64,000 nucleotides of DNA from an uncultured virus (IMG/VR IMGVR_UViG_3300028925_010764) (lineage: Duplodnaviria > Heunggongvirae > Uroviricota > Caudoviricetes): IMG/VR virus record IMGVR_UViG_3300028925_010764; one strand, given 5' to 3'. Made by a program: the position numbers and the translations under genes. Of the stretch, positions 1 through 64,000 are shown piece by piece. Below the pieces are notes generated by a model that was given only the letters and a program-made list of their open reading frames with translations, did no database searches and was not told the DNA's origin. Each line of letters begins with the position of its first letter. Position 1 is the stretch's first letter.

Positions 1-324
1 ATCGGCTACAGGGGGAAGTGCGGGGGCGGGGGCGGGGGCGGGCTCGGGCGGAGGAACGTAGGCGGGAGGCGGAACGTAGGCGGGGGCCGGGTTTGGCGCG
101 GGTGCTGGCTCAGTGGCGGCGGCGGGCGGCAGGACTGACGTCTTCTTCTGCTCGGACTTTTGATCCGCCGACAGTGGGGAAATCGGTTCAGCGGGTTCAG
201 CGGGTTCAGCTACCGCCGTTTCCATCATTGGTTCTCTATCTGTCCTTTGGCCGGATAGGCGATCCTTTGTCTGCTGGACGAATTTAGATTTGAACTGGGT
301 GGCTGGGGTTGCTGGTTCACTCAT
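1..324 (-). CDS. Pro/Ala-rich protein, probable head scaffolding protein (partial; runs off the left edge)
   Basis: Not in the ORF track. Hand translation from the ATG at 324 (MSEPATPATQFKSKF...AEPAEPAEP...PAPAPAPALPP) has no stop down to base 1. It starts 2 nt past the portal stop. Scaffold function is inferred from position and low complexity. Confidence 0.6.
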   Translation of the reverse strand, partial: MSEPATPATQFKSKFVQQTKDRLSGQRTDREPMMETAVAEPAEPAEPISPLSADQKSEQKKTSVLPPAAATEPAPAPNPAPAYVPPPAYVPPPEPAPAPAPALPPVAD

Positions 325-326
325 GG

Positions 327-2612
327 TTACTGGGTGACCCTACGGCCCTGAGACTGTACCGCTGCGGTGGCTTCTTGCATTTGCTGCGGGTTGACTCCGA
401 GGGCTGATTCTGGGCCTTGGGGTTGTTGATTTTCGGGTGGTGGGGGTTGGCCCTCCTGCGGTGGAGGTGGGAAAGCGTTCTCTTCGCCGGGTTCCAGCTT
501 GATGTCGAACTTGGCTCCACTCATTCGCCCGATCTCGTTGATAAGCGAGTAGAGTCTTTCCTTTCCGAGTGCCTGGCGGATCTCGGGATCACCGGCGAGA
601 ATTTGGAGTAACTGGACAAGGTTCTGACCGGCCTTGACGTTCTGTGGCCGCTCCGCTCCATCGCGACTCGTGAAGACGAACGTGTGCTGGAGGTTTTGGA
701 CTTTGCCGGTGATCGTCTGGATCTCCCGGCTCACCTCTGAAACATTGATGTCGCCGTAGATCTTAAAGCCCGCCTGCTCGATCACGTCCGCGGTGTATCG
801 GTTGATGACTGGGACCACCATGGTCTGCTCACCACATGCAATCAGGCTCTCGTATTGGACGATCTTCTTGGCTTCACGGAAAGTGTCGATGCCATCGGAG
901 ATGAAGCTGAACACCGTGGTTGTGCTCTGGGCCATCATCGTGACCTCGGTAGCGCTGATCTCGCGCGGAGCCGGCTGTCCCATCTCGGCTGGCGACATTG
1001 CAATCATGCGCTCAACCAACTGCATCAGGTTCGCCATCGCCTTGATGATCGAGTCTAGAGTCTGCTGGCTCGCGCGGTTCTCTGCGACCGTGACCACCTT
1101 GTCGATGTCGACACCGAGCTCTGTCAGTTTGGATCTTGAAACCTCAACCACGGTTGGAGTGGCTGCCCACTCCTTTCCTTCCATCTTACTGCGAAGGGAT
1201 GTCAGGACATCAGCGTCGAGGGCGTCCTTGTCGACCAGGTAGATCTTGGCACACTCGATCTCGATCAACGACACCATGGCGTTGAGGAGATTGTTCATGG
1301 CGTCCTGATACGGCATGAGCTCGTGCGCGAACGAGATGTTGTCGTAGCGGGAATCGGAATCGTTGTAGGTCAGGAACGCAGCGGGCCTGGAGGGCATGAA
1401 CTCCGCGTGAACCACGGTGTTGTCGCCGGCCGTGATGAAGCGGACCCAGATCGGATATGGGTAGTCACCCATGTTGTGCTCCTTCGGTATCAGCTTCTCG
1501 AAATACTGCATGAGCATTATCGGCTCATCCTCCTTCAGCCCGGAGTATTTACCGATCTCATTGACGCGATCGTTCGCGCCGGCCGGATCTTTCTGTTCCT
1601 CTTTGACCAGCTCGGGCGGGGTGATCGTGCCGAAGTAGGTGTCGAAGAAATCGCTGTTCTGATTGAACGTGTTCCAGAGATAGGTGCTGTGCTGGACGCT
1701 GGTCTTGTTCCAGAACATGCTGTTGTTCGACACCTGATCGTAGGTGACGATGTCCCAGTGGCCTAAGAACGTAACCCCGTTGTCGTGGTTGATTGAGGAG
1801 ACTGGGTGCGATGGATCGTAGAACACGCGGGAAGGGTGCGGATTAACCCATAGCACGCCCTCGCGCTGGATCCCCTCCTCCCACTCCGGCTTTCCTTCCT
1901 CGACGAAAGCGTTGTCAGTTGGCTTCAGCTTCCACTCTTTAACCTGCTCCCATGGTGATCGAACGAAATCGATGCAGTTGCTGTAGAGGAACGCGTCCCT
2001 AAAGCACTGGACGTCGTGGTGGCGGTGGCCGAAGTCGTCAGCCATGATGTCCATCCTCTGTGAGACGGCGTCAGCGCGCAGCTTGCCCACCTGATCAGTG
2101 GACCGGGAGTCGTAGTTGTACCACGGGGAGAGGTTGGTGTATTTGTTCGACTGGCCAGCGAGGCGCCTGGTGACGAAATGCCGAACAAGGTTCGCGTGGA
2201 CTTGCACAAACTTGGGCAGGTTGACCGTGGGGTTTCCGCCACCCTCTGTGTCAGTGTACCGGCTGGCGTCGGTGAGATCCGCAAACGTCTGGTTGACCTC
2301 AACCTTGCCCATGTTGTTTTGAGCGTATTTAAGGAACGGGAACATGTCCTTCACGATTGGCGGGCCGTCCCATGCCATGTCAGCCGCGGCGTTCCGCTTG
2401 TAGTCCCGCATGTTTCGAGACGTTCCTGCCTGGCAGCGCGCACGGATCCGGTTCTCGAAGAACTGGCGCGTCTTCGTTCTACGGCCGTGAATGTCCAGAG
2501 CCTCTTTTGACATCCCAGCCATCTGCTGGTCTGTGAGCCCGCGCGTTGTGAATATCTCCTTCAGAACACGGTCGTTGGTTCCTGCTGCATTCAGAATTTT
2601 GAAGTCGATCAT
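327..2612 (-). CDS. Probable portal protein (761 aa)
   Basis: Large ORF downstream of the terminase with a Q/P-rich C-terminal tail typical of podovirus-type portals; assigned by size and synteny. Confidence 0.65.
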   Translation of the reverse strand: MIDFKILNAAGTNDRVLKEIFTTRGLTDQQMAGMSKEALDIHGRRTKTRQFFENRIRARCQAGTSRNMRDYKRNAAADMAWDGPPIVKDMFPFLKYAQNNMGKVEVNQTFADLTDASRYTDTEGGGNPTVNLPKFVQVHANLVRHFVTRRLAGQSNKYTNLSPWYNYDSRSTDQVGKLRADAVSQRMDIMADDFGHRHHDVQCFRDAFLYSNCIDFVRSPWEQVKEWKLKPTDNAFVEEGKPEWEEGIQREGVLWVNPHPSRVFYDPSHPVSSINHDNGVTFLGHWDIVTYDQVSNNSMFWNKTSVQHSTYLWNTFNQNSDFFDTYFGTITPPELVKEEQKDPAGANDRVNEIGKYSGLKEDEPIMLMQYFEKLIPKEHNMGDYPYPIWVRFITAGDNTVVHAEFMPSRPAAFLTYNDSDSRYDNISFAHELMPYQDAMNNLLNAMVSLIEIECAKIYLVDKDALDADVLTSLRSKMEGKEWAATPTVVEVSRSKLTELGVDIDKVVTVAENRASQQTLDSIIKAMANLMQLVERMIAMSPAEMGQPAPREISATEVTMMAQSTTTVFSFISDGIDTFREAKKIVQYESLIACGEQTMVVPVINRYTADVIEQAGFKIYGDINVSEVSREIQTITGKVQNLQHTFVFTSRDGAERPQNVKAGQNLVQLLQILAGDPEIRQALGKERLYSLINEIGRMSGAKFDIKLEPGEENAFPPPPQEGQPPPPENQQPQGPESALGVNPQQMQEATAAVQSQGRRVTQ

Positions 2613-2911
2613 TTGAAAATGTGGAGAGGGGTTATCACGGGCCGGTTGACGAAGTTCTTCTTGTAGGCATCGTCGATGAAAGCCTCAAGCAAGCAGCAGT
2701 GATGCGCTACTACCCTCGTGACTTTTCCTTTGGTTTCCATCTGGTTGTATTCGTAACGACGCAGTCCAATCAGAAGCCCGAGTCGGTAAGGCGGATCAAA
2801 CCCCATACGTAGGGCGAGCTCTTTGAACTTCTTGATCGGCCATCCATTTTCGATTCCTAGTTCTCTCCAGTGTTCTTCGATTAGAAATATCTCGGCGTCA
2901 GTCTCATCCAT
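2609..2911 (-). CDS. Hypothetical protein (100 aa)
   Basis: Start and stop overlap with both neighbours in the packaging operon. Confidence 0.65.
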   Translation of the reverse strand: MDETDAEIFLIEEHWRELGIENGWPIKKFKELALRMGFDPPYRLGLLIGLRRYEYNQMETKGKVTRVVAHHCCLLEAFIDDAYKKNFVNRPVITPLHIFK

Positions 2912-3234
2912 CAGATCAGAGCCGCGGGTGAAATGTTTGTCTGCGCGATGTTCGTGGCAGTGCCGGGTGCTGACCCGGTGTTGTCCGTTGGTTGCCCTTC
3001 TCCGGATCCGCCTAAAACCTCGACGGTGTTGTGTGCCACCTTCTTCTCCTTGGGGGCTTTCTCGATCCGCGCTCCGGTGATGAATCCGGAGATCTCATGC
3101 TCATCGTTTCCGTTCACCTGGATTCTGATCAGGATGTCGACATCTTTGTCTCCAGCTTTCAGGTTCATGAACTCCTCAGAAAGCTCAGGGTTATCCTTTA
3201 AAACCAGTCGAAACTCACTGCTGTCGGATTTCAT
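2911..3234 (-). CDS. Hypothetical protein (107 aa)
   Basis: In-operon ORF between terminase and portal. Confidence 0.65.
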   Translation of the reverse strand: MKSDSSEFRLVLKDNPELSEEFMNLKAGDKDVDILIRIQVNGNDEHEISGFITGARIEKAPKEKKVAHNTVEVLGGSGEGQPTDNTGSAPGTATNIAQTNISPAALI

Positions 3235-3257
3235 AATGACACCTTACGCGCAGACTT

Positions 3258-4958
3258 TCAGCGTTGTCCACAAGAATAGATCTTCGCCGGGACGCCATTG
3301 CCGCCCTCGCTTGGGACAACAGAAATCAGGGAAAACATCTGACCTGGCTCCATGTGGTGCTTCCACATCGGGTAGGACAAACTGTCAAAAGGATGGATGT
3401 GGATAGACCGCTTCGGCCGTAGGCTTGCGAGCGGGTCATACTTATTGCGCAACTGGGCCTCGGTTTCCTTCTGTGAGATCAGGTGCTCGAACATTGAGAT
3501 CGTCTTCGTACACCTCCCGCTCACCACGAGGCACTGGTTATTTAAAAGCTGGATGACGTGATTCACCCTGGCCGGAACGGACTCGGCGCCCTTTGGGGCA
3601 GACACCAGCTTGATCCTCTCGGTCCCGGCTCCCTCCCCTTGGAGAGCTTGGGCAACGGTGACCTGTCGGGACAGCCGTTCTATCTCGAACGCATCGTAGG
3701 ACTGCTCCCTGTCCTTCTGGCTCCACGCGGCCTCGTCGCAGACATGGATGAACTCGAATGGGAACCCAACCAGATCTGACCAGAAATCCATGCGGGAAAT
3801 AAGCCGCGGGATGATGACTGAATACTTCTCGAGCTCGCCGACATAGTTCATTTCATCGAAGACGGACCACACCTGACGCGTCGTTGTGGGAACCAACTGC
3901 ATCATATGGATGGAGAAATTGACTGGGCCGGGGTCGTATCCGATAACGATTGGGAGGTTCGGCAAGGGCATTATGCCGTTGATCCCCTTGCCTAGAACGT
4001 GCTTATCCCGGTGGAAATAGCTCCCGAAGATGGCGTTCCCGCTGGGTTTGTCCACCCACTCACCCCTGATCATGCGCGCCTCCTCGACCAGGTCGCCTTT
4101 GACGGCGTGCATCATGTTCCGCCAATACTTCGATGACAGGTTGTGTCGATTTTCCTGCATTGGAATGTGGAAAATCGAATAATCTTCGTCGAGCTTGTCT
4201 TCTAGCATCCCGCTATTCTCGAAGAACACCTTGTAAAGCCAGTGGCTGGGGCCGGCTGGGTTGCAGCAATACATGATCTGCTGGACATCGATGCCGGGTC
4301 GACGCTGAATCTGCTGGATCAGATGCTTGAAATACGTGTCAGTGCTCAGCGTCTGGGCCTCGTCAACGAGTATGAAGCTGGGCTCCATGCCTTTCACGCG
4401 GTCCTGAACGAACGATCCGACCGGCATTGAGAGCATCAGAACCCGGGACCAGCCACCGCTCACCGTCCGTATCCAGAGGTAGACATCCTTGGCCGTGTTG
4501 GTCTTCGGCTCGGTGAAGAAGGGGTTCGTGTCGTGGTCAAATCCAAGGCCCGCCTCCCATTCGGGCAGGATCATAGTGATCAGCTTGTGCCAGGCGCCGC
4601 CTTCCTCTGCTTGGCGTTTCACACCAACGATGATAATCGCGAGCGCGTCGTCGTTCTCGTAGCAGTGGCGGGCCAAGGCGTGGAGAGCGCCGTAGGTCTT
4701 GCCGCTGGCGCGCTCGCCGTAGACCATCGAATACATCGAGGTGCACTCGAAGACCATCTCCTGTCGGCTCCGGACGGCGTAGCTCGGCTTGCCGTTGTGA
4801 TCCAGTCCAGGATTGAAGGACGGACGCCACCCGGTTGACGTCATCGTGGAATCTGGGATCCGCGGAGGCTTCGGTAGTGCCCGCTCGTCGAGCCCATCCC
4901 AGTCGTAATCCTCCGATGGTGGTATCTCGAACTGATCTTCTCGGTCGGTTAAAGTCAT
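3258..4958 (-). CDS. terL: Terminase large subunit
   Basis: Walker A GERASGKT, Walker B ILVDEA, coupling motif CCNP and RNase H-like nuclease motif GYDPG. Confidence 0.9.
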   Translation of the reverse strand: MTLTDREDQFEIPPSEDYDWDGLDERALPKPPRIPDSTMTSTGWRPSFNPGLDHNGKPSYAVRSRQEMVFECTSMYSMVYGERASGKTYGALHALARHCYENDDALAIIIVGVKRQAEEGGAWHKLITMILPEWEAGLGFDHDTNPFFTEPKTNTAKDVYLWIRTVSGGWSRVLMLSMPVGSFVQDRVKGMEPSFILVDEAQTLSTDTYFKHLIQQIQRRPGIDVQQIMYCCNPAGPSHWLYKVFFENSGMLEDKLDEDYSIFHIPMQENRHNLSSKYWRNMMHAVKGDLVEEARMIRGEWVDKPSGNAIFGSYFHRDKHVLGKGINGIMPLPNLPIVIGYDPGPVNFSIHMMQLVPTTTRQVWSVFDEMNYVGELEKYSVIIPRLISRMDFWSDLVGFPFEFIHVCDEAAWSQKDREQSYDAFEIERLSRQVTVAQALQGEGAGTERIKLVSAPKGAESVPARVNHVIQLLNNQCLVVSGRCTKTISMFEHLISQKETEAQLRNKYDPLASLRPKRSIHIHPFDSLSYPMWKHHMEPGQMFSLISVVPSEGGNGVPAKIYSCGQR

Positions 4959-5018
4959 TATATCTATGTACTTCTCTTCTCTTCTCTACTCTTGGGGTTA
5001 AGAAAACCCCGAAGGGGT

Positions 5019-5531
5019 CTACGACCCCTTAGATGCCCCTTCAGATCCATCATTCACAATCACTGTAGAACCAGCTTCCGCCTTAATTGCTAGAGTATTG
5101 GGCCTTTTCTTCTTGGAGAACCCTGCCTTTTTCTGGTCTTGGCCCCCTGAACTTGCACCAACCTTGCGAACTTTGTTCAGAACCTCGGCCGCTTTGACTG
5201 AATCGAGTGCCTGACGGCGCAGGATGTCGCTCCCTTTGAGGAACCCATCGGACGCAGACTGCATGATAACAGCGGCCACCTCCGGGTCCACGCCCTCCAG
5301 ACTCGCGACTGGATCCTTGAGGATCTCCAACTGCTTATCGATGTATTCCTTCAGGGCCAGCGCATTCGCTGCAGCCAAGCCCGACACCATATCTGCCGAA
5401 GCGAGGACGTTCTCGGAGTGCCATCGCTGGTAGTTGGCAGCCACTTTCGCGATGTTTGGAAGGTGGTGCGCCGTCTGCGCGGCGAAGCGCTCTGAGGGAT
5501 CTTCATCTTTTTTCTCGATCTCTGTTGACAT
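5019..5531 (-). CDS. Probable terminase small subunit
   Basis: 170-aa helical protein with a basic C-terminus directly upstream of terL; synteny only. Confidence 0.5.
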   Translation of the reverse strand: MSTEIEKKDEDPSERFAAQTAHHLPNIAKVAANYQRWHSENVLASADMVSGLAAANALALKEYIDKQLEILKDPVASLEGVDPEVAAVIMQSASDGFLKGSDILRRQALDSVKAAEVLNKVRKVGASSGGQDQKKAGFSKKKRPNTLAIKAEAGSTVIVNDGSEGASKGS

Positions 5532-5554
5532 CGTATAAGGCGGTATGTTTTAAT
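5525..5554 (+). promoter_or_regulatory. Sigma70-like promoter for the replication operon
   Basis: TTGACA (5525-5530), 18-nt spacer, TTTAAT (5549-5554) preceded by TG. Confidence 0.5.
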
Positions 5555-5563
5555 ATCGTTTCA

Positions 5564-5728
5564 ATGGCCGACAAATTAACAAATCCAAAACCGATCCGCT
5601 TCCCGCAAAGTCTGTGGGATGCGGCACAAAAGATCGCAGACGGCTGCGGTTCCCCGTGTCGCCCAGCTCACGTCATCCGGTTGGCAGCCCAATACGGAAT
5701 GGCCCGTGCGAGGAAGCGGTTGAAATAG
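5564..5728 (+). CDS. Small ribbon-helix-helix/Arc-like regulator (54 aa)
   Basis: MADKLTNPKPIRFPQSLWDAAQKIA...HVIRLAAQYG fits a strand-helix-helix pattern; first gene of the operon. Confidence 0.55.
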   Translation: MADKLTNPKPIRFPQSLWDAAQKIADGCGSPCRPAHVIRLAAQYGMARARKRLK

Positions 5729-5731
5729 CCT

Positions 5732-6124
5732 ATGGACGAAAAACTAAAAACGCAAGACACTGAGACGCATCCGGATAACTTGATCCTCGTCTGCATCGCG
5801 CAGATGAGGAAGGGGAAACTGGTCCGCAGGCTCTCCGAGGCGATGCAAGAAGTCATCGACGCGGTGAAAGCCAACGGCAAGACCGGACGCGTCACCCTTC
5901 ACCTCGATGTCAAGATGGCAGTCGGTGCGAGCGACGAAGTCCACATCACTGACGATGTGGTCACCAAAACACCAAAGGCCGACAAACAAGTGTCGTTCTT
6001 CTATCTCAACGAAGAGGACCGACTCACGAAAGATGATCCATCGAAACAGGTGGACATCTTCCGCGACCGTCAAGGGAACGATCCCGCTGACAACGCCGAG
6101 CAGGAACAATCCGAAGCGAAGTAA
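5732..6124 (+). CDS. Phage protein, usual partner of DUF2303 (YfdP-like)
   Basis: LSEAMQEVIDAVKANGKTGRVTLHLDV pattern, directly upstream of the DUF2303-like gene. Confidence 0.6.
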   Translation: MDEKLKTQDTETHPDNLILVCIAQMRKGKLVRRLSEAMQEVIDAVKANGKTGRVTLHLDVKMAVGASDEVHITDDVVTKTPKADKQVSFFYLNEEDRLTKDDPSKQVDIFRDRQGNDPADNAEQEQSEAK

Positions 6125-6136
6125 CCCAACATCACC

Positions 6137-6967
6137 ATGGAAAAAGAATCGATCAAAGAAATCACACGGCTTGGCCAAGTTGCCAAGATCAACGAAACCC
6201 TCATCGGTATGCAGGGCCCGGGAGTCGTTCCCAACATCATCATCCCTGACGGCTACAAGGTCGCGTGTCTTGAGAACGCTCAAGCCGAGCCGTCTCGGTC
6301 GCAGTTCGCCATGCGAACCAACTCCCTTAAAGCGTTCTGCGAACTCGTGGCGCGCTTCAAAGTGGCGGCGAGCACCGTCATATTCTCGGACAAGGCTGGT
6401 GCCTACAAGGCCATCTTCGACTTCCACACTGGAGGTGTGCCGGGATGGTGCCAGCAAACTCTGGACTACGACCCCGGGTTCCATCCGGACTTCGAGCTTA
6501 TTCAGCGTTGGTTCAACCGGTGGAAGACCCAGTTCGAGGTCGCCGACATTGCGAACGACAACATCGACCTGTTCGCTAACCCAACTGGCGCCGACCTTCG
6601 CGAGATGGTCCTCGGCCTGGAAGGCTCCAAGACGGAGCTGTTCGCGTCAGCCAAGAAGATGCGTGACGGCACCATTCGGTGTTCGCGCAGCGAGAACGTC
6701 GACCTGAAATCCACGAAGGGCGACGACGGCGTTGTAGAACTTCCCGCAGTGATTGGGTTCAAATGCCCAGTCTTCCTTGGCGCGGAACCGATCGAGATCC
6801 ACACCGAGCTTAGAATCCAAGTCTCGCAAGGTGAGGTGAAGTTCAGGTTCCACAAATCGGATCGTGACGTTCAGCAGATTGTCAATGCCGAGAGCGCACT
6901 GGTCAACACGTCCATCAATGGAACAACGGGCTGCCCCGTCATCGAAGCTGCTCTACTCACCGACTGA
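6137..6967 (+). CDS. DUF2303/YfdQ-family protein
   Basis: AIFDFH...PGWC motif, length of 276 aa, and a C-terminal PVFLG...ELR pattern. Confidence 0.7.
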   Translation: MEKESIKEITRLGQVAKINETLIGMQGPGVVPNIIIPDGYKVACLENAQAEPSRSQFAMRTNSLKAFCELVARFKVAASTVIFSDKAGAYKAIFDFHTGGVPGWCQQTLDYDPGFHPDFELIQRWFNRWKTQFEVADIANDNIDLFANPTGADLREMVLGLEGSKTELFASAKKMRDGTIRCSRSENVDLKSTKGDDGVVELPAVIGFKCPVFLGAEPIEIHTELRIQVSQGEVKFRFHKSDRDVQQIVNAESALVNTSINGTTGCPVIEAALLTD

Positions 6968-6968
6968 T

Positions 6969-8009
6969 ATGGCTGCGAAAACAAAACCCCAAGAGAAGAT
7001 TGTCCGCTCGCAGATGCAGGAGCTGGACATGGAAATCGTCAACAGGCTGGACCTCACAGTCTCGAAGGCGCTCGACATAGGAGAGACGGGGGCGACGTTC
7101 GCCCAAGCTGTCGTGGTGGCCGAGGCAATGGCTGAGCTACGGGAGGCCATCACTGGCCCCATCCTCCAGCGCTTCAAGTCGCTGTCAAATTCACGTCTCG
7201 GATTCCTGACCGACAAGGATCCGAACAAGTGGAACGGGAAGCTGAACAAGGGCCAAGGCGGTTACTCTGAGCCCTACAAAGACGAGGTCTTACGCGAGTG
7301 CATGATCGAAGCCTGTCTTCGCGGACTGCTCCCAATCGGCAATCAGTTCAACATCATCGCGGGATCGGTGTACACAACGAAGGAAGGCTACAAAGCGCAG
7401 CTCAAGAAGCTCAAAGGGCTGACGGACTTCGCGCCTTTGATTGGCACTCCGCGCATCACGCAAGGGTCGCAGGACTTCTTCGTGCGATGCAAGGCAACGT
7501 GCATGTTGCATGGAGTCGAGGTGAAGATCGGCGTGGATGATGACGACATCATCGAGATCGCTGTCTCGCCGGGAGCCTTCGCTACAACCGACTCCACAAA
7601 GGGAAAGGCTGAGCGGAAGTTCCTAAAGATCGTGTTCGAGCGGTTGACGGGAATTGAGACTCCTGATGGCGACATCACGGAAGCTCACCAGATCGCCCCA
7701 CCCGCGCCCACTCAAGGCACGCTCGCTGGGCCTGTCACCCACATGACGGCAACGGAAGCAAACAATCTTCCATCCCTAACAGCGTCTCCTGAAGACTGCG
7801 TCCTCGCATTGCTCCAGCTCTGCATCGACACCGCTATCGAGGAGCATGAGTTTTGTCGATGGGCTGAAGCGAACAAGTTCACGGGAGCTGGGTGCTCTAA
7901 ACTGGCTCACCTCGTTGACGCTTGCCCTAGCAAACTCGGTGGATTCATCGATAAGTTCGAGGAGATCGCCCAGCAGATCATCGAAATGGAAGCGCCCCAA
8001 GTATCCTAA
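6969..8009 (+). CDS. Putative single-strand annealing/recombination protein (RecT-like)
   Basis: EACLRGLLPIGNQFNIIAGSVYTTKEGY resembles RecT-like cores; it lies near a nuclease and an ATPase. Start moved to the ATG at 6969. Confidence 0.45.
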   Translation: MAAKTKPQEKIVRSQMQELDMEIVNRLDLTVSKALDIGETGATFAQAVVVAEAMAELREAITGPILQRFKSLSNSRLGFLTDKDPNKWNGKLNKGQGGYSEPYKDEVLRECMIEACLRGLLPIGNQFNIIAGSVYTTKEGYKAQLKKLKGLTDFAPLIGTPRITQGSQDFFVRCKATCMLHGVEVKIGVDDDDIIEIAVSPGAFATTDSTKGKAERKFLKIVFERLTGIETPDGDITEAHQIAPPAPTQGTLAGPVTHMTATEANNLPSLTASPEDCVLALLQLCIDTAIEEHEFCRWAEANKFTGAGCSKLAHLVDACPSKLGGFIDKFEEIAQQIIEMEAPQVS

Positions 8010-8323
8010 TGGACGAAATGGGACTCAAGCTCTCGGAACTCCGAGTATGTGACGTCACCGACCTCCCACTCATCGACGGGAAGAGTGAGGAGGCGGTGGT
8101 GATCACTATCAAGCGCTACGGGATAGACACGAGCGCCATGAAAGATGTCGTCACGCTTCTGAATGCGATTGGATGCCTCGACGCCGCTGAGCGTTCAGCC
8201 CCCGATCCATTGGTTCTGAAGCAGACGTCATACTCTGTCGCGATCGTTCGCGCCGACCAACTCAATCAACCTTTAATCACCATAATCAATGAATCAAACA
8301 AACGAAAACGCGACAGAAATTGA
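8009..8323 (+). CDS. Hypothetical protein
   Basis: Coupled to the upstream stop (TAATG). Confidence 0.55.
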   Translation: MDEMGLKLSELRVCDVTDLPLIDGKSEEAVVITIKRYGIDTSAMKDVVTLLNAIGCLDAAERSAPDPLVLKQTSYSVAIVRADQLNQPLITIINESNKRKRDRN

Positions 8324-9467
8324 CGAGCGTGGAGGGCTGCGCTCGGCATCAGGCGCGGCTCAGTGGATGAACTGTCCCGGCTCTTTCGAGTTCCAGAAGC
8401 AGTTCCCCGAGGAGCCGACCCAGATCTGGGCCGACGACGGGACCACGATTGCCGACGCACTGGAGAACGATACTGTCCAAGAACTAGAGGAAGATCTCCG
8501 ACCCATCGCCGAGCAGCTCCAAGAAATGGAGAAGAAAGCTCTCACTGAGTGGCGGGCACGTTACGAGATCGAGACTGAGATCAAGCCTTGGCGTGAGATC
8601 CGCTATTGGATGCGAGGAACCGACATGCGTCCCAGTGTGAGTGGTCGGATTGACAAGGGATACTACGACCCACACACCCGGCAATTGTTGATCATCGACG
8701 ACAAGACGGGTTATCTCGACCCTGATTCCGCCGAGCGCAACTATCAATTGCTTTGCCAAGCTTCCTGTATCTACGAGGACCACAAGTTCGTAGGCGTCAC
8801 AATGGCTATTGCCCACGCGCGACTTCGGAAGAACTACGACGAGGCATTCTACACTGACACGCAGATCATCGCCGCCCGCGCCATGATCAACAACTCGATC
8901 ATCCGCGGCGACGACCCTCATGCGCCTCGCTACCCCGGGGACTGGTGCCGATACTGCAACGCCAAGAACGGCTGCAAAGAGGCTCACGCCTGGCTGCTCG
9001 TTGATACCCTCACATGGAATGCCGCGCCATGCGGTATGTGCGGTTCTCACTTCTCGTGCGTCAGTGACGACAAGGCGGCTGTTATCGTTCACACGGGCGC
9101 TCTCACCAACGAACACGTTGCTGGTATATTCAGAAAGATCTCCGTTGGCGGGAAGATCTGGGACGCCATCAAGACCCGGCTTAAAGCGTTGAGCGAAGAC
9201 GAGCTGACTGAGCTTGGACTCGTCCTGCGACCGGCCGGTGAAACGCGCAAGATCATCGACAAGGACAGGGCGAGAACACTCCTCCTGCCACATCTCACTG
9301 AGGTTGAGTTCGACTCATCCTGCATTGCTAACCTCGGATTGCTCGAGCTCGCCGTCAAAGAGCAATCCAAACTCTCAAAGAAAGACGCGAAGTCCGAAGT
9401 CGACCGACTTTTAGACCCCGTCATCGACCGCAAACCTAAATCACCAACACTGAAAGCACTGAAATGA
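8289..9467 (+). CDS. PD-(D/E)XK nuclease, DUF2800/Cas4-like
   Basis: SAS..WMNCPGS N-terminus, GRID...IIDDKTG, NYQL..Q and PGDWCRYC..K..C cysteine cluster. Confidence 0.8.
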   Translation: MNQTNENATEIDERGGLRSASGAAQWMNCPGSFEFQKQFPEEPTQIWADDGTTIADALENDTVQELEEDLRPIAEQLQEMEKKALTEWRARYEIETEIKPWREIRYWMRGTDMRPSVSGRIDKGYYDPHTRQLLIIDDKTGYLDPDSAERNYQLLCQASCIYEDHKFVGVTMAIAHARLRKNYDEAFYTDTQIIAARAMINNSIIRGDDPHAPRYPGDWCRYCNAKNGCKEAHAWLLVDTLTWNAAPCGMCGSHFSCVSDDKAAVIVHTGALTNEHVAGIFRKISVGGKIWDAIKTRLKALSEDELTELGLVLRPAGETRKIIDKDRARTLLLPHLTEVEFDSSCIANLGLLELAVKEQSKLSKKDAKSEVDRLLDPVIDRKPKSPTLKALK

Positions 9468-10786
9468 GCGAACCTATCAACGAATCCATCGAACCACTAC
9501 GCATCCTGAAATTCACAGGAGAGAACGTGAAGCGTCTCAGCTTTGTTGAGCTGGACCCTGACGCCAACTTCATCGTCATCGCCGGGAACAACACCCAAGG
9601 AAAGTCCAGCATCCTTGACGCGATCAAGATGGCTCTGGGCGGCGCTGACAAGATTGGGCCGCGACCCATCCATGACGGCGCGAGCTCTGCAAGAATTGAG
9701 CTGGACTTCGGGAAGTTCAAAGTCACACGCACCGTGAGTGGTGGTGGCACAAAGCTGGTCGTCGAGGGGTCAGACGGAGCCCGCTACGACAAGCCTCAAA
9801 CCCTGCTCGACGACTTCATTGGATCGATCTCCTTCGACCCGCTTGAGTTCAAGGATATGAACAAGAAGGATCAGGTTAAAACCCTGATGGGCCTCGTCGG
9901 TTTGGACTTCACCCTGCTGGACGTGGATCGCAAGACTGCCTATCAGCAGCGCTCGTCGATCAACGCGGACCACCGCCGAGAGGACACGGTCAAGACGGGG
10001 ATGCTTCGGTATCCCGGCCTGGAGGTCATCGACGTGGAGGCAATCACCGCCGACCTTCGGGGAGCGGCCGAGCATAACGCTCAGATCGAGCGCAAGCGGG
10101 AGGGCGTGGAAGCATTGCATCGCGAACTCCAGCAAATCACCTTAGAGGCAAATAAGCTCGCGGACGAGATTGACCGTATTGAGCAGGGACTGGCAGTAAA
10201 GAAGACTGCGCTGAAAACCAGCGAAACCAATGGAGGTAACAAGATAAAAGAGATCGCCGTCGCCGTCGCCAAACTGGACGAGGCGCAGCCGAAAGATCTC
10301 GCCACGTTCGAGGCGCGCATGAAGGAGGCGACCACGAACAATGATAAGGTCGCCGCCACCGCGGCGTGGGAGGCACAGAACAAGCGCGTGCTCAGCCTGA
10401 AAGGCGAGTCGAACGAACTCGGCAAGAAGATAAAAGAGATCGACGACAGTAAGGCTCAATCCGTTGCGAAGGCGAAGTTCCCCATCAAGGGCCTAGCTTT
10501 CGACGACGAGGCCGGCGTCATCTACGAGGGCCGGGAGTTCACCGAGGCGAGTGATGCCGAGAAGATCCGGGTCAGCGTCAGCATCGGGGTCGCCCTGCAT
10601 CCCAAGATGCCGATCTGCCTCGTGAAGAACGGCGCCATGCTGGACACCGAACACCTCCGTCTACTCCATCAGCTCGCCATCGAGAAGAAGGCTCAGATCT
10701 GGGTGGAGCGCGTAGGTGAGGACGGGCCTGCGTCTGTCATTATCGAGGACGGAACTGTGAAGGAAGAGAAGCAGCTCAAGATCTAA
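9464..10786 (+). CDS. SMC/SbcC-like AAA ATPase
   Basis: Walker A GNNTQGKSS, long coiled coil and C-terminal ABC-type half. Confidence 0.85.
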   Translation: MSEPINESIEPLRILKFTGENVKRLSFVELDPDANFIVIAGNNTQGKSSILDAIKMALGGADKIGPRPIHDGASSARIELDFGKFKVTRTVSGGGTKLVVEGSDGARYDKPQTLLDDFIGSISFDPLEFKDMNKKDQVKTLMGLVGLDFTLLDVDRKTAYQQRSSINADHRREDTVKTGMLRYPGLEVIDVEAITADLRGAAEHNAQIERKREGVEALHRELQQITLEANKLADEIDRIEQGLAVKKTALKTSETNGGNKIKEIAVAVAKLDEAQPKDLATFEARMKEATTNNDKVAATAAWEAQNKRVLSLKGESNELGKKIKEIDDSKAQSVAKAKFPIKGLAFDDEAGVIYEGREFTEASDAEKIRVSVSIGVALHPKMPICLVKNGAMLDTEHLRLLHQLAIEKKAQIWVERVGEDGPASVIIEDGTVKEEKQLKI

Positions 10787-10790
10787 CCAA

Positions 10791-11678
10791 ATGGACGCTA
10801 AAATCACGTCCAACTTCTGGCGCGACCCCGACTACGAAGGGGAAGCGCCAGAAGTTAAGCTTGCTGCGATATGGGTCATCACGAACGCAGACATCGTGGG
10901 CCTTGTACACTTCTCGGCGAGGACATTCACATTTGACACGAACTGCCACTCCAAATTCTTGGAGCATCTACTCAAGGTTCAGTCCAAATCGTTCATTCGA
11001 CTGAATGGATTCATCTGGGCCAAAAATTGGATCCGCCACCAAGTCGGTGATGGAGCCAGTCTATCGAAGAACAACTTCAACCGCTCCATATTCAACAGGC
11101 TGGACAAGCTGCCTCCCGAGATCCGAAGCCCAATCTTTGCGGAGTATCCCATCCTGTCTCCGCTCTACGAAACCCGCATGGAGGTCACCAACCCTACGAA
11201 GAAGCCGCGAGGGACGAAACACCCAGAGCCAAAGACTGGGAAGCGGGCAGACGCTGCTCGTGTGCTGCTCACCAAGATGAACGAGATCGGCGGGCGCCAG
11301 TTCGTGGCCGTTGATGCGAACATGTCTCTGATCATCGGGAGACTCAAAGAGGTGGACGACGACGTGAAGGGCTGCATCGTGATGATGGAGCGCCTGTGGT
11401 TGAAGTGGAAAGAAACCAAATGGGCCGAGTTCTTCCAACCGAAGACTGTATTCGGAATCCAGAAATTCCACTCCTACTACGGAGTCCGCAACATCGCCGT
11501 CAACACTGACGGTGACGACATCCAAGCAAAGCTGGATGCCCTCAACGCTGAGATGCTTGTTAATCCAGGCAACAGCGGTAGCGCCTACTACGCTGCTGAC
11601 GCTCTGACTGCAGAGCAAAAAGCCAACTTCCAATCCTTAACCAAAAAGCGCGATGCGCTACTTCAGAAACTATCATGA
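10791..11678 (+). CDS. Replication initiator with conserved phage C-terminal domain
   Basis: N-terminal FWRDP motif and C-terminal FFQPKTVFG..KF.SY motif; directly upstream of dnaB. Confidence 0.7.
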   Translation: MDAKITSNFWRDPDYEGEAPEVKLAAIWVITNADIVGLVHFSARTFTFDTNCHSKFLEHLLKVQSKSFIRLNGFIWAKNWIRHQVGDGASLSKNNFNRSIFNRLDKLPPEIRSPIFAEYPILSPLYETRMEVTNPTKKPRGTKHPEPKTGKRADAARVLLTKMNEIGGRQFVAVDANMSLIIGRLKEVDDDVKGCIVMMERLWLKWKETKWAEFFQPKTVFGIQKFHSYYGVRNIAVNTDGDDIQAKLDALNAEMLVNPGNSGSAYYAADALTAEQKANFQSLTKKRDALLQKLS

Positions 11679-13054
11679 ACGAACCCGCGGACCACATTGC
11701 AGGAGTAGACCGACTACCACCCCACTCAGTTGAAGCCGAGCAAGGGGTGCTCGGATGCTGCTTATGGGATCCAAATAACTGTATCCCTGAATCTCTCGGG
11801 GTTGTGAACTCTGAAACCTTCTACGACCTCAGACACAGGACGATCTTCGACGCAACGAGTGCGCTCTACGAATCCAAGGTCACAGTCGACATCATTGCGA
11901 TGCGGCAACACCTGAAGAACGAGGGCAACCTCGACTTAATCGGCGGCGTTCAGTATCTCAACTTACTTCAAGACTGCGTGCCTTCGCCGGCGAACCTGTC
12001 CTACTACCTCACGATCATCAAAGAGAAGGCGATGCTCCGCAAGGTCATCCAATCCTGCGCCGGGATCGTCTCAATGATCTACTCGCACGAGGGCCAAGTG
12101 GACGAGGTGTTTGAATCCGTCGAGGAAACCATGGTCGCGCTGTCTGTCATGCGGACCAATCCTGAACAGTCCACCATTAAGGAGATAGTCCGACGCGTCA
12201 TCGACAACATTGATGAAGCGCACACTCGCAAGGGCGCGCTCAAAGGGATTGGCACTGGATTCCCAGACATTGACCGTGCGACTGGAGGACTACACCCGAC
12301 CGACTTCGTGGTTCTTGGGGCTCGAACAAGCATGGGGAAATCATCGCTCGGCATGAATATCGTCAGCCACGTTAGCTGCGAACTCAATGAACCCGTCGCG
12401 GTGTTCACGCTCGAGATGAGCGGCGAGCAGCTCGTTGAAAGGATGATGTGCGCGGACGCCCGGGTGAACATGCGCTTGATCAACGACGGGATGCTGGTCG
12501 ACCGAGACTTCCCGAAGCTCACCAAGGCCGCTGGCCGATTGTCCAATGCCCCTATATACGTCGATGAGACTGGAGGGATGACGCTCCTGAAGCTCCGCTC
12601 CCTCGCCCGGCAATACGTAACCCGTGACAAGGTGAAGCTGATCGTCATCGATTACATCCAGCTCCTCTACTGGGACGGCGGTCAGACCCGGTTCTCTAAT
12701 CGTAACGAGGAGCTCACGCGCATCGCTGGCACCCTGAAGCAGATGGCGAAGGACATGAACGTCACGTTCCTCGTGCTATGCCAGCTCAACCGGGATGCCG
12801 ACAAAGGCGGGGGGCAACCCCAGCTACACCACCTCAAAGACTGCGGAGCCATCGAAGAGGCTGCCGATGGGATCTGGCTCATCTACGATGACGACCCCAA
12901 GCAGGAACCAGAGAACGACAACCAGAGGAGGATGCTCAAGATCGCTAAGCAGCGCACCGGTCCCGCGCCGTGCTACTGCCCCCTCATGTTTATCAAGTCC
13001 CTGATCAAATTTGAAACCCGAAGCAAAATCGAAGACGAGGATGTGCCGATATGA
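11675..13054 (+). CDS. dnaB: Replicative DNA helicase
   Basis: PPHSVEAEQGVLG, GARTSMGKSS, VIDYIQL, CQLNR and IAKQRTGP motifs. Confidence 0.95.
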   Translation: MNEPADHIAGVDRLPPHSVEAEQGVLGCCLWDPNNCIPESLGVVNSETFYDLRHRTIFDATSALYESKVTVDIIAMRQHLKNEGNLDLIGGVQYLNLLQDCVPSPANLSYYLTIIKEKAMLRKVIQSCAGIVSMIYSHEGQVDEVFESVEETMVALSVMRTNPEQSTIKEIVRRVIDNIDEAHTRKGALKGIGTGFPDIDRATGGLHPTDFVVLGARTSMGKSSLGMNIVSHVSCELNEPVAVFTLEMSGEQLVERMMCADARVNMRLINDGMLVDRDFPKLTKAAGRLSNAPIYVDETGGMTLLKLRSLARQYVTRDKVKLIVIDYIQLLYWDGGQTRFSNRNEELTRIAGTLKQMAKDMNVTFLVLCQLNRDADKGGGQPQLHHLKDCGAIEEAADGIWLIYDDDPKQEPENDNQRRMLKIAKQRTGPAPCYCPLMFIKSLIKFETRSKIEDEDVPI

Positions 13055-13353
13055 GTCAGGACACCTTCGACTTCACCTACCCGCACAAGCCTGGATATAA
13101 GAAGCGAGGCACGAGCGAGGCAGCGGCGAAGGACATGGTGATTCGTGCCGGCACATTGAAAGCCGGTATCTTGATACAGCTCGAACAACATGCCGACCTG
13201 ACACCTGACGAACTCGCAACCAATATGGGGAAGACCGTGCTGGCCATTCGGCCGCGATGCTCGGAGCTTCTCAAAACTCACCACATCACCGAAGCTGGTA
13301 TTCAACGAACCAACACAAGCGGTAAAAACGCAGAAGCCCTCAAACTATCATGA
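13051..13353 (+). CDS. Winged-helix DNA-binding protein
   Basis: TSEAAA...LTPDELA...IRPRCSEL pattern common in phage proteins. Confidence 0.6.
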   Translation: MSQDTFDFTYPHKPGYKKRGTSEAAAKDMVIRAGTLKAGILIQLEQHADLTPDELATNMGKTVLAIRPRCSELLKTHHITEAGIQRTNTSGKNAEALKLS

Positions 13354-13832
13354 AGAAACTAAAACGAAGAAAGCAGCAGAAGCTCGGCCCCAGTCCTGAA
13401 GAACTCCTAGCCGAGATGCCCGCCAGTGGCGCCGGCCGTCCGATGCGCGGCACTCGCAAGCCAACCAAGATCTATCGGCCCCACGAGAACGACAAGCTCA
13501 AAGCGAAGCGCGATCGCAGGGAGTGGGTAACGAAGGTCTGCAAGGGCGACAAGCGATACCAGTCCTGCCCGCCAAACATCGTGCTGATCTACATGCAGGA
13601 CGATCCTTACGACGCCATCCTGTCCAAGCACAAGAAGTGGTTCAGCGCAGTGGACGCAGCGCGCACAGCAACGCACCGTCACCGCATGTTCAACAACGGA
13701 CTGGTGTCGCGAGGGACGGATGTGTTCATCGTCCGTGACTCGAACATCCGTGACTTAAACATCACTCACGTCACCCACTGCGAGCAGATCGTGATGGGGC
13801 CCTTAAAAATCCCCATCTTCTCTCTCAAATGA
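13350..13832 (+). CDS. Hypothetical basic protein
   Basis: ATGA overlaps at both ends. Confidence 0.6.
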   Translation: MKKLKRRKQQKLGPSPEELLAEMPASGAGRPMRGTRKPTKIYRPHENDKLKAKRDRREWVTKVCKGDKRYQSCPPNIVLIYMQDDPYDAILSKHKKWFSAVDAARTATHRHRMFNNGLVSRGTDVFIVRDSNIRDLNITHVTHCEQIVMGPLKIPIFSLK

Positions 13833-14767
13833 GCGTAGACACGGCAATCGAATGGTGCGACAGCAGCGGCAACCCGTCCATGGGATGCGAGGGCTGCGAA
13901 CTCTGGACGAAGACCACCCACCTCTGCTACGCCGGCCTACTCCACGAACAGAGGCCAGGCCACAAGGGATACGCCAAGCAGTTCGAGGTGCCTGAGATGT
14001 TCCCTGACCGAATGGACAAGATGGCAGGGTGGTCAGATCTCAGCGGGAAGCACCGCATGGGCAGTAAGAAGGTGGGGCCAAAGCCTTGGATGACCGCAAT
14101 GCCGCGTACGATCTTCTTGGGTGACATGGGCGATCTGTTCTCCGTGTCAATCCCTGACGAGTTCATACTCGACGTGATGGAGAAAGCAGTCGCCGCACCG
14201 AAACACATCTGGATGGTACTCACGAAGCGTCCTTCGAGAATGGCGAAGATGTTCAGCGTTGATCGGGGAGCGGTGGAAAACATCTGGGGAATGACAAGCG
14301 TCACGAACCGGAAGTCCCTCCCGCGAATCGCCTGGCTCAAGAAGACCAACTTCCACGTCAAGGGACTCTCGGTAGAGCCCCTGATGGAAGACCTCCCCGA
14401 GCTTCCCAACATGCTAGACGGCCTCGACTGGGTGATTGTAGGAGGGCTGAGCGGGAACATAGACCCCGAGAATCGAACACGTCTGGAATGGATCCAGAGA
14501 ATCGTCAACGGATGCCGCGAACGGAAGATACCAGTCTTCGTGAAGCAGATCGGTTCCGGCCACCCAGACCAAGGGCCCGGCAACATTAAGGGATCTAACT
14601 GGCTCCACTGGCCGAAGGAGATCCACATACGCCAGATGCCCCTCAATAAAACCAAACTCCCATCCGACTGGAGCTTTCACCCCACAAATTTCTATGCCTA
14701 CCAACCCGACATGTTCGACAAACGCTCTCCTAACGTGCTCTCTCGCGGGGACTCGATACCGCATTGA
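13829..14767 (+). CDS. Gp37/Gp68 (DUF5131) radical-SAM-like protein
   Basis: IEWCD..NP..GC.GC......CYA, F.GDMGDLF, LTKRP, SVEPL and DWVIVGG motifs. Confidence 0.9.
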   Translation: MSVDTAIEWCDSSGNPSMGCEGCELWTKTTHLCYAGLLHEQRPGHKGYAKQFEVPEMFPDRMDKMAGWSDLSGKHRMGSKKVGPKPWMTAMPRTIFLGDMGDLFSVSIPDEFILDVMEKAVAAPKHIWMVLTKRPSRMAKMFSVDRGAVENIWGMTSVTNRKSLPRIAWLKKTNFHVKGLSVEPLMEDLPELPNMLDGLDWVIVGGLSGNIDPENRTRLEWIQRIVNGCRERKIPVFVKQIGSGHPDQGPGNIKGSNWLHWPKEIHIRQMPLNKTKLPSDWSFHPTNFYAYQPDMFDKRSPNVLSRGDSIPH

Positions 14768-14777
14768 GGACGTGGAC

Positions 14778-15038
14778 ATGCTCCGGTTCTCTGTGACGAA
14801 ATCGAAAGGGAAACCTCACTTCGTTGACCTGATGAGCCTACCGCGCGGTGGTAAGTTCAACGGAAAGTGCGACTGCTGGCCGTTCATGAACACGTTCATG
14901 CCGCGGTTCGATGACAAGATGCCGATCAGTGAACTCACCAGGTGCCCCCACATCAAAGCCGTTCTCACTGCACTGGCTGACAAGCTCGTTTCGGAAATGG
15001 CGAAGGAGTGGAAAGGGAAGGACGACGACAACTCATGA
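14778..15038 (+). CDS. SWIM-type zinc-finger protein
   Basis: CDC..F...CPHI motif; start uncertain. Confidence 0.55.
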   Translation: MLRFSVTKSKGKPHFVDLMSLPRGGKFNGKCDCWPFMNTFMPRFDDKMPISELTRCPHIKAVLTALADKLVSEMAKEWKGKDDDNS

Positions 15039-15125
15039 ACAATTTACCTCTCTGGACTGTTCTTTGGGAACCGTGACCCGTTAGAAATGACCCCGGTTCA
15101 ACATTAATCCAGAGAGGTTTCCACT

Positions 15126-15440
15126 ATGAAACAAATCAGCGACAAGCGGGCCGCAGAGAACTCCCTCTACAAGAAGGAGAAGGAGGTCTTCCTTAAAGAG
15201 CACTGGAGATGTCGTGCTTGCCCGAGTCTTCCATCGGTCAAGACAAAGCACCCATACTCCAATTTCTCCTCGGAGATCCATCACACGCGAGGCCGAACCG
15301 GACGGTTGCTTAGAGATCAAAGGTTCTGGATGCCCGTCTGTCGTCGATGCCACGAATGGATACACACCAACATGAACGAGGCCCGCAAGGTGGATCTACT
15401 CTGCCAACTCGGAGAATGGAACACCTACCCAGAAATATGA
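15126..15440 (+). CDS. HNH-like nuclease
   Basis: CRAC...EIHH.RGR...VCRRCHEWIH. Confidence 0.75.
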   Translation: MKQISDKRAAENSLYKKEKEVFLKEHWRCRACPSLPSVKTKHPYSNFSSEIHHTRGRTGRLLRDQRFWMPVCRRCHEWIHTNMNEARKVDLLCQLGEWNTYPEI

Positions 15441-15643
15441 AACACAACGGAAACCTACCTGACTGGTGCACGGATCAAATGATCGATGATCATTTTGGAC
15501 CCAAGGCCGAAGACTGCGAGCGATGCGAGGGCGACGGACATATCCTATGCTTTGTCTGTAAAGGGAAAGCCTGCGACATCTGCGACGAAGAGGGAACTGT
15601 CCAGTGCCCTGACTGCGAAGGCGAAGGTTTGGAAAAGGATTGA
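15437..15643 (+). CDS. Small CxxCxGxG zinc-finger protein
   Basis: CERCEGDG, CFVCKG, CDIC and CPDCEGEG; ATGA overlap with the upstream gene. Confidence 0.65.
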   Translation: MKHNGNLPDWCTDQMIDDHFGPKAEDCERCEGDGHILCFVCKGKACDICDEEGTVQCPDCEGEGLEKD

Positions 15644-16173
15644 CGGGAATGGGAATAACTCGAGAACAGTTCGAGATGATGCAGAAGAAGCTCGGGTGGA
15701 ATGGGTCGATTGACAACCCGGCATTCGAGAAGGTGATCCCGAAATCTGTTTCGGGATCACCTGTCCAGATGGACTCGCGGCCGAAGACGAAGGACGTCCT
15801 CAACAAGACCGAGAAGGCATACTTAGCCTACCTCCGCGCGCTGCGCTATCCGTGGATTGGGATCCAGTGCATAAAGCTCCGTCTCGGTGACAACTGCCAA
15901 TACACTCCGGACTTCTGGGTCGTGAACGCGAACGGCCGGATGGAGGCGCACGAGGTGAAGGGGTTCATGAGGGACGACGCGCGCGTAAAGCTGATGGCCG
16001 CGGCCTCGATGTATCCGATGTTCGACTTCCGGCTGATCTACAAGCAGAAGGCGAAGGACGGCGGCGGGTGGGACATCAGTGAGGCTCAAGGTTGGCCTGG
16101 GGCCAGCCAAGCTCACCCTCTGTCCGTTCCCACGCCCAGCACGCATCGGGAACCAGAGCCCGAAAAGGCATAA
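15640..16173 (+). CDS. DUF1064-like PD-(D/E)XK endonuclease
   Basis: NKTE..Y, YTPDF and HEVKG motifs. Confidence 0.8.
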   Translation: MTGMGITREQFEMMQKKLGWNGSIDNPAFEKVIPKSVSGSPVQMDSRPKTKDVLNKTEKAYLAYLRALRYPWIGIQCIKLRLGDNCQYTPDFWVVNANGRMEAHEVKGFMRDDARVKLMAAASMYPMFDFRLIYKQKAKDGGGWDISEAQGWPGASQAHPLSVPTPSTHREPEPEKA

Positions 16174-16489
16174 AGCAGCCGCATCCCAGATCCTCCGTGC
16201 CATCACCGATTCCGAGGAGCTCCACATTCTCCTTGGGAACCCGGCATGTCTTGAACCCGGAGTCGTAGATCGGGCACCCCTCGCACTTCTCTAGCCTCAT
16301 CGCCCAGACCTTGGTCTGGACATTGATCTTGGAGAATGACTTCAGGAGTTGCCACAACGTGACAGTTCTCCGTTCCCTGTGAATGGCCTGAACCCAGAGC
16401 AACCACGTCTTCGGATTCAGGAGGGTCAGTACAAAAAGCAGGCCCGTCTTTCGACGGACCCACTTCTCGGTTACTCCACGGACCAACAT
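16076..16489 (-). CDS. Cys-rich phage protein
   Basis: R..KCEGCP....TC....GCGCFM....C motif; start taken at the ATG at 16489. Confidence 0.55.
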   Translation of the reverse strand: MLVRGVTEKWVRRKTGLLFVLTLLNPKTWLLWVQAIHRERRTVTLWQLLKSFSKINVQTKVWAMRLEKCEGCPIYDSGFKTCRVPKENVELLGIGDGTEDLGCGCFMPFRALVPDACWAWERTEGELGWPQANLEPH

Positions 16490-16496
16490 GGAAATT

Positions 16497-16874
16497 CTAT
16501 GCGGGAGGCCCATCCTCGTCGTCGACACCGGGGTCGACGCCTTCGTCGACTTCCGTTTCAGGTTCGTCGGAGTGATCGCCGTCGCTTCGCGCCTCTTTCT
16601 CGGTCATCGGGACACCGTTAGCGAACTCGACGATCTCCCCGGCTACTTCAGGATCGGGCGCAGGCTCTTCAGCGACGGGGGGTTCCGGTTCGGCTGGAGC
16701 GGACTCGGGTTCTTCGGCAGGGGACGGAGGGTTGGCGAGATCGGAATCGGAGACGACGACAACCTCTCCTTCCTCAATCTGCCGGCGAAGCCTGGCTTTC
16801 TGATCCCAGTTTAGAGGGGAGTTGATATGATCAAGGCGATAGTCCGCGTTGGCTTGGGTGATTCTTGTGGGCAT
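16497..16874 (-). CDS. Acidic Pro-rich hypothetical protein
   Basis: In-operon ORF with phage-like codon use. Confidence 0.6.
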   Translation of the reverse strand: MPTRITQANADYRLDHINSPLNWDQKARLRRQIEEGEVVVVSDSDLANPPSPAEEPESAPAEPEPPVAEEPAPDPEVAGEIVEFANGVPMTEKEARSDGDHSDEPETEVDEGVDPGVDDEDGPPA

Positions 16875-16898
16875 GGTGGTGTTTTGTCCGAATACGGA

Positions 16899-17438
16899 TT
16901 AAATGTAAAGCACTTTGATGGCTTGATTGAGGCCGACTGACTTGGAATACCAGTCAGCCAGGTCAAACTTAGCGCCGGCTGGAGCGAATATCTCCTTCAA
17001 TCCTCCACTGATAAGGCTGAACTGATCGCCCTCTACGTTGGGACCAAAGGTGACCGCTGTGCCTCCCGCCACACTGATGATCGCTCGCTGCGCGTGAGCC
17101 TGAAAATCCCCTACGATTGTTCCGGTAGCCGGCGTAACGGGAGCCTCGCCGGCCCTGAGATTAAAAGTGAAGGTCGTCGTGGTGACCTCGGTGATGTAGA
17201 CCAGCCTGTTGTATTCAGCCTGCGCGGCGCCACTGACAACGACCTGATCTCCAACATTAAGCCGGTGGGCTACGGAGGTGGTAGCAACGCAGACCAGCAG
17301 GACTCTAGAGAGCGCAGAGATAGATAGCTGCACTGGGGCCAGCGTCTTTGCCGTGATCGTAGTGCCGTGGGAAGTGAGTTGAAGCTCCCTCCATTGAAGG
17401 AGGGGCAGAGGCATCGTAAAAGTCGTTGTATTGCTCAT
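16899..17438 (-). CDS. Probable virion protein with an FCCH-like beta domain
   Basis: AHRLNVGDQVVVSGA..AEYN...TTTTFTF, similar to repeats in the tail genes at 45.6-49.8 kb. Confidence 0.6.
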   Translation of the reverse strand: MSNTTTFTMPLPLLQWRELQLTSHGTTITAKTLAPVQLSISALSRVLLVCVATTSVAHRLNVGDQVVVSGAAQAEYNRLVYITEVTTTTFTFNLRAGEAPVTPATGTIVGDFQAHAQRAIISVAGGTAVTFGPNVEGDQFSLISGGLKEIFAPAGAKFDLADWYSKSVGLNQAIKVLYI

Positions 17439-17488
17439 TGTCAGGTAAAAAATGTCAGACCTGAACGAAACCTGCGCGCCCTGTCAGC

Positions 17489-18076
17489 TTACGTCAAGTT
17501 AAAGAATGTGACCCAGATCAGCCTGGAATCCTCGTCTGTCTGGCCGTGCCCCTCCCGCGGGAACCTTCCGTGGTAGTAGCTCGTCGGGTAGACGATCAGC
17601 CGGCGCCACGATCCGAACACCCACGCGTGCATCGTCCACTTCTCCCCGTCGGTCCACTGCTTCTGAATGTGATTTGACAGGTCTGAGTCATGCTCTGGAT
17701 GCTCAATGAACCCAGTCTCCGAGTGGCGGAAGAACCCAGTCCCGCCCTGCTCGTGCCGCGGATCTGACAAGTATAGGATGGCGGCATGGGACGCGCATAT
17801 CGTGTCCGCGTGAGCCACGTTGTGGGTGGTCATGCCTTTCTTATCGCGCCGGAAGCAGGAGAGAGCAGGTTTTATCGTCGGCACAGAATCAACCCCCTCT
17901 ACCATTTTCAACGCCAGCCTCTCGTGGAGCCAGTCAGACTCGAAGTCCTCTCCGATGCCGTCGTAGGGCGCGTCGTCTGGGCCGGCGACCTGGTCCTTGA
18001 AGCCAGCCTCGATCGCGCCATCGCGGATCTGCTCAGCCTCAGCCTCGGTCACGAAGTCGTCGAATATCTGGATCAT
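17489..18076 (-). CDS. 2OG-Fe(II) oxygenase (DUF6445-like)
   Basis: HAD motif, ILYLS...GGTGF, RLIVY...YHG and a C-terminal R..WVTFF. Confidence 0.8.
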   Translation of the reverse strand: MIQIFDDFVTEAEAEQIRDGAIEAGFKDQVAGPDDAPYDGIGEDFESDWLHERLALKMVEGVDSVPTIKPALSCFRRDKKGMTTHNVAHADTICASHAAILYLSDPRHEQGGTGFFRHSETGFIEHPEHDSDLSNHIQKQWTDGEKWTMHAWVFGSWRRLIVYPTSYYHGRFPREGHGQTDEDSRLIWVTFFNLT

Positions 18077-18333
18077 GGTGTGAGTTTGCTCGGGTCAGGA
18101 TCGGCGTCGTATTCCTCCGGAGTAAACCCATGCTTCTTCTTGAACGCCGCGTTGTAGTGGGCCATAGCGCAGTCCTCCGAGCAGAATCCCACGGCTGAAA
18201 GGTCGTGCATGTTCGACACCATCAGGACATCGAGGTTGATCACCTGTGACATCCGAGTCAGGACGGTCGCATCACACTTTGGGCATTGAAGCCAGTCGGT
18301 CTTGAATGGGTTGTGGATCAGGTCAGCGCTCAT
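18073..18333 (-). CDS. Small zinc-binding protein
   Basis: CPKC...FCSEDC; coupled to neighbours. Confidence 0.6.
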   Translation of the reverse strand: MSADLIHNPFKTDWLQCPKCDATVLTRMSQVINLDVLMVSNMHDLSAVGFCSEDCAMAHYNAAFKKKHGFTPEEYDADPDPSKLTP

Positions 18334-18524
18334 TCCTCATCCTCCTGCTTTTTGTTCGCGGCTCTGATCGCGGCGTTGCGCTTCGAGCGAGCTGCTGCGT
18401 TACCGAACGACACCCGCCCGCTGACGATTCCCCTCTTCTCTGCGACTTCCTTGTATCGCTTGTTGAACGCCTTGGTGTCCATGTGGCTCATCACTGAGGG
18501 ATTCTTTGATGTTTTTCTTCTCAT
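18330..18524 (-). CDS. Small basic protein (64 aa)
   Basis: Likely start MRRKTSK at 18524, with ATGA overlap on the methyltransferase stop. Confidence 0.5.
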   Translation of the reverse strand: MRRKTSKNPSVMSHMDTKAFNKRYKEVAEKRGIVSGRVSFGNAAARSKRNAAIRAANKKQEDEE

Positions 18525-19159
18525 TTCGGATGGAGGATGAAGGAGTTTTGGACTGGGTCGCTGAGAGGTTGAGAGTGGACCGTCCATCCAGTCTCGTCGA
18601 GGATACAAGCAATGTGCTCGTGCGAGTAGACCGTCGTGCGAAAGTCCGAGTGATTGTAGCGGCGCTCCCCGGGTGGCTTCGCGTGCTCCACCTTGCTCGA
18701 CTCCTCTTCGATCTTCAGCGTTATGAAGATCTGCTTCGCCCTGCCCTTCATCTTCAGGAGGAAGTCGCGGAGCTGGTCGGGCCCGCAGTGGATGAAGACC
18801 TGAATCGCCAGCACCCAGTCGAACACATCTGGCCACTCCAACCCTAGCTCCTCCTCCATGTCTTCGGTGGCAAAATCCGCGCTCGTCGAAAATGCTGGAT
18901 CTTTCTCAGTGACTACCGCTTCTGTTATCTCATCCTCAAGCCCCCGGAGAAGCTGTTTCTCGTTTGGCTCAATTCCGTGGTAACGATTTGGATCAAGGTA
19001 GGGGATTAACTCCCGGCCCACGCGCAGTGACCCGCACCCCACGTCGAGGACGTAGTCAGCCGGCGCGAGCCCATGGTCGACCAGCGTCAGGAACATCTTC
19101 GCGCCGAATGTGTAGAACTTCTCCTCGGGCCCGACGTAGGATCTGTGATTCCAGATCAC
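18521..19159 (-). CDS. Class I SAM-dependent methyltransferase
   Basis: VLDVGCGSLR.G motif I and FD.VLA.QVFIH; GTG start at 19159 overlaps the upstream stop (GTGA). Confidence 0.85.
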   Translation of the reverse strand: MIWNHRSYVGPEEKFYTFGAKMFLTLVDHGLAPADYVLDVGCGSLRVGRELIPYLDPNRYHGIEPNEKQLLRGLEDEITEAVVTEKDPAFSTSADFATEDMEEELGLEWPDVFDWVLAIQVFIHCGPDQLRDFLLKMKGRAKQIFITLKIEEESSKVEHAKPPGERRYNHSDFRTTVYSHEHIACILDETGWTVHSQPLSDPVQNSFILHPK

Positions 19160-19311
19160 CGGCGCCGCTCCCGCACGTAGTGACAGGCAGTGCAGATCAG
19201 CACGGTCAATTTTTTTTTCCCCACCTCGATCTTCCACCCATTGGCCAGATTGACCTTCCGGCCGCACGCTTCAGCGCAGCACGTTTCCTGCAATATGCTG
19301 TTATGCGTCAT
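19156..19311 (-). CDS. Small Cys-containing protein (51 aa)
   Basis: Below the ORF-track cutoff. Hand translation MTHNSILQETCCAEACGRK...ICTACHYVRERRR; it abuts the upstream stop and overlaps the downstream start. Confidence 0.55.
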   Translation of the reverse strand: MTHNSILQETCCAEACGRKVNLANGWKIEVGKKKLTVLICTACHYVRERRR

Positions 19312-19752
19312 TTAAACCTCGCGATAGAATCTGTGTCGCCTGATCGTGGTTTTGTATTCCATACCCCGCGCCCAATAAGGAGCCCTCGGGAGCATTTCAG
19401 GGGCATAGTAGTGTGTTGCCCCCTTGGTGACAGGCCAACGCCACTCCTCGACGCCGTGGGACGCCACATGCAGCGCGTAGAGCCAAGCTGACGACTTGGA
19501 CGCATCCCGTACTGCCCTCGAAACTCCGACCGACATTGAGGAGAACTGCTTACGCCTCACGACTTCCTGATAGGGGGTTCGACCAGAGATCTTGCAACGG
19601 TTGACGATCACATCCATCACCGCTGTCATCCCCTCCCTCCCGTCGATACCAGCTTCCCGGACCAGGCACGCCGCAACCGCACTGCGCCGCCAGTCCGATG
19701 CCGTTGCTGACATGGCCGCAGCGAGGAGGAGGATAAGGAGGAGGATTTTCAT
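19312..19752 (-). CDS. Cell-wall hydrolase (SleB/Hydrolase_2 family), probable endolysin with signal peptide
   Basis: MKILLLILLLAAAMSA signal; REA....GM.AV..VIVNR, KQFS, GATHYY, PYWA and HRFY motifs. Confidence 0.85.
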   Translation of the reverse strand: MKILLLILLLAAAMSATASDWRRSAVAACLVREAGIDGREGMTAVMDVIVNRCKISGRTPYQEVVRRKQFSSMSVGVSRAVRDASKSSAWLYALHVASHGVEEWRWPVTKGATHYYAPEMLPRAPYWARGMEYKTTIRRHRFYREV

Positions 19753-19963
19753 TCTTTGCTGCGTATGAGATGTTCCACGATCCAACAGGCCCGCAACCAG
19801 CACCCGAACTCGCGCGCGGTCGCGGCCCGACCGCGTCCAAGGGACGCGCCGGCCGGCCCGCCGATCAAACCCTACACACGCTGGAACAATGCCCAGCCCG
19901 GCATACTTTATGTCAAGTAGGTTCGTCATCATCGTGCCCAACATTCGATTTTTTTTCAACCCG

Positions 19964-20146
19964 TCACTCTGGTATCCGTATCAGTCTCCATTTGCACTCA
20001 GGCAGAAGGAGCTCCAGATCTTGGAACCCCATTTCAGTCATCTGCTTCGATATGAAGGTTTGTTCCTTTTCAACCACCCGGAGGTCTATTGACACCTCCA
20101 GGCCCTTGATCAACTCTCTGAGCTGCTGCTTCTCTTCTTCATTCAT
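19964..20146 (-). CDS. Hypothetical protein (60 aa)
   Basis: Plausible composition; first gene of the leftward operon. Confidence 0.45.
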   Translation of the reverse strand: MNEEEKQQLRELIKGLEVSIDLRVVEKEQTFISKQMTEMGFQDLELLLPECKWRLIRIPE

Positions 20147-20528
20147 AATTCAAGGGTTCGATCCACTTCCGGATGCAAAGGCTCCCAAATCACGGCCTTA
20201 TACCCCCTTTCCTTACCGTATGCGGATCGAAGAGTCAATCGCTTTCTCTCAAACCCCTCTGTGACCCCTTCAGGATTTAAATGATCCAGAAACACAACCA
20301 GGCTATTCCATCCTCACTGGAGAGTAGAGACGAGAGCCCTCTTCTTGATATGGCACGGACGCGCGCAAACCCCGGATAGCCCCCTTGACCCAAGTCAACC
20401 CGGTCAGCTTTCACGCTTAAGGTGACCGCGCAACCTGTAACACTATGCGACCAAGGGTGATAGGACATCGAAGCGTTGTCCTTGCCATTGAAACGAAAAC
20501 AAAACTGCAGAACAAAGAAGATCGACAT

Positions 20529-21194
20529 ATGAAAAACAAAAGCATCATTGGAGCCGCCCACCTTAAGGCTCTCACCGACGGAACGAAGGCCGCCATCAAA
20601 GCGGACTCCACCGTTAAGGATACCCTAATGGCAATCACCGCCGAACTCGGTATCTTCGAGAGGTTGAAAGATCCCTCGACCGGTGAGTTCCCGGTGGTGG
20701 TGGAAAAGGATGTGACCGTCAACCTTGAAGGAACCCCGTGGGTTAACTTCATGCCGCGACAGTCCACCACAACCACCGCTACGAAGGCGACGCCCGCCGT
20801 GACTACGAAGGATGCGACCAACGCGCCGTGCGTTGTGTCGGAATACTTCAAGGTTCCGAAGGGGTCGGAGCATTTCGATTGGCTGACGACAGTCAGGCAC
20901 GAAATGATTCAGGCGATTCACGCCGGGGGCAAGGCGCTAGACGTCGCCTCTCGTGAAATCAAGGCGGCATGGCGTAGCATGGGGGTTGACCTCGTGCTGC
21001 AAGCGAATGCGACGGCGCCGGCGACGGGGTTGGCGTCGATAACAGACGCGACGACGCGGACGATGATGGAGGGTATCCTCCTTCAAATCCGCAACATCGC
21101 GGGAACAGGGTCTAAAATCAAGGTGGCCGCCAAGTTGGCGCGGCTCATCACCGTGGAACTGATGGAGCAGAGCAAGGCGGCGGGAGAGAAATAA
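20529..21194 (+). CDS. Hypothetical protein, first gene of the early-like region
   Basis: ATG at 20529 after an A-rich leader. Confidence 0.7.
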   Translation: MKNKSIIGAAHLKALTDGTKAAIKADSTVKDTLMAITAELGIFERLKDPSTGEFPVVVEKDVTVNLEGTPWVNFMPRQSTTTTATKATPAVTTKDATNAPCVVSEYFKVPKGSEHFDWLTTVRHEMIQAIHAGGKALDVASREIKAAWRSMGVDLVLQANATAPATGLASITDATTRTMMEGILLQIRNIAGTGSKIKVAAKLARLITVELMEQSKAAGEK

Positions 21195-21200
21195 AATCGA

Positions 21201-21252
21201 ATGTCGGGTTTTCAGCCTGTCGCCAAGGGGCGGCAGGCTGATGACCGGGCAT
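21201..21252 (+). other. Long imperfect hairpin (RNase III-site-like)
   Basis: TCAGCCTGTCGCC-AAGG-GGCGGCAGGCTGA upper stem plus a lower stem; no U-tract. Confidence 0.6.
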
Positions 21253-21294
21253 CACAAGGCTCGGGACGGTGAACACTCAATGGAAAGGACAAAG

Positions 21295-21489
21295 ATGGCT
21301 GATAGACAGTATTGGACAGGATTCGGCAGCAACTCCACGTTTGGGTGGGGGCTGAGTTGGTTCGCGACGGAGGCAGAGGCGTTGGCTTATGCCTTGAGCG
21401 GCAAGGGCGGCGATCTTGGCGATGGCGTCTACGTCGTCGCTGAGCGGACGGTGAAGGTTGAGCGACTGACTGGCGAGGTGGAAGCATGA
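21295..21489 (+). CDS. Hypothetical protein (64 aa)
   Basis: AAGGA SD before the ATG at 21295. Confidence 0.6.
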   Translation: MADRQYWTGFGSNSTFGWGLSWFATEAEALAYALSGKGGDLGDGVYVVAERTVKVERLTGEVEA

Positions 21490-21611
21490 TCGTCGAGGTG
21501 ATGGCGCTGGTAGCGCTGGTCGGGGCTGCCTTCACTGGCGGCTGGATCATCGGCATCAAGACAGAGCGGGCCGCGGTGGCGCGGTTCGACTCGACACCAA
21601 CGGAACTGTGA
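21486..21611 (+). CDS. Small membrane peptide (41 aa)
   Basis: Hand translation MIVEVMALVALVGAAFTGGWIIGIKTERAAVARFDSTPTEL; GAGGTGG SD and ATGA overlap. Confidence 0.55.
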   Translation: MIVEVMALVALVGAAFTGGWIIGIKTERAAVARFDSTPTEL

Positions 21612-21626
21612 TGGGAATGGGCGGGT

Positions 21627-21709
21627 CACCCGATTCAATCGGGTGTCCCTCCCTCTCCGGCCACAACGGAGCCGGGTAACAACGAACAGGAAGCAGAAGG
21701 ACCAACATG
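21627..21709 (+). repeat. Intergenic module copy 1 (GATT-N-AATC palindrome, CCGGC hairpin, CAA-rich leader)
   Basis: CACCCGATTCAATCGGGTG followed by CCGGCCACAACGGAGCCGGG-TAACAACGAACAG; near-identical to 22005-22084. Confidence 0.8.
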
Positions 21710-21982
21710 CAAGAGAAGCTGAAAGACTTCAGGAGTCATGGCATCAACCACCAGCCAAAGGCGTATCGGACACGCTGGCACCAACGGCGTGAGGCCAGGG
21801 TGGGTGATGTCAAGATGGACATCGAGACGGAGATCAATGAGTTGAGTGATGGCCGGTGGCTGCCGCTACACCACGTTGATCCCAACCCGAAGGCGCATGA
21901 GCTGATCGCGGCAATCGTCATCAACCATGCGGTGATCAAGCTGGTGTACGACGACGGCGCCTTTGACATCATTCGTGGTTGA
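21707..21982 (+). CDS. Hypothetical protein (91 aa)
   Basis: AAGGACCAAC-ATG initiation site. Confidence 0.7.
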   Translation: MQEKLKDFRSHGINHQPKAYRTRWHQRREARVGDVKMDIETEINELSDGRWLPLHHVDPNPKAHELIAAIVINHAVIKLVYDDGAFDIIRG

Positions 21983-22004
21983 GTGATCGGATCGGAGCGG
22001 GGAC

Positions 22005-22084
22005 TGGATTTAATCCACTGTCCCCTCTCCCACCCGGCCACAACGGAGCCGGGGTAACAACGAACAGAAAGGCAGACTAACATG
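22005..22084 (+). repeat. Intergenic module copy 2
   Basis: TGGATTTAATCCA followed by CCGGCCACAACGGAGCCGGGG-TAACAACGAACAG. Confidence 0.8.
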
Positions 22085-22294
22085 ACAGTAATGACAGCAG
22101 CGCCAGTGATCACAACTCAAACAAGTGTGATCGAAGGCGTAGAAATGACGGAGACGCACAGCAATGGCGACTTGGTGGCGTTCTCGCTCCAATCCTTGCC
22201 GACTGTGGGGGATGTGATGAAGCAGCGGGATAAGCCGTGCTTCTGCGACATCTGCGAGGAGCGGGAGTGGAACCGCGAGGCGGTGGCGTCGTGA
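22082..22294 (+). CDS. Hypothetical protein (70 aa, CxCxxC)
   Basis: Follows the repeated leader; GTGA coupling to the next gene. Confidence 0.6.
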   Translation: MTVMTAAPVITTQTSVIEGVEMTETHSNGDLVAFSLQSLPTVGDVMKQRDKPCFCDICEEREWNREAVAS

Positions 22295-22518
22295 GTGATC
22301 ACGACGCCGAGGTGATCGACCTGTCGTGGATGACCGAGGCGCAAGCCAAGGCGTTCAAGGACAACGTGAAGGATCGGTGGAAGCACGTCGGTCGTGTTCG
22401 CCGTGACGGCTACGCCGCAGCGTTGATGTGGGTCAGCCAGATCGACCCGCCCGATGAGGACGGCGCGAGGGGCCGAATGATGCTCGGCATCGAGACGGAT
22501 GGATACACTCACTCGTAA
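22291..22518 (+). CDS. Hypothetical protein (75 aa)
   Basis: GTG start at 22291 with GAGGCGG SD; ends LGIETDGYTHS. Confidence 0.65.
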   Translation: MSDHDAEVIDLSWMTEAQAKAFKDNVKDRWKHVGRVRRDGYAAALMWVSQIDPPDEDGARGRMMLGIETDGYTHS

Positions 22519-22521
22519 GTA

Positions 22522-23360
22522 GTGAGCAGAGCGTGGGCAATGGGACAATCGTCCCATTGCCCTAGCTCTGTTCATCACGGGATGGATAGACGGAGCCAAT
22601 GGCGATTGGTTCTGTGTACAGGGGCGTTGCCCCGGTGAAGTGTGTGACGCGACTGGCTCAGTGGTGGGCCAGCTCGATTGACGTAAAGGACCCGGTTGAA
22701 CCGGATGCCTTTGGGAATAGTCCTCATGCGCGGATGAGCGGCCTGAATATGTGAGCCCACAATCACGATGTTCCACATGGAACATCTCGCCCACGGGTGG
22801 CGGCAGTGACCGGCGCGGCAGATCTGGATGGTGACCGACCATCCGGGCGGGGTATTGTACGAAAACCCTAGCAATCAGAGTATGCGCGAATGTGAAAAGA
22901 AACTCCGAACGGTTCCTATACCGTGATGCGAAGACTGTCCGCTCTGTGAGTGGAGCGGCAGTCTGGACGGGATGGCCACTGGATGTGCTGGCGGGGCAGA
23001 AGCCTGATGCAGCAGACAAACCATGTGGGCCAGTCAATGGGTACGGCGCCCGAGGCCGCGGCGACTGGATGGAGCGAGCACGTCTCCCTGTTTGGCGAGT
23101 GTCCAAGAAGGAACTAAATGCACGAGGGGCCAGATCGCCTCCCGGGTTCGACTCCCGTAATACTCGTGTGACGCACCAGCCTGATCCGGCTAAGAGTCAG
23201 ACAACAGAGGTTGTCCGGATGAGGATAACTGACATGGTGTGGAGATGGTGATCGCAGATGTCCCGGTCGATAGCGACCCGGCCGATGCGGAAGACCATTG
23301 GAATTGGAACGCGATAGGCCCAGACTGTGCCCTGATCCAACCAGAGATCAGGGCTTTTTT
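22522..23360 (+). ncRNA. Candidate large structured non-coding RNA (~780-840 nt)
   Basis: No credible gene in an otherwise gene-dense operon; more than a dozen hairpins, many with G-U pairs on the + strand; T-loop CGGG-TTCGACT-CCCG; ends in an intrinsic terminator. Confidence 0.65.
23329..23360 (+). terminator. Rho-independent terminator
   Basis: GCCCTGATC-CAACCAGA-GATCAGGGC-TTTTTT. Confidence 0.85.
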
Positions 23361-23760
23361 CATGCAGTGAACAGACCACCCGATTTAATCAGGTGTCGTC
23401 AGTCTGGAAAACTCGACCAAGCAAGATCAAAGCACCGGTCAAGCCGACCCCACCCGTGAATCAGATGCCGGCTACTAGCCGTGACGGATGACACCGCATC
23501 AGACCCCGGGCTTACAACCCGAGGGCGGTGACGTAGAGTGGAAAGGCGTAACCCCGTGATGTCTGCCTAATAAGCAGGCCGCTGCCCCTTCAAACAAGTC
23601 GAGGCTGGGATCCTCACTCAACTGTTCCAATTGTAAACGAACTCACGCCCCCTGCGGTATGTCCCGCGGGCCAGGCACAACAAGAACCCCACACCACTCG
23701 TGGATACACTCAGGCCATTTGCTGCTGATCTGCGGCAAGTGGCTTGAACTGTGCCCATAT
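23361..23760 (+). ncRNA. Second structured non-coding module (~400 nt)
   Basis: No ORF of 60 aa or more; stems at 23464-23500, 23504-23525, 23561-23579, 23651-23670 and 23701-23757. Confidence 0.4.
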
Positions 23761-23802
23761 CATGGACACTGAAACAGAAACCTAAACAACAAGGACATCA
23801 TC

Positions 23803-23982
23803 ATGTTTGGAAATAAGAAAGACGAAGCGCCTGCGAAAGTGGTGCGCGAACCCCGCAACTACAACCGAGGCAACGGCAACAGCCTGCGTGGCCTGCGCCG
23901 GGGGCTGGACCCCTACGCCATGGGCCGGGCCGGAGCCGTGGCCATGCAGCGCAAGCAACAGCACGAGAAGGAGGGGCTCTGA
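23803..23982 (+). CDS. Small basic protein (59 aa)
   Basis: Missed by the ORF track. AAGGA SD; MFGNKKDEAPAKVVREPRNYNRGNG...HEKEGL; TGATG coupling to the next gene. Confidence 0.65.
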   Translation: MFGNKKDEAPAKVVREPRNYNRGNGNSLRGLRRGLDPYAMGRAGAVAMQRKQQHEKEGL

Positions 23983-24551
23983 TGGGGAACCCGTTCTTCA
24001 AGATCTCTGGCTACAAGGAGTACGAGGCCATGGAGTCCATGGCTTATCGGTTCAAGCTGTTCTGGAAGAACGGCGACCGATGGGACTTCATCATGCACGT
24101 CGAAGAGTCGGGCCATGGTGGGCCGATGGACTTCCTCGACGAGATAGGTCGGAACATCATCCACCGCGAGATGTCCGACGAGACGGAGTGGACGTCGAAC
24201 GCCGGCCGCTCGTTCGAGAAGTGGCGCCAGACCCTGCCGGTCGAGGAGCGTGACTATGGCCTGCCTCCTGCGCGCGTCGGGCTGCCTGAGATCGCTGGAA
24301 ATATGGCCACGAGCCTGGCCCAGCGGAAGGAGCAGTTCAAGTGGATCAGGTCAAGTGTGGTGTTCTCCCTGCCGAGTGACGATCCCGGCGCCTTTCGGAC
24401 GTTCAAGGGCAAGTGGGAAGGCAACCTGATCGAGCACGTCAACAGGAAGTATCCCGACGCCACCGTGCTGAACCAGATCCACATCGGCCGCAAGCCTTCC
24501 GAGTTCTACTGGTCGGAGTGCTGCCCCTACAAAGACGAGGTGGAAGCATGA
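23982..24551 (+). CDS. Hypothetical protein (189 aa)
   Basis: AAGGAGG SD; translationally coupled. Confidence 0.75.
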   Translation: MGNPFFKISGYKEYEAMESMAYRFKLFWKNGDRWDFIMHVEESGHGGPMDFLDEIGRNIIHREMSDETEWTSNAGRSFEKWRQTLPVEERDYGLPPARVGLPEIAGNMATSLAQRKEQFKWIRSSVVFSLPSDDPGAFRTFKGKWEGNLIEHVNRKYPDATVLNQIHIGRKPSEFYWSECCPYKDEVEA

Positions 24552-24586
24552 CGCACGAGAAGGAGGCATGATTAACAAGTGACATC

Positions 24587-24635
24587 CTCCCTGCCCATCA
24601 TGGCCGTCATGGTGGGCAGCAGGGAGTTCGCTCCC
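24587..24635 (+). repeat. Long hairpin plus UUCG hairpin, copy A
   Basis: CTGCCCATCATG...CATGGTGGGCAG then GGGAG-TTCG-CTCCC; homologous to 25245-25295. Confidence 0.75.
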
Positions 24636-24680
24636 GACAGTCAACAGGCTGTCGTTATTCAGAAAATAAGGACCAACATT

Positions 24681-25235
24681 ATGTTAGAAGCAATTAAAGA
24701 CATGGCCATCGACGGCACGAAGCGTCTCACCTCAGACAACAAGAAGGCTCTCAGCGCACAGATTGAGAATGTCTTCAGGGAGGGACGTGTCATCGGCAAT
24801 GAGCGGCGTGACCACGCGAAGCGCGATGCTGTCTCTGACTACAAGAAGGCGCTTGGGATGCAGACCAAGATCGACGATATGAATGCGCTCGAGTCTCGCC
24901 GGAAGGCCATCGAGGCAGAGATCGAGGAGTTGGGGTTCTCTGTGATCGAGAGCGGCGGCTCGCACGTCGTGAACTCGGACGGCCGTTACGGCACCACGAG
25001 CCTCCACCTCCGCAAGAAACCGACGCAGGCTCAGGCCCGCGCTCACGCCAAGCTGGTGAAGGTCATCAACTCTGTCGTGGAGTTTGGCGACCAAGAGAAG
25101 GCGAAGTGCCTCGTTCGGATGCAGTTAGCTGAGACTCGCGCCGAAGGCTGCGTCATCATGCGGGAATTGCTCGGCAACGGCACACTGCCCGACATGAGCG
25201 ACCAGCTCCCTGCCCTGCCTGCTCCCCGCAGCTAA
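24681..25235 (+). CDS. Hypothetical coiled-coil protein
   Basis: AAGGACCAAC motif before the ATG at 24681. Confidence 0.75.
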   Translation: MLEAIKDMAIDGTKRLTSDNKKALSAQIENVFREGRVIGNERRDHAKRDAVSDYKKALGMQTKIDDMNALESRRKAIEAEIEELGFSVIESGGSHVVNSDGRYGTTSLHLRKKPTQAQARAHAKLVKVINSVVEFGDQEKAKCLVRMQLAETRAEGCVIMRELLGNGTLPDMSDQLPALPAPRS

Positions 25236-25244
25236 GGCAGCGAC

Positions 25245-25318
25245 CTCCCTCTGCCCATCAGGCGCGTGCCTGGTGGGCGGAATGGAGTTCGCTCCTCGAC
25301 CGTGACTTTAAGTCACGG
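25245..25318 (+). repeat. Long hairpin plus UUCG hairpin, copy B, followed by a variant palindrome
   Basis: TCTGCCCATCAGGC...GCCTGGTGGGCGGA, GGAG-TTCG-CTCC, CCGTGACTTTAAGTCACGG. Confidence 0.75.
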
Positions 25319-25350
25319 CCGGTAACAACAACAACGAACAGAAAGACACC

Positions 25351-25656
25351 ATGGAAGAACATGAATTGAATGCTGTGCTATCGAAGCACGGCGTCGACAA
25401 GAAGCTGATCGATCTGAGTGGATCGTATGAGCAGCGCCCCGACATCCCAGTCGAGGCGTCCAGAGCCATCATGGCCTACGTGGCCTCGCACCAGATGGAG
25501 CGGGACCATGTGAAGCGCAACGTGCTCCATTGGCAGGAGCGCAACGAGGTGAGGATGCGCGCCAAGCTGAGCCGGGCCGCGACGGAACAGCAGATGAACC
25601 AGAGCCCCTTCGGCCACATCGCCTTCACGCAGGCGGGGGAGTTGGTGATCCGATGA
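25351..25656 (+). CDS. Hypothetical protein
   Basis: CAA-rich leader; coupled to the next gene. Confidence 0.7.
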   Translation: MEEHELNAVLSKHGVDKKLIDLSGSYEQRPDIPVEASRAIMAYVASHQMERDHVKRNVLHWQERNEVRMRAKLSRAATEQQMNQSPFGHIAFTQAGELVIR

Positions 25657-25937
25657 GGTCACACTTCACAATCCATGAAGACCCCGGCCATGGCTGGTGC
25701 GAGGTGACACGCGACGAGGTCAATGAGCTGGGCATCGGCCCGAATATCACGAGCTTCTCCTACCAGTCGCGGGACGGTGAGACGTGCTACTTGGAGGAGG
25801 ACTGCGACTTCTCCGCGCTACATGCTGCGCTGAAGAAGCGAGGCATCGAGATGACGTGGGATCACGTCCACACCGACAACGAGCACTGGATCCGCGGCCT
25901 CCGCTCCTTCCAGCACAGAGAGGCGGTGGCGCGATGA
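25653..25937 (+). CDS. Conserved phage protein (DPGHGW...YLEEDCD family)
   Basis: HEDPGHGWCEV...SFSY...YLEEDCD, a motif I recall from uncharacterised phage early-region proteins. Confidence 0.7.
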   Translation: MRSHFTIHEDPGHGWCEVTRDEVNELGIGPNITSFSYQSRDGETCYLEEDCDFSALHAALKKRGIEMTWDHVHTDNEHWIRGLRSFQHREAVAR

Positions 25938-26263
25938 GCCACAACCACATGATGGACGTTGCATTCACTGTTATCAGCGATGAAAGCGATCCAGACAAGC
26001 TCACGGAGGCTGCCTTGATTGATGGCATGGAGCGCAGGCTTCAAGACCTCAAGAAGATGCCACCCGGCGAGGCATTGGAGGCGTTCGGTCACTGTGACGG
26101 ACAAGGGATGCCGATGATTGAGCGCTGCCGCGAATCCATCGCGAGGTGGCAATGCCGTCTCTGCTTGGAGATGGTCAACGTCAGGTCGTCTGACCACAGC
26201 TGCCCCACTGAAAAGCTGATGCAGGCTGCCCGTGGCGACTACGAAGAGGCGGTGGAGTCATGA
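25934..26263 (+). CDS. Hypothetical protein
   Basis: GAGGCGG SD and ATGA coupling; ATG at 25934. Confidence 0.65.
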   Translation: MSHNHMMDVAFTVISDESDPDKLTEAALIDGMERRLQDLKKMPPGEALEAFGHCDGQGMPMIERCRESIARWQCRLCLEMVNVRSSDHSCPTEKLMQAARGDYEEAVES

Positions 26264-26553
26264 GTGTGAACATCCGTTACACCGTTCCGATCACGACTCA
26301 CGATGACTTCGCGTTGCTTCAAACCCTGCTCGAATCGCAGGGCAAGGGGTTCCACTGCGAGGACAACGCCAACGATGTGGAGCATCTAGTTTACACCCAT
26401 CATCGCCGGGTGTTCACACCGGACGAGGCCATGCACCTGAACCAGCGAATGTGGGAAGCATACCAGCTTGACTGGTTTGAACACCCCGATGGTTGCCCTT
26501 GTGGCATGGCGATGCGGATCAATGGAATCGGACAGGAGGTGCCTGATGTCTAA
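26260..26553 (+). CDS. Hypothetical protein
   Basis: Coupled ORF containing FHCEDNA..V. Confidence 0.65.
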   Translation: MSVNIRYTVPITTHDDFALLQTLLESQGKGFHCEDNANDVEHLVYTHHRRVFTPDEAMHLNQRMWEAYQLDWFEHPDGCPCGMAMRINGIGQEVPDV

Positions 26554-26896
26554 GTCAGTCATACTCCTTCAGCATCACAGGCTCTGGGCCCTCACGAGGG
26601 CAGAGCTTCGCGACCTCGCCCGGCGCCATAGCGTCAAGCGGGGTCGGAACAAGCAGGACACCATCGACAACCTGATGGACAGCGGGATTGTCCAGCAGGA
26701 TCCCACCATCTGGATCGCAAGCTACGAAGGTGGGAGGTTCAGGTGGGTCGGCTACGGCCACGATGAGGAGGAGGCTATCGCTCTGCTTCTCCTGACGATC
26801 AAGGCATGGAACTCTGTGCCTAGTGAGTTCGCGACGGAGATCGAAGACGAAATGCACACTCAGGAGGTGTTCATTCCATCGGGGGACAGGCTATGA
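26546..26896 (+). CDS. Protein with an N-terminal Rho-N/SAP-like helix-extension-helix
   Basis: LTRAELRDLARRHSVKRGRNKQDTIDNL; GGAGG SD. Confidence 0.55.
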   Translation: MSKSVILLQHHRLWALTRAELRDLARRHSVKRGRNKQDTIDNLMDSGIVQQDPTIWIASYEGGRFRWVGYGHDEEEAIALLLLTIKAWNSVPSEFATEIEDEMHTQEVFIPSGDRL

Positions 26897-26973
26897 CTGC
26901 TGCCCGAGCGACGGAGATCAAGTGTGAACATCATCCGAAAGGAATCAAACATGAACAAAAGAAAGGACCAACA

Positions 26974-27699
26974 ATGAACAGACTAATCGAAGCCGCGAGA
27001 AACGTCGTGGCAAATTGGGAGTCAGGAGATCTCGCTCAAGCAGTGAGGGAACTTGACGCAGCAGCAGCAAATGAACAAGAGGGCCACAGTCTGGAGTCCA
27101 TCGTGCTCAATGTAGCCGGGGAGATCTTCGGAGCAATGAAGCGGGGAGGACTGAGAGAGGTGGAAGTGGACATGATCGCGGCGGATGATCCGAAGGCACT
27201 GGCCGAATGGGTCAACCAAGCATCACTCCACCACTACTTGTTTCAGATCGCCTACCCGAAGATGGATGACGCCTCGAACTTCAACAAAGAAGGGGAGGCG
27301 ACACCGGAGCACGCTCAAGAGTATGCCAACGGACTTGACGAGTTCGAGGCGGCACTGATGGACGTGATCGATCCGACCGTCTTCAATTGTACTCGTTGTG
27401 GCGCGACGACTGACCTACGCAACAACGATCTATGCGGTGCGTGCAACGCATTGGAAGATCCTGTTCCTGAAGGCATGGACCCTCCGAAGCCTGGGGAGTG
27501 TCCGTCCGATGACTGCCCGTCGTATGACGAGCCACCGGGTGACACGTTCAAGACCAGTGACGGTTACACACTGTCACGAAAGCCTCGATTCTGGGGCAAC
27601 GAATACTACTGGACCGATGGCGACCTGTCCTTCCGTGACGTAGGAGGATGGCCGGTAGATGAAGACGGCGGCGTGCGACTCGTGCCGTTCCATAAATAA
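26974..27699 (+). CDS. Modular hypothetical protein; shares a domain with 34552-34929
   Basis: AAGGACCAAC before the ATG at 26974 (alternative start 26893); VAGEIFGA...LHH.L.Q.AYP...GLDEFE domain plus CxxC motifs. Confidence 0.7.
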   Translation: MNRLIEAARNVVANWESGDLAQAVRELDAAAANEQEGHSLESIVLNVAGEIFGAMKRGGLREVEVDMIAADDPKALAEWVNQASLHHYLFQIAYPKMDDASNFNKEGEATPEHAQEYANGLDEFEAALMDVIDPTVFNCTRCGATTDLRNNDLCGACNALEDPVPEGMDPPKPGECPSDDCPSYDEPPGDTFKTSDGYTLSRKPRFWGNEYYWTDGDLSFRDVGGWPVDEDGGVRLVPFHK

Positions 27700-27702
27700 C
27701 CC

Positions 27703-27719
27703 AGTGGATTAAATCCACT
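27703..27719. promoter_or_regulatory. GATT-N-AATC palindrome
   Basis: AGTGGATTAAATCCACT, a perfect intergenic inverted repeat. Confidence 0.65.
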
Positions 27720-27737
27720 CAACCAAGAAAGAAAGAC

Positions 27738-28013
27738 ATGAAGAACTACTACGCAAAGGTCTGGTCTTGCGGGCCTGCTGTCCGTGAATCACGAGACCGA
27801 TACAATCGGCGAACCACGCGGAACGCCGTCAACGTCTACCGCTTTGACTCCCGCGATGAACGGGATAAGTCGGTGGAAGACTACACTGCACCCAACCATT
27901 GCCCTCAAGCCTACGCTGAGGCGGTGAATTGCAAGGATGAAGATGTTCGTTGGGCGAACAGTGAACCGGAGGAACGATTCTTTGAAGTCTTTGAATCAGG
28001 AGACTTCAAGTAA
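27738..28013 (+). CDS. Hypothetical protein
   Basis: Purine-rich leader; in-operon. Confidence 0.65.
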   Translation: MKNYYAKVWSCGPAVRESRDRYNRRTTRNAVNVYRFDSRDERDKSVEDYTAPNHCPQAYAEAVNCKDEDVRWANSEPEERFFEVFESGDFK

Positions 28014-28035
28014 CCAGAAAGGAAGAAGGACCAAC

Positions 28036-28470
28036 ATGAAAGTGACAGTGAACGAGGGACAACGCTTCCCTCAAGAAGAAGTCCTCGCCATGTGCGAGGC
28101 CATCAACACCACCGGCCTGACCACCCTCAAGGGCGGCGAGCTCCACCACACTCAGCGCGAGCTGAACTACGAACCCGAGAGGGACTGGGTGTGGGTCAAC
28201 ACCAACCTGAGTCGCGACGATGAAGCGCGGGCCTGCCTCAAGGCCATCGGCTTCAGGTTCAGCAGCTCCAAGGCTCACCCATCCCAATGGGGCAACGCCT
28301 GCCTCAAGCCGAAGCGGTTCAGAGGCAACGCCACCAAGGCCAAGGCCGGCAAGTCGTCGGCGCCCAACACCGAGGACGAGGACAAGCCCAGCCGGGCCGC
28401 ACTCACCTCTCAACCGAAACCACGTCCAGATGCTGGCATCCTTGCAATGCTGGACCAGCTCAACAAATAG
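28036..28470 (+). CDS. Hypothetical protein
   Basis: AAGGACCAAC-ATG at 28036; WVWV...LKAIGFRFS motif. Confidence 0.7.
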   Translation: MKVTVNEGQRFPQEEVLAMCEAINTTGLTTLKGGELHHTQRELNYEPERDWVWVNTNLSRDDEARACLKAIGFRFSSSKAHPSQWGNACLKPKRFRGNATKAKAGKSSAPNTEDEDKPSRAALTSQPKPRPDAGILAMLDQLNK

Positions 28471-28479
28471 GAAGACACC

Positions 28480-30123
28480 ATGGAAACAGACAAAGTATCG
28501 AAGCTCTGGAACGAGAGCGCAGACAAGGGAGAACTCACCAAGGACATCGGTATCCTTCAGCGCCTGCTGTGGCTATCGGATCCGATGGATCACACCTCAC
28601 CCCTCAAGAGCGAAAAGGAACAGTTCGACTTGATGGCCAAGGTCAACGCCCACATCGCACACCGGCTGAAGATCGGCACGTTCACGGCAATGATGATGTC
28701 GAGTGCCATCGACGAGGACAAGAGGTACGCCATCCTCGACAACCTCGCTCGATGCTGCCACGGCACCGCGGAATGGGAAGGGTCGTCAGGAAACGGCGCC
28801 AAGACACGGGCCGAGCTCTCGGAACCTCCGACACCATCCGTGGCAGAGCCCCCGAAGACGGTCATCCCGCCGCGGCCTGCGCCTGAACCCAAGCTGACGG
28901 TGCCGCGCCTGCTGCGGGAGTTCATCCCGAAGCAGCAAGCCAGTGCGATCCGGTCCTGTATGCAAGGGGAGGAAGGCAAGCACTTCTCCGACATGCTCGC
29001 CGGGTGGGTGTCGAAGATCAAAGCCATGCCGTTGTATTACAGTCAGGAGAAGATCCCGAACGATGAGAAGGTGGTGCACCTCCACTACTTCTCCTCGAGC
29101 ATGGACTGGTATATCACGGAGATGGACCCCGAGGCGTTCACTCCGGACGAGGACTACCCGCAAGGGCCAGGTCCGAATCGGGTGTTTGGCCTGTCCTGTA
29201 TGCAGTGCAACGAGTGGGGGCCTATGAGCATCCTTGAGATGTGCGAGAGCACTCAGGTCACCTTTGACGAGGACTGGAAGGCAAAGACCATCGGTGAGAT
29301 CTTCACTGACAAGGAGACTGCCGGCGATGATGACTGCCCTGACTGCGGCGTTATCATGTGTGACCCGTGCGCTGCTCGTGCTGATCGCCACGAGCAGAGT
29401 CTGCTCGACGAGGGCAAGGAAGTGAAGGCGTGCCAGTTTTGCAGCCTGCCTGTCACTGAGGAAGGCATGGAGATCTGCGACTCGTGCAATCCAACCGAGC
29501 CCACCGATGAGTGCAGCGCCTGCCGTCGCGTTAAGGTGACCGGCGCCATTATGCACTGCGTTCCCTGCGGTGAAGAGATCCGCTCAATGGAGGTGGCAGA
29601 GAAGGAGCTCAAGGAGGACAACGAGGCAGAGGGCGAGGTGAAGGACATCGAAGGTGGCATGATCGGGGATGCCATCCCTCTGATTCCACGCCGTGACGAG
29701 GCAGGCAATGTCCGATGGGACAAGCCTGTGCTGACCCCTGCTGACGTCGATGCCGAGGTGCAGGCCGTCGAGGAGGCACTGTTCCCTCACGCAACGGTCG
29801 ACGACCCCTACATCCAAGGTCAGAAGGATGACATCGAGGAGGTCATCAACCCGGCGAAGGCATCATGCGACAAGGTGGTTGAATGCGAGCCGGATAAGAA
29901 TAGCCGGTGGATTGAAGCGAGACTTCTCGACATGGAGGTCAGCTTGGAGAAGCGCATCGTCTTCGAGATTACGGAACAGACCGCCTCGTTCAACGCGATC
30001 CTAACCAATGCAGTGGACGAGCTCAACGAGCGAGCGACGACACGAGACGAACTCCAGATGATGGAGCTTAGGAAGACACTCAAGAACATGACGTTCAAGA
30101 TCACAACCCAACCCTCCGATTAA
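28480..30123 (+). CDS. Multidomain protein with a DUF2958-like domain and several CxxC pairs
   Basis: HLHYF..SMDWYITEMD...FGL....EWG..SI.E resembles DUF2958; followed by six CxxC pairs. Confidence 0.65.
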   Translation: METDKVSKLWNESADKGELTKDIGILQRLLWLSDPMDHTSPLKSEKEQFDLMAKVNAHIAHRLKIGTFTAMMMSSAIDEDKRYAILDNLARCCHGTAEWEGSSGNGAKTRAELSEPPTPSVAEPPKTVIPPRPAPEPKLTVPRLLREFIPKQQASAIRSCMQGEEGKHFSDMLAGWVSKIKAMPLYYSQEKIPNDEKVVHLHYFSSSMDWYITEMDPEAFTPDEDYPQGPGPNRVFGLSCMQCNEWGPMSILEMCESTQVTFDEDWKAKTIGEIFTDKETAGDDDCPDCGVIMCDPCAARADRHEQSLLDEGKEVKACQFCSLPVTEEGMEICDSCNPTEPTDECSACRRVKVTGAIMHCVPCGEEIRSMEVAEKELKEDNEAEGEVKDIEGGMIGDAIPLIPRRDEAGNVRWDKPVLTPADVDAEVQAVEEALFPHATVDDPYIQGQKDDIEEVINPAKASCDKVVECEPDKNSRWIEARLLDMEVSLEKRIVFEITEQTASFNAILTNAVDELNERATTRDELQMMELRKTLKNMTFKITTQPSD

Positions 30124-30131
30124 ATCGGAGG
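30113..30131. promoter_or_regulatory. GATT-N-AATC palindrome
   Basis: CCTCCGATTAAATCGGAGG spanning the stop codon. Confidence 0.65.
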
Positions 30132-30153
30132 TCAACCCAAGGAAGAAAAGACA

Positions 30154-30855
30154 ATGATTAAGATACCGACATCGTTTAAACCGACACACGCCTCCCACTT
30201 TGTGGGCCCGGCCGGTCGACTCGCACACCTCCTCGCTCACAAGTTCCGGCGGATCGAGGGGAACAAGGAAGCATCGTATTCCGCCATCCTTCACGGCCCG
30301 CCAGGCACGGGGAAATCCTCCGTGTGTCTCGCGGCTGCTGCGTGGCTCACGAACCATACCTGCATGGTCGAACAGCTCAACGGCCAGAGCACAACCATCG
30401 ACGTCGTCCGACAGTGGCGCGACAACTTCTGCTACATCCAGACAGGGTGGAAGGTGGTTGTTATCGACGAGGTGTGCAAGTCCAGCTTGGCGGCAGTCGC
30501 TGAGATGCTCACCCTGATCGACACCAAGCCTCCGATGGTGGCGTTCCTCATGACCACGAACAGAGATCCCGAGAAGGACATGTTCCACGGCAAGGACACG
30601 GCGGCTCGGATCGAGAAAGCCCGCATCAATGGGGATCCCATGCCTCCGGAGGAGCTGCTTCGCATGGCGTTCCAGTCTCGGGTGTTCGCCCATCAGGTGG
30701 ACAAGCCGAACACTGACGAGATCAGAGCCATGGTGTGGGAGTGGATCAAGAACGACCTCGGCGCTGACGCTATCGCCAACGTGGCTGATGGCAACGTGCG
30801 TCTCGCTCTCATCGAGGCCGAGGCATGGCTGGACCGGAAGGCGGTGGGACAGTGA
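30154..30855 (+). CDS. AAA+ ATPase (clamp-loader/RarA-like)
   Basis: HGPPGTGKS, VVIDEV, TTN, FQSR and ADGNVRLAL motifs. Confidence 0.85.
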   Translation: MIKIPTSFKPTHASHFVGPAGRLAHLLAHKFRRIEGNKEASYSAILHGPPGTGKSSVCLAAAAWLTNHTCMVEQLNGQSTTIDVVRQWRDNFCYIQTGWKVVVIDEVCKSSLAAVAEMLTLIDTKPPMVAFLMTTNRDPEKDMFHGKDTAARIEKARINGDPMPPEELLRMAFQSRVFAHQVDKPNTDEIRAMVWEWIKNDLGADAIANVADGNVRLALIEAEAWLDRKAVGQ

Positions 30856-31187
30856 GTGGCGACTGTATGCAGGTGGCGGTGAATACGGTTCTCAACGAGG
30901 CCGATATGCTCCATTGCGTCGGCGTAGTCAGCGGTCAAGGCAGGCTGCTCGGGCATCGCTTCGCTCATGCGTGGGTCGAGACTCCGTCCGGTGATGTGAT
31001 TGATCGCTCCAACGACAAGGACACCAGAGTTCCGAAGGAACTCTACTACATCCTCGGCAATATCAGCCCGGAGCTGGTCCAGCGTTACGCCCGCACCGAG
31101 GTCCGCGATCTCGTTTTGCGCCACGAGCACTACGGCCCATGGGAGCCACTGCTTGAACCAACAACCATAGGTGGAGATGGCTGCTGA
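30852..31187 (+). CDS. Papain/transglutaminase-like fold protein
   Basis: GDC...HAWVE...VID triad-like pattern. Confidence 0.55.
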   Translation: MSGDCMQVAVNTVLNEADMLHCVGVVSGQGRLLGHRFAHAWVETPSGDVIDRSNDKDTRVPKELYYILGNISPELVQRYARTEVRDLVLRHEHYGPWEPLLEPTTIGGDGC

Positions 31188-31341
31188 ACTCTCCCTATTC
31201 GGCAAGCACAACGAACCGTTCTCCCTTATCCGCGACGAGGCAGTGGATGGAGATAGGATCCAACAAGAACGAGAAGCAAAAGAGAAAGCCGCTATCGAAG
31301 CGGACAAACAACAACTCAAACTAAAGGAGACAACGACATGA
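31177..31341 (+). CDS. Small protein (54 aa)
   Basis: Hand translation MAAELSLFGKHNEPFSLIRDE...; ATGA coupling at the end. Confidence 0.5.
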   Translation: MAAELSLFGKHNEPFSLIRDEAVDGDRIQQEREAKEKAAIEADKQQLKLKETTT

Positions 31342-31658
31342 GCCCTGAAGAAAGATCTGAAGAAAGAAAGCTAACACTCGGCAACTTCGATGAATGGATC
31401 GAAGAGGCACGGACCAACCGACACCCGAGCCTTCTCACCCTGCTACGGGTGAAGAACATGCTCAATGAAAGTTACCATCAGGAGCAGGTTACGGTCGTCA
31501 CCCACTGGGAGGCCGGCTACGTCAAGGTGTTCAGTCTGGACAGGAACGCCAACGTCCGCATGATCCACGAGGATGACCCCGAGCAACGGTTCAACGAGCG
31601 GGCTGAGGCTGAGCTGATCGAGCGGGACCAATGCCTCATCGGGACAGAGGAGGTGTGA
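31338..31658 (+). CDS. Hypothetical protein
   Basis: AAGGAG SD. Confidence 0.7.
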   Translation: MSPEERSEERKLTLGNFDEWIEEARTNRHPSLLTLLRVKNMLNESYHQEQVTVVTHWEAGYVKVFSLDRNANVRMIHEDDPEQRFNERAEAELIERDQCLIGTEEV

Positions 31659-32456
31659 GTGAAGGTCAGGCTGGGGATTGACCTCCGGTCTGGCTACATC
31701 AAGAAGGCGCAGCTCCTCAAGGCGCCAGTCCTTCTGTCTGCCAATGCCCTCCGCACGGACAAAGGTGACAAGTGGAAGCGACTCCCCGACTTCGGGGATC
31801 TTGATGTCGCGCTCGACTCCGGAGGATTCGTTGCCGCCATGAATGGTGGCTTCAAGTTCAGCATGACTGAATACCTGGACCTCGTCGAGACGATGGGGCC
31901 CACATGGTATGCGGCCATGGACTACTGCTGCGAGCCTGAGATAGCAGGCGACCGTGACAAGGTGGCCGGTCGGATCGATCAGACGATTGAATCCCTCCGC
32001 GCCATGCTTGTCATGGTGAAGCAGCGAGACATGCAAGAGCCGATGCCCGTCGCCCAAGGCTGGACCCCTGATGAATACGAGGGGTGCCTTGAGAGGATGG
32101 CCGAGCTCTACGATGGAGGATTCCCTCCGCTCATTGGCGTCGGCTCAGTATGCCGGCGACCAGTGCACGGCGACACCGGCCTGTTCAACGTGTTGAATAG
32201 GATAGACCAGTGGCTCGCCGCTCATGGTCACACGACCAAGCTCCACCTGTTCGGAGTCAAAGGACAGGCACTCACGAAACTGCGGGCTTCATTCTCAGAC
32301 AGAGTGGAGTCCACGGATTCTTTCGCTCATGCCATGCGTGCTCAGTGGGCAGCATGGGAAGCCAGACGCTCTGGTGATGAGCCCATAAACCGAGTGGATC
32401 ACATGGAATTGTGGTACCACAAGAACACCCCAAAACAACGGTCCCTTTGGGACTAG
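31659..32456 (+). CDS. tRNA-guanine-transglycosylase-like (DpdA/DUF7221-like) protein
   Basis: VALDSGGF, MDY.CEP, PVAQGW....Y, GVGSVCRR, LHLFGVKG and S.DS motifs of TGT-like barrels. Confidence 0.8.
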   Translation: MKVRLGIDLRSGYIKKAQLLKAPVLLSANALRTDKGDKWKRLPDFGDLDVALDSGGFVAAMNGGFKFSMTEYLDLVETMGPTWYAAMDYCCEPEIAGDRDKVAGRIDQTIESLRAMLVMVKQRDMQEPMPVAQGWTPDEYEGCLERMAELYDGGFPPLIGVGSVCRRPVHGDTGLFNVLNRIDQWLAAHGHTTKLHLFGVKGQALTKLRASFSDRVESTDSFAHAMRAQWAAWEARRSGDEPINRVDHMELWYHKNTPKQRSLWD

Positions 32457-32467
32457 AAAGGAAAGAC

Positions 32468-33976
32468 ATGAAAGACTACACACTAGCTGACCTGTTCTGC
32501 GGAGCAGGAGGCACATCGACAGGTGCGATGCAGGCAGTGGAAGAGGCGGGCATGAAGCCCTCCCTCTTGGCTGTCAATCACTGGGAGCGTGCGATCGAGA
32601 CGCACACTCTCAACCACCCCGAACACCGGCACCTCTGCCAGAACATCGAGCAGATCAGGCCGCGCGAATACTTCAGGCCCAAGGGTCCGAAGCGGGGCTC
32701 TGAACTGCCCGAGCTCAACGGACTGTGGGCCTCACCCGAATGCACTCACCACTCGGTGGCGCTGGGCGGCCGGCCGGTCAACGATCAGAAGCGTTGCACT
32801 GCATGGAACGTGACCAACTGGGCAGAGCAGCTCCGTCCGGACTTCATCTGGGTGGAGAACGTGCCCGAGTTCCAGAACTGGGGGCCCATCGGATCGGACA
32901 ATCAGCCGCTCAAGTCAGGCAAGGGAAAGATATTCCATGCGTGGCTGGCTACCTTGCGTGGCATCGGCTACAAGGTGGACTATCGTGTGCTGCGGGCTGC
33001 TGACTACGGCGACCCCACCACACGGCAGCGCCTGTTCGTCGTCGCTGCACTGGGGAACCGCAAGATCGTGTGGCCTGACCCCACCCATGCCAAGGTGCCC
33101 GACCCGGACGACATGTTCGAGAGCCGGGAGCCGTGGCGCACTGCACGGAACGACGTCATCGACTGGACTATCGAGGGGACACCACTCGAAGACAGGGTCC
33201 GACCGCTTGCTCCGAAGACGTACGATCGCATCATCAATGGACTGTTCCGGCATGGACTCAACCCGACCGTCGTCGGCATCGACAACGGATCAGGGATGCA
33301 CGTCCGAGGCGTGGATGCCCCGCTCTCGACCATCACCACCAAGCAGAGGCACGCATTGGTGAAGCCCTACCTGGTGAAGTTCCGCGGGCAGCAGGCGGGC
33401 GAGTCACTTGACAATCCCCTTACCACCATCACGGCAGGCGGTAAGCACCATGGACTGGTCGAACCCTACCTCATACCGCAGATGCGGCGCACGCCCGACA
33501 GGTCGGTCGACCTCCCCTTGTCAACGGTTACGACAACGACCCGGGGCTATGGCTTGTGCGAGCCCTACTTGGTGAAGGTCAACCACGGCGGCGACAGTGA
33601 CAGGTCTATGAGCCTCGATAAACCGATGGGCACGGTGACATGCAAGAATGGCACCGCGTTGATCCAGCCCTACCTCGTGAAGTTCTACGGGGCAGACAAG
33701 CACGGGCAGCCCATCACTGAGCCGCTCGACACAGTCACCACCAAGGGCCGGTTCGCCTTGGTTGTGCCCACCCTCAAGGAGAATGAACCCGACATCTTTG
33801 AGATCTCATTCAAGTTCCGGATGCTGGCAGCACACGAGCTGGCCGCAGCGCAGGGCTTCATGCCTGACTACCAGTTCGCCGGCAACAAGAGTGAGATCGT
33901 AAAGCAGATAGGCAACGCAGTCCCTCGCCGGTTGGCAAGGGCGATAGTGCGGGCCTCGATAACACAAACCCCATAG
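32468..33976 (+). CDS. DNA (cytosine-5) methyltransferase with repeated internal units
   Basis: DLFCGAGG, SPECTHHS, ENVPEF, R.RLF and QIGNAVP motifs. Confidence 0.93.
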   Translation: MKDYTLADLFCGAGGTSTGAMQAVEEAGMKPSLLAVNHWERAIETHTLNHPEHRHLCQNIEQIRPREYFRPKGPKRGSELPELNGLWASPECTHHSVALGGRPVNDQKRCTAWNVTNWAEQLRPDFIWVENVPEFQNWGPIGSDNQPLKSGKGKIFHAWLATLRGIGYKVDYRVLRAADYGDPTTRQRLFVVAALGNRKIVWPDPTHAKVPDPDDMFESREPWRTARNDVIDWTIEGTPLEDRVRPLAPKTYDRIINGLFRHGLNPTVVGIDNGSGMHVRGVDAPLSTITTKQRHALVKPYLVKFRGQQAGESLDNPLTTITAGGKHHGLVEPYLIPQMRRTPDRSVDLPLSTVTTTTRGYGLCEPYLVKVNHGGDSDRSMSLDKPMGTVTCKNGTALIQPYLVKFYGADKHGQPITEPLDTVTTKGRFALVVPTLKENEPDIFEISFKFRMLAAHELAAAQGFMPDYQFAGNKSEIVKQIGNAVPRRLARAIVRASITQTP

Positions 33977-33991
33977 TGGATTCAATCCACT
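33975..33991. promoter_or_regulatory. GATT-N-AATC palindrome
   Basis: AGTGGATTCAATCCACT at the stop of the C5-MTase gene. Confidence 0.65.
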
Positions 33992-34008
33992 GTTTAGAAA
34001 GGACAACA

Positions 34009-34338
34009 ATGAAAGAACTCAGATCAGCAGCATTAGCAGCAGTGAACGCCAGTCACCGAGGACAGTATCAAGAGGCCACGGAATTATTATCCTTAGCTCT
34101 CGCCAAACTCGAAGAACAGGAGTGCATCGAGCGAAAGCTCAACGAGGTCGGCTTCGCCTTCCCTGTCCGGACGGCGAGCAAGGACGATCCACGAGGCCGT
34201 GAGTATGGCTGGTTTACGGCGTCACCGCGGATTAACACGGTGAAGGTCACGCACAAGACAGATAGTGCGGTTTACGAATGGACTGCCACCTTCCCTACGT
34301 TCGCCGACTTCAGTGAATGGGCAAAGGACAACTCATGA
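34009..34338 (+). CDS. Hypothetical protein
   Basis: AAGGACAAC leader before the ATG at 34009. Confidence 0.7.
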   Translation: MKELRSAALAAVNASHRGQYQEATELLSLALAKLEEQECIERKLNEVGFAFPVRTASKDDPRGREYGWFTASPRINTVKVTHKTDSAVYEWTATFPTFADFSEWAKDNS

Positions 34339-34559
34339 CCCTGGACGAAGCACGCAAGGAGGCACAAGCCTACGCCGACAAGCACCAGATAGTCTTAGCG
34401 GTGGTCCACGACCCAACGTCTATGGAAGACTGGCAAACCGAGGAGGAAGCATACAATTACTGCGCTCCAAACGCAGTAGACCTGATGTTCGGGCCCGGGC
34501 TCCGAGCGAAACTTGCAACACGAATCGAAACCATCACACCGAAAGGAAGACATGAATAA
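34335..34559 (+). CDS. Hypothetical protein
   Basis: AAGGA SD and ATGA coupling. Confidence 0.65.
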   Translation: MTLDEARKEAQAYADKHQIVLAVVHDPTSMEDWQTEEEAYNYCAPNAVDLMFGPGLRAKLATRIETITPKGRHE

Positions 34560-34929
34560 TATCGAAGGAACTGTAACCATACACGACGGCATCGCCACCA
34601 CTGAGGACGGCACACAAATCAAACTCCAGAGCAGGGAGGAGATAGTGCTCTCCGTGGCCGGGGAGATCTTCGGCGCCATCAAGCAGCACGGGCTGTTGAG
34701 TGCCGACGATCTGGCTGCGTGGGTGAGCGACCAAGGACTCCACCATCACCTGTATCAGCTCGCTTACCCCGAGGTGAACGAGGAAGGCGACGACGCATGT
34801 CCACCGGAGGATGCGACGGACGAGCAGACCGAGGCGGCATCCATGAACTACGCCCGAGGACTCGACGAGTTCGAGGGTGAACTGATGCACATAATCGACC
34901 CGGATAACGACTTCGACGATGAAGATTGA
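34552..34929 (+). CDS. Acidic protein, paralog of the domain in 26974-27699
   Basis: IVLSVAGEIFGA...LHHHLYQLAYP...YARGLDEFEGELMHIIDP. Confidence 0.7.
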   Translation: MNNIEGTVTIHDGIATTEDGTQIKLQSREEIVLSVAGEIFGAIKQHGLLSADDLAAWVSDQGLHHHLYQLAYPEVNEEGDDACPPEDATDEQTEAASMNYARGLDEFEGELMHIIDPDNDFDDED

Positions 34930-35036
34930 CCGAATCGTTCGACGCTCACGCCGTCGACTTGCCGAGCTACTAAAGGGCGGGGACTTCCCGCACGCTCAAA
35001 AACTCAGATCGAAACTGATACCGAAAGGAGAACTCG

Positions 35037-36140
35037 ATGGACCTAAACCTACAATTCGACAAGACGAAGATACCGATGACAGTGTGTAACGGAATGGGAT
35101 GGAACTCGTGGGCCATGCTCGTTGGGATGCACGACCGAGGCATCCGGCCCGACCTGATCATAACTGCCAACACCGGCAGTGAACACAGCGCCACCTACGC
35201 GGCGCAACCACGGCTGCACGAGTGGTTGGAGAAAGTGGGCTTTCCGCCCGTCACATACGTCAGGTATCAGGCCAGCAACTTCAAGAACTGGCCGCCCTAC
35301 CACTCGCTCGAAGACAACTGTCTGACCAACGGCACGCTCCCAAGCCTGGCGTTCGGTGGGCGCAAGAGTTGTTCGGCCAAGTGGAAGGTGACACCGCAGC
35401 TCAAGTTCATGGACACATGGCAGCCAGCCATGGATGCGTGGAACGCTGGCCTCAAGGTGATCAAGTGCATCGGCTTTGACGCCAGCCCGCAGGACGTGAA
35501 GCGGACCAGCACCTATGCCGAACTCCCTCCCAACGAGCGAGAGAAGTATGACATCCAGTATCCCTTACTGGAGTGGGGATGGGACCGGGAGGAGTGCGGC
35601 CGGCAGATCAAGAGGCATGGCCTGTTCTACCCAGAACCCGAACACCTCGGTGTCGCCGGCAAACACGGCGGCCGCTACTACAAGTGTGCATACTGCAACG
35701 GGACAGGCAGGGTCACACGTTACGAACCGCCAGTAGCAGTGCCGTGTCCGGACTGTCAAGACATTGATGAAGGGCCCGGCCTGTGCAAATCCTCCTGCTT
35801 CTTCTGTCCCGCGATGAAGACATGGGAGGTGCGAGCACTGCCCGAGGATGAACTCAAGCGCATCGTGGTGATGGAGGCCCGGGCCGCGCCACGACTGACG
35901 AAGATCCAAGGACTCTGGGGAGTGGGGATCAAGGGAACCAGAGGGGGCGACAAGCGCCCCGGATCGATGACCCAGTTCATTCGAGACGAAGGGCTGTTGC
36001 CCACCGAGGTGATCGACAAGCTGATCGCCGACACGCCCAAGGCAATCGTGTCCTACCAAGAGGGCTACGCCAAAGCACAGCACGACGGGGATCTGGAGAA
36101 GTTCCTCGCCGTTTACGAAGACGACGACTACCGACACTAA
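35037..36140 (+). CDS. PAPS-reductase-like (adenine nucleotide alpha-hydrolase superfamily) protein
   Basis: Variant PP-loop CNGMGWNS, ANTGSE, CS.KWK..P, IGFDA, YPLLEWGWDR..C and KSSCFFCP motifs. Confidence 0.75.
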   Translation: MDLNLQFDKTKIPMTVCNGMGWNSWAMLVGMHDRGIRPDLIITANTGSEHSATYAAQPRLHEWLEKVGFPPVTYVRYQASNFKNWPPYHSLEDNCLTNGTLPSLAFGGRKSCSAKWKVTPQLKFMDTWQPAMDAWNAGLKVIKCIGFDASPQDVKRTSTYAELPPNEREKYDIQYPLLEWGWDREECGRQIKRHGLFYPEPEHLGVAGKHGGRYYKCAYCNGTGRVTRYEPPVAVPCPDCQDIDEGPGLCKSSCFFCPAMKTWEVRALPEDELKRIVVMEARAAPRLTKIQGLWGVGIKGTRGGDKRPGSMTQFIRDEGLLPTEVIDKLIADTPKAIVSYQEGYAKAQHDGDLEKFLAVYEDDDYRH

Positions 36141-36154
36141 AAGAAAGGACCAAC

Positions 36155-39100
36155 ATGCAGACGATGACAAGTAAACCACAAGGCCGATCAGGATTAGCTA
36201 ACGCTCAAGAGAGTATTCAAGAACTCCTCGACGCAAGCGCAGGCAGCGTTAAGGCAACCACCTTGACCAACCTGCAGCAATACGAAACCCCGGCATGGCT
36301 GTCGACCCTGTGCCACCTCCTCCTGCCCACCACCCCTGACACGGAGTTCGATCCGACGTGTGCCAGCGGCAACCTGATCCGGAGCGCACGCTACGGGTTC
36401 GGCGTGGACATCGACAACAAGCACGCCACTGAGGACAGGACACGCCTGACCGGCAACATGGTCAAGGTGTGGGAGATCCTCGACGACGTTTATCCTGACC
36501 TCCGCTTCGAGTGCCAGGTGGCGAACCCTCCCTTCGGGTTGAGCTGGAAGGTTGGCGTTGGCGACACCACGCACAACAAGGCTGACAGCACGGCCTACAC
36601 CTACGCCAAGCTGCGCGAGCGCACGGCATGGAATGGCTACGGGTTCATGATCGCGAACCGGAAGACCATCGAGAAGGAGGACTGGCAGCACGACACCGGG
36701 GTCTACCTCTACCTCACCATGCCGGCTGGAGTGTGGGAGAACTGCGACGTCGAGCTCGGCATCGTGTTCTGGCAGAACGTCACGGTCCCACGGGAGCTGG
36801 TCACCTTTAACGTGAACAAGGAAGCATCCCTTGACCTGTTGAAACGTGAGCCTCGAACACTGATGACCATAGATGAGATAGCTGAGGTTCGCCGCGTCAA
36901 CCGGTTAGCACCCGGCCCGTCCATCGCGCCCAACGTGGAGGCATTGGACGGATCCAAGTATGCCAGCTACGCCTGTCTCTACAGGGTGTGGTCGGAGATC
37001 GACGCCATGCTGAGCGAGGAGCGAAGGAAGATCCCGCCCTTCAATATCTACCTCAACGATGACGGGATGCTTCAGACCTACCTGAGTCAGCGCTTCCAGA
37101 TCACGCGCAAGATACTGCGCGACGACGTGATCAAGCTGGAGCGGATCAACAAATGCCACCCTCTCTCCCTCACTGCGGAGAAGGAGACGCGGCTGCTCAT
37201 GCAGGAGCTCCTCGACTTAGGTGTCTACACCATCCAACCCGAGGCTGCGGCTGCCATCAAGGAGGCGCTCGCCGATGTGCACCGTATGTCGGCGCCACTC
37301 ATGCCGGTCACCCAGTTCATGAAGGTGGCGTATGCTGATGAGTCCGAGACGCTGAGATGCCATAACTTCTCACACGGGTTCAACGAGGACACCCACTACA
37401 GCGTGGACACCGGGACGTATGCGTGGGAACGCAAGTTCAGCCGTAAGAAGATCCACTGGAACAAGGACGACGGGCAGCACTGCGTGGATCACTCCATCCA
37501 GTTGTCAGGCATGGACCGATACATCTCCCTGAAGGATGAAATCAATACGCCTCACTACTTCTGCGAGCACCCGAGCGCGAACGAGATGAAGAATAAGGTT
37601 AAGAGTGAGAACGCCATCATCCACCATGAGGCGGAACTGTGGGAGATCTTCGACGAGCCCGTGGTTCCTACTGTCGTCGAGCTCAACCCGGAGAAGATCA
37701 AGATCAACAAGCGTTCGCTTGCCATGATCGAGATGATGGGTGGATTCAAATACTACCCGGGCCAGGTGGACTACCTCGCGCGCATCGGCACCAAGGAAGG
37801 CTGCATCGTTGCGGCTGACGTTGGATGCGGCAAGACACTGATGGCAATCTCCCTCATTCAGATGAAAGGGCCGAAACGCGCCATGATCATCGCACCTCAA
37901 GGGACTATGCGTGGATCCGATGGAGTGGAGCAGGAATACAACGCCAGCCAGTGGGTGACGGAGATCAGCACGTTCGCGCCGGGACTGGAGGTCTATGAGA
38001 TCTTCTGCCTTGAGGACTATGGCCGAATCAAGGCGATGAACGGTGGCTCCCTGCCGAACGGGGTGTTCATCAGCTACTACCAAGCCATGTTCCAGAACAA
38101 GGGGCAAGAGTCATGCCCTGATACGTGGAACGATATGAAGCTGAGCGAGGCCGTGGGAATCAAGCACCCCTCACTGATTGGGGAAGATCACGAGGTGTGG
38201 GCAACCGATGAGGACGGGGAGCTCAAGGAGAACGACGACGGTGACCACTACAAGATCGAGAACCCTAAGTTCGTGGCCGTGCGAAGCAGCAAGGAGATGT
38301 GCAAGGACGTTGGCACTGAGAAGCGCGGTATCCGCTGCATCCTCAAGCCTTGCTTGTCCACCCTGATCCAGCATGAGTTCGATGCGGTGTTCTTGGATGA
38401 GGCTCACCTCTGCTCCAACCTCGCAGCCAACGTCACGCAGATGCTGATCAGGATGCGCCCCGCTCTACGCTTCGCCCTGACTGCAACTCCGATCCCAAAC
38501 ATCGTGAGCAACCTGTTCTCGGTGATGGGATGGGTGTGTGTGCCGGACTGGTATAAGGATGAGATCCGCAACGCGGCGTGGCCGTGGGCTCGCAAGGAGA
38601 TCGGCCGCTTCAACAACCTGTTCCTCTCCAGCGAGCGGGACTACACGCAGGAGGCACTGGACGAGCTGTCGAAGAAGAAGGCAGGGCGTTGCATTAAAAA
38701 GTCTCCGGTCATCAGCTCGCCGGCTAGGCTTCTCAAGCACCTGTCGCCGAGCATGGCATACATCGGCAAGGACATGTGCAACCCGAAGTATGTTTCGCCG
38801 AACATCATCGACATCAGGGTGGGGCATGGCGAGGAGCAGGCGGGACTCTACTCGTTCTTCATGGACCGAGGTCGTATCCCTGGCAACGCATTCGTCAGGG
38901 CAGGCAAGCAGATCCAGTATCTGAGGAACATTTGCGCGGACCCGAATGGGTTCAAGCTCAAGCCTGATCAGCTCTGCCTCTACGATGAGCACCCTCCCGA
39001 GTGCGAGAGCAACATGAACCCGAAGACGACGGCAATCCTTGAGTTGATCAGGGACATCGGACTGCGCGACGAGCAGGTAGTGGTGGTGTCCAGTAGGATC

Positions 39101-39619
39101 GGCCAGTCCAACACCATCGAACGCTACCTGCGCGAGACAGGGTATCGCATCAGCCGGATCGACTCGACTGTCCCGGCCAAGATGCACGCGCAGCAGGCGA
39201 GCATCTTCAAGGCTCGCAAGACAGACGTGCTGATCATGGGCATCAAGTGCGCGCAGGGTTACTCGTTCCCCGACTGCCCGAACCTGATCATCGGATCGCT
39301 CGAGTATTCCTACGGCCCCTTCCATCAGGCCAAGGGCCGGGTCGACCGGGTGAACAGCAGGCGGCAGGCGAATATCTACTGCGTGCTGAACAAGGACTCG
39401 ATCGAGGAGACGATGTTCGACGTGGTCGCCACCAAACAGGACGCGGCGACGATCTGCCTCCATGGGAAGAGGATTGAGCGCGACTTCAAGCCGGTCGATC
39501 TCGGTGAAGTGCTTGCTATCGCACTAGAGAAGGCTATTTTGGACACGACGAGCGAGGCTCTCTGCGAATCCCTCTGGCCTGAGATGCGCGCCAGCTTCAA
39601 ACGTCCTCTCTTAGCGTGA
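36155..39619 (+). CDS. Amino-MTase-like domain fused to a SNF2-type helicase (DarB-like architecture)
   Basis: FDPTCASGNL and NPPF in the N-terminal part; ADVGCGKT, DEAH, TATP and QAKGRVDR helicase motifs. Confidence 0.85.
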   Translation: MQTMTSKPQGRSGLANAQESIQELLDASAGSVKATTLTNLQQYETPAWLSTLCHLLLPTTPDTEFDPTCASGNLIRSARYGFGVDIDNKHATEDRTRLTGNMVKVWEILDDVYPDLRFECQVANPPFGLSWKVGVGDTTHNKADSTAYTYAKLRERTAWNGYGFMIANRKTIEKEDWQHDTGVYLYLTMPAGVWENCDVELGIVFWQNVTVPRELVTFNVNKEASLDLLKREPRTLMTIDEIAEVRRVNRLAPGPSIAPNVEALDGSKYASYACLYRVWSEIDAMLSEERRKIPPFNIYLNDDGMLQTYLSQRFQITRKILRDDVIKLERINKCHPLSLTAEKETRLLMQELLDLGVYTIQPEAAAAIKEALADVHRMSAPLMPVTQFMKVAYADESETLRCHNFSHGFNEDTHYSVDTGTYAWERKFSRKKIHWNKDDGQHCVDHSIQLSGMDRYISLKDEINTPHYFCEHPSANEMKNKVKSENAIIHHEAELWEIFDEPVVPTVVELNPEKIKINKRSLAMIEMMGGFKYYPGQVDYLARIGTKEGCIVAADVGCGKTLMAISLIQMKGPKRAMIIAPQGTMRGSDGVEQEYNASQWVTEISTFAPGLEVYEIFCLEDYGRIKAMNGGSLPNGVFISYYQAMFQNKGQESCPDTWNDMKLSEAVGIKHPSLIGEDHEVWATDEDGELKENDDGDHYKIENPKFVAVRSSKEMCKDVGTEKRGIRCILKPCLSTLIQHEFDAVFLDEAHLCSNLAANVTQMLIRMRPALRFALTATPIPNIVSNLFSVMGWVCVPDWYKDEIRNAAWPWARKEIGRFNNLFLSSERDYTQEALDELSKKKAGRCIKKSPVISSPARLLKHLSPSMAYIGKDMCNPKYVSPNIIDIRVGHGEEQAGLYSFFMDRGRIPGNAFVRAGKQIQYLRNICADPNGFKLKPDQLCLYDEHPPECESNMNPKTTAILELIRDIGLRDEQVVVVSSRIGQSNTIERYLRETGYRISRIDSTVPAKMHAQQASIFKARKTDVLIMGIKCAQGYSFPDCPNLIIGSLEYSYGPFHQAKGRVDRVNSRRQANIYCVLNKDSIEETMFDVVATKQDAATICLHGKRIERDFKPVDLGEVLAIALEKAILDTTSEALCESLWPEMRASFKRPLLA

Positions 39620-39730
39620 GTGTTCGTGGGTGCCGAGCGTCACTGTCCGCACGGATCATCTTGGAAAACACCATCGGGGTATGCTGAAGCCTTTCTTCTC
39701 CAGCCTCTGCCCCCACTCTGTCACCTTACA

Positions 39731-39759
39731 TTGACAGACAATCCGGATGGGGATACAAA
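39731..39759 (+). promoter_or_regulatory. Sigma70-like promoter
   Basis: TTGACA, 17-nt spacer, TACAAA; ATG 5 nt after the -10 box. Confidence 0.5.
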
Positions 39760-39764
39760 ACCCC

Positions 39765-40121
39765 ATGCCTGAATACACATCCTTCTGGGATCGCCTCGAA
39801 ATAATCCCGCCCATTCTGATACGCCTGCTCGCCAAGAAGGGGCAGGAACCCATGACGACATCGGAGATTGCCAAGGCATCAGGTCTGACCGATGCTGAGG
39901 TGCTGCGACTGTCGTGGTGCACCAGTTGGGACGGGGTCACAGTCACCGAGATGAAGGCATTCATGCAGGGATGCGACCGGGACTGGACGACATACGCCGG
40001 ATGGAAGAAGATCCGGAACTACATCACGAACCACCAGGTGACGTTCAAATATTTGAGACGGTCACCGGAGTTCGACACTCTTCTGTGCAAACTCTCAGAC
40101 AAATTCACCAGCCTTGACTGA
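39765..40121 (+). CDS. HTH-like DNA-binding protein
   Basis: MTTSEIAKASGLTDAEVLRL; start may be 39747 or 39765. Confidence 0.6.
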   Translation: MPEYTSFWDRLEIIPPILIRLLAKKGQEPMTTSEIAKASGLTDAEVLRLSWCTSWDGVTVTEMKAFMQGCDRDWTTYAGWKKIRNYITNHQVTFKYLRRSPEFDTLLCKLSDKFTSLD

Positions 40122-40791
40122 ACCACTGCGACGGCACGTTATCGGAGCTGGGGCTATTAGGCCCAAGCCAGCCACGCCGGTCCTCACCATCGACGCCGAG
40201 CGAATGCTCGAATTGTACGAGGCCGACAAGGCATGGCGTGACAGGCAGAAGAACGTGGAAAGGCTGGAGGCTGCGCGAGATGAGAAGGTAAAGAAGATCT
40301 CAGTTAAAATCAAAAGGGTGTCGAAGTTATTCACCAAACTTTGCGCCCTTCGTAAGACTTGGAAGAACGGGAAGCATAGGGGTTTGCGCGCTGCACTCAC
40401 CTCGCTGACCACACGAGAGAGACTACTAATCCAGCTCGAACTTGCCGACCGCGTGAAGGAGTATCGACGCGATCTCCGCGCATGGCGAGCCGAGCTATAT
40501 GCAAAGGACCAACATGCAGATGATAAAGAAAGGACGGATCTGGCACGTCCGATACAAGAGCCAGAACGGAGCACTGATGCTCACCACGAAACAAACGGAT
40601 CTGACCCAAGCCAAGAAGGTAGTGGAGGAGGCGGGGATCAAGCAGATAGAACAGGCCGCGCAAGCGGGGATCATGACGGACAGCGCCATATCGGCGGCGG
40701 TGAACGGGAGGAAGGTGACGCTCAAGACAGCCTTCCTCCAGTGGTGCCACTGGATGACGACATCCCTGGCCCCTCGGACCAAGGAGAATAA
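40114..40791 (+). CDS. Possible basic coiled-coil protein overlapping the recombinase gene
   Basis: Fills the 40121-40514 gap; its last ~90 codons overlap the recombinase in another frame. Confidence 0.35.
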   Translation: MTEPLRRHVIGAGAIRPKPATPVLTIDAERMLELYEADKAWRDRQKNVERLEAARDEKVKKISVKIKRVSKLFTKLCALRKTWKNGKHRGLRAALTSLTTRERLLIQLELADRVKEYRRDLRAWRAELYAKDQHADDKERTDLARPIQEPERSTDAHHETNGSDPSQEGSGGGGDQADRTGRASGDHDGQRHIGGGEREEGDAQDSLPPVVPLDDDIPGPSDQGE

Positions 40792-41662
40792 CATGACCTA
40801 CTTCAGTGCGTTCGCGCGGAAGCTGACGAACGAATGGAAGGTGAGCAAGGCGCTGGCGTCCATCGACATCGGTGATCTGAGCAAATGGGTCAACGACGGA
40901 GGCAAGGTTGGCACCCGGCGTGTGCGCCTCTCTGCGCTGCGCTCCTTCTGGAAGTGGGCCAATGCGGAGGGTATCACCAACAAGAACCCGGCATCCATCA
41001 CCAAGATCAAGACAGACGGCATGACACACGCAGATAAGGAGGTCACTAAGAGGGACCGCGTCATCAGTGACTCGGACTATCAGGCTCTGGTCAATGACAT
41101 CCGTCCTCGCCGGCGCGGTGAGGCTGGATTGTGCATGGAGTGGAGGGACGTCATCGTCCTCGCTCGCAGGACGGGGCTCAGAATGGGCGACGTGATGAAC
41201 ATCGAGATGGAGTGCTTCGACTGGAATGATGGAACCATCACCGTCTGGACGGACAAGCGGGACAAGCGGGTGCAGATCCCAATCCATCCGGAGATCGTGC
41301 GGAAGATGCACCCTGACAGCGACCCGATATGGGCGCAGGGAAAAACGGCAACGGTGCACAATCCACGTCGCCACATGTTCGACACGCTTCGGACTGTCTA
41401 CAATAAGCCCAAGTCCCGGCCCTATCTGTCGAAGGTGTTCACTCGCCACGCTGAGAAGAACGATGTCAAGGCCACCTTCCATGACTTCAGGCACACGTTC
41501 GCCACTGAGTGCATGGTGAAGGGACTGGACATGCCGCACATCGCATCGCTGCTCGGTCACTCGTCGACCAAGACGACCGAGGTCTACGTCGATGAGAACG
41601 TGGAGCCGGGCAAGGTGATCAGCATCGTCGACATGCTCGACGACATTAGGAGGCAGGGATGA
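40514..41662 (+). CDS. Tyrosine recombinase/integrase
   Basis: TGLRMGD (R), K, FHDFRHTFAT (HxxR) and LLGHSS...TEVY (H, Y); AAGGACCAAC-ATG start at 40514. Confidence 0.92.
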   Translation: MQMIKKGRIWHVRYKSQNGALMLTTKQTDLTQAKKVVEEAGIKQIEQAAQAGIMTDSAISAAVNGRKVTLKTAFLQWCHWMTTSLAPRTKENNMTYFSAFARKLTNEWKVSKALASIDIGDLSKWVNDGGKVGTRRVRLSALRSFWKWANAEGITNKNPASITKIKTDGMTHADKEVTKRDRVISDSDYQALVNDIRPRRRGEAGLCMEWRDVIVLARRTGLRMGDVMNIEMECFDWNDGTITVWTDKRDKRVQIPIHPEIVRKMHPDSDPIWAQGKTATVHNPRRHMFDTLRTVYNKPKSRPYLSKVFTRHAEKNDVKATFHDFRHTFATECMVKGLDMPHIASLLGHSSTKTTEVYVDENVEPGKVISIVDMLDDIRRQG

Positions 41663-41679
41663 AAGTTGAAAATCCCAAT

Positions 41680-41704
41680 AAAAAAGAAACGGCGATACCG
41701 TTTC
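41680..41704 (-). terminator. Intrinsic terminator of the minus-strand late operon
   Basis: GAAACGG-CGATA-CCGTTTC hairpin next to an A6 run (U6 on the minus strand). Confidence 0.6.
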
Positions 41705-41713
41705 AGGGAGAAG

Positions 41714-42025
41714 TTAATCAGGGTTCACCCAGCGTTTCCCCGTAAGGTGACAGAACATCTTGGTAAACCTTTTCCACCAGCCCTTGTCATTGAATGTATT
41801 CCCCGCATGACACAATTCTTTGTGGCACCCGTAGGAGCACAGTGTGATCGTGTTATCCAAATCGTAACAGAATCGTTCGTATTTGGGATGGGCCTTGGGG
41901 TAGATGTGGTGTCCGTTCAACCTTCGCCGGCCAGGCTTCTTGCCGCACATCTGGCATGTGTCCTTGTCTCGGTCGAGGGCAAGGCGCCTAACCTTCGAGA
42001 ATCGGTATGAGTTGAAATTCTTCAT
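41714..42025 (-). CDS. HNH endonuclease
   Basis: RD..TCQMCG...HHIYP...NTITLC...CH...H. Confidence 0.85.
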   Translation of the reverse strand: MKNFNSYRFSKVRRLALDRDKDTCQMCGKKPGRRRLNGHHIYPKAHPKYERFCYDLDNTITLCSYGCHKELCHAGNTFNDKGWWKRFTKMFCHLTGKRWVNPD

Positions 42026-42027
42026 CG

Positions 42028-42783
42028 TTATTTCATGTTGGCGATGTAGCTGGCCATCTTGTGATCATTGGCTCCGTCGATGACGGACTGGAACAGTCGG
42101 CCCATCAGTCGATCCCATCTCTCTGCCCACCATCCGATCACCACCCTTTCACCGTGCCTGTCGAAGTAGTATCGGAACCCGGTGTGGCAGGCGAATGGAG
42201 GGAGGCGGGTGACTGCGTCGTTGTGGTTGACGTGCCGGTAGTGGCGAATCATCTCGTTGAAGAGGCGGGCGCAGCGTCGGTTGCACCACCTCGGGCAGCC
42301 GAACGTGTAGACTGCGCTGACCCCGACACCATCGAGCGCGAGGCGAAGGGCCAGGATGCAAGCGTTGGCCGCTCCCAATGAGTGGCCCATCACAAAGACG
42401 GGCTGGACTCCTTGGACTTCCTTGATCCATGCCCGTATGTCTCGCCACACGCTGCCGACAGCCGTGAGGAATCCTCGGTGGACGTTGCCGTGGTTGGTGC
42501 GCTTGACATCAGCCATGCTGAAGGATCCGGTTTGATCAGGATCTCGGATGTCGAATGGCACCTTGTGAAATTTGATGTCTACCTTCGCATCGGCAAGGGA
42601 GCTGGTGCCACGGAAGACGATGATGATCTGGTCTGGTGTGGCCCATCCGAATGCTTCGGTGTCAGTCTTCTCGTCGTGCCACCGGATGCCAGCCCCGGGT
42701 GCGTCAAGGTAAGCGAGTGCGCTCAGCCGGGCCGCCTCTTTGGCGTTCCCGTTCGAGTAAAGCTGAGTGTCCTGCCACTTCAT
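42028..42783 (-). CDS. Lipase class 3 (alpha/beta hydrolase)
   Basis: VFRGT, VHRGF, GHSLGAA nucleophile elbow, YTFGCPR, ND.VTRLP and DH.M..Y. Confidence 0.9.
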   Translation of the reverse strand: MKWQDTQLYSNGNAKEAARLSALAYLDAPGAGIRWHDEKTDTEAFGWATPDQIIIVFRGTSSLADAKVDIKFHKVPFDIRDPDQTGSFSMADVKRTNHGNVHRGFLTAVGSVWRDIRAWIKEVQGVQPVFVMGHSLGAANACILALRLALDGVGVSAVYTFGCPRWCNRRCARLFNEMIRHYRHVNHNDAVTRLPPFACHTGFRYYFDRHGERVVIGWWAERWDRLMGRLFQSVIDGANDHKMASYIANMK

Positions 42784-43169
42784 GGCTTCTTGATGTCACC
42801 AGCCTTCTCGACCACGGTGCTCAGCTTCTCTTCAGTCTCAACACCCTTGGCTGTCACGCCGGAATTGTTGTCGAACATCCCCTTTCGGTCACCGATCATT
42901 TCCTCGGCTCCCGTTTTGGCGATGAACGCTGTCAACTTGGCATTCGATAGATCGTGTGCGGTGACACTGACTGCATTCGTGGTGTAGTATCTGATGCTCT
43001 TGATCGCACCGTTCGTGTGATACTCCACATGCAGGGCGGTGATGTTGTTCGTACTTGGTTCGTCAAACTCTGCACCGAACAGTGCCTCCTGTTTGTAGGC
43101 AAGGCCACCGCAACCGATGGTGATGATGAGGATGGTGAGGGCAGCGAGAATGAGAAAGGTTTTCTTCAT
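42780..43169 (-). CDS. Lipoprotein
   Basis: MKKTFLILAALTILIITIG-C lipobox-type signal. Confidence 0.6.
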   Translation of the reverse strand: MKKTFLILAALTILIITIGCGGLAYKQEALFGAEFDEPSTNNITALHVEYHTNGAIKSIRYYTTNAVSVTAHDLSNAKLTAFIAKTGAEEMIGDRKGMFDNNSGVTAKGVETEEKLSTVVEKAGDIKKP

Positions 43170-43177
43170 CCGTCCAT

Positions 43178-43915
43178 TTAGTCGAGAGGATACCTATCTG
43201 TCAATTGAATCCACCTGGCCCATTCCGGGTGCACGTTCAGCGCCTCCTGTGTTTTCATGCTTATCACGCCTTGCTCGCAGTAGTCCTTCCACCCTGCATT
43301 GCATGACGTGTTCCGCTTCGGCCACTCGTGATAGCCCATGTTGCAGTGCTCTCGAAGGAACCACTGGAAGTTCTGGTCAGTGAAGGGGAGGTAAACATCC
43401 ACTTCATCGATCCAGTGCGGTGTTCCCCAGTCGAACCACCCATCGTGAGCGAACATGTCAGAGAGCTTCCCCCCCGACTTGTGGATCTCACACTCGCACG
43501 TCGGATCATCGAGGGCATGGCGAAGCCAGTTGTCGAGCGGCCACTTGTAGAAGTCCTCGATCGGGATGCCGAGCTTCGGATACTTGTGCTCGAGGTCTTT
43601 GAACTCCTTCATGTGGAAGTAGAAGTAGGAGCAGAGCAGATCTCCCGGGTGCCTGGCCCATGAGAACGTGGTGAACCCATTCTCCCGCGCGAGAATGATC
43701 TGCTCCCGTGTCCAGTTCTTTGAGTGGTTGTGGACGAAGTGGTGGGGATCAGGGTCAGCGAGCCGGGCTTCCAGTTCCTCCGCTGTCCAGTCCCGGTGGA
43801 TCTCCTTCCATGAGTTCTCGATGCGCCACCCCTTCGGGTCGAACACCTTCACGCGGAAGTAGCTATTAACGAATACGCCGGCGCACTTGGGGCGGTGGAT
43901 GTGAGCGAGTTTCAT
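43178..43915 (-). CDS. Sulfotransferase-family protein
   Basis: HIHRPKCAG 5'-PSB-like loop and RHP..L.CS.F 3'-PB-like motif; start at 43915. Confidence 0.65.
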   Translation of the reverse strand: MKLAHIHRPKCAGVFVNSYFRVKVFDPKGWRIENSWKEIHRDWTAEELEARLADPDPHHFVHNHSKNWTREQIILARENGFTTFSWARHPGDLLCSYFYFHMKEFKDLEHKYPKLGIPIEDFYKWPLDNWLRHALDDPTCECEIHKSGGKLSDMFAHDGWFDWGTPHWIDEVDVYLPFTDQNFQWFLREHCNMGYHEWPKRNTSCNAGWKDYCEQGVISMKTQEALNVHPEWARWIQLTDRYPLD

Positions 43916-45138
43916 ATCAGCTTGAGGATAGCGGTTGACACTGGGTCGCCTGAGTTGCGGAGCAGATACTTCATCACCTCCGTCAGCGCCACGTCCCCGT
44001 CGCAGTTGGAGTAGGGGTGGACGTGCCATGACTGGATGCTGGCTCCTCGCAGCGTGGGGCCGAGATCTGAGAACCCCAGCTTGAGGGCTCGGCAGATGTC
44101 AGGTATGTCGAGCAACCGACTCGACCGGCCAAGGGAATACAGGCGCCAGAACCCATAGTTGTGAGTCTCGGGATACTCTGCCACCTTCCATGTCCCGCCC
44201 GCCCGGTTCATGCACTCCTGCTCGAAGAAGAGGCTGTCCTCCATCATGCCGTGCTCCCACCACTCAGGGAACTGGTCGTCGTCCGTCCAGACCATGCCCG
44301 CATTGTAGCGGCCGATGCTCATCTCCTTGTCGTGGGTGCTGAAGTGAGGCGACAGTGCCAGGTGACTGCGGGTCGGCGCGAACATGTGCGAGGTAGGTAT
44401 CACGTCGCAGTCGAGGAACATCGTGTCGTCATACTTCTTCAGGGCATACCGCATCGCCGCCATCTTCGCGACGATGATCTCGGGTCGGTGGGGATTCGGA
44501 TCCTGCACACTGGGCCAGCGTAGTTGCTTCGGCTCCTTCAGCCCGTATCGATCAACCACTGCGTCGAGGTATTGCTTTGAGATCCCGACCACAACCTCGA
44601 TGTGTTCGTGAGTGAACGTCGCCTTGATGCGCTTCTCCACTTGGTCATCGCAGAAGATGATGAACGGGGTCGCTTCATTCAACTCACGCAGCATCCTAAT
44701 CAGGTTGTCCAGCTCCCCGATGCAGTTGTAGGTGGCGACAGTGCAGAAGGACGAGATGCGCCGGGAGAAATCCACGGGTTCGCACTCGGTGGGCAGTGCA
44801 TTGACGTGGTTGCCCTGTAGGTGGGCCTTGTGAACCACGTCGGCATACACCGGCTCTCTGTCATCGACTACAACGGTGACATCCTCCGTGACCATGGCGG
44901 CAGCACGGTGGCCGGCGTCGATGAGCTTGGGGAATCTGGTGATCGTGAACTTATCGAAGCGCAAGCTGACGCTGATCGTCTCAGCTATCAGCTCTTGAAA
45001 GAAGTCATCCGACCCGCTGTTGTCAACGAGATAGACGTTGGTGAAACGCGCGTCGATCGCTTGCAAAAACTTCAGCCAGGCTGTCAGTTTTCCAGATCGA
45101 ACCGCACCGGTAAGCGTGCAAACAAGTCCGTATGTCAT
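43912..45138 (-). CDS. Glycosyltransferase (GT-A, DxD)
   Basis: FLDCD, YNAG.VW, FEQ..MN and NYGFWR motifs. Confidence 0.7.
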   Translation of the reverse strand: MTYGLVCTLTGAVRSGKLTAWLKFLQAIDARFTNVYLVDNSGSDDFFQELIAETISVSLRFDKFTITRFPKLIDAGHRAAAMVTEDVTVVVDDREPVYADVVHKAHLQGNHVNALPTECEPVDFSRRISSFCTVATYNCIGELDNLIRMLRELNEATPFIIFCDDQVEKRIKATFTHEHIEVVVGISKQYLDAVVDRYGLKEPKQLRWPSVQDPNPHRPEIIVAKMAAMRYALKKYDDTMFLDCDVIPTSHMFAPTRSHLALSPHFSTHDKEMSIGRYNAGMVWTDDDQFPEWWEHGMMEDSLFFEQECMNRAGGTWKVAEYPETHNYGFWRLYSLGRSSRLLDIPDICRALKLGFSDLGPTLRGASIQSWHVHPYSNCDGDVALTEVMKYLLRNSGDPVSTAILKLI

Positions 45139-45195
45139 GGTAGTGAAAGGTGACTGAGTTGACCACCTGTCCTGCCATAAATCAAGGCTATTCCA

Positions 45196-45537
45196 TTACC
45201 GGCTTGCAATTCTCAGTTCCAGTTTGTGCATTTCGGTTTTGTGCGCCTCGTTGTGGTCGTAAAACGTCTCAACGTGTTTGTCCATCCGTTTGACGAACTC
45301 TTCCTGCTGTTTGCCCATAGCGTCAACCGCATCGCAAACCCTTTTAACCGCGCTGTCGAGTGTGTTTTTGTCGGCTTTGTTTTCCATAGCTGTCTCCAGT
45401 CTGGTTATTTCATCAGTGATTTTTATTTCCCGGCGATCCAGGACCATGTTGATGAATTTGTAGACCGTGAATATTCCACCCAGCGCGGTGAAGAAACCGA
45501 TCATAACTACCCATAAAATTTGATCTTGCTCTGGCAT
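45196..45537 (-). CDS. Membrane-anchored coiled-coil protein (holin/spanin-like)
   Basis: One N-terminal TM helix followed by a coiled coil. Confidence 0.5.
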   Translation of the reverse strand: MPEQDQILWVVMIGFFTALGGIFTVYKFINMVLDRREIKITDEITRLETAMENKADKNTLDSAVKRVCDAVDAMGKQQEEFVKRMDKHVETFYDHNEAHKTEMHKLELRIASR

Positions 45538-45575
45538 ATTCTACAAATTAGGCAATGGGGAACTTCTCTGTCAAC

Positions 45576-48500
45576 TCAATATCCGATCTTGATTTGCCCG
45601 CAGTCTTGAGCGCCACGTTGGCTGTAATTCGCTCCGTTCGCAGCACCGGGGTAGTAGTAAGAGAAGTGGCAGGCGATGAACTTCCCGAAACCAGCCCTGC
45701 CCCTCCGTGTCTCCTTGTTGTCCTGATAAAATTTCTTGTTCCCGTTGTGGCTATGCACGTCATGAAGGCTGTTGAGTCCATCGTATGATTTGTTAGAGAA
45801 CCCATCCATTTCGGTGTACCTCGATACATGAGATTGGTCCGCGCCATACAGATACCATGATCCGCTGTTCCCCGGGACGGCTGCTCCATTGTACTGCCAA
45901 GCAGCAATCCATGGGTTCGCAGTGTTGCTCTGCAACACTAATACCCCTTGGTGCGTCACATGGGTCATCGAGTGACCTTTGATTGGATCCCGAGATCCTT
46001 GCGGGACCGTTCCTGCAGCACGCCACATGTAGCTGAACGAGCACTCCTCGGCCAACTCTAGCATGACCCAGTCCAACGGGCTCAGCTCGTAAGACTTTGT
46101 GCCGTCGATAATGCCCGGGGCGTTCTCGATAGCCGTCGTGATAACGGCCTGTGAATAACCTGGCGTAGCGTCAGCAACCCCACCCCTGTAAATCTTGGCG
46201 CCCACAATCTCCCGAAGGTAGTCGTTGTGAAACCCACGGAGCCACGGTGACTCGAACTCTGGCGGGTCGTCGTTCCACTGGTTGTACGTTGACTGTGCGA
46301 ACAGCTTCACCTTGCGGTCAATTAGATTGGCAGGCTGACTCTGCAACAGAGCGAACGGAAATTCCGTAGCGCCAGCGGCAATCGTCCCGCTTAAAATCTC
46401 TGCCGTTGTGTCAGCATCTCTGACCTGCCAATCGAAGGTCTTTTTCACATGGCCTGTCATCCCGCCCCACGTAACCAGATCACCATTACTGAACTTACCG
46501 ATAGGCCAATTTGATCCGGATCCAAACTTAATCAATTCCGTCTCCTTCGTTGCTTGAATGGGCATTCGATAGGGGGCTGCTACGAAATCGATCTTGCCGT
46601 GTGTGGTCTGGTCGTATGTGGACACCTCTACTTTGTCACCTTCCAGAAGGTTCAGCTTCCAGATCTTCTGGTTGTCATCGGATCCCGCCTCGAATATCCA
46701 GAGCCTTTCCTCTGTCATATCATTGGTGTCTCGGAAGCAGAATGGGCCGAGTGTTTCTGATTGATCTCCCGTGTCATCAAGGAGTCGAGCCCTGTTCCCC
46801 AGTCCGACCCCTAGCCCTCCTTGCCCGTTTATCTGCCATAAACTATTCCCATTCTTATGGCCGGCGAGGTTTTCATAAGTCTGCTGACTTCCGTATTGAC
46901 CCTCCGACGAGAACAGAAGGACGTTTCCGCTTCGCACTACGAACGCTGGATAGGTGGCCGCGCCGTACCCGATGCCGCCGTATGGGGTGTTTGTCCAAGC
47001 GGTTCTCTGGGTGTAAGCTCCCGTGGAAACATTCAGGCTCCCGAAAGCTTGAGCTCGTCTATCAAACAGATAGAGCCTGCCGTCAGCCCAGCCGTTGTCA
47101 AAGCTCGCTCCCTCAAAACGGTGTGTGCTCGTGGATTCAAAGTAGCTGACACTGGTGGCAACCGCAGTCTCAAGGTTCAGCGTGTAGAGCCCGTAGTCTG
47201 AGGTTCGCCAGGTGATCAGGTAGGCTGTTGTGTTGCCAGTCGTTTGATTCCGGTAGTCGATTGCGAACCCCTGTATTCTTCTCGTCGATGCGTGAAGACC
47301 AGTGATTGTCCCGATCAGAGTGAGTGCTCCGGTTGAAGTCTCGACGGACACCAGCTTGTTGTCGGTCACGGTATCAATAGCAACGGTCCCTCCGTCAGTG
47401 ATGGCGAAGATCTGCCCCTCATCCACGTTGCAGTCCAGTTCGATGTTCGTGATCTCCAGCGTGCCTGTGTTCGCGGTGAATGTGATCCGATAGTAGGAGT
47501 AGGCGTCCCGGTTATTGGTGTCGAACACGAGTTGCTGAGAAACGCCATCCCCTTTGTTTGACCACGTCCCAAGTGAGGTCCAGGCAATGTCATCATTCGA
47601 CCCCTCGACCGTGAAAGCTGACGCCGTCATGGCCCCGCGTAAGGTGATGTGTCGAATCACCTTTGCCGCGCTGGCGAACTCGTGCTTGATCCACTGAGGA
47701 AGTGCTGCCGATGGGCGCCAACCCGTGCCGGCTGGGTCACTGTCGAAAGCCTTGTGGGATTCATACCCGACCGTCTCCGTGCTGTGAGTGATGTCCACAT
47801 GAGGGACTCCATATACGTTCGCGCACGTCCCGGCCTGAAAGGCATCCTTCGCCTCCACCTTGATCGTCCAGATCGCGTCCATGTTTGGCGTGCCATTATC
47901 TGTCACGCGAACGGTTATGTAGGTGGTTCCGAGAGCGGTAGGGGTCCAAGTGAATCGTCCGGTCGAGGAATTGATCACTGCTCCAGCAGGGATGGCGTCC
48001 CCCTCGGGTGTGCCGTCGTATCCAGTCTGACCAAGGTTTGGGTAGGGGCCAGCAGTGGCGTCGAGACTGTAGGTCAGGGTTTGCTTCGGGACATCCTGAT
48101 CCCGTGACTTGAACCAGATCGATAGCTGTTGGAAAATGTTCTTCTCGTACTCGATCACGTCCCCTTCATCCCATAGGTCAGGAGAATGGTTCAGGTCCGT
48201 GAGGTTGAATGACACCACCTTGTCCACCGTGTTGACGCCGTCCTTCGCGCGCACGCGGACAGTCACCACCTTCGGAAGAGATCCCTGCTCTGGGGGCATG
48301 GCCGTTATCGTAGTCCGATGCCGCCCGCCCCCGGTGTTGGCTCCACCCGGCACGATAGAGAAACCACTGGGCGGGTTGACCAGTGAGAACGAGACACCGG
48401 CTGCCGTGCCGGTAGCCCAGACGGTTTTGAATAGCTGTTCCGTTTCGTCGATGGTGTAAACCACGGTCCCGTTAGCGACGTAGGCGCCGTTGCCAATCGA

Positions 48501-48785
48501 TGTGTCGAGACTGAACGTGTCGTCGGTGATCTTGGTGATAACCCAGTCTCCGTTGGCTGCCGTATTCCCTGTCACCCCGGCAATCGTCACCTTGTCACCT
48601 GTCACTCGGGCGTGGTCCGTGGTGGTGGTGATAACGATGGGAGTGGCGTTCGTAGCGCCACTGACCACCATGTCGTGGTCGTCCAGAGTCAGGGTAGCGC
48701 CAGGCGGTGGTGGCGGGTGATGGCTGGGATAGCCGCCAACGTCGTGCAACAGGAACAGCCTGCGTTCTCGTTGAACCGGGTTCAT
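45576..48785 (-). CDS. Tail fibre/adhesin-like virion protein (FCCH-like, Ig-like, discoidin-like and propeller-like segments)
   Basis: GATNATPIVIT repeat; INSSTGRFTWTP Ig-like motif; KAFD...W...LPQWI discoidin-like motif. Confidence 0.7.
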   Translation of the reverse strand: MNPVQRERRLFLLHDVGGYPSHHPPPPPGATLTLDDHDMVVSGATNATPIVITTTTDHARVTGDKVTIAGVTGNTAANGDWVITKITDDTFSLDTSIGNGAYVANGTVVYTIDETEQLFKTVWATGTAAGVSFSLVNPPSGFSIVPGGANTGGGRHRTTITAMPPEQGSLPKVVTVRVRAKDGVNTVDKVVSFNLTDLNHSPDLWDEGDVIEYEKNIFQQLSIWFKSRDQDVPKQTLTYSLDATAGPYPNLGQTGYDGTPEGDAIPAGAVINSSTGRFTWTPTALGTTYITVRVTDNGTPNMDAIWTIKVEAKDAFQAGTCANVYGVPHVDITHSTETVGYESHKAFDSDPAGTGWRPSAALPQWIKHEFASAAKVIRHITLRGAMTASAFTVEGSNDDIAWTSLGTWSNKGDGVSQQLVFDTNNRDAYSYYRITFTANTGTLEITNIELDCNVDEGQIFAITDGGTVAIDTVTDNKLVSVETSTGALTLIGTITGLHASTRRIQGFAIDYRNQTTGNTTAYLITWRTSDYGLYTLNLETAVATSVSYFESTSTHRFEGASFDNGWADGRLYLFDRRAQAFGSLNVSTGAYTQRTAWTNTPYGGIGYGAATYPAFVVRSGNVLLFSSEGQYGSQQTYENLAGHKNGNSLWQINGQGGLGVGLGNRARLLDDTGDQSETLGPFCFRDTNDMTEERLWIFEAGSDDNQKIWKLNLLEGDKVEVSTYDQTTHGKIDFVAAPYRMPIQATKETELIKFGSGSNWPIGKFSNGDLVTWGGMTGHVKKTFDWQVRDADTTAEILSGTIAAGATEFPFALLQSQPANLIDRKVKLFAQSTYNQWNDDPPEFESPWLRGFHNDYLREIVGAKIYRGGVADATPGYSQAVITTAIENAPGIIDGTKSYELSPLDWVMLELAEECSFSYMWRAAGTVPQGSRDPIKGHSMTHVTHQGVLVLQSNTANPWIAAWQYNGAAVPGNSGSWYLYGADQSHVSRYTEMDGFSNKSYDGLNSLHDVHSHNGNKKFYQDNKETRRGRAGFGKFIACHFSYYYPGAANGANYSQRGAQDCGQIKIGY

Positions 48786-49810
48786 TAGTTCTGCTCAGCC
48801 GTGAGGGCCAATCTGAATGTCTGACCAGACCCGGGGACGTATGCCCCTTGCGCCACGAGTACTGCGTAAATCGTTCGGAAGTTCGACGAGGTCTTGAACG
48901 CCATCCGAATGCTGTCGTTGTAAGCGATGGCTGAATCGCCGGCAGCCTCGGCTACAAGCACCATGTCCACCTTCGCTAAATATTTAGCCTTGTCTGCCCA
49001 GTTGATTTGAAATGCTGCATTGTCCAACGGGAGCGAAGCCGGCGGTTCGTCCATGATGTAGACCCGGAAGCTCCCAAGGGTGGTGACAAGGAGGTTGGTC
49101 GTCAACATGATGTTGAGGATGTATCCCTCCTCGCCGGCGAGCCGAGATGCCAGGTGGAAGGCGAACGCTCGAGCCATCGTGCCGCCCGCGGTGTAGTTGC
49201 TGTTGCCTACCGAGGTCTTCAGGCTGAACGTCGTGGAGGACACTACCGTCACCTCCCAGTCGCCATTGGCTGCTGTGTTGCCGCCGACACTCGCGATCGT
49301 CACCTTGTCTCCCGTATCCAGCCCGTGCGCTGCGGTCGTCACCACAATAGGGGTGGCGTTCGTCGCACCAGTCACGGCGAGGTTCAGCCCGACCACGTCA
49401 CCCAGCGAATACGCCGTGGTGTTAGATGGCCGGGAGATCTCATCGACCAGTAACTTCGTGTGCCCACCTGACTTGACGAGCTGCTCGCCGTTCGAGTTGG
49501 CGGCGATGTGGTTATCGAAGTTGTCCGAGTTCACGGCACGCTCCATGATCAGAGTGCCTGTCGCTGGGGTGGTGGGAGTCGTGGTGATCGATAATGTAAC
49601 GGTGTGCTCGTCAACGTAGCTGGCCGTCGCCCGGTCCACGTTGTAGTCGTCGGGCGTAGCTCCTCGGATATGGATGGCATCGCCATCTTGCATGTAATGC
49701 GGGCCGGTGGAGATCACGGTCACGACGGCTCCGGATCTGGTGATCGAAGCGATGGGCACTGTTCGTGTCTTCGCTACGCCTTGTTCATCTGTTAGGATCG
49801 TCGGTTTCAT
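48785..49810 (-). CDS. Virion protein with two FCCH-like beta domains
   Basis: Two H.L..GD.V.I.G-type repeats; Thr-rich. Confidence 0.65.
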   Translation of the reverse strand: MKPTILTDEQGVAKTRTVPIASITRSGAVVTVISTGPHYMQDGDAIHIRGATPDDYNVDRATASYVDEHTVTLSITTTPTTPATGTLIMERAVNSDNFDNHIAANSNGEQLVKSGGHTKLLVDEISRPSNTTAYSLGDVVGLNLAVTGATNATPIVVTTAAHGLDTGDKVTIASVGGNTAANGDWEVTVVSSTTFSLKTSVGNSNYTAGGTMARAFAFHLASRLAGEEGYILNIMLTTNLLVTTLGSFRVYIMDEPPASLPLDNAAFQINWADKAKYLAKVDMVLVAEAAGDSAIAYNDSIRMAFKTSSNFRTIYAVLVAQGAYVPGSGQTFRLALTAEQN

Positions 49811-49825
49811 GGTGTCACCTTAATG

Positions 49826-52800
49826 TTATTGGAAAGGACTTTCAAACATTGTTGCAGCCCGTTGGAAATCTGACCGAGAACGCTTGCCCGTGCTGGCTTT
49901 CTTGCGCTTTGCCCCTGACCCCACGTTTGGATTCACCCCGAGATGCCGCTCTCCAAAGCTGTTGATCAGGTTGACTGCCTCGCTCACGTCCTTCCGGCCG
50001 TCATCGGGCAGGTTGGACAGGATGTCCTTAAATTCCATCTCCGTTGGGGTGGTCTTGAACACGACCCGGAGCGGGTGGCTCGACTGATACATCAGCTTCA
50101 CCCGGCTCTCTGCCTCCTTGCGGATCTCCGCAATGGACATCATCTTGCCCTTCTTCTGGATCGCCTTCTCGGCCTGCTTCAAAGCCTCCCTCTTGTGCAT
50201 GTCGAACAGCACTGAGTCGTTCGAGAGCGAGGCAAGGATCATCTCCGACACATGGGGCTTGATCTCGTTGGTCAGGCTGCGCGAGCCGCTGCCTGTCCGG
50301 ACGTCGAGGTTCATCTCCCGGCCCATGGCGCGGAGGTAGTTCTGCGCGTTGATCCTGCGGGTCACCCTGGCCTCGTCGCGGAAGAACGGGATGTCAGGTG
50401 ACACCGTGTTGTTGATGATCTGGGCATACTGGATGTAGCCCGTGCCACCCATGGCCTGCATCATCGGGCGCCACACCGAGGAGTAGGTCGCATCGTCCAG
50501 ACCAGTGCGGCCGAGGGCGGTGGTGGATTGCATGAATCCTTGAAGGGCATTCATGAACACGACCCGGTGATCGAAGGAGATGCCGCGCGTGTTGCCTCCC
50601 TCTTGGAAGTTCGCGAGCCCGTGGGCGATGTCGCCGGCGAAACCAAAGGAACCGACGCGCGCTGTCCGCTCGAGGAACGCACGGCCCACGTCGAGGAACT
50701 CGTGCTCTGGGTTGAGCGGGTTCATGAAGGGGCGCAGGTTGGACTTCTTGCCTGTTACCTTCTCGTCATACTCATCCATGAGCAGGGTCCACGCCATGCC
50801 GATGGGAACCATGGCACCGAACATCTTCATCGCCGTCATGAACTGGTAGCGCTGATCGTTGGCGTCCCTCATGCCACCACGGAGCTGATCCATCTTGGCG
50901 AATGACCACCCGAGCAGGGGCTTGGAGAACCGGAGGGCGTCCTGCGTCATGAAAGCTGTCGGCTGGTTGGTGATCGAGGACTCGAGCGAGATCTCTCTCA
51001 ATGTCATGGATGCCAGCCGCGCATACTGAGTGTCAGTGAACAGCGGAGCTCCCTCCTCCATGGCAGCCGCCACGGCGTGCTCGAAGTTGATGCCGTAGTT
51101 CTGCATCGTCACCTTCATCTTCTGGAACGCCAGCTTGTCATCGGAGAACCCGAACAACCGCCTCTTGTATCCCAGATCTTCCGCGGTGAACTCAAATCCT
51201 GCCTCGAGGAACCTCTCACTGCTCTCGGGATCCTTGGCGAACTTCACGCCCCTCTCCACCATGTCACCGTAAGCCTCCCATGTGCCGTCGATCATGGAGT
51301 TGTTCATGATCTGGACGAACGTCGAGAACGAGGCGTGCGGCCGGAACACTGGATACTGTGGCCCCTTTGCGTTCAGGGAGTTGACCTCACCGTCAGCGCC
51401 TTGGGTTTCCTGCGGACGCCGGGAGATCCCTGTCTCCAGCAGGATCTCTCTCGTCATGCGTGCGCCACGGACCAGGCCGCGTTGGATCTTCCCGCCTGAA
51501 ATCTCCTGTGTCCAAACAGCTTGAAGCCGCTTCTTCAACGTGAGGTGATGCGAGGAATCGAACCGGCCCACCGCATTGCGTCTTAGCACATTCTCCGTGT
51601 TCATGAGGAGCTGGTGGTTGAACATCTGGAAGAACGAGCCCAGCGTTTCACCCATCAGGGATTTCCAGTTCCGGATCACTTGCTTGCGCGCCACCTTCGA
51701 GGGCCCATACTTGGCGATGGGGTCGAACATCGACATGAAGTTCAAGAGTGTGGTCTTCGGACCCTGAATGATGGATCCGGTCATCGTGTTGAGTAACTCC
51801 ATCGCCGCCTTGTTCTCAACGAGGCCACTGCCTTGGGCTTCAAACCACGCGAGTAGCGTGCTCATCATCTTGTTCATCATCGGCAACCCCTCATAGGCAC
51901 CCACGATTTTATCGAGGAACTCCTCCGGGTTCTCGCCCATCTCTTCAGCCCTGACTCTGGCGGCAGCTTCGAGTTGCCTTCGGAACTTCTTCCGCTTCCA
52001 AGGGGATACGGTTTCAGGGTTTGCTGAAGGGTTGTCTCTCCGGAACTCTGCGATCAATCGCTCGTATTCGCGAGCGAACCTCTCCATCTCACCCTTGGCT
52101 GATCCTATGTCACTCTCGATTGACCGCATGTCCCGCCCGAGATAGGCGTGGACAGCCATCTGGCTGGCCATAATCCGCGCGTTCGACTGGTCGTAGGTGG
52201 CGTAGGACAGGAACGCTGCCGGGAAATTCTCTGCGCGCCGGGAATCCATGAGCTGATGCGGAAGCAGTGTCTGGGTGTTCTTGTCCCCAACTTTGAGCGC
52301 GCTCTGCTCCTGCTCGATAAGGATGCGGGAGATCTGCCCGAAGAACTGGTAGAACGTGTCGATGGTGTCGCCGACGAACTGGGCCATGTCGTCTTCAATT
52401 TTCATCTCGACAGGTAGCGTGACGCCTTCCTTGTTTGGCCTCGCTCGGAGCTGGGCTGCCTCGTTGCGTGCGGCCAGCTTGGCGGGACCGTCCTCGTTTT
52501 GATAGAGCAGCTCCGCGAACTTTACGAGATCCACCCCGCCTGTCGATTCGATGTATGAATCCTTCCATGCGGCCATCACGTTATCGATGGTCGCTATGTT
52601 TTTGATCCCGTCTGCGAACATCGGTGATGAGAAGTGGCTCTTGGCAGTGTCCTCGACAATCGGCTTGATGAATCCTTCCACCACTGCAGCGGGCGTCATC
52701 AATGAGAGCTTCGCTGCCAGTGCTCCAGGGTCTTTCATGTAGGCGCTGACGAGATCCTCGATCGGTGGAGGGTTAGGCTTGTTGAACGCCAGGTCTTTAG

Positions 52801-55800
52801 GCTCCTCGCCTGCCAGCTTCTGTTCATCCGTCAGCTTCGAGGTGCCCGGCCACCCAATTCTGGACATGTCGTAGTGCAGGCTGCCGAGCCTATTATGCAG
52901 CGTTCTTGAGACGGTGAAAAGCGGGGCTCCAACCGACTCGCGAAGCAGGCCAAGCACGTCATCCTTCACCTTGATGCCGAGCTTCACCCTGACTGTGAGA
53001 TTGAACCAGTTGTTGATCGACTGGGTTTCGAGGAACAGTTCCTTGATTGCAGGCCACGCTGCCGGGATGTCCTTCGCGATGGTTTTGTTAGATTCCAAGT
53101 GCTCCTTCAGCAACTTGAGGGCTTCCTCCTGCGGGTTAGCCACTGAGTCTCCGTCCTCACCTTTGACTGATCCTTCGACGAGGTAGTTGTGATTCTCGAT
53201 AAACTTCAGGCCGGAATCATAGACGATCTCCATGAACAGGTCTGCTGTTCCAAGGCTTGGCATGGCTTTGACAGCCTCACCTCTCGCCACCTCCCATCGC
53301 GACCCGCGCACATTGGCTTCCGATTCAAACTCTTGGGTAGCTGCGTCGAACAGTGTGATCCTTCTGGCAGCAGCACGCCCGCCGTCCGTGCCTGTCAGTC
53401 GCAGCCTGGTGATGATGGAGCTCAGGAACTTCGTGAACAGATTGTTCCGCATCGCACGATGGATGGGGGACATCTCCTCCATCTTCAGCTTCATGTTCGT
53501 GTCGTAGATCGTGTTGTAGATCAGGCCCTGGTTGCCCTCGTTATTCTTGAGCCACTTGTCGTTAACCACGATGACCTCGTGCATCTTGGCAGCATTGCGA
53601 TCCTCTCCCCGGCCAGTGCGACGGGTGAACCTGAACCGCTTATGGTTGGGCTTGCTCCACTTGTCACCTTTGAGCTTCTTTCCCATGTCGTTCGCGCGCT
53701 CCACCTCTGCGAGAGTGGCGCCTTCGGATGGGGCTACCACCAGCATCGCGCCCTCAATCATTTCCACCGGCTCGACTGCACCGATTATCGCCTCTGCTTG
53801 GGAGAGGCGCCCAAGGAAACTGTTGTGCAATGCGTCACTCTCCTTATCGAACTTCTTAGCCTCTTCTATCTTTCGATCGAGGGCTCGCATCTCTGCCTTG
53901 TGCTTGTTGTATTCCGATGCCAGCGCGCCAACGGCCCGAGACTTCTTGCTGAGTTCCGTGAGCAGCTTCTCGTGCTGTGGCGTAATGAACCCTGCCTCTT
54001 CCTTGATTGCCGCGATCATGGCTTTCAAGGCGAGAGTTTCCTCCGGTGTGATCTTGTTAGGATGGTCGTCGGCTAGGTTCTGGCGATTCCTCACCTCTAA
54101 CCACGCCATGGCTGCCGGGTTGGAAACCTGAAGGTCGCGGATCAATCCATACAATATCAACGATTGCAGATTGGTGGTCTTGGCGGTCTTCGGCCCGTCC
54201 GTCATCGCTTCTTGGAATTGGCGCATCATCGTGGCGAAATCGTTACGCGATTGAAGGAACTCCTTCGCGTCCGGGGTTGACAGTCCTTCGATGATTGATT
54301 CCGGTGAGCCCGTGAAGTCGATGCCGAGTCCAGCTATTCTCTCCATGAAGTTCATGAACGCAGTGTCTGATTTGCTGATCTTCTTAAACAGATCGTCTGC
54401 GATGGACTCGTGTGCGTCTCCTTTGAATGACCCGGAAATTTTTTCAACAGCGTTGGCCAGCATTCCCTTCACCCACCTCGGGTTGCCCATGAAACGGATG
54501 TCATTCCCGAACTTCCTGATGGAGTTCTTGAACGTCACGAGGATGTTCTTGTGCACAAGGTCAAGGTTCTTGTAGTTCAGCTCCAGCTTGTTGAGCCGGT
54601 CAGTCTTTTTGGCTTTCTTCTTCTCCGAAGTGGCAATGACGCGCTGCATCGCTGCAATCTTACGGCCGAATCTCTTGTGAACTTTTCGGAGGTGGGTCAC
54701 GTAGATCAGATTACCCCTGCCGCCTTGCAGTTTGTCGGCAGTTACGTTCGGGACTGGCTGCTTGCCGTTGGCCTGTAGCGCGAGGTTCAGCTTGTTGACA
54801 TCAGTCATTGGAGCGACAGGATGACCGAGCTTCTTGAGAAACTGGTCGTATGTCATATCGTCTATCAAGCCAGTGTTCCCCACCTCGGCGAACATTATTT
54901 GAAAGGAATCCTCCAAGCTCTGCATTGCGGCCGACCAAGGGGTTGCGATCGCGGTCGCGTTGTCGCCACCTGCCTCCGGCTTGCTGAGAATGCTTTGCGC
55001 CGGCTTGTTGTAAAATACTGACTGGCCAAAGACGTTGTTGAACAGAGTCTTGGTGTCGCCTATCTCAGCGAACCCCTGCTCTGTCGCCACGCTGCCATCG
55101 GGCGCGAGGTACTCCTTGACCCAGCCCTCTCCGTGGACGGGTGCGCCGTGGAGGTCAGGCATGTCAGCAGAGTTCAGGTTGCGCCCGCCGATGAAGGACA
55201 TGAACGGCGCCGGCTTGCCGCGGAACATGTCGAACCGGTTCTTGACGAACGCGAATGCCAGGTTCGGGTTGACGTGTTCAGGTCCGAGCAACTGACGCTG
55301 GATCCACATAGCGGAACGCATGAGCACATCCTTGATGTGTCTGATTATCTGGGCCGCGAGAGTCTTGGCGACTTCCACCCGGATGCCGTAGAAAGACAAC
55401 GCCTCGGCCAGCCTCTCGAACTGGAGTAGGCCGCCCGTCAGCTCATCGCTCGCTGCGGTTTCAGCGATGACGTCTGCGATGGTTGGGTCCGCGGACTCCG
55501 GGTCTGAGCCCTCCATGAATCCCGTCCACCCATCGGGGAGTCCTTCCCCCTCCATGTCACTTCTCACCTCTGTTGGGCCCATCAGTCTTGGTGGTCCCAT
55601 CTCCTCCGCGAGATGGTCGACGCTCTCAAACTTCATGTCTGTAAGAGGCTCACTACCAGGGTAAGCACTGGTCAACGTGCCGTCATCCTGCTGGTAGAAG
55701 ACGTAACCATCATCGGTTAGCCAGCGCTTCTTCATGTGACGCACAGGCGCTGGCGGCTTAACGATGCGAGGATCCCGCGACTCAGTGATGCCGAGCTGCT

Positions 55801-58800
55801 CGTCGTTCAGCTTCCCAATCGCGAAATAGACAGCGTTCTGAACCTCTTCCGACTCGGCCATTGTGACCATGTGCCCCGTCTCGTGCATGAGAATCCGGAG
55901 AGACTCAAGGGTGGGATTCATTGTGTCTCTCATGGCGTGGACGATGGTCGCCTTCGTGCTATTGAACAGGGCGTTCTCCACTGGGTTGCCATCTTCGGCA
56001 ACGTGGAAACCGAGAAGCTCTGCGGTGAGGGCGTCGAGCTGCAAGTCGAGGAGCTCCACGTTTATCCCTGCATCGCGAAGCCGGGCGACGAGATCCCAGA
56101 CCCCCTCCTCTGACAGCACGTCTTGGGCCGGTAGTGAGGTGGGCCGGCTGAAGTGATTCTGTCGCGATCCCATCTGCTGATTCGGTCTGGGGGCGCTTTG
56201 ATCCGCCTGGTTTTCAGCGATGAGTTTTTCAATGCGAGAGCTATACCCACTCTCTGTTCGACTGCGTGCTGGCGATATAACCGTGGGATCGACTGCTGCT
56301 TTTGGAGGTTTCTCTGCTTCCGCGGCTAACTCTTCTTGAGACTCAGCCTGGAGCGGGGTGCCGTTAGGGCCACCATGAGCAAGTATTCGCTTCCCCTCTT
56401 CTGTGAGCCAGACAGGATTGCTGGGCTGCTCGCGAAGCAGCGCTCGCCAATCAATTCCTCTTTTTTCCGCGGGGGCGTCTGCCGGTCTTTCTTCGAGCGG
56501 GACCAGCCTTCCTGTCAGCGCCGGATCTTTCCCTATCGGAGTGGCTTGAGCCTTGACTATGGGGTCACTCACAGATGCCCTTGGGCCTCTGGTTTTCTGG
56601 GCCGGGTATGCTATCGCGCCTGCCCCAGAAGGTTTCATTGCTGTGAAGTCGTATCGACCGACCGCATCGGTGCTTTCCTCCTGCGCTTCGCTTTCGTTGT
56701 TTACGAACTCCATAAACATCCGTGACGCAGCGATCTCGTTGGCCTCGCTCTGAGCCTTTCGCCGTGTCGCATCCAAGGACTCAAGAGTCCCTATCTTCTT
56801 AGGCGGCGCTTCTGCGGGTTCTGCTAATGTCCCCCGTTCTGCGTTGATGGCAGCGCCTGCTTCACTGGAGATCTCCCCGCCCGCAAATGCCTCGGCCTCG
56901 CTCTGGGTAACGGTCTGGTTTTGCAGCAGTCCGTAGGCATACCGCTCCGCGGCTTCGATCAGTCCCCACTGCATCAGCCTTTCATGGCGGTTGGCCATCT
57001 GCTCTGGTGACAGCTCTGACCACGAAGCGATGAGAGCGTTTAGCTCGTTGGCTTCCTGCTGTATCTCACCCGGTGACTTCGTTGGGGAGCCCGTCGTTAA
57101 ATCTATGTGAAGCGTTTGCAGTCGTGAGCCTGGTGGGAGGTCGCCGCGGTGCAGGACATTGAAAGTCTCCTCTGACACCTCGATGTCCTCACCAGTTGGC
57201 AGGCTGATAGACCACCCGAACGCACGCCTGCTCCTGTCTTCGTTCTGAGCCTGCTTGGATTTATCCTTCGATGAGGTGAGGCCCCTTAGCGCTGCCATCG
57301 TCTCCGTGTAGGCTTCGTGATTCCTGACGTCTTTAATGATCTCGTTCCGCGCGACTGCTATTTCCAGATCTGTCCTTTCGGGCGATTGGAATCCATACCC
57401 AAATATTGAGGGGTACATCAGCTTGGTTCCGATTGGCGCAAGGGCTGGGTCCGCGCTTCGATCTATGGCTGCCTTCACCCTCGTAATCGTCTTACCTACG
57501 CCCCTCTCCTCCATCTCCGTGATCTCAATCTTGCGCTGATCGAACTCGTATTCGGATATTGTCTCAGCAGCTAGGTCACTCCTGTTTTGTTCGTGAGCTT
57601 TCTTGGGATCGAAATCCACAACGTCGAACGGTTTGTTTTTCCCATCAGCCGTTTTCCCTGAACTTGGGTTGCCGCGGCCTGACATGATTGCCCGGTATCG
57701 CACATATTCTATCCAATCCTGCGTTAAGTTCTGGCGATTCGTCAGCTTTGCCTTGAGACGCCGCTTCTCTTCCTCGGTCCACGTCCTGCGACTCAGTCCG
57801 ACCTGCTCCTCTACGATCAGGTCGACATCTACAAGAGTAAATCGCGTGGTATTCTTGCTTCTAAGGATTTGTCCTCCGGATGTGAGGAGGTCTTGAACAC
57901 CATCGCTGACAGATTTAAGTTTGGGAAGATTGAGGGCATCTTGGAGATTCTCTTCGCTTGACTCGAAGAAATCTTTAACAACACTTTTTCCTGTGTCGAA
58001 TTTTCCTTGTTCATAGGCTTTGTAGGTTACTTGTTGAATGAAATCCCGAAGGATCCCCACGTTTTCTTCGTAGGAAATTCCGATGAAATGGTTAGGGCCC
58101 CAGACTTTAAGGATGATCGCCCCTGATCGTGCCAGCATCCATCGCCACACGTCTTTGTTATCTGACTGCGCGGCGAACGTGTCGAGCAACTTGTTCCAGC
58201 TCCTCTTCGTCAGGGTCTTTGGGTTCTTCGACTTTTTCCTGCGCGCTTGCTCAGTGCCTGGGTCATTTACTTGGAAGCGTGCCGTCTTAATCGGAGCGGA
58301 TTGAGGTGGCTCGATGTCCTCACCCTTCGCTTCCGCTTCCGCTTCCGCTTTAGTCGGTGGATTCTCTTTGGCGTACTTCTTCTCAAACGCGGATTTCGGC
58401 CTTGCCGATTCAGCGTAATCTTCAGGACTGCTTTCCGACTCTTCGTACACGTCTTGATCAATGCGGCTGAGATCACTCTTAACGAGGGGCACGTCTTGAA
58501 AACCTTGCTCTGACTTCTCGCGGTCACGCACGATGCCGCTGCCGTCCTCTTCCATGGGCGCCAACTCGTACATGCCTTGAACGAGGTCATAGGTGTTGGC
58601 GATGGCTGCCGAGTTCGTTGCCGTGTTGGACGTGGAGTCATTGAAGTCTGATTCGCGTGACTTTTTCTTATCTCCTTCGAGGCGGCTGGCGGGTGTTATT
58701 GCTGTGACGTTGCCGTCCTCGTCTACAGAGAATTTCGACGGTCTCTGCTGCGTGCTAAGGTCATCCAGGTTCTTCGCCTCCTCGTTTTGGCTTTTCGTGA

Positions 58801-61800
58801 ATCCCTTATCGTCCAGAATCATGTTTCCTGCGGCGTCCGTTTCACCTGTGAGGTAGTTCCTGGGACGGTTCGCATCTGACATCAGGTCTGCCTCTCGTGC
58901 GAAGAGATCCTCGAACTCAGCGAGCGTCCAATTTGCGGTAGCAATGGTGCGTTGCGTTGTCCGGTTTTGTGCTGTTGAGAGCTTGATCGACGCGATCGGT
59001 ATGGCCCCAGCTTCAAGCGCATCAGTCAAGGGGACTGCCTTGCCTATTGAAACCATTCCACTCACGCTGTCTGTGTGCTTCGCGTTGTAATTGACCCCTT
59101 GCAGCGTGTACCTCGGATCGCCCTTCTTCTTTCCAGCGTGTGAAGTTTCGTGCTCTGGCCATGCCATCACCATTTCATCACGCGCTTGACCAGACTGGGT
59201 GGGGCTCCGCTTCGTGCCAAGCAGGCGCACCTTGCCGTCAGGGAACAGGAAGAATGTGAATCGTCTCGTCGCAGTGGCGTTCTTCGATTTGCCGGAACCC
59301 GTGAACTGGGCCGTGAGAAGAGAGGGGTCCGCAATTCCCATGATTCGGAACCACGCGCGCGGATTGAAGGCACCGGGATCTTGCTTGGTTCCGATCACCT
59401 CAACATCGTGATTGTTTTCCCAGTCGACGGAATTAAGCAGGCTCCGTGTCAGCTCGGCGAGCGTGAACTGTTCAACCCGAAGGTCGCCGGCAGGGAACTG
59501 ACTCTCGAAATCCTGCGTCTCGTATATGTCCTGCGCGCTCGCGGTCTTCTTTACAACCTCTGTTGTGTCACGGCTGTCGATGCCCTTGATGATCCTCCTG
59601 GCTTTATTGAAGATCTCATCAGTCTTACCTGATGCGTAGATGTCGTCGGATCCATATACGATTACTGAAGCGTTGCGGCCTGCTGGTTTTTTTGCGGTTC
59701 TATTCGTCTCCCCTGCATGGGCCTGAATGCCCTCCTCTTGGAGAGCCAGCACGATTTCATCGACTTGATCATCTGTCCATTTAGAAGCCGTTCCCTGCCC
59801 CCTCTTTTTCGAGGTGCTGATCTTGAATTGGATCTGCTTCGCTTGCGTGATAGTGCGGTTCACCTTGCCCTTCACGGACCCGATGTCTCTCGGCTCAACC
59901 CCTTCAGGGATCTTGCCCTTAAAGGATGATAGCCTGGCGAATGGGATGCGGGGATCCTTCGTCGTCTTCACTCCGACCTGACGCTTACCAGTCCTTCGGT
60001 ATGCGTCCAGTCGTTCCTGATTGATCACTGAGGCTGCGCCGATCAGATCAGCCCCGCCAAAGTCGGCGAAGCTCTTAGAGAATGCATCGATTGCATCCTT
60101 GGCGGTCTTGAAATTCGTAAGGATGAACGTGCCAACGAAGGGCGCATTCTCCATACCGCTAATAGATTCTGTCCCACCCTCCAAGCTGACATTCTGCGTG
60201 TCCCTGAGATCAATCATCACCACCACGTCTGACCGTGGGTTCGGACCCTCCAGTGTCATGTCGGCAAATTCTGCCAGAATCGCGGCTTCCGCCTGCTCCT
60301 CAAGAGCCTTCGTGTCTGCCGGGTCGACCACTTCTGACAGCTTACGCCGTCCGAGTGCATCCTTCTCGGTTTTCTGCCGGCCCGCAAGGTGCTTGAGGCG
60401 GCGCTTCCACTTCTGCATCGTCTTCGCAGATTGCTGCTTCTCTGATGCTTCACCGTGTGTTTTAGTTCCGGGTGTTCCCTCGTTCTCAGCTACGACATTG
60501 CCTTCATCGAATAGCCCAGCCCCGAATATGCCTGACCCTTCAGCGCTCTCCTCGTTCTGGGCTGTAACGACTGCTTCTTGAACCAGTCGTTGCTGCTCGA
60601 GATCTGCCTCCTCTTCGGTGAGTGGGTAAGTGACGGGGTTGTCTAGTTGCTGTCCAGTGACACCGTCTTCCTCTAGTCTGGATGACCTGGTCGCCGGCGC
60701 CACTGCTCCAACACCTTGACCTGGTCGAGCCCGAGCTTCGTCCCGGTTCGCCGGTTGCGATCCCAAGGAGAGATCCACCCCTTCTGCAGAGATGGTCGCC
60801 CTTTGGTCTGGGATTCTTCCGAGAGCATTACCGAGATCCACCTCACTCACTCCCAACTGCCTGTTGATTGCAGATGCTGTGTGATCAAGCGGGACAGTGA
60901 AAGGCGCGGCTGGATCTGCTGGAGCCTGCGGCGTGGCGTCAACGGGAGCGGACAATGATCCGTCTGGGTTGCGCGTTTGGACGAGCACTGGACGTGGCTG
61001 TCCGAGTGGACGGTCGGGATCGAAGTTCTCTCCAAGCTCTACGTTCCGCTGATCCTCCCTGCCCTCACGAACATCCTGAATCTGCGATGGCGTAACTTCA
61101 CCGCGGCGCTGAAGATCATCAAGGACTCGATCTGACGACTCTTCCGGAACGGACGTTTGGCCGAGGATCTCCAGAACTCGCCTTGCCAAATCTGGATTTG
61201 CAGAAGCAGCTTCGTTTGCCCTGGCTATCTGCGCCAACTGCTGCACACGAAGGGCCTTGAGCCTGCTCACTTCTTGCTTGTTGCCTCTCCCTTCCGCGGT
61301 TTTGATCGCCGCAATCAGAGATTCCTCATTATCGTCAAGCCCTTCGGCTTTGGCTTCCTGCTCCTCCTGCTTCAGTTCTCCCAGACTGGAATCACGAGTG
61401 AGGTCGATCTCGCCCGACTTCATCCGTCTCTCGATCGCTATGCGAAACAACTGGAAGGCAGGGATTGATCCTTCTGGGATTGCCTGAATCTTGGACTGTG
61501 TTCCAAGTGTCACGCCACCCATTGATTTCTCCACGAACTCGTCGTTCGCTAACTGTTGGAGTTCTTCTGCGCGGAGCCGCGGGATCTTGTCTCCGTGCTT
61601 GCCGGTCTTCTGCATCCGGTCTGCCTTGTCCCTGTCCTCCTTCTCTTGCTCGGGGCTCAGCAGCTTGTTGAAAGTGTATGCGCCGACGCCAGCCAGGCCA
61701 CCGCCGACAGCGCCGAGCGCGCCGGCGTTCTTCAGGCGTGACACATCCTCTTCCGTCAGCGGGTTCCGTGAAGGGTCCATCGCATTGATGCCGCCTTGCT

Positions 61801-62878
61801 CAAAGCGAAGGGACATGATGCTGACCAGCTCTTGGAAGGATTCGGTCGCCGCCTCCGCTCCCACGGCTGCGGGTAAAACGGCCCAGTGTCCAAGCACTCT
61901 CTGGATGAAGGGCTTCTTCAAGCCTGGCGGCACGCCACCAGTGAAGGAGTTGATGATAAACCAAGGGAGAGCCGAGTCAGGAGCGGCTCCGACAAAACCA
62001 CCTAAAACAGCAGTGTTGAGAGCCTCGTCTGGGGCGATGCCGTTATTTGTCAGCTCGTTGAATACCTCGCCTGATTGAAGGGCGTGCGAGTTCAGCATGA
62101 CCGCGGTGTTGGCTCCCCATCGCCGCCGTGTCGACCGCATCTCTTTGCTCAGTAGTTCTTTGACTGTGTCAGAAGCCTCGTCAGCCACCATCTTGCCGGC
62201 CGCGATCTTTTTCAACTGGCCCTCCACTGAATCCACGGTCGCCTTCCCTACCTCGCGCTGCGCCCGCTCCTCTAATATCTCCTTGACCTCCTTCTTGATA
62301 AGGTTCTTGGCAGCCTTCTTGCCCACGATGCCGGCCATGAATCCGCCGACGGTTCCTACTGGGCCGCCAGTCGCAGTTCCGGCCACACCACCGGCAACAG
62401 CAGTGCCTATCGCCTCTATGAGTGAGGGTGTCACCTCACCGATGCCGCCCGACACCCAACGGATGAAGTCGGACGCGGATTGAATATCCTCAACTCTGCG
62501 GATCGTGCCGCCGTATTCGGCTGCTGCCTCACTATGTTCTTTCGAGCGCTCAAGGAGTTGGTCGCTTGCCTCGTCGGCGAAATCTCCCGGGAGGGCTCGC
62601 AATCCTAAAGCTGCGCCTCCCTTCAGTGTTCCGAGGAGTCCCTCCATGCCTCGCCCGAGGCCGAGGTTCATCTCCTGAAGGAGGCTAGGGGCATTCTCCC
62701 TGCGCTCAGCTAGATCCGCTGCCTGCTGGTCACCTTTGATCCTTTGAATATCTGCCGTGAAATCAGAATAACCGTCAAACTTACCAGGGAAATTACCCGC
62801 CAAGAAACTCGTGATCTCATCGTCTGACCTCGGGTCTGATGGGAACTTCGTTCTGAATCTTGTGACGACATCATTCAT
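49826..62878 (-). CDS. Giant (4350 aa) internal virion / large polyvalent protein
   Basis: 13-kb uninterrupted ORF in the virion module; Gly/Ala-rich hydrophobic N-terminal segments; zincin-like HETGH at 55871-55885. Confidence 0.75.
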   Translation of the reverse strand: MNDVVTRFRTKFPSDPRSDDEITSFLAGNFPGKFDGYSDFTADIQRIKGDQQAADLAERRENAPSLLQEMNLGLGRGMEGLLGTLKGGAALGLRALPGDFADEASDQLLERSKEHSEAAAEYGGTIRRVEDIQSASDFIRWVSGGIGEVTPSLIEAIGTAVAGGVAGTATGGPVGTVGGFMAGIVGKKAAKNLIKKEVKEILEERAQREVGKATVDSVEGQLKKIAAGKMVADEASDTVKELLSKEMRSTRRRWGANTAVMLNSHALQSGEVFNELTNNGIAPDEALNTAVLGGFVGAAPDSALPWFIINSFTGGVPPGLKKPFIQRVLGHWAVLPAAVGAEAATESFQELVSIMSLRFEQGGINAMDPSRNPLTEEDVSRLKNAGALGAVGGGLAGVGAYTFNKLLSPEQEKEDRDKADRMQKTGKHGDKIPRLRAEELQQLANDEFVEKSMGGVTLGTQSKIQAIPEGSIPAFQLFRIAIERRMKSGEIDLTRDSSLGELKQEEQEAKAEGLDDNEESLIAAIKTAEGRGNKQEVSRLKALRVQQLAQIARANEAASANPDLARRVLEILGQTSVPEESSDRVLDDLQRRGEVTPSQIQDVREGREDQRNVELGENFDPDRPLGQPRPVLVQTRNPDGSLSAPVDATPQAPADPAAPFTVPLDHTASAINRQLGVSEVDLGNALGRIPDQRATISAEGVDLSLGSQPANRDEARARPGQGVGAVAPATRSSRLEEDGVTGQQLDNPVTYPLTEEEADLEQQRLVQEAVVTAQNEESAEGSGIFGAGLFDEGNVVAENEGTPGTKTHGEASEKQQSAKTMQKWKRRLKHLAGRQKTEKDALGRRKLSEVVDPADTKALEEQAEAAILAEFADMTLEGPNPRSDVVVMIDLRDTQNVSLEGGTESISGMENAPFVGTFILTNFKTAKDAIDAFSKSFADFGGADLIGAASVINQERLDAYRRTGKRQVGVKTTKDPRIPFARLSSFKGKIPEGVEPRDIGSVKGKVNRTITQAKQIQFKISTSKKRGQGTASKWTDDQVDEIVLALQEEGIQAHAGETNRTAKKPAGRNASVIVYGSDDIYASGKTDEIFNKARRIIKGIDSRDTTEVVKKTASAQDIYETQDFESQFPAGDLRVEQFTLAELTRSLLNSVDWENNHDVEVIGTKQDPGAFNPRAWFRIMGIADPSLLTAQFTGSGKSKNATATRRFTFFLFPDGKVRLLGTKRSPTQSGQARDEMVMAWPEHETSHAGKKKGDPRYTLQGVNYNAKHTDSVSGMVSIGKAVPLTDALEAGAIPIASIKLSTAQNRTTQRTIATANWTLAEFEDLFAREADLMSDANRPRNYLTGETDAAGNMILDDKGFTKSQNEEAKNLDDLSTQQRPSKFSVDEDGNVTAITPASRLEGDKKKSRESDFNDSTSNTATNSAAIANTYDLVQGMYELAPMEEDGSGIVRDREKSEQGFQDVPLVKSDLSRIDQDVYEESESSPEDYAESARPKSAFEKKYAKENPPTKAEAEAEAKGEDIEPPQSAPIKTARFQVNDPGTEQARRKKSKNPKTLTKRSWNKLLDTFAAQSDNKDVWRWMLARSGAIILKVWGPNHFIGISYEENVGILRDFIQQVTYKAYEQGKFDTGKSVVKDFFESSEENLQDALNLPKLKSVSDGVQDLLTSGGQILRSKNTTRFTLVDVDLIVEEQVGLSRRTWTEEEKRRLKAKLTNRQNLTQDWIEYVRYRAIMSGRGNPSSGKTADGKNKPFDVVDFDPKKAHEQNRSDLAAETISEYEFDQRKIEITEMEERGVGKTITRVKAAIDRSADPALAPIGTKLMYPSIFGYGFQSPERTDLEIAVARNEIIKDVRNHEAYTETMAALRGLTSSKDKSKQAQNEDRSRRAFGWSISLPTGEDIEVSEETFNVLHRGDLPPGSRLQTLHIDLTTGSPTKSPGEIQQEANELNALIASWSELSPEQMANRHERLMQWGLIEAAERYAYGLLQNQTVTQSEAEAFAGGEISSEAGAAINAERGTLAEPAEAPPKKIGTLESLDATRRKAQSEANEIAASRMFMEFVNNESEAQEESTDAVGRYDFTAMKPSGAGAIAYPAQKTRGPRASVSDPIVKAQATPIGKDPALTGRLVPLEERPADAPAEKRGIDWRALLREQPSNPVWLTEEGKRILAHGGPNGTPLQAESQEELAAEAEKPPKAAVDPTVISPARSRTESGYSSRIEKLIAENQADQSAPRPNQQMGSRQNHFSRPTSLPAQDVLSEEGVWDLVARLRDAGINVELLDLQLDALTAELLGFHVAEDGNPVENALFNSTKATIVHAMRDTMNPTLESLRILMHETGHMVTMAESEEVQNAVYFAIGKLNDEQLGITESRDPRIVKPPAPVRHMKKRWLTDDGYVFYQQDDGTLTSAYPGSEPLTDMKFESVDHLAEEMGPPRLMGPTEVRSDMEGEGLPDGWTGFMEGSDPESADPTIADVIAETAASDELTGGLLQFERLAEALSFYGIRVEVAKTLAAQIIRHIKDVLMRSAMWIQRQLLGPEHVNPNLAFAFVKNRFDMFRGKPAPFMSFIGGRNLNSADMPDLHGAPVHGEGWVKEYLAPDGSVATEQGFAEIGDTKTLFNNVFGQSVFYNKPAQSILSKPEAGGDNATAIATPWSAAMQSLEDSFQIMFAEVGNTGLIDDMTYDQFLKKLGHPVAPMTDVNKLNLALQANGKQPVPNVTADKLQGGRGNLIYVTHLRKVHKRFGRKIAAMQRVIATSEKKKAKKTDRLNKLELNYKNLDLVHKNILVTFKNSIRKFGNDIRFMGNPRWVKGMLANAVEKISGSFKGDAHESIADDLFKKISKSDTAFMNFMERIAGLGIDFTGSPESIIEGLSTPDAKEFLQSRNDFATMMRQFQEAMTDGPKTAKTTNLQSLILYGLIRDLQVSNPAAMAWLEVRNRQNLADDHPNKITPEETLALKAMIAAIKEEAGFITPQHEKLLTELSKKSRAVGALASEYNKHKAEMRALDRKIEEAKKFDKESDALHNSFLGRLSQAEAIIGAVEPVEMIEGAMLVVAPSEGATLAEVERANDMGKKLKGDKWSKPNHKRFRFTRRTGRGEDRNAAKMHEVIVVNDKWLKNNEGNQGLIYNTIYDTNMKLKMEEMSPIHRAMRNNLFTKFLSSIITRLRLTGTDGGRAAARRITLFDAATQEFESEANVRGSRWEVARGEAVKAMPSLGTADLFMEIVYDSGLKFIENHNYLVEGSVKGEDGDSVANPQEEALKLLKEHLESNKTIAKDIPAAWPAIKELFLETQSINNWFNLTVRVKLGIKVKDDVLGLLRESVGAPLFTVSRTLHNRLGSLHYDMSRIGWPGTSKLTDEQKLAGEEPKDLAFNKPNPPPIEDLVSAYMKDPGALAAKLSLMTPAAVVEGFIKPIVEDTAKSHFSSPMFADGIKNIATIDNVMAAWKDSYIESTGGVDLVKFAELLYQNEDGPAKLAARNEAAQLRARPNKEGVTLPVEMKIEDDMAQFVGDTIDTFYQFFGQISRILIEQEQSALKVGDKNTQTLLPHQLMDSRRAENFPAAFLSYATYDQSNARIMASQMAVHAYLGRDMRSIESDIGSAKGEMERFAREYERLIAEFRRDNPSANPETVSPWKRKKFRRQLEAAARVRAEEMGENPEEFLDKIVGAYEGLPMMNKMMSTLLAWFEAQGSGLVENKAAMELLNTMTGSIIQGPKTTLLNFMSMFDPIAKYGPSKVARKQVIRNWKSLMGETLGSFFQMFNHQLLMNTENVLRRNAVGRFDSSHHLTLKKRLQAVWTQEISGGKIQRGLVRGARMTREILLETGISRRPQETQGADGEVNSLNAKGPQYPVFRPHASFSTFVQIMNNSMIDGTWEAYGDMVERGVKFAKDPESSERFLEAGFEFTAEDLGYKRRLFGFSDDKLAFQKMKVTMQNYGINFEHAVAAAMEEGAPLFTDTQYARLASMTLREISLESSITNQPTAFMTQDALRFSKPLLGWSFAKMDQLRGGMRDANDQRYQFMTAMKMFGAMVPIGMAWTLLMDEYDEKVTGKKSNLRPFMNPLNPEHEFLDVGRAFLERTARVGSFGFAGDIAHGLANFQEGGNTRGISFDHRVVFMNALQGFMQSTTALGRTGLDDATYSSVWRPMMQAMGGTGYIQYAQIINNTVSPDIPFFRDEARVTRRINAQNYLRAMGREMNLDVRTGSGSRSLTNEIKPHVSEMILASLSNDSVLFDMHKREALKQAEKAIQKKGKMMSIAEIRKEAESRVKLMYQSSHPLRVVFKTTPTEMEFKDILSNLPDDGRKDVSEAVNLINSFGERHLGVNPNVGSGAKRKKASTGKRSRSDFQRAATMFESPFQ

Positions 62879-64000
62879 TTCCTTAACGCTTTCCTATCGA
62901 CTGCAAGGCGTCGTTTCGCCTCCGCTTCAAGGCGTCGTTTCTCCTCCGCTTCAAGGCGTTTGTGCTCTGCCCTTATCTCGTCTACGGATTCTGATTCTGG
63001 CATGTTTTTGATCTTGGCTTGGATCTCTTTCCGTAACTTTGCAAGCCTGCGAAACTCAATTCTCAGTTCAATGACTTCCATCTCCGTCATCGGCACTACT
63101 TTTTCCGTGAACATATCCGCTGAGCTCCCGAATGGATCGGATGGATCCTGCACTTTGTTGCGGACGGGAACCTTCCTGAACTTCACCGGGTTCTCAATCT
63201 TAGCCATGATCTCATGCAACTGCTTCTCGACACCCCGCTGCTCGTCACGCATTTTAGCGATCTTAGGGAGCTCAGGTGTCGTGCTTTGCTGATCTCCAGC
63301 TAATCCAAACGGGATGCGTTCATGGCCGGAGTCTGTGAGCTCGCGACCGCGCATCCTCGCGTCTCTTCGGGCCAGCCCGAGGGCTGATGCGTCATCAACA
63401 CCCTGCTCAATAGCTGCGTTTGGATTAAAGGTTTTCTGTTCCTCTTCCACAAAGCTCGCCGCGTCCTCGGCTGTCGTTTCCCCGCCACCTCCGGCTCCGC
63501 TGCCTGCTAGCTCCTCGTCCGTCAGGCCCATCTCGTTGCCGGGATCCACAGTCTTGAACGAGTGTTCGTTCACGCCGGCGTTGATGCCCACGTCAGCCAG
63601 CATGGTGCTGTTCTGTGCCGACGCCGGGGTGACTATCGATTCCATCGCTTTGTTGTACTCGTCCTCCAGTAAAGCGTTCCTCAATGGATGATACTTCTTC
63701 AGGGCCATTGACTGCTCGTTCAGTTTCTCAAGGTCTGTAAGGGCTTGCTTCAGGAAAATTACTTCCGCTGAAAGCACCTGTTTGTTCGTTTTGTCCATCC
63801 CTTCAGTTTGAAGGTTGATGTTCTGGATCAGCTTCTTGTAAATCTCACGTTGGTCTTCGTGCTTTGCTGTTCCGAACCATGCGCCTCCCTTCTTTGAGAG
63901 CGCGATGGACTGCAAGACGTTTGCGTTCCGGATCATCCCCGGCTTGGTTATCTTGCCAGTCTTACTGTCGATCTCCGCTGGAGGTGTATCCAATCCCAGC
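62875..64000 (-). CDS. Probable internal virion protein (partial; 5' end outside the window)
   Basis: Frame stays open to the right edge; ATGA overlap with the giant gene. Confidence 0.65.
   Translation of the reverse strand, partial: LGLDTPPAEIDSKTGKITKPGMIRNANVLQSIALSKKGGAWFGTAKHEDQREIYKKLIQNINLQTEGMDKTNKQVLSAEVIFLKQALTDLEKLNEQSMALKKYHPLRNALLEDEYNKAMESIVTPASAQNSTMLADVGINAGVNEHSFKTVDPGNEMGLTDEELAGSGAGGGGETTAEDAASFVEEEQKTFNPNAAIEQGVDDASALGLARRDARMRGRELTDSGHERIPFGLAGDQQSTTPELPKIAKMRDEQRGVEKQLHEIMAKIENPVKFRKVPVRNKVQDPSDPFGSSADMFTEKVVPMTEMEVIELRIEFRRLAKLRKEIQAKIKNMPESESVDEIRAEHKRLEAEEKRRLEAEAKRRLAVDRKALRK
62904..62959. repeat. 24-bp in-frame tandem repeat (about 2.3 copies)
   Basis: CAAGGCGTCGTTTC(G/T)CCTCCGCTT twice, encoding KRRLEAE(E/A). 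Confidence 0.8.

Follow-up and report, generated by a model that had tools for sequence, protein, structure and literature searches.

Phage genomes are compact. In phage T7, hairpins that are processed by RNase III lie between the early genes, where they separate coding cistrons. Large ornate RNAs found in phages and prophages include GOLLD and ROOL, presumably the Rfam families RF01998 and RF03087, respectively. For the crAss-like phage phi14:2, one report describes long and abundant early intergenic transcripts at the g004-g005 and g005-g006 junctions, with no function assigned to them there (bioRxiv 10.1101/2020.03.07.982082).

The locus described here lies in a stretch of 64,000 nucleotides (the window) from the IMG/VR record IMGVR_UViG_3300028925_010764. 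The window is part of a novel uncultured marine phage, which is read here as temperate. Its setting is given by the following genes:

3258-4958, minus strand: large terminase (TerL)
19312-19959, minus strand: endolysin
40499-41662: tyrosine integrase, from the Pfam and PHROGs search, about 17 kb from the gap described below
also encoded in the window: exonuclease, DnaB-type helicase, Holliday-junction resolvase and DNA-modification genes
tail (virion) module: an open reading frame of 4350 amino acids

No PHROG, Pfam or PDB sequence matches the 4350-aa frame. The idea that it is a virion RNA polymerase using hairpin promoters was set aside, as there are no such matches and the hairpins need G-U pairs. 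A hypervariable block of small plus-strand genes of unassigned function begins opposite the lysis genes and runs from 20.4 to about 30 kb, and in it is a gap between genes at 22519-23802. The genes flanking this gap adjoin or overlap one another, just as an earlier reading of the letters (the sequence-only reading) had described them. The best explanation, to which a probability of roughly 45% is given, is that the gap holds the untranslated tail of an early operon, made of modular hairpins, and then the leader of the next operon. The 1.28 kb would then consist of two untranslated pieces by which one transcription unit is linked to another. The first (22519-23360) would be the tail of a plus-strand operon starting near 20.4 kb, and the second (23361-23802) would be where the operon that follows has its control region and its structured leader.

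The gap does not code for protein. In a codon log-likelihood scan, for which 16 confident genes served as the training set, no frame is positive in 22500-23700, and the small genes on either side are clearly positive. By the same scan 22441-23791 is the sole low-coding stretch of at least 450 nt in the whole 64 kb. The two longest open reading frames of the gap have a GC3 of 0.55-0.57, compared with 0.69-0.85 in six real genes read in frame. On the minus strand 226 codons follow one another with no stop, the longest such run, but this is not unusual, since 82 of 1000 dinucleotide shuffles reach its length; the long minus-strand frame was rejected as a gene. Alternative genetic codes were rejected too, and reading through TGA, TAG or TAA opens no frame across the gap. 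Searches of Pfam and PHROGs returned no family for the frames at 22892-23251 (plus strand), 22117-23106 (minus) and 22575-22874 (minus). An exhaustive phmmer search with the 119-aa frame against 1.84 billion representatives gave just three weak matches (E 5.6e-5 to 9.6e-4), each broken into four to nine short stretches within long proteins, and the frames of the gap appear to have no credible homologue. Codon bias, high GC3 and homologues that keep the frame, the marks of a protein-coding region, are all missing here. The sequence-only reading held that 22519-23802 has no credible coding sequence, and the codon scan, the GC3 values, the shuffled stop-free runs and the homology searches all bear this out.

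The same reading had drawn a series of consecutive stems on the plus strand, closed by a terminator. The elements of the region are given below; fractions are the number of shuffles, out of 200, that match an element.

22500-22511, plus strand: first copy of the 12-mer TGGATACACTCA, in the last codons of the upstream gene, 10 nt 5' of the long hairpin
22519-22580, plus strand: long hairpin (inverted repeat I1; stem 22522-22575), directly after the stop codon at 22518
22588-22618, plus strand: local hairpin, 11 bp including 2 G-U (dG -15.4, z -5.0; 0/200)
22619-22636, plus strand: weak element (12/200)
22650-22675, plus strand: local hairpin, 8 bp including 1 G-U (z -2.8; 2/200)
22683-22714, plus strand: element matched by 1-5/200
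22720-22741, plus strand: weak element (96/200)
22764-22789, plus strand: local hairpin, 8 perfect Watson-Crick pairs, forms on both strands (z -4.7; 0/200)
22820-22850, plus strand: local hairpin, 10 bp including 2 G-U (z -2.5; 5/200)
22906-22927, plus strand: weak element (8/200)
22930-22966, plus strand: local hairpin, 13 bp with one bulge (dG -21.7, z -5.0; 0/200)
23096-23167, plus strand: weak tRNA-like piece with an acceptor-like 7-bp stem and a 4-bp arm (local fold z -1.0)
23118-23171, plus strand: weak element (30/200)
23171-23300, plus strand: two compound hairpins, 23171-23242 (z -2.6; 2/200) and 23243-23300 (z -3.0; 1/200)
23329-23360, plus strand: intrinsic terminator
23361-23802, plus strand: second half of the gap, where the next operon is presumed to have its promoter and leader; gene start at 23803
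23701-23712, plus strand: second copy of TGGATACACTCA, within the second half of the gap
23710-23747, plus strand: very stable hairpin of 16 bp, ahead of the next gene

All of the listed stems can be drawn. The 14 elements are of unequal strength: five are unmatched by shuffles, five are matched by 1-5 of 200, and four are weak (8, 12, 30 and 96 of 200). These tests consisted of folding the segments named by the sequence-only reading, with 200 shuffles each, and the figures are flattering because the segments were chosen to fit the stems. That reading also took the mismatches in the stems to be mostly G-U on the plus strand, which would point to RNA. This is weakly confirmed, with nine G-U pairs in six perfect plus-strand hairpins and two in four minus-strand hairpins, a bias that would fit an RNA-level role of the stems.

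In the proposed course of events, RNA polymerase would pass the stop codon at 22518, copy the long hairpin and then a run of mostly independent local hairpins, and end at the intrinsic terminator. The long hairpin has a perfect upper stem of 12 bp, a 2x2 internal loop and a lower stem of 11 bp with one G-U pair, giving 23-25 pairs. Its dG is -46.9 kcal/mol, compared with -16.2 kcal/mol in shuffles (z -9.6, matched by none of 200), and no U tract lies 3' of it. The predicted fold has the form of an RNase III site: at least about 20 bp of double-stranded RNA, in many cases interrupted by an internal loop, that lies between RNA segments with a function. It may be a candidate processing or stabilising hairpin of the RNase III type. 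Double-stranded elements of this kind are cut by RNase III or stand in the way of exonucleases, and the hairpin may for this reason part the tail from the mRNA or make the mRNA more stable. What the sequence shows is a non-coding stretch with hairpins, a terminator and strand signals that point to the plus strand; transcription of the tail, its processing and any function are inferred.

The terminator was rightly called a textbook one. A hairpin at 23329-23354 with nine pairs, six of them G-C, is followed by TTTTTT (dG -16.8 kcal/mol, z -4.0; 0/200), so that the G+C-rich hairpin and the immediate U tract of an intrinsic (Rho-independent) terminator are both present. The minus strand of this hairpin has no T tail, and no other strong plus-strand terminator is found within 19500-26500. 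The G>C and A>T skews of the upstream plus-strand genes run on through 23250 and then flip, and GC skew is negative in 23361-23802. In this second half of the gap the 200-nt segments at 23601 and 23701 fold with z -5.6 and -6.3. Its role as a promoter can only be presumed, since no sigma-70-type promoter is predicted for either transcription unit. The 12-mer TGGATACACTCA has two exact copies in the 64 kb, at 22500 and 23701, which stand immediately 5' of the two strongest plus-strand hairpins, one copy before each. With up to two mismatches there are seven matches, compared with 3.8 expected. As a general promoter of the phage the 12-mer was rejected, as it has just two exact copies and its matches with one or two mismatches occur at the chance rate.

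It is worth noting how strongly the judgement of folding depends on the controls. Folding better than in shuffled sequence, as would be expected of a structured RNA, holds for the whole 847 nt on the plus strand (-372.4 compared with -324.9 kcal/mol, z -5.46; minus strand z -4.07). It also holds for the body of 746 nt that is left when the first hairpin and the terminator are taken away (with 20 shuffles, plus strand z -2.85 and minus strand z -2.09, a small difference; z -2.14 when repeated with 10). The first hairpin accounts for about 31 of the 47.5 kcal/mol by which the whole region exceeds its shuffles. Fifteen controls of the same length outside the early block have z from +2.87 to -1.98, and the body (-2.1 to -2.9) is below all fifteen, which counts against the reading as a modular tail. 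Three coding controls of the same length inside the early block (z -4.51, -4.70 and -3.14) are all stronger than the body. When folding is scanned in 200-nt segments over 1-26300, the body has a mean z of -1.24 and ranks 67th of 256; the mean is -2.78 in the upstream coding operon and -0.21 in the first 20 kb. Perfect hairpins of at least 7 pairs number six in the body, compared with 3.2 +/- 2.0 in 253 equal segments of the phage. Of the plus-strand perfect hairpins of at least 10 bp, 11 of the 25 in the 64 kb fall in 20974-25394, and several of these are at gene junctions, namely at 21212-21241, 22284-22309, 24591-24619 and 25250-25281. The block controls, the ranks and the distribution of hairpins thus make the whole early block unusually structured RNA, of which the gap is not the peak.

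The body therefore does not exceed the adjoining coding mRNA in structure, and the proposal of one giant structured RNA of about 800 nt is not supported by these comparisons. None of the outcomes that the sequence-only reading had named as refuting it was seen, however. In the centroid and minimum free energy (MFE) structures local stems dominate. The MFE fold also proposes long-range helices around the local stems, a model prediction that counts against a modular tail. One giant folded RNA is not established, and nothing in the tested evidence marks the region as such an RNA in preference to a chain of ordinary local hairpins. The lesson is a general one: a non-coding, hairpin-rich stretch that beats its shuffles can still be no more structured than the neighbouring mRNA, and controls from the same genome matter when folding is judged. 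The reading as an operon tail is favoured by the lack of coding, the terminator on the plus strand only, the skews, the hairpins found throughout the block, the stronger coding neighbours, the local stems in the predicted folds and the lack of an Rfam match, and it has a precedent in the early intergenic transcripts of phi14:2. The tail would then be a modular chain of the same sort as the hairpins at the gene junctions of the block, and not one globular RNA. A function of its own, as opposed to a passive tail, is hinted at by the fact that this is the only such gap in the 64 kb and that 840 nt is unusual in a compact phage genome.

Judged by shared k-mers, part of the stretch is present in 20 metagenome runs (marine or seawater) of eight studies, and one of these runs may be the source of this DNA; no RNA run is among the 21 runs with such a share. 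Four marine runs, all from one study, carry the same phage, and their contigs, which cover the gap only in part, differ from the window by two substitutions in 2.3 kb (22426 and 23676). As both are outside 22519-23360, the conservation of base pairs cannot be judged from these four runs, and the nearly unchanged sequence would speak for prevalence, not selection. A 33-nt piece of the gap, 23047-23080, matches a deep, unrelated contig in all four runs, with one mismatch and one gap. It was rejected as a CRISPR spacer, the flanks in the contig not being repeats. A 19-mer scan of species genomes for this piece gave 28 loci, none of which extends the match, and the one match in IMG/VR is also due to chance. 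The match to the contig is probably a chance one in G+C-rich DNA.

Close relatives exist by TerL, at 93, 75, 76 and 68% identity, in Logan or ENA assemblies. A search of IMG/VR with TerL as a single query gave none; a TerL profile gave nine loci there, the best of them 50% identical, and five loci in JGI metagenomes. Three related IMG/VR records (TerL identity 50% in G001 and 37-39% in G002 and G003) have structural and replication genes in common with the window. Compared with the gap, the whole records give no DNA similarity (blastn E>0.09, nothing by nhmmer), and their own non-coding gaps are unlike this one and have no Rfam matches. A blastn search of the region against GenBank phages gave no DNA match, no relatives of the neighbouring proteins were found in IMG/VR, and neither the long hairpin nor the T-arm piece has an exact-word match in IMG/VR. 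The DUF5131 neighbour has one relative at 40% identity, which shows no similarity to the gap.

The alternative that survives best is still an unlikely one. On this view the DNA of the gap is decaying and is what remains of genes that a fast-changing accessory block has lost; the hairpins would be left-over intercistronic elements or due to chance, and only the terminator and the next promoter would be functional. A fast-changing block is consistent with two findings: the three related phage records contain no homologue of any open reading frame that the window has from 16.5 to 30.1 kb, and in a set of 5.8 billion clusters the 189-aa protein next to the gap is a singleton. The codon score of the best frame in the gap (22892-23251) is close to 0 and not clearly negative, and the hairpin density of the gap is just about 1.4 sd above the mean of the phage, as might be seen in a remnant. 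No residual protein similarity, however, is found in any frame. Nor is there significant similarity to the upstream genes; a decayed duplicate of one of these, which short repeats might suggest, was rejected with a BLASTP E of 11 and a best local DNA alignment that 24 of 200 shuffles reach. Useless DNA is usually lost quickly from phages, and the sequence here is almost unchanged in marine runs (eight studies by k-mer share, four runs of one study compared), which again is a matter of prevalence, not selection.

A single large structured non-coding RNA of about 800 nt, belonging to a new class, cut at the hairpin 22522-22575, ending at the terminator and having a function of its own (as a scaffold, decoy or tRNA-like mimic), is distinctly improbable. 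The clean ends, with a hairpin on one side and a terminator on the other, would suit such an RNA, as would the G-U pairs that favour the plus strand, the stronger folding of the whole region on the plus than on the minus strand, and a body that outdoes every control taken outside the early block; its main support is that so long a non-coding island is the sole one in the window of a compact genome. Against this stand the share of one hairpin in the energy excess and the body's modest local rank, weaker than the adjoining coding controls. No homologue was found in the GenBank phage set, in IMG/VR or in the three related phage records, and the two differences seen in the four marine runs fall outside the tail.

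Known RNA families do not account for the region either. Rfam 15 at the gathering score gives no match in the whole window, the families at issue being GOLLD, ROOL, OLE, HEARO, raiA, tmRNA, RNase P, group I/II introns, C4 and others. At E<=10 on 22300-24000 there are eight matches, to seven microRNA-precursor models and one snoRNA model (E 8.3). Six of the seven microRNA-precursor matches are on the first hairpin, where they appear to be microRNA-hairpin noise, and the seventh is at 23872-23946 of the minus strand. No credible match is seen on 19900-26600 at E<=1. The suggestion that the RNA is MISL-like finds no support, since no Rfam 15 family matches, though the presence of MISL in Rfam 15 is unconfirmed; full-text searches gave no paper that describes MISL.

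The large RNA could also draw on a minihelix that resembles the acceptor and T arm of a tRNA. At 23096-23167, positions 23097-23103 pair with 23159-23165, and a T-loop-like GGTTCGACTCC at 23145-23155 sits on a 4-bp stem, so that a T-loop consensus on a G-C-rich stem is stacked on a 7-bp acceptor stem. The piece has no D arm or D stem, and its anticodon stem is a poor one of 4 bp with a mismatch. The T-loop-like motif is also found in coding DNA of the phage, within the 4350-aa frame, and in that of its relatives, and the likeness to a T arm is for this reason weak evidence. ARAGORN at its default settings reports no tRNA or tmRNA, and the Rfam tRNA model does not report the piece at E<=10. ARAGORN does so only at -ps70, a setting that yields 360 'tRNAs' in the 64 kb and at which its 'tmRNAp' reports, likewise at noise level, appear. 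A tmRNA, standard or permuted, with a tRNA-like domain and a tag frame, is found neither by ARAGORN at default nor by the Rfam tmRNA models. The reading of 23096-23167 as a tRNA, a tmRNA or an attachment site was rejected, being at noise level in ARAGORN. More specific, and quite doubtful, is the idea that RNase III frees the 840 nt between the 22522-22575 hairpin and the terminator as an RNA of an undescribed class whose acceptor/T-arm minihelix engages host tRNA-handling enzymes or tRNA-directed defences. If it were true, the orphan giant RNAs of phages would have a marine counterpart in the freed RNA.

That the gap is an element acting at the level of DNA, be it an origin of replication, a site for packaging or an attachment site that stems from a tRNA gene, is very unlikely. 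Such an element would make use of the inverted repeats and of the tRNA-like fragment with its T-loop-like motif, and the phage does encode a tyrosine integrase; the integrase gene, however, is 17 kb off, and the tRNA-like piece does not rise above ARAGORN noise. There are no iterons, no tandem repeats in 22519-23802 and no A+T-rich dip (GC 0.55-0.61). Direct repeats in the gap are two-copy and weak only, and the iterons and A+T-rich unwinding element by which a replication origin is recognised are lacking. Just two of the stems are perfect Watson-Crick; the rest need G-U pairs, which are A-C mismatches on the other strand. Hardly probable at all are unrecognised small protein genes, such as a 17-codon frame at 23118-23171 and frames at 22599-22754 and 23023-23160, for although the ATG at 23118 has a Shine-Dalgarno-like AAGGAA motif 5 nt ahead of it and real genes nearby use AAGGA-type sites, all three frames have negative codon scores (-0.1 to -0.5), homologues of the candidates were not found (Pfam/PHROGs, and phmmer of the 119-aa frame), and together they span just a small part of the gap.

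Downstream of the gap, the leaders at 24584-24655 and 25244-25320 have a two-hairpin intergenic motif in common. Its layout is a hairpin of 13-14 bp, a 3-nt spacer, a four-pair mini-hairpin GGAG-UUCG-CUCC, a third hairpin and a ribosome site, and its 25-nt core occurs twice, compared with 0.00 expected. In the related phage G001 this layout recurs twice, ahead of the first two genes; one copy has a first stem with a compensatory C-G to U-A change, and the first stem of the other is entirely different. The mini-hairpin is present as GGAG-YUYG-CUCC in three of the four copies, and the fourth has a 6-bp variant. A covariance model of the motif finds no copy inside the gap. This motif, with its compensatory changes, is a firmer lead than the gap and could be a signal by which the early genes of this phage group are regulated or their transcripts processed.

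How, then, does the proposed operon tail compare with the described systems? With phage T7 the likeness is in a long hairpin, imperfect and interrupted by an internal loop, that comes straight after an early-operon cistron (22519-22580), and in the further strong hairpins at junctions of the block. The sites of T7, in contrast, part coding cistrons and not an untranslated tail of 800 nt, and 22519-22580 is a candidate site. GOLLD and ROOL resemble the gap in their size class of 600-800 nt, phage setting, non-coding island and nearby tRNA-like piece (PMC5737381; bioRxiv 10.1101/2024.12.08.627333). Neither covariance model, however, matches the gap even at E<=10. The gap also differs in that it has no demonstrated conserved multi-helix junctions or pseudoknots and no known family of homologues, and in that its folding is not above the local background.

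With phi14:2 the gap has in common long untranslated stretches in a block of early genes that are read in the direction of the genes (bioRxiv 10.1101/2020.03.07.982082). The phages are unrelated and the likeness is one of description; the abundance of the transcripts in phi14:2 was shown by RNA-seq, whereas the evidence here comes from DNA sequence. Small RNAs derived from 3' UTRs, the subject of a review, also consist of untranslated RNA after a stop codon that shares the intrinsic terminator of the operon and can be released by processing (PMC9438474). The known ones are 50-300 nt long and act by short base pairing, whereas the tail here would be 840 nt. Should the tail prove to be a conserved folded RNA, it would be a marine, high-GC addition to the few large orphan RNAs of phages.

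Across the block of small genes at 20400-25400 (+), the RNA is unusually structured over its full length. When folding energy was compared with that of shuffled sequences, coding segments of 746 nt from this block gave z-scores of -4.5, -4.7 and -3.1, more negative values meaning more structure; segments elsewhere ranged from +2.9 to -2.0. Hairpins of at least 10 bp number 25 on the plus strand of the window, and 11 of them belong to this block; several of the 11 sit precisely on gene junctions, such as the following two.

Hairpins on gene junctions
21212-21241 (+), last base is the A of a start codon
22284-22309 (+), across a stop/start overlap

The 12-mer TGGATACACTCA has two exact copies in the 64 kb, at 22500-22511 and 23701-23712 (+). 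Both copies lie directly 5' of a hairpin, these two hairpins being the strongest on the plus strand, and the copy at 22500-22511 is within coding sequence.

As a separate observation, a 33-nt piece at 23047-23080 matches a long contig from another organism with one mismatch and one missing base. This contig is deep (20-25x) and is present in each of the four marine metagenome runs that were compared with the window. A CRISPR origin was rejected, as the flanks differ and are not CRISPR repeats, and a 19-mer scan of the piece over species genomes gave chance hits only. The match is probably due to chance in G+C-rich DNA.

None of the ORFs of at least 60 aa in 16500-30100 has a homologue in three related phage records from IMG/VR (G001, G002 and G003), while the window's structural, replication and integrase genes do have counterparts there. 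This region is a hypervariable accessory block. PHROG names point to a probable DNA-modification cluster at 31659-39619 (+), and the tail module contains a very long ORF that has no sequence match in Pfam, PHROG or PDB, with relatives at 25-30% identity in G001-G003.

Other genes of the window (names in the first four from PHROG)
31659-32456 (+), queuine tRNA-ribosyltransferase-like protein
32411-33976 (+), DNA methyltransferase
35037-36140 (+), PAPS-reductase-like protein
36155-39619 (+), helicase, 1154 aa
49826-62878 (-), 4350-aa ORF, tail module

A two-hairpin leader motif is found 5' of small early genes, and is conserved between the window (two copies) and G001 (two copies), whose terminase is 50% identical.

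Copies of the leader motif
24584-24655 and 25244-25320 (+), window
14-110 and 285-380 (+), locus L053 of G001

In this motif, a hairpin of 9-14 bp is separated by 3 nt from a mini-hairpin, after which come a third hairpin and a ribosome site. Copies differ in the first stem, where the changes are either compensatory or wholesale. The mini-hairpin is GGAG-YUYG-CUCC in three of the four copies and a 6-bp variant in the remaining one. A 25-nt core was observed 2 times against 0.00 expected. The listed ORF at 24579-25235 begins with GTG, and its true start is probably the in-frame ATG at 24681, downstream of an AAGGA site; with this start, the motif copy there falls in an untranslated leader, like the second copy. 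Compared with the known families in Rfam, the motif has no match. Possible roles are those of a signal for processing, for antitermination or linked to a promoter.
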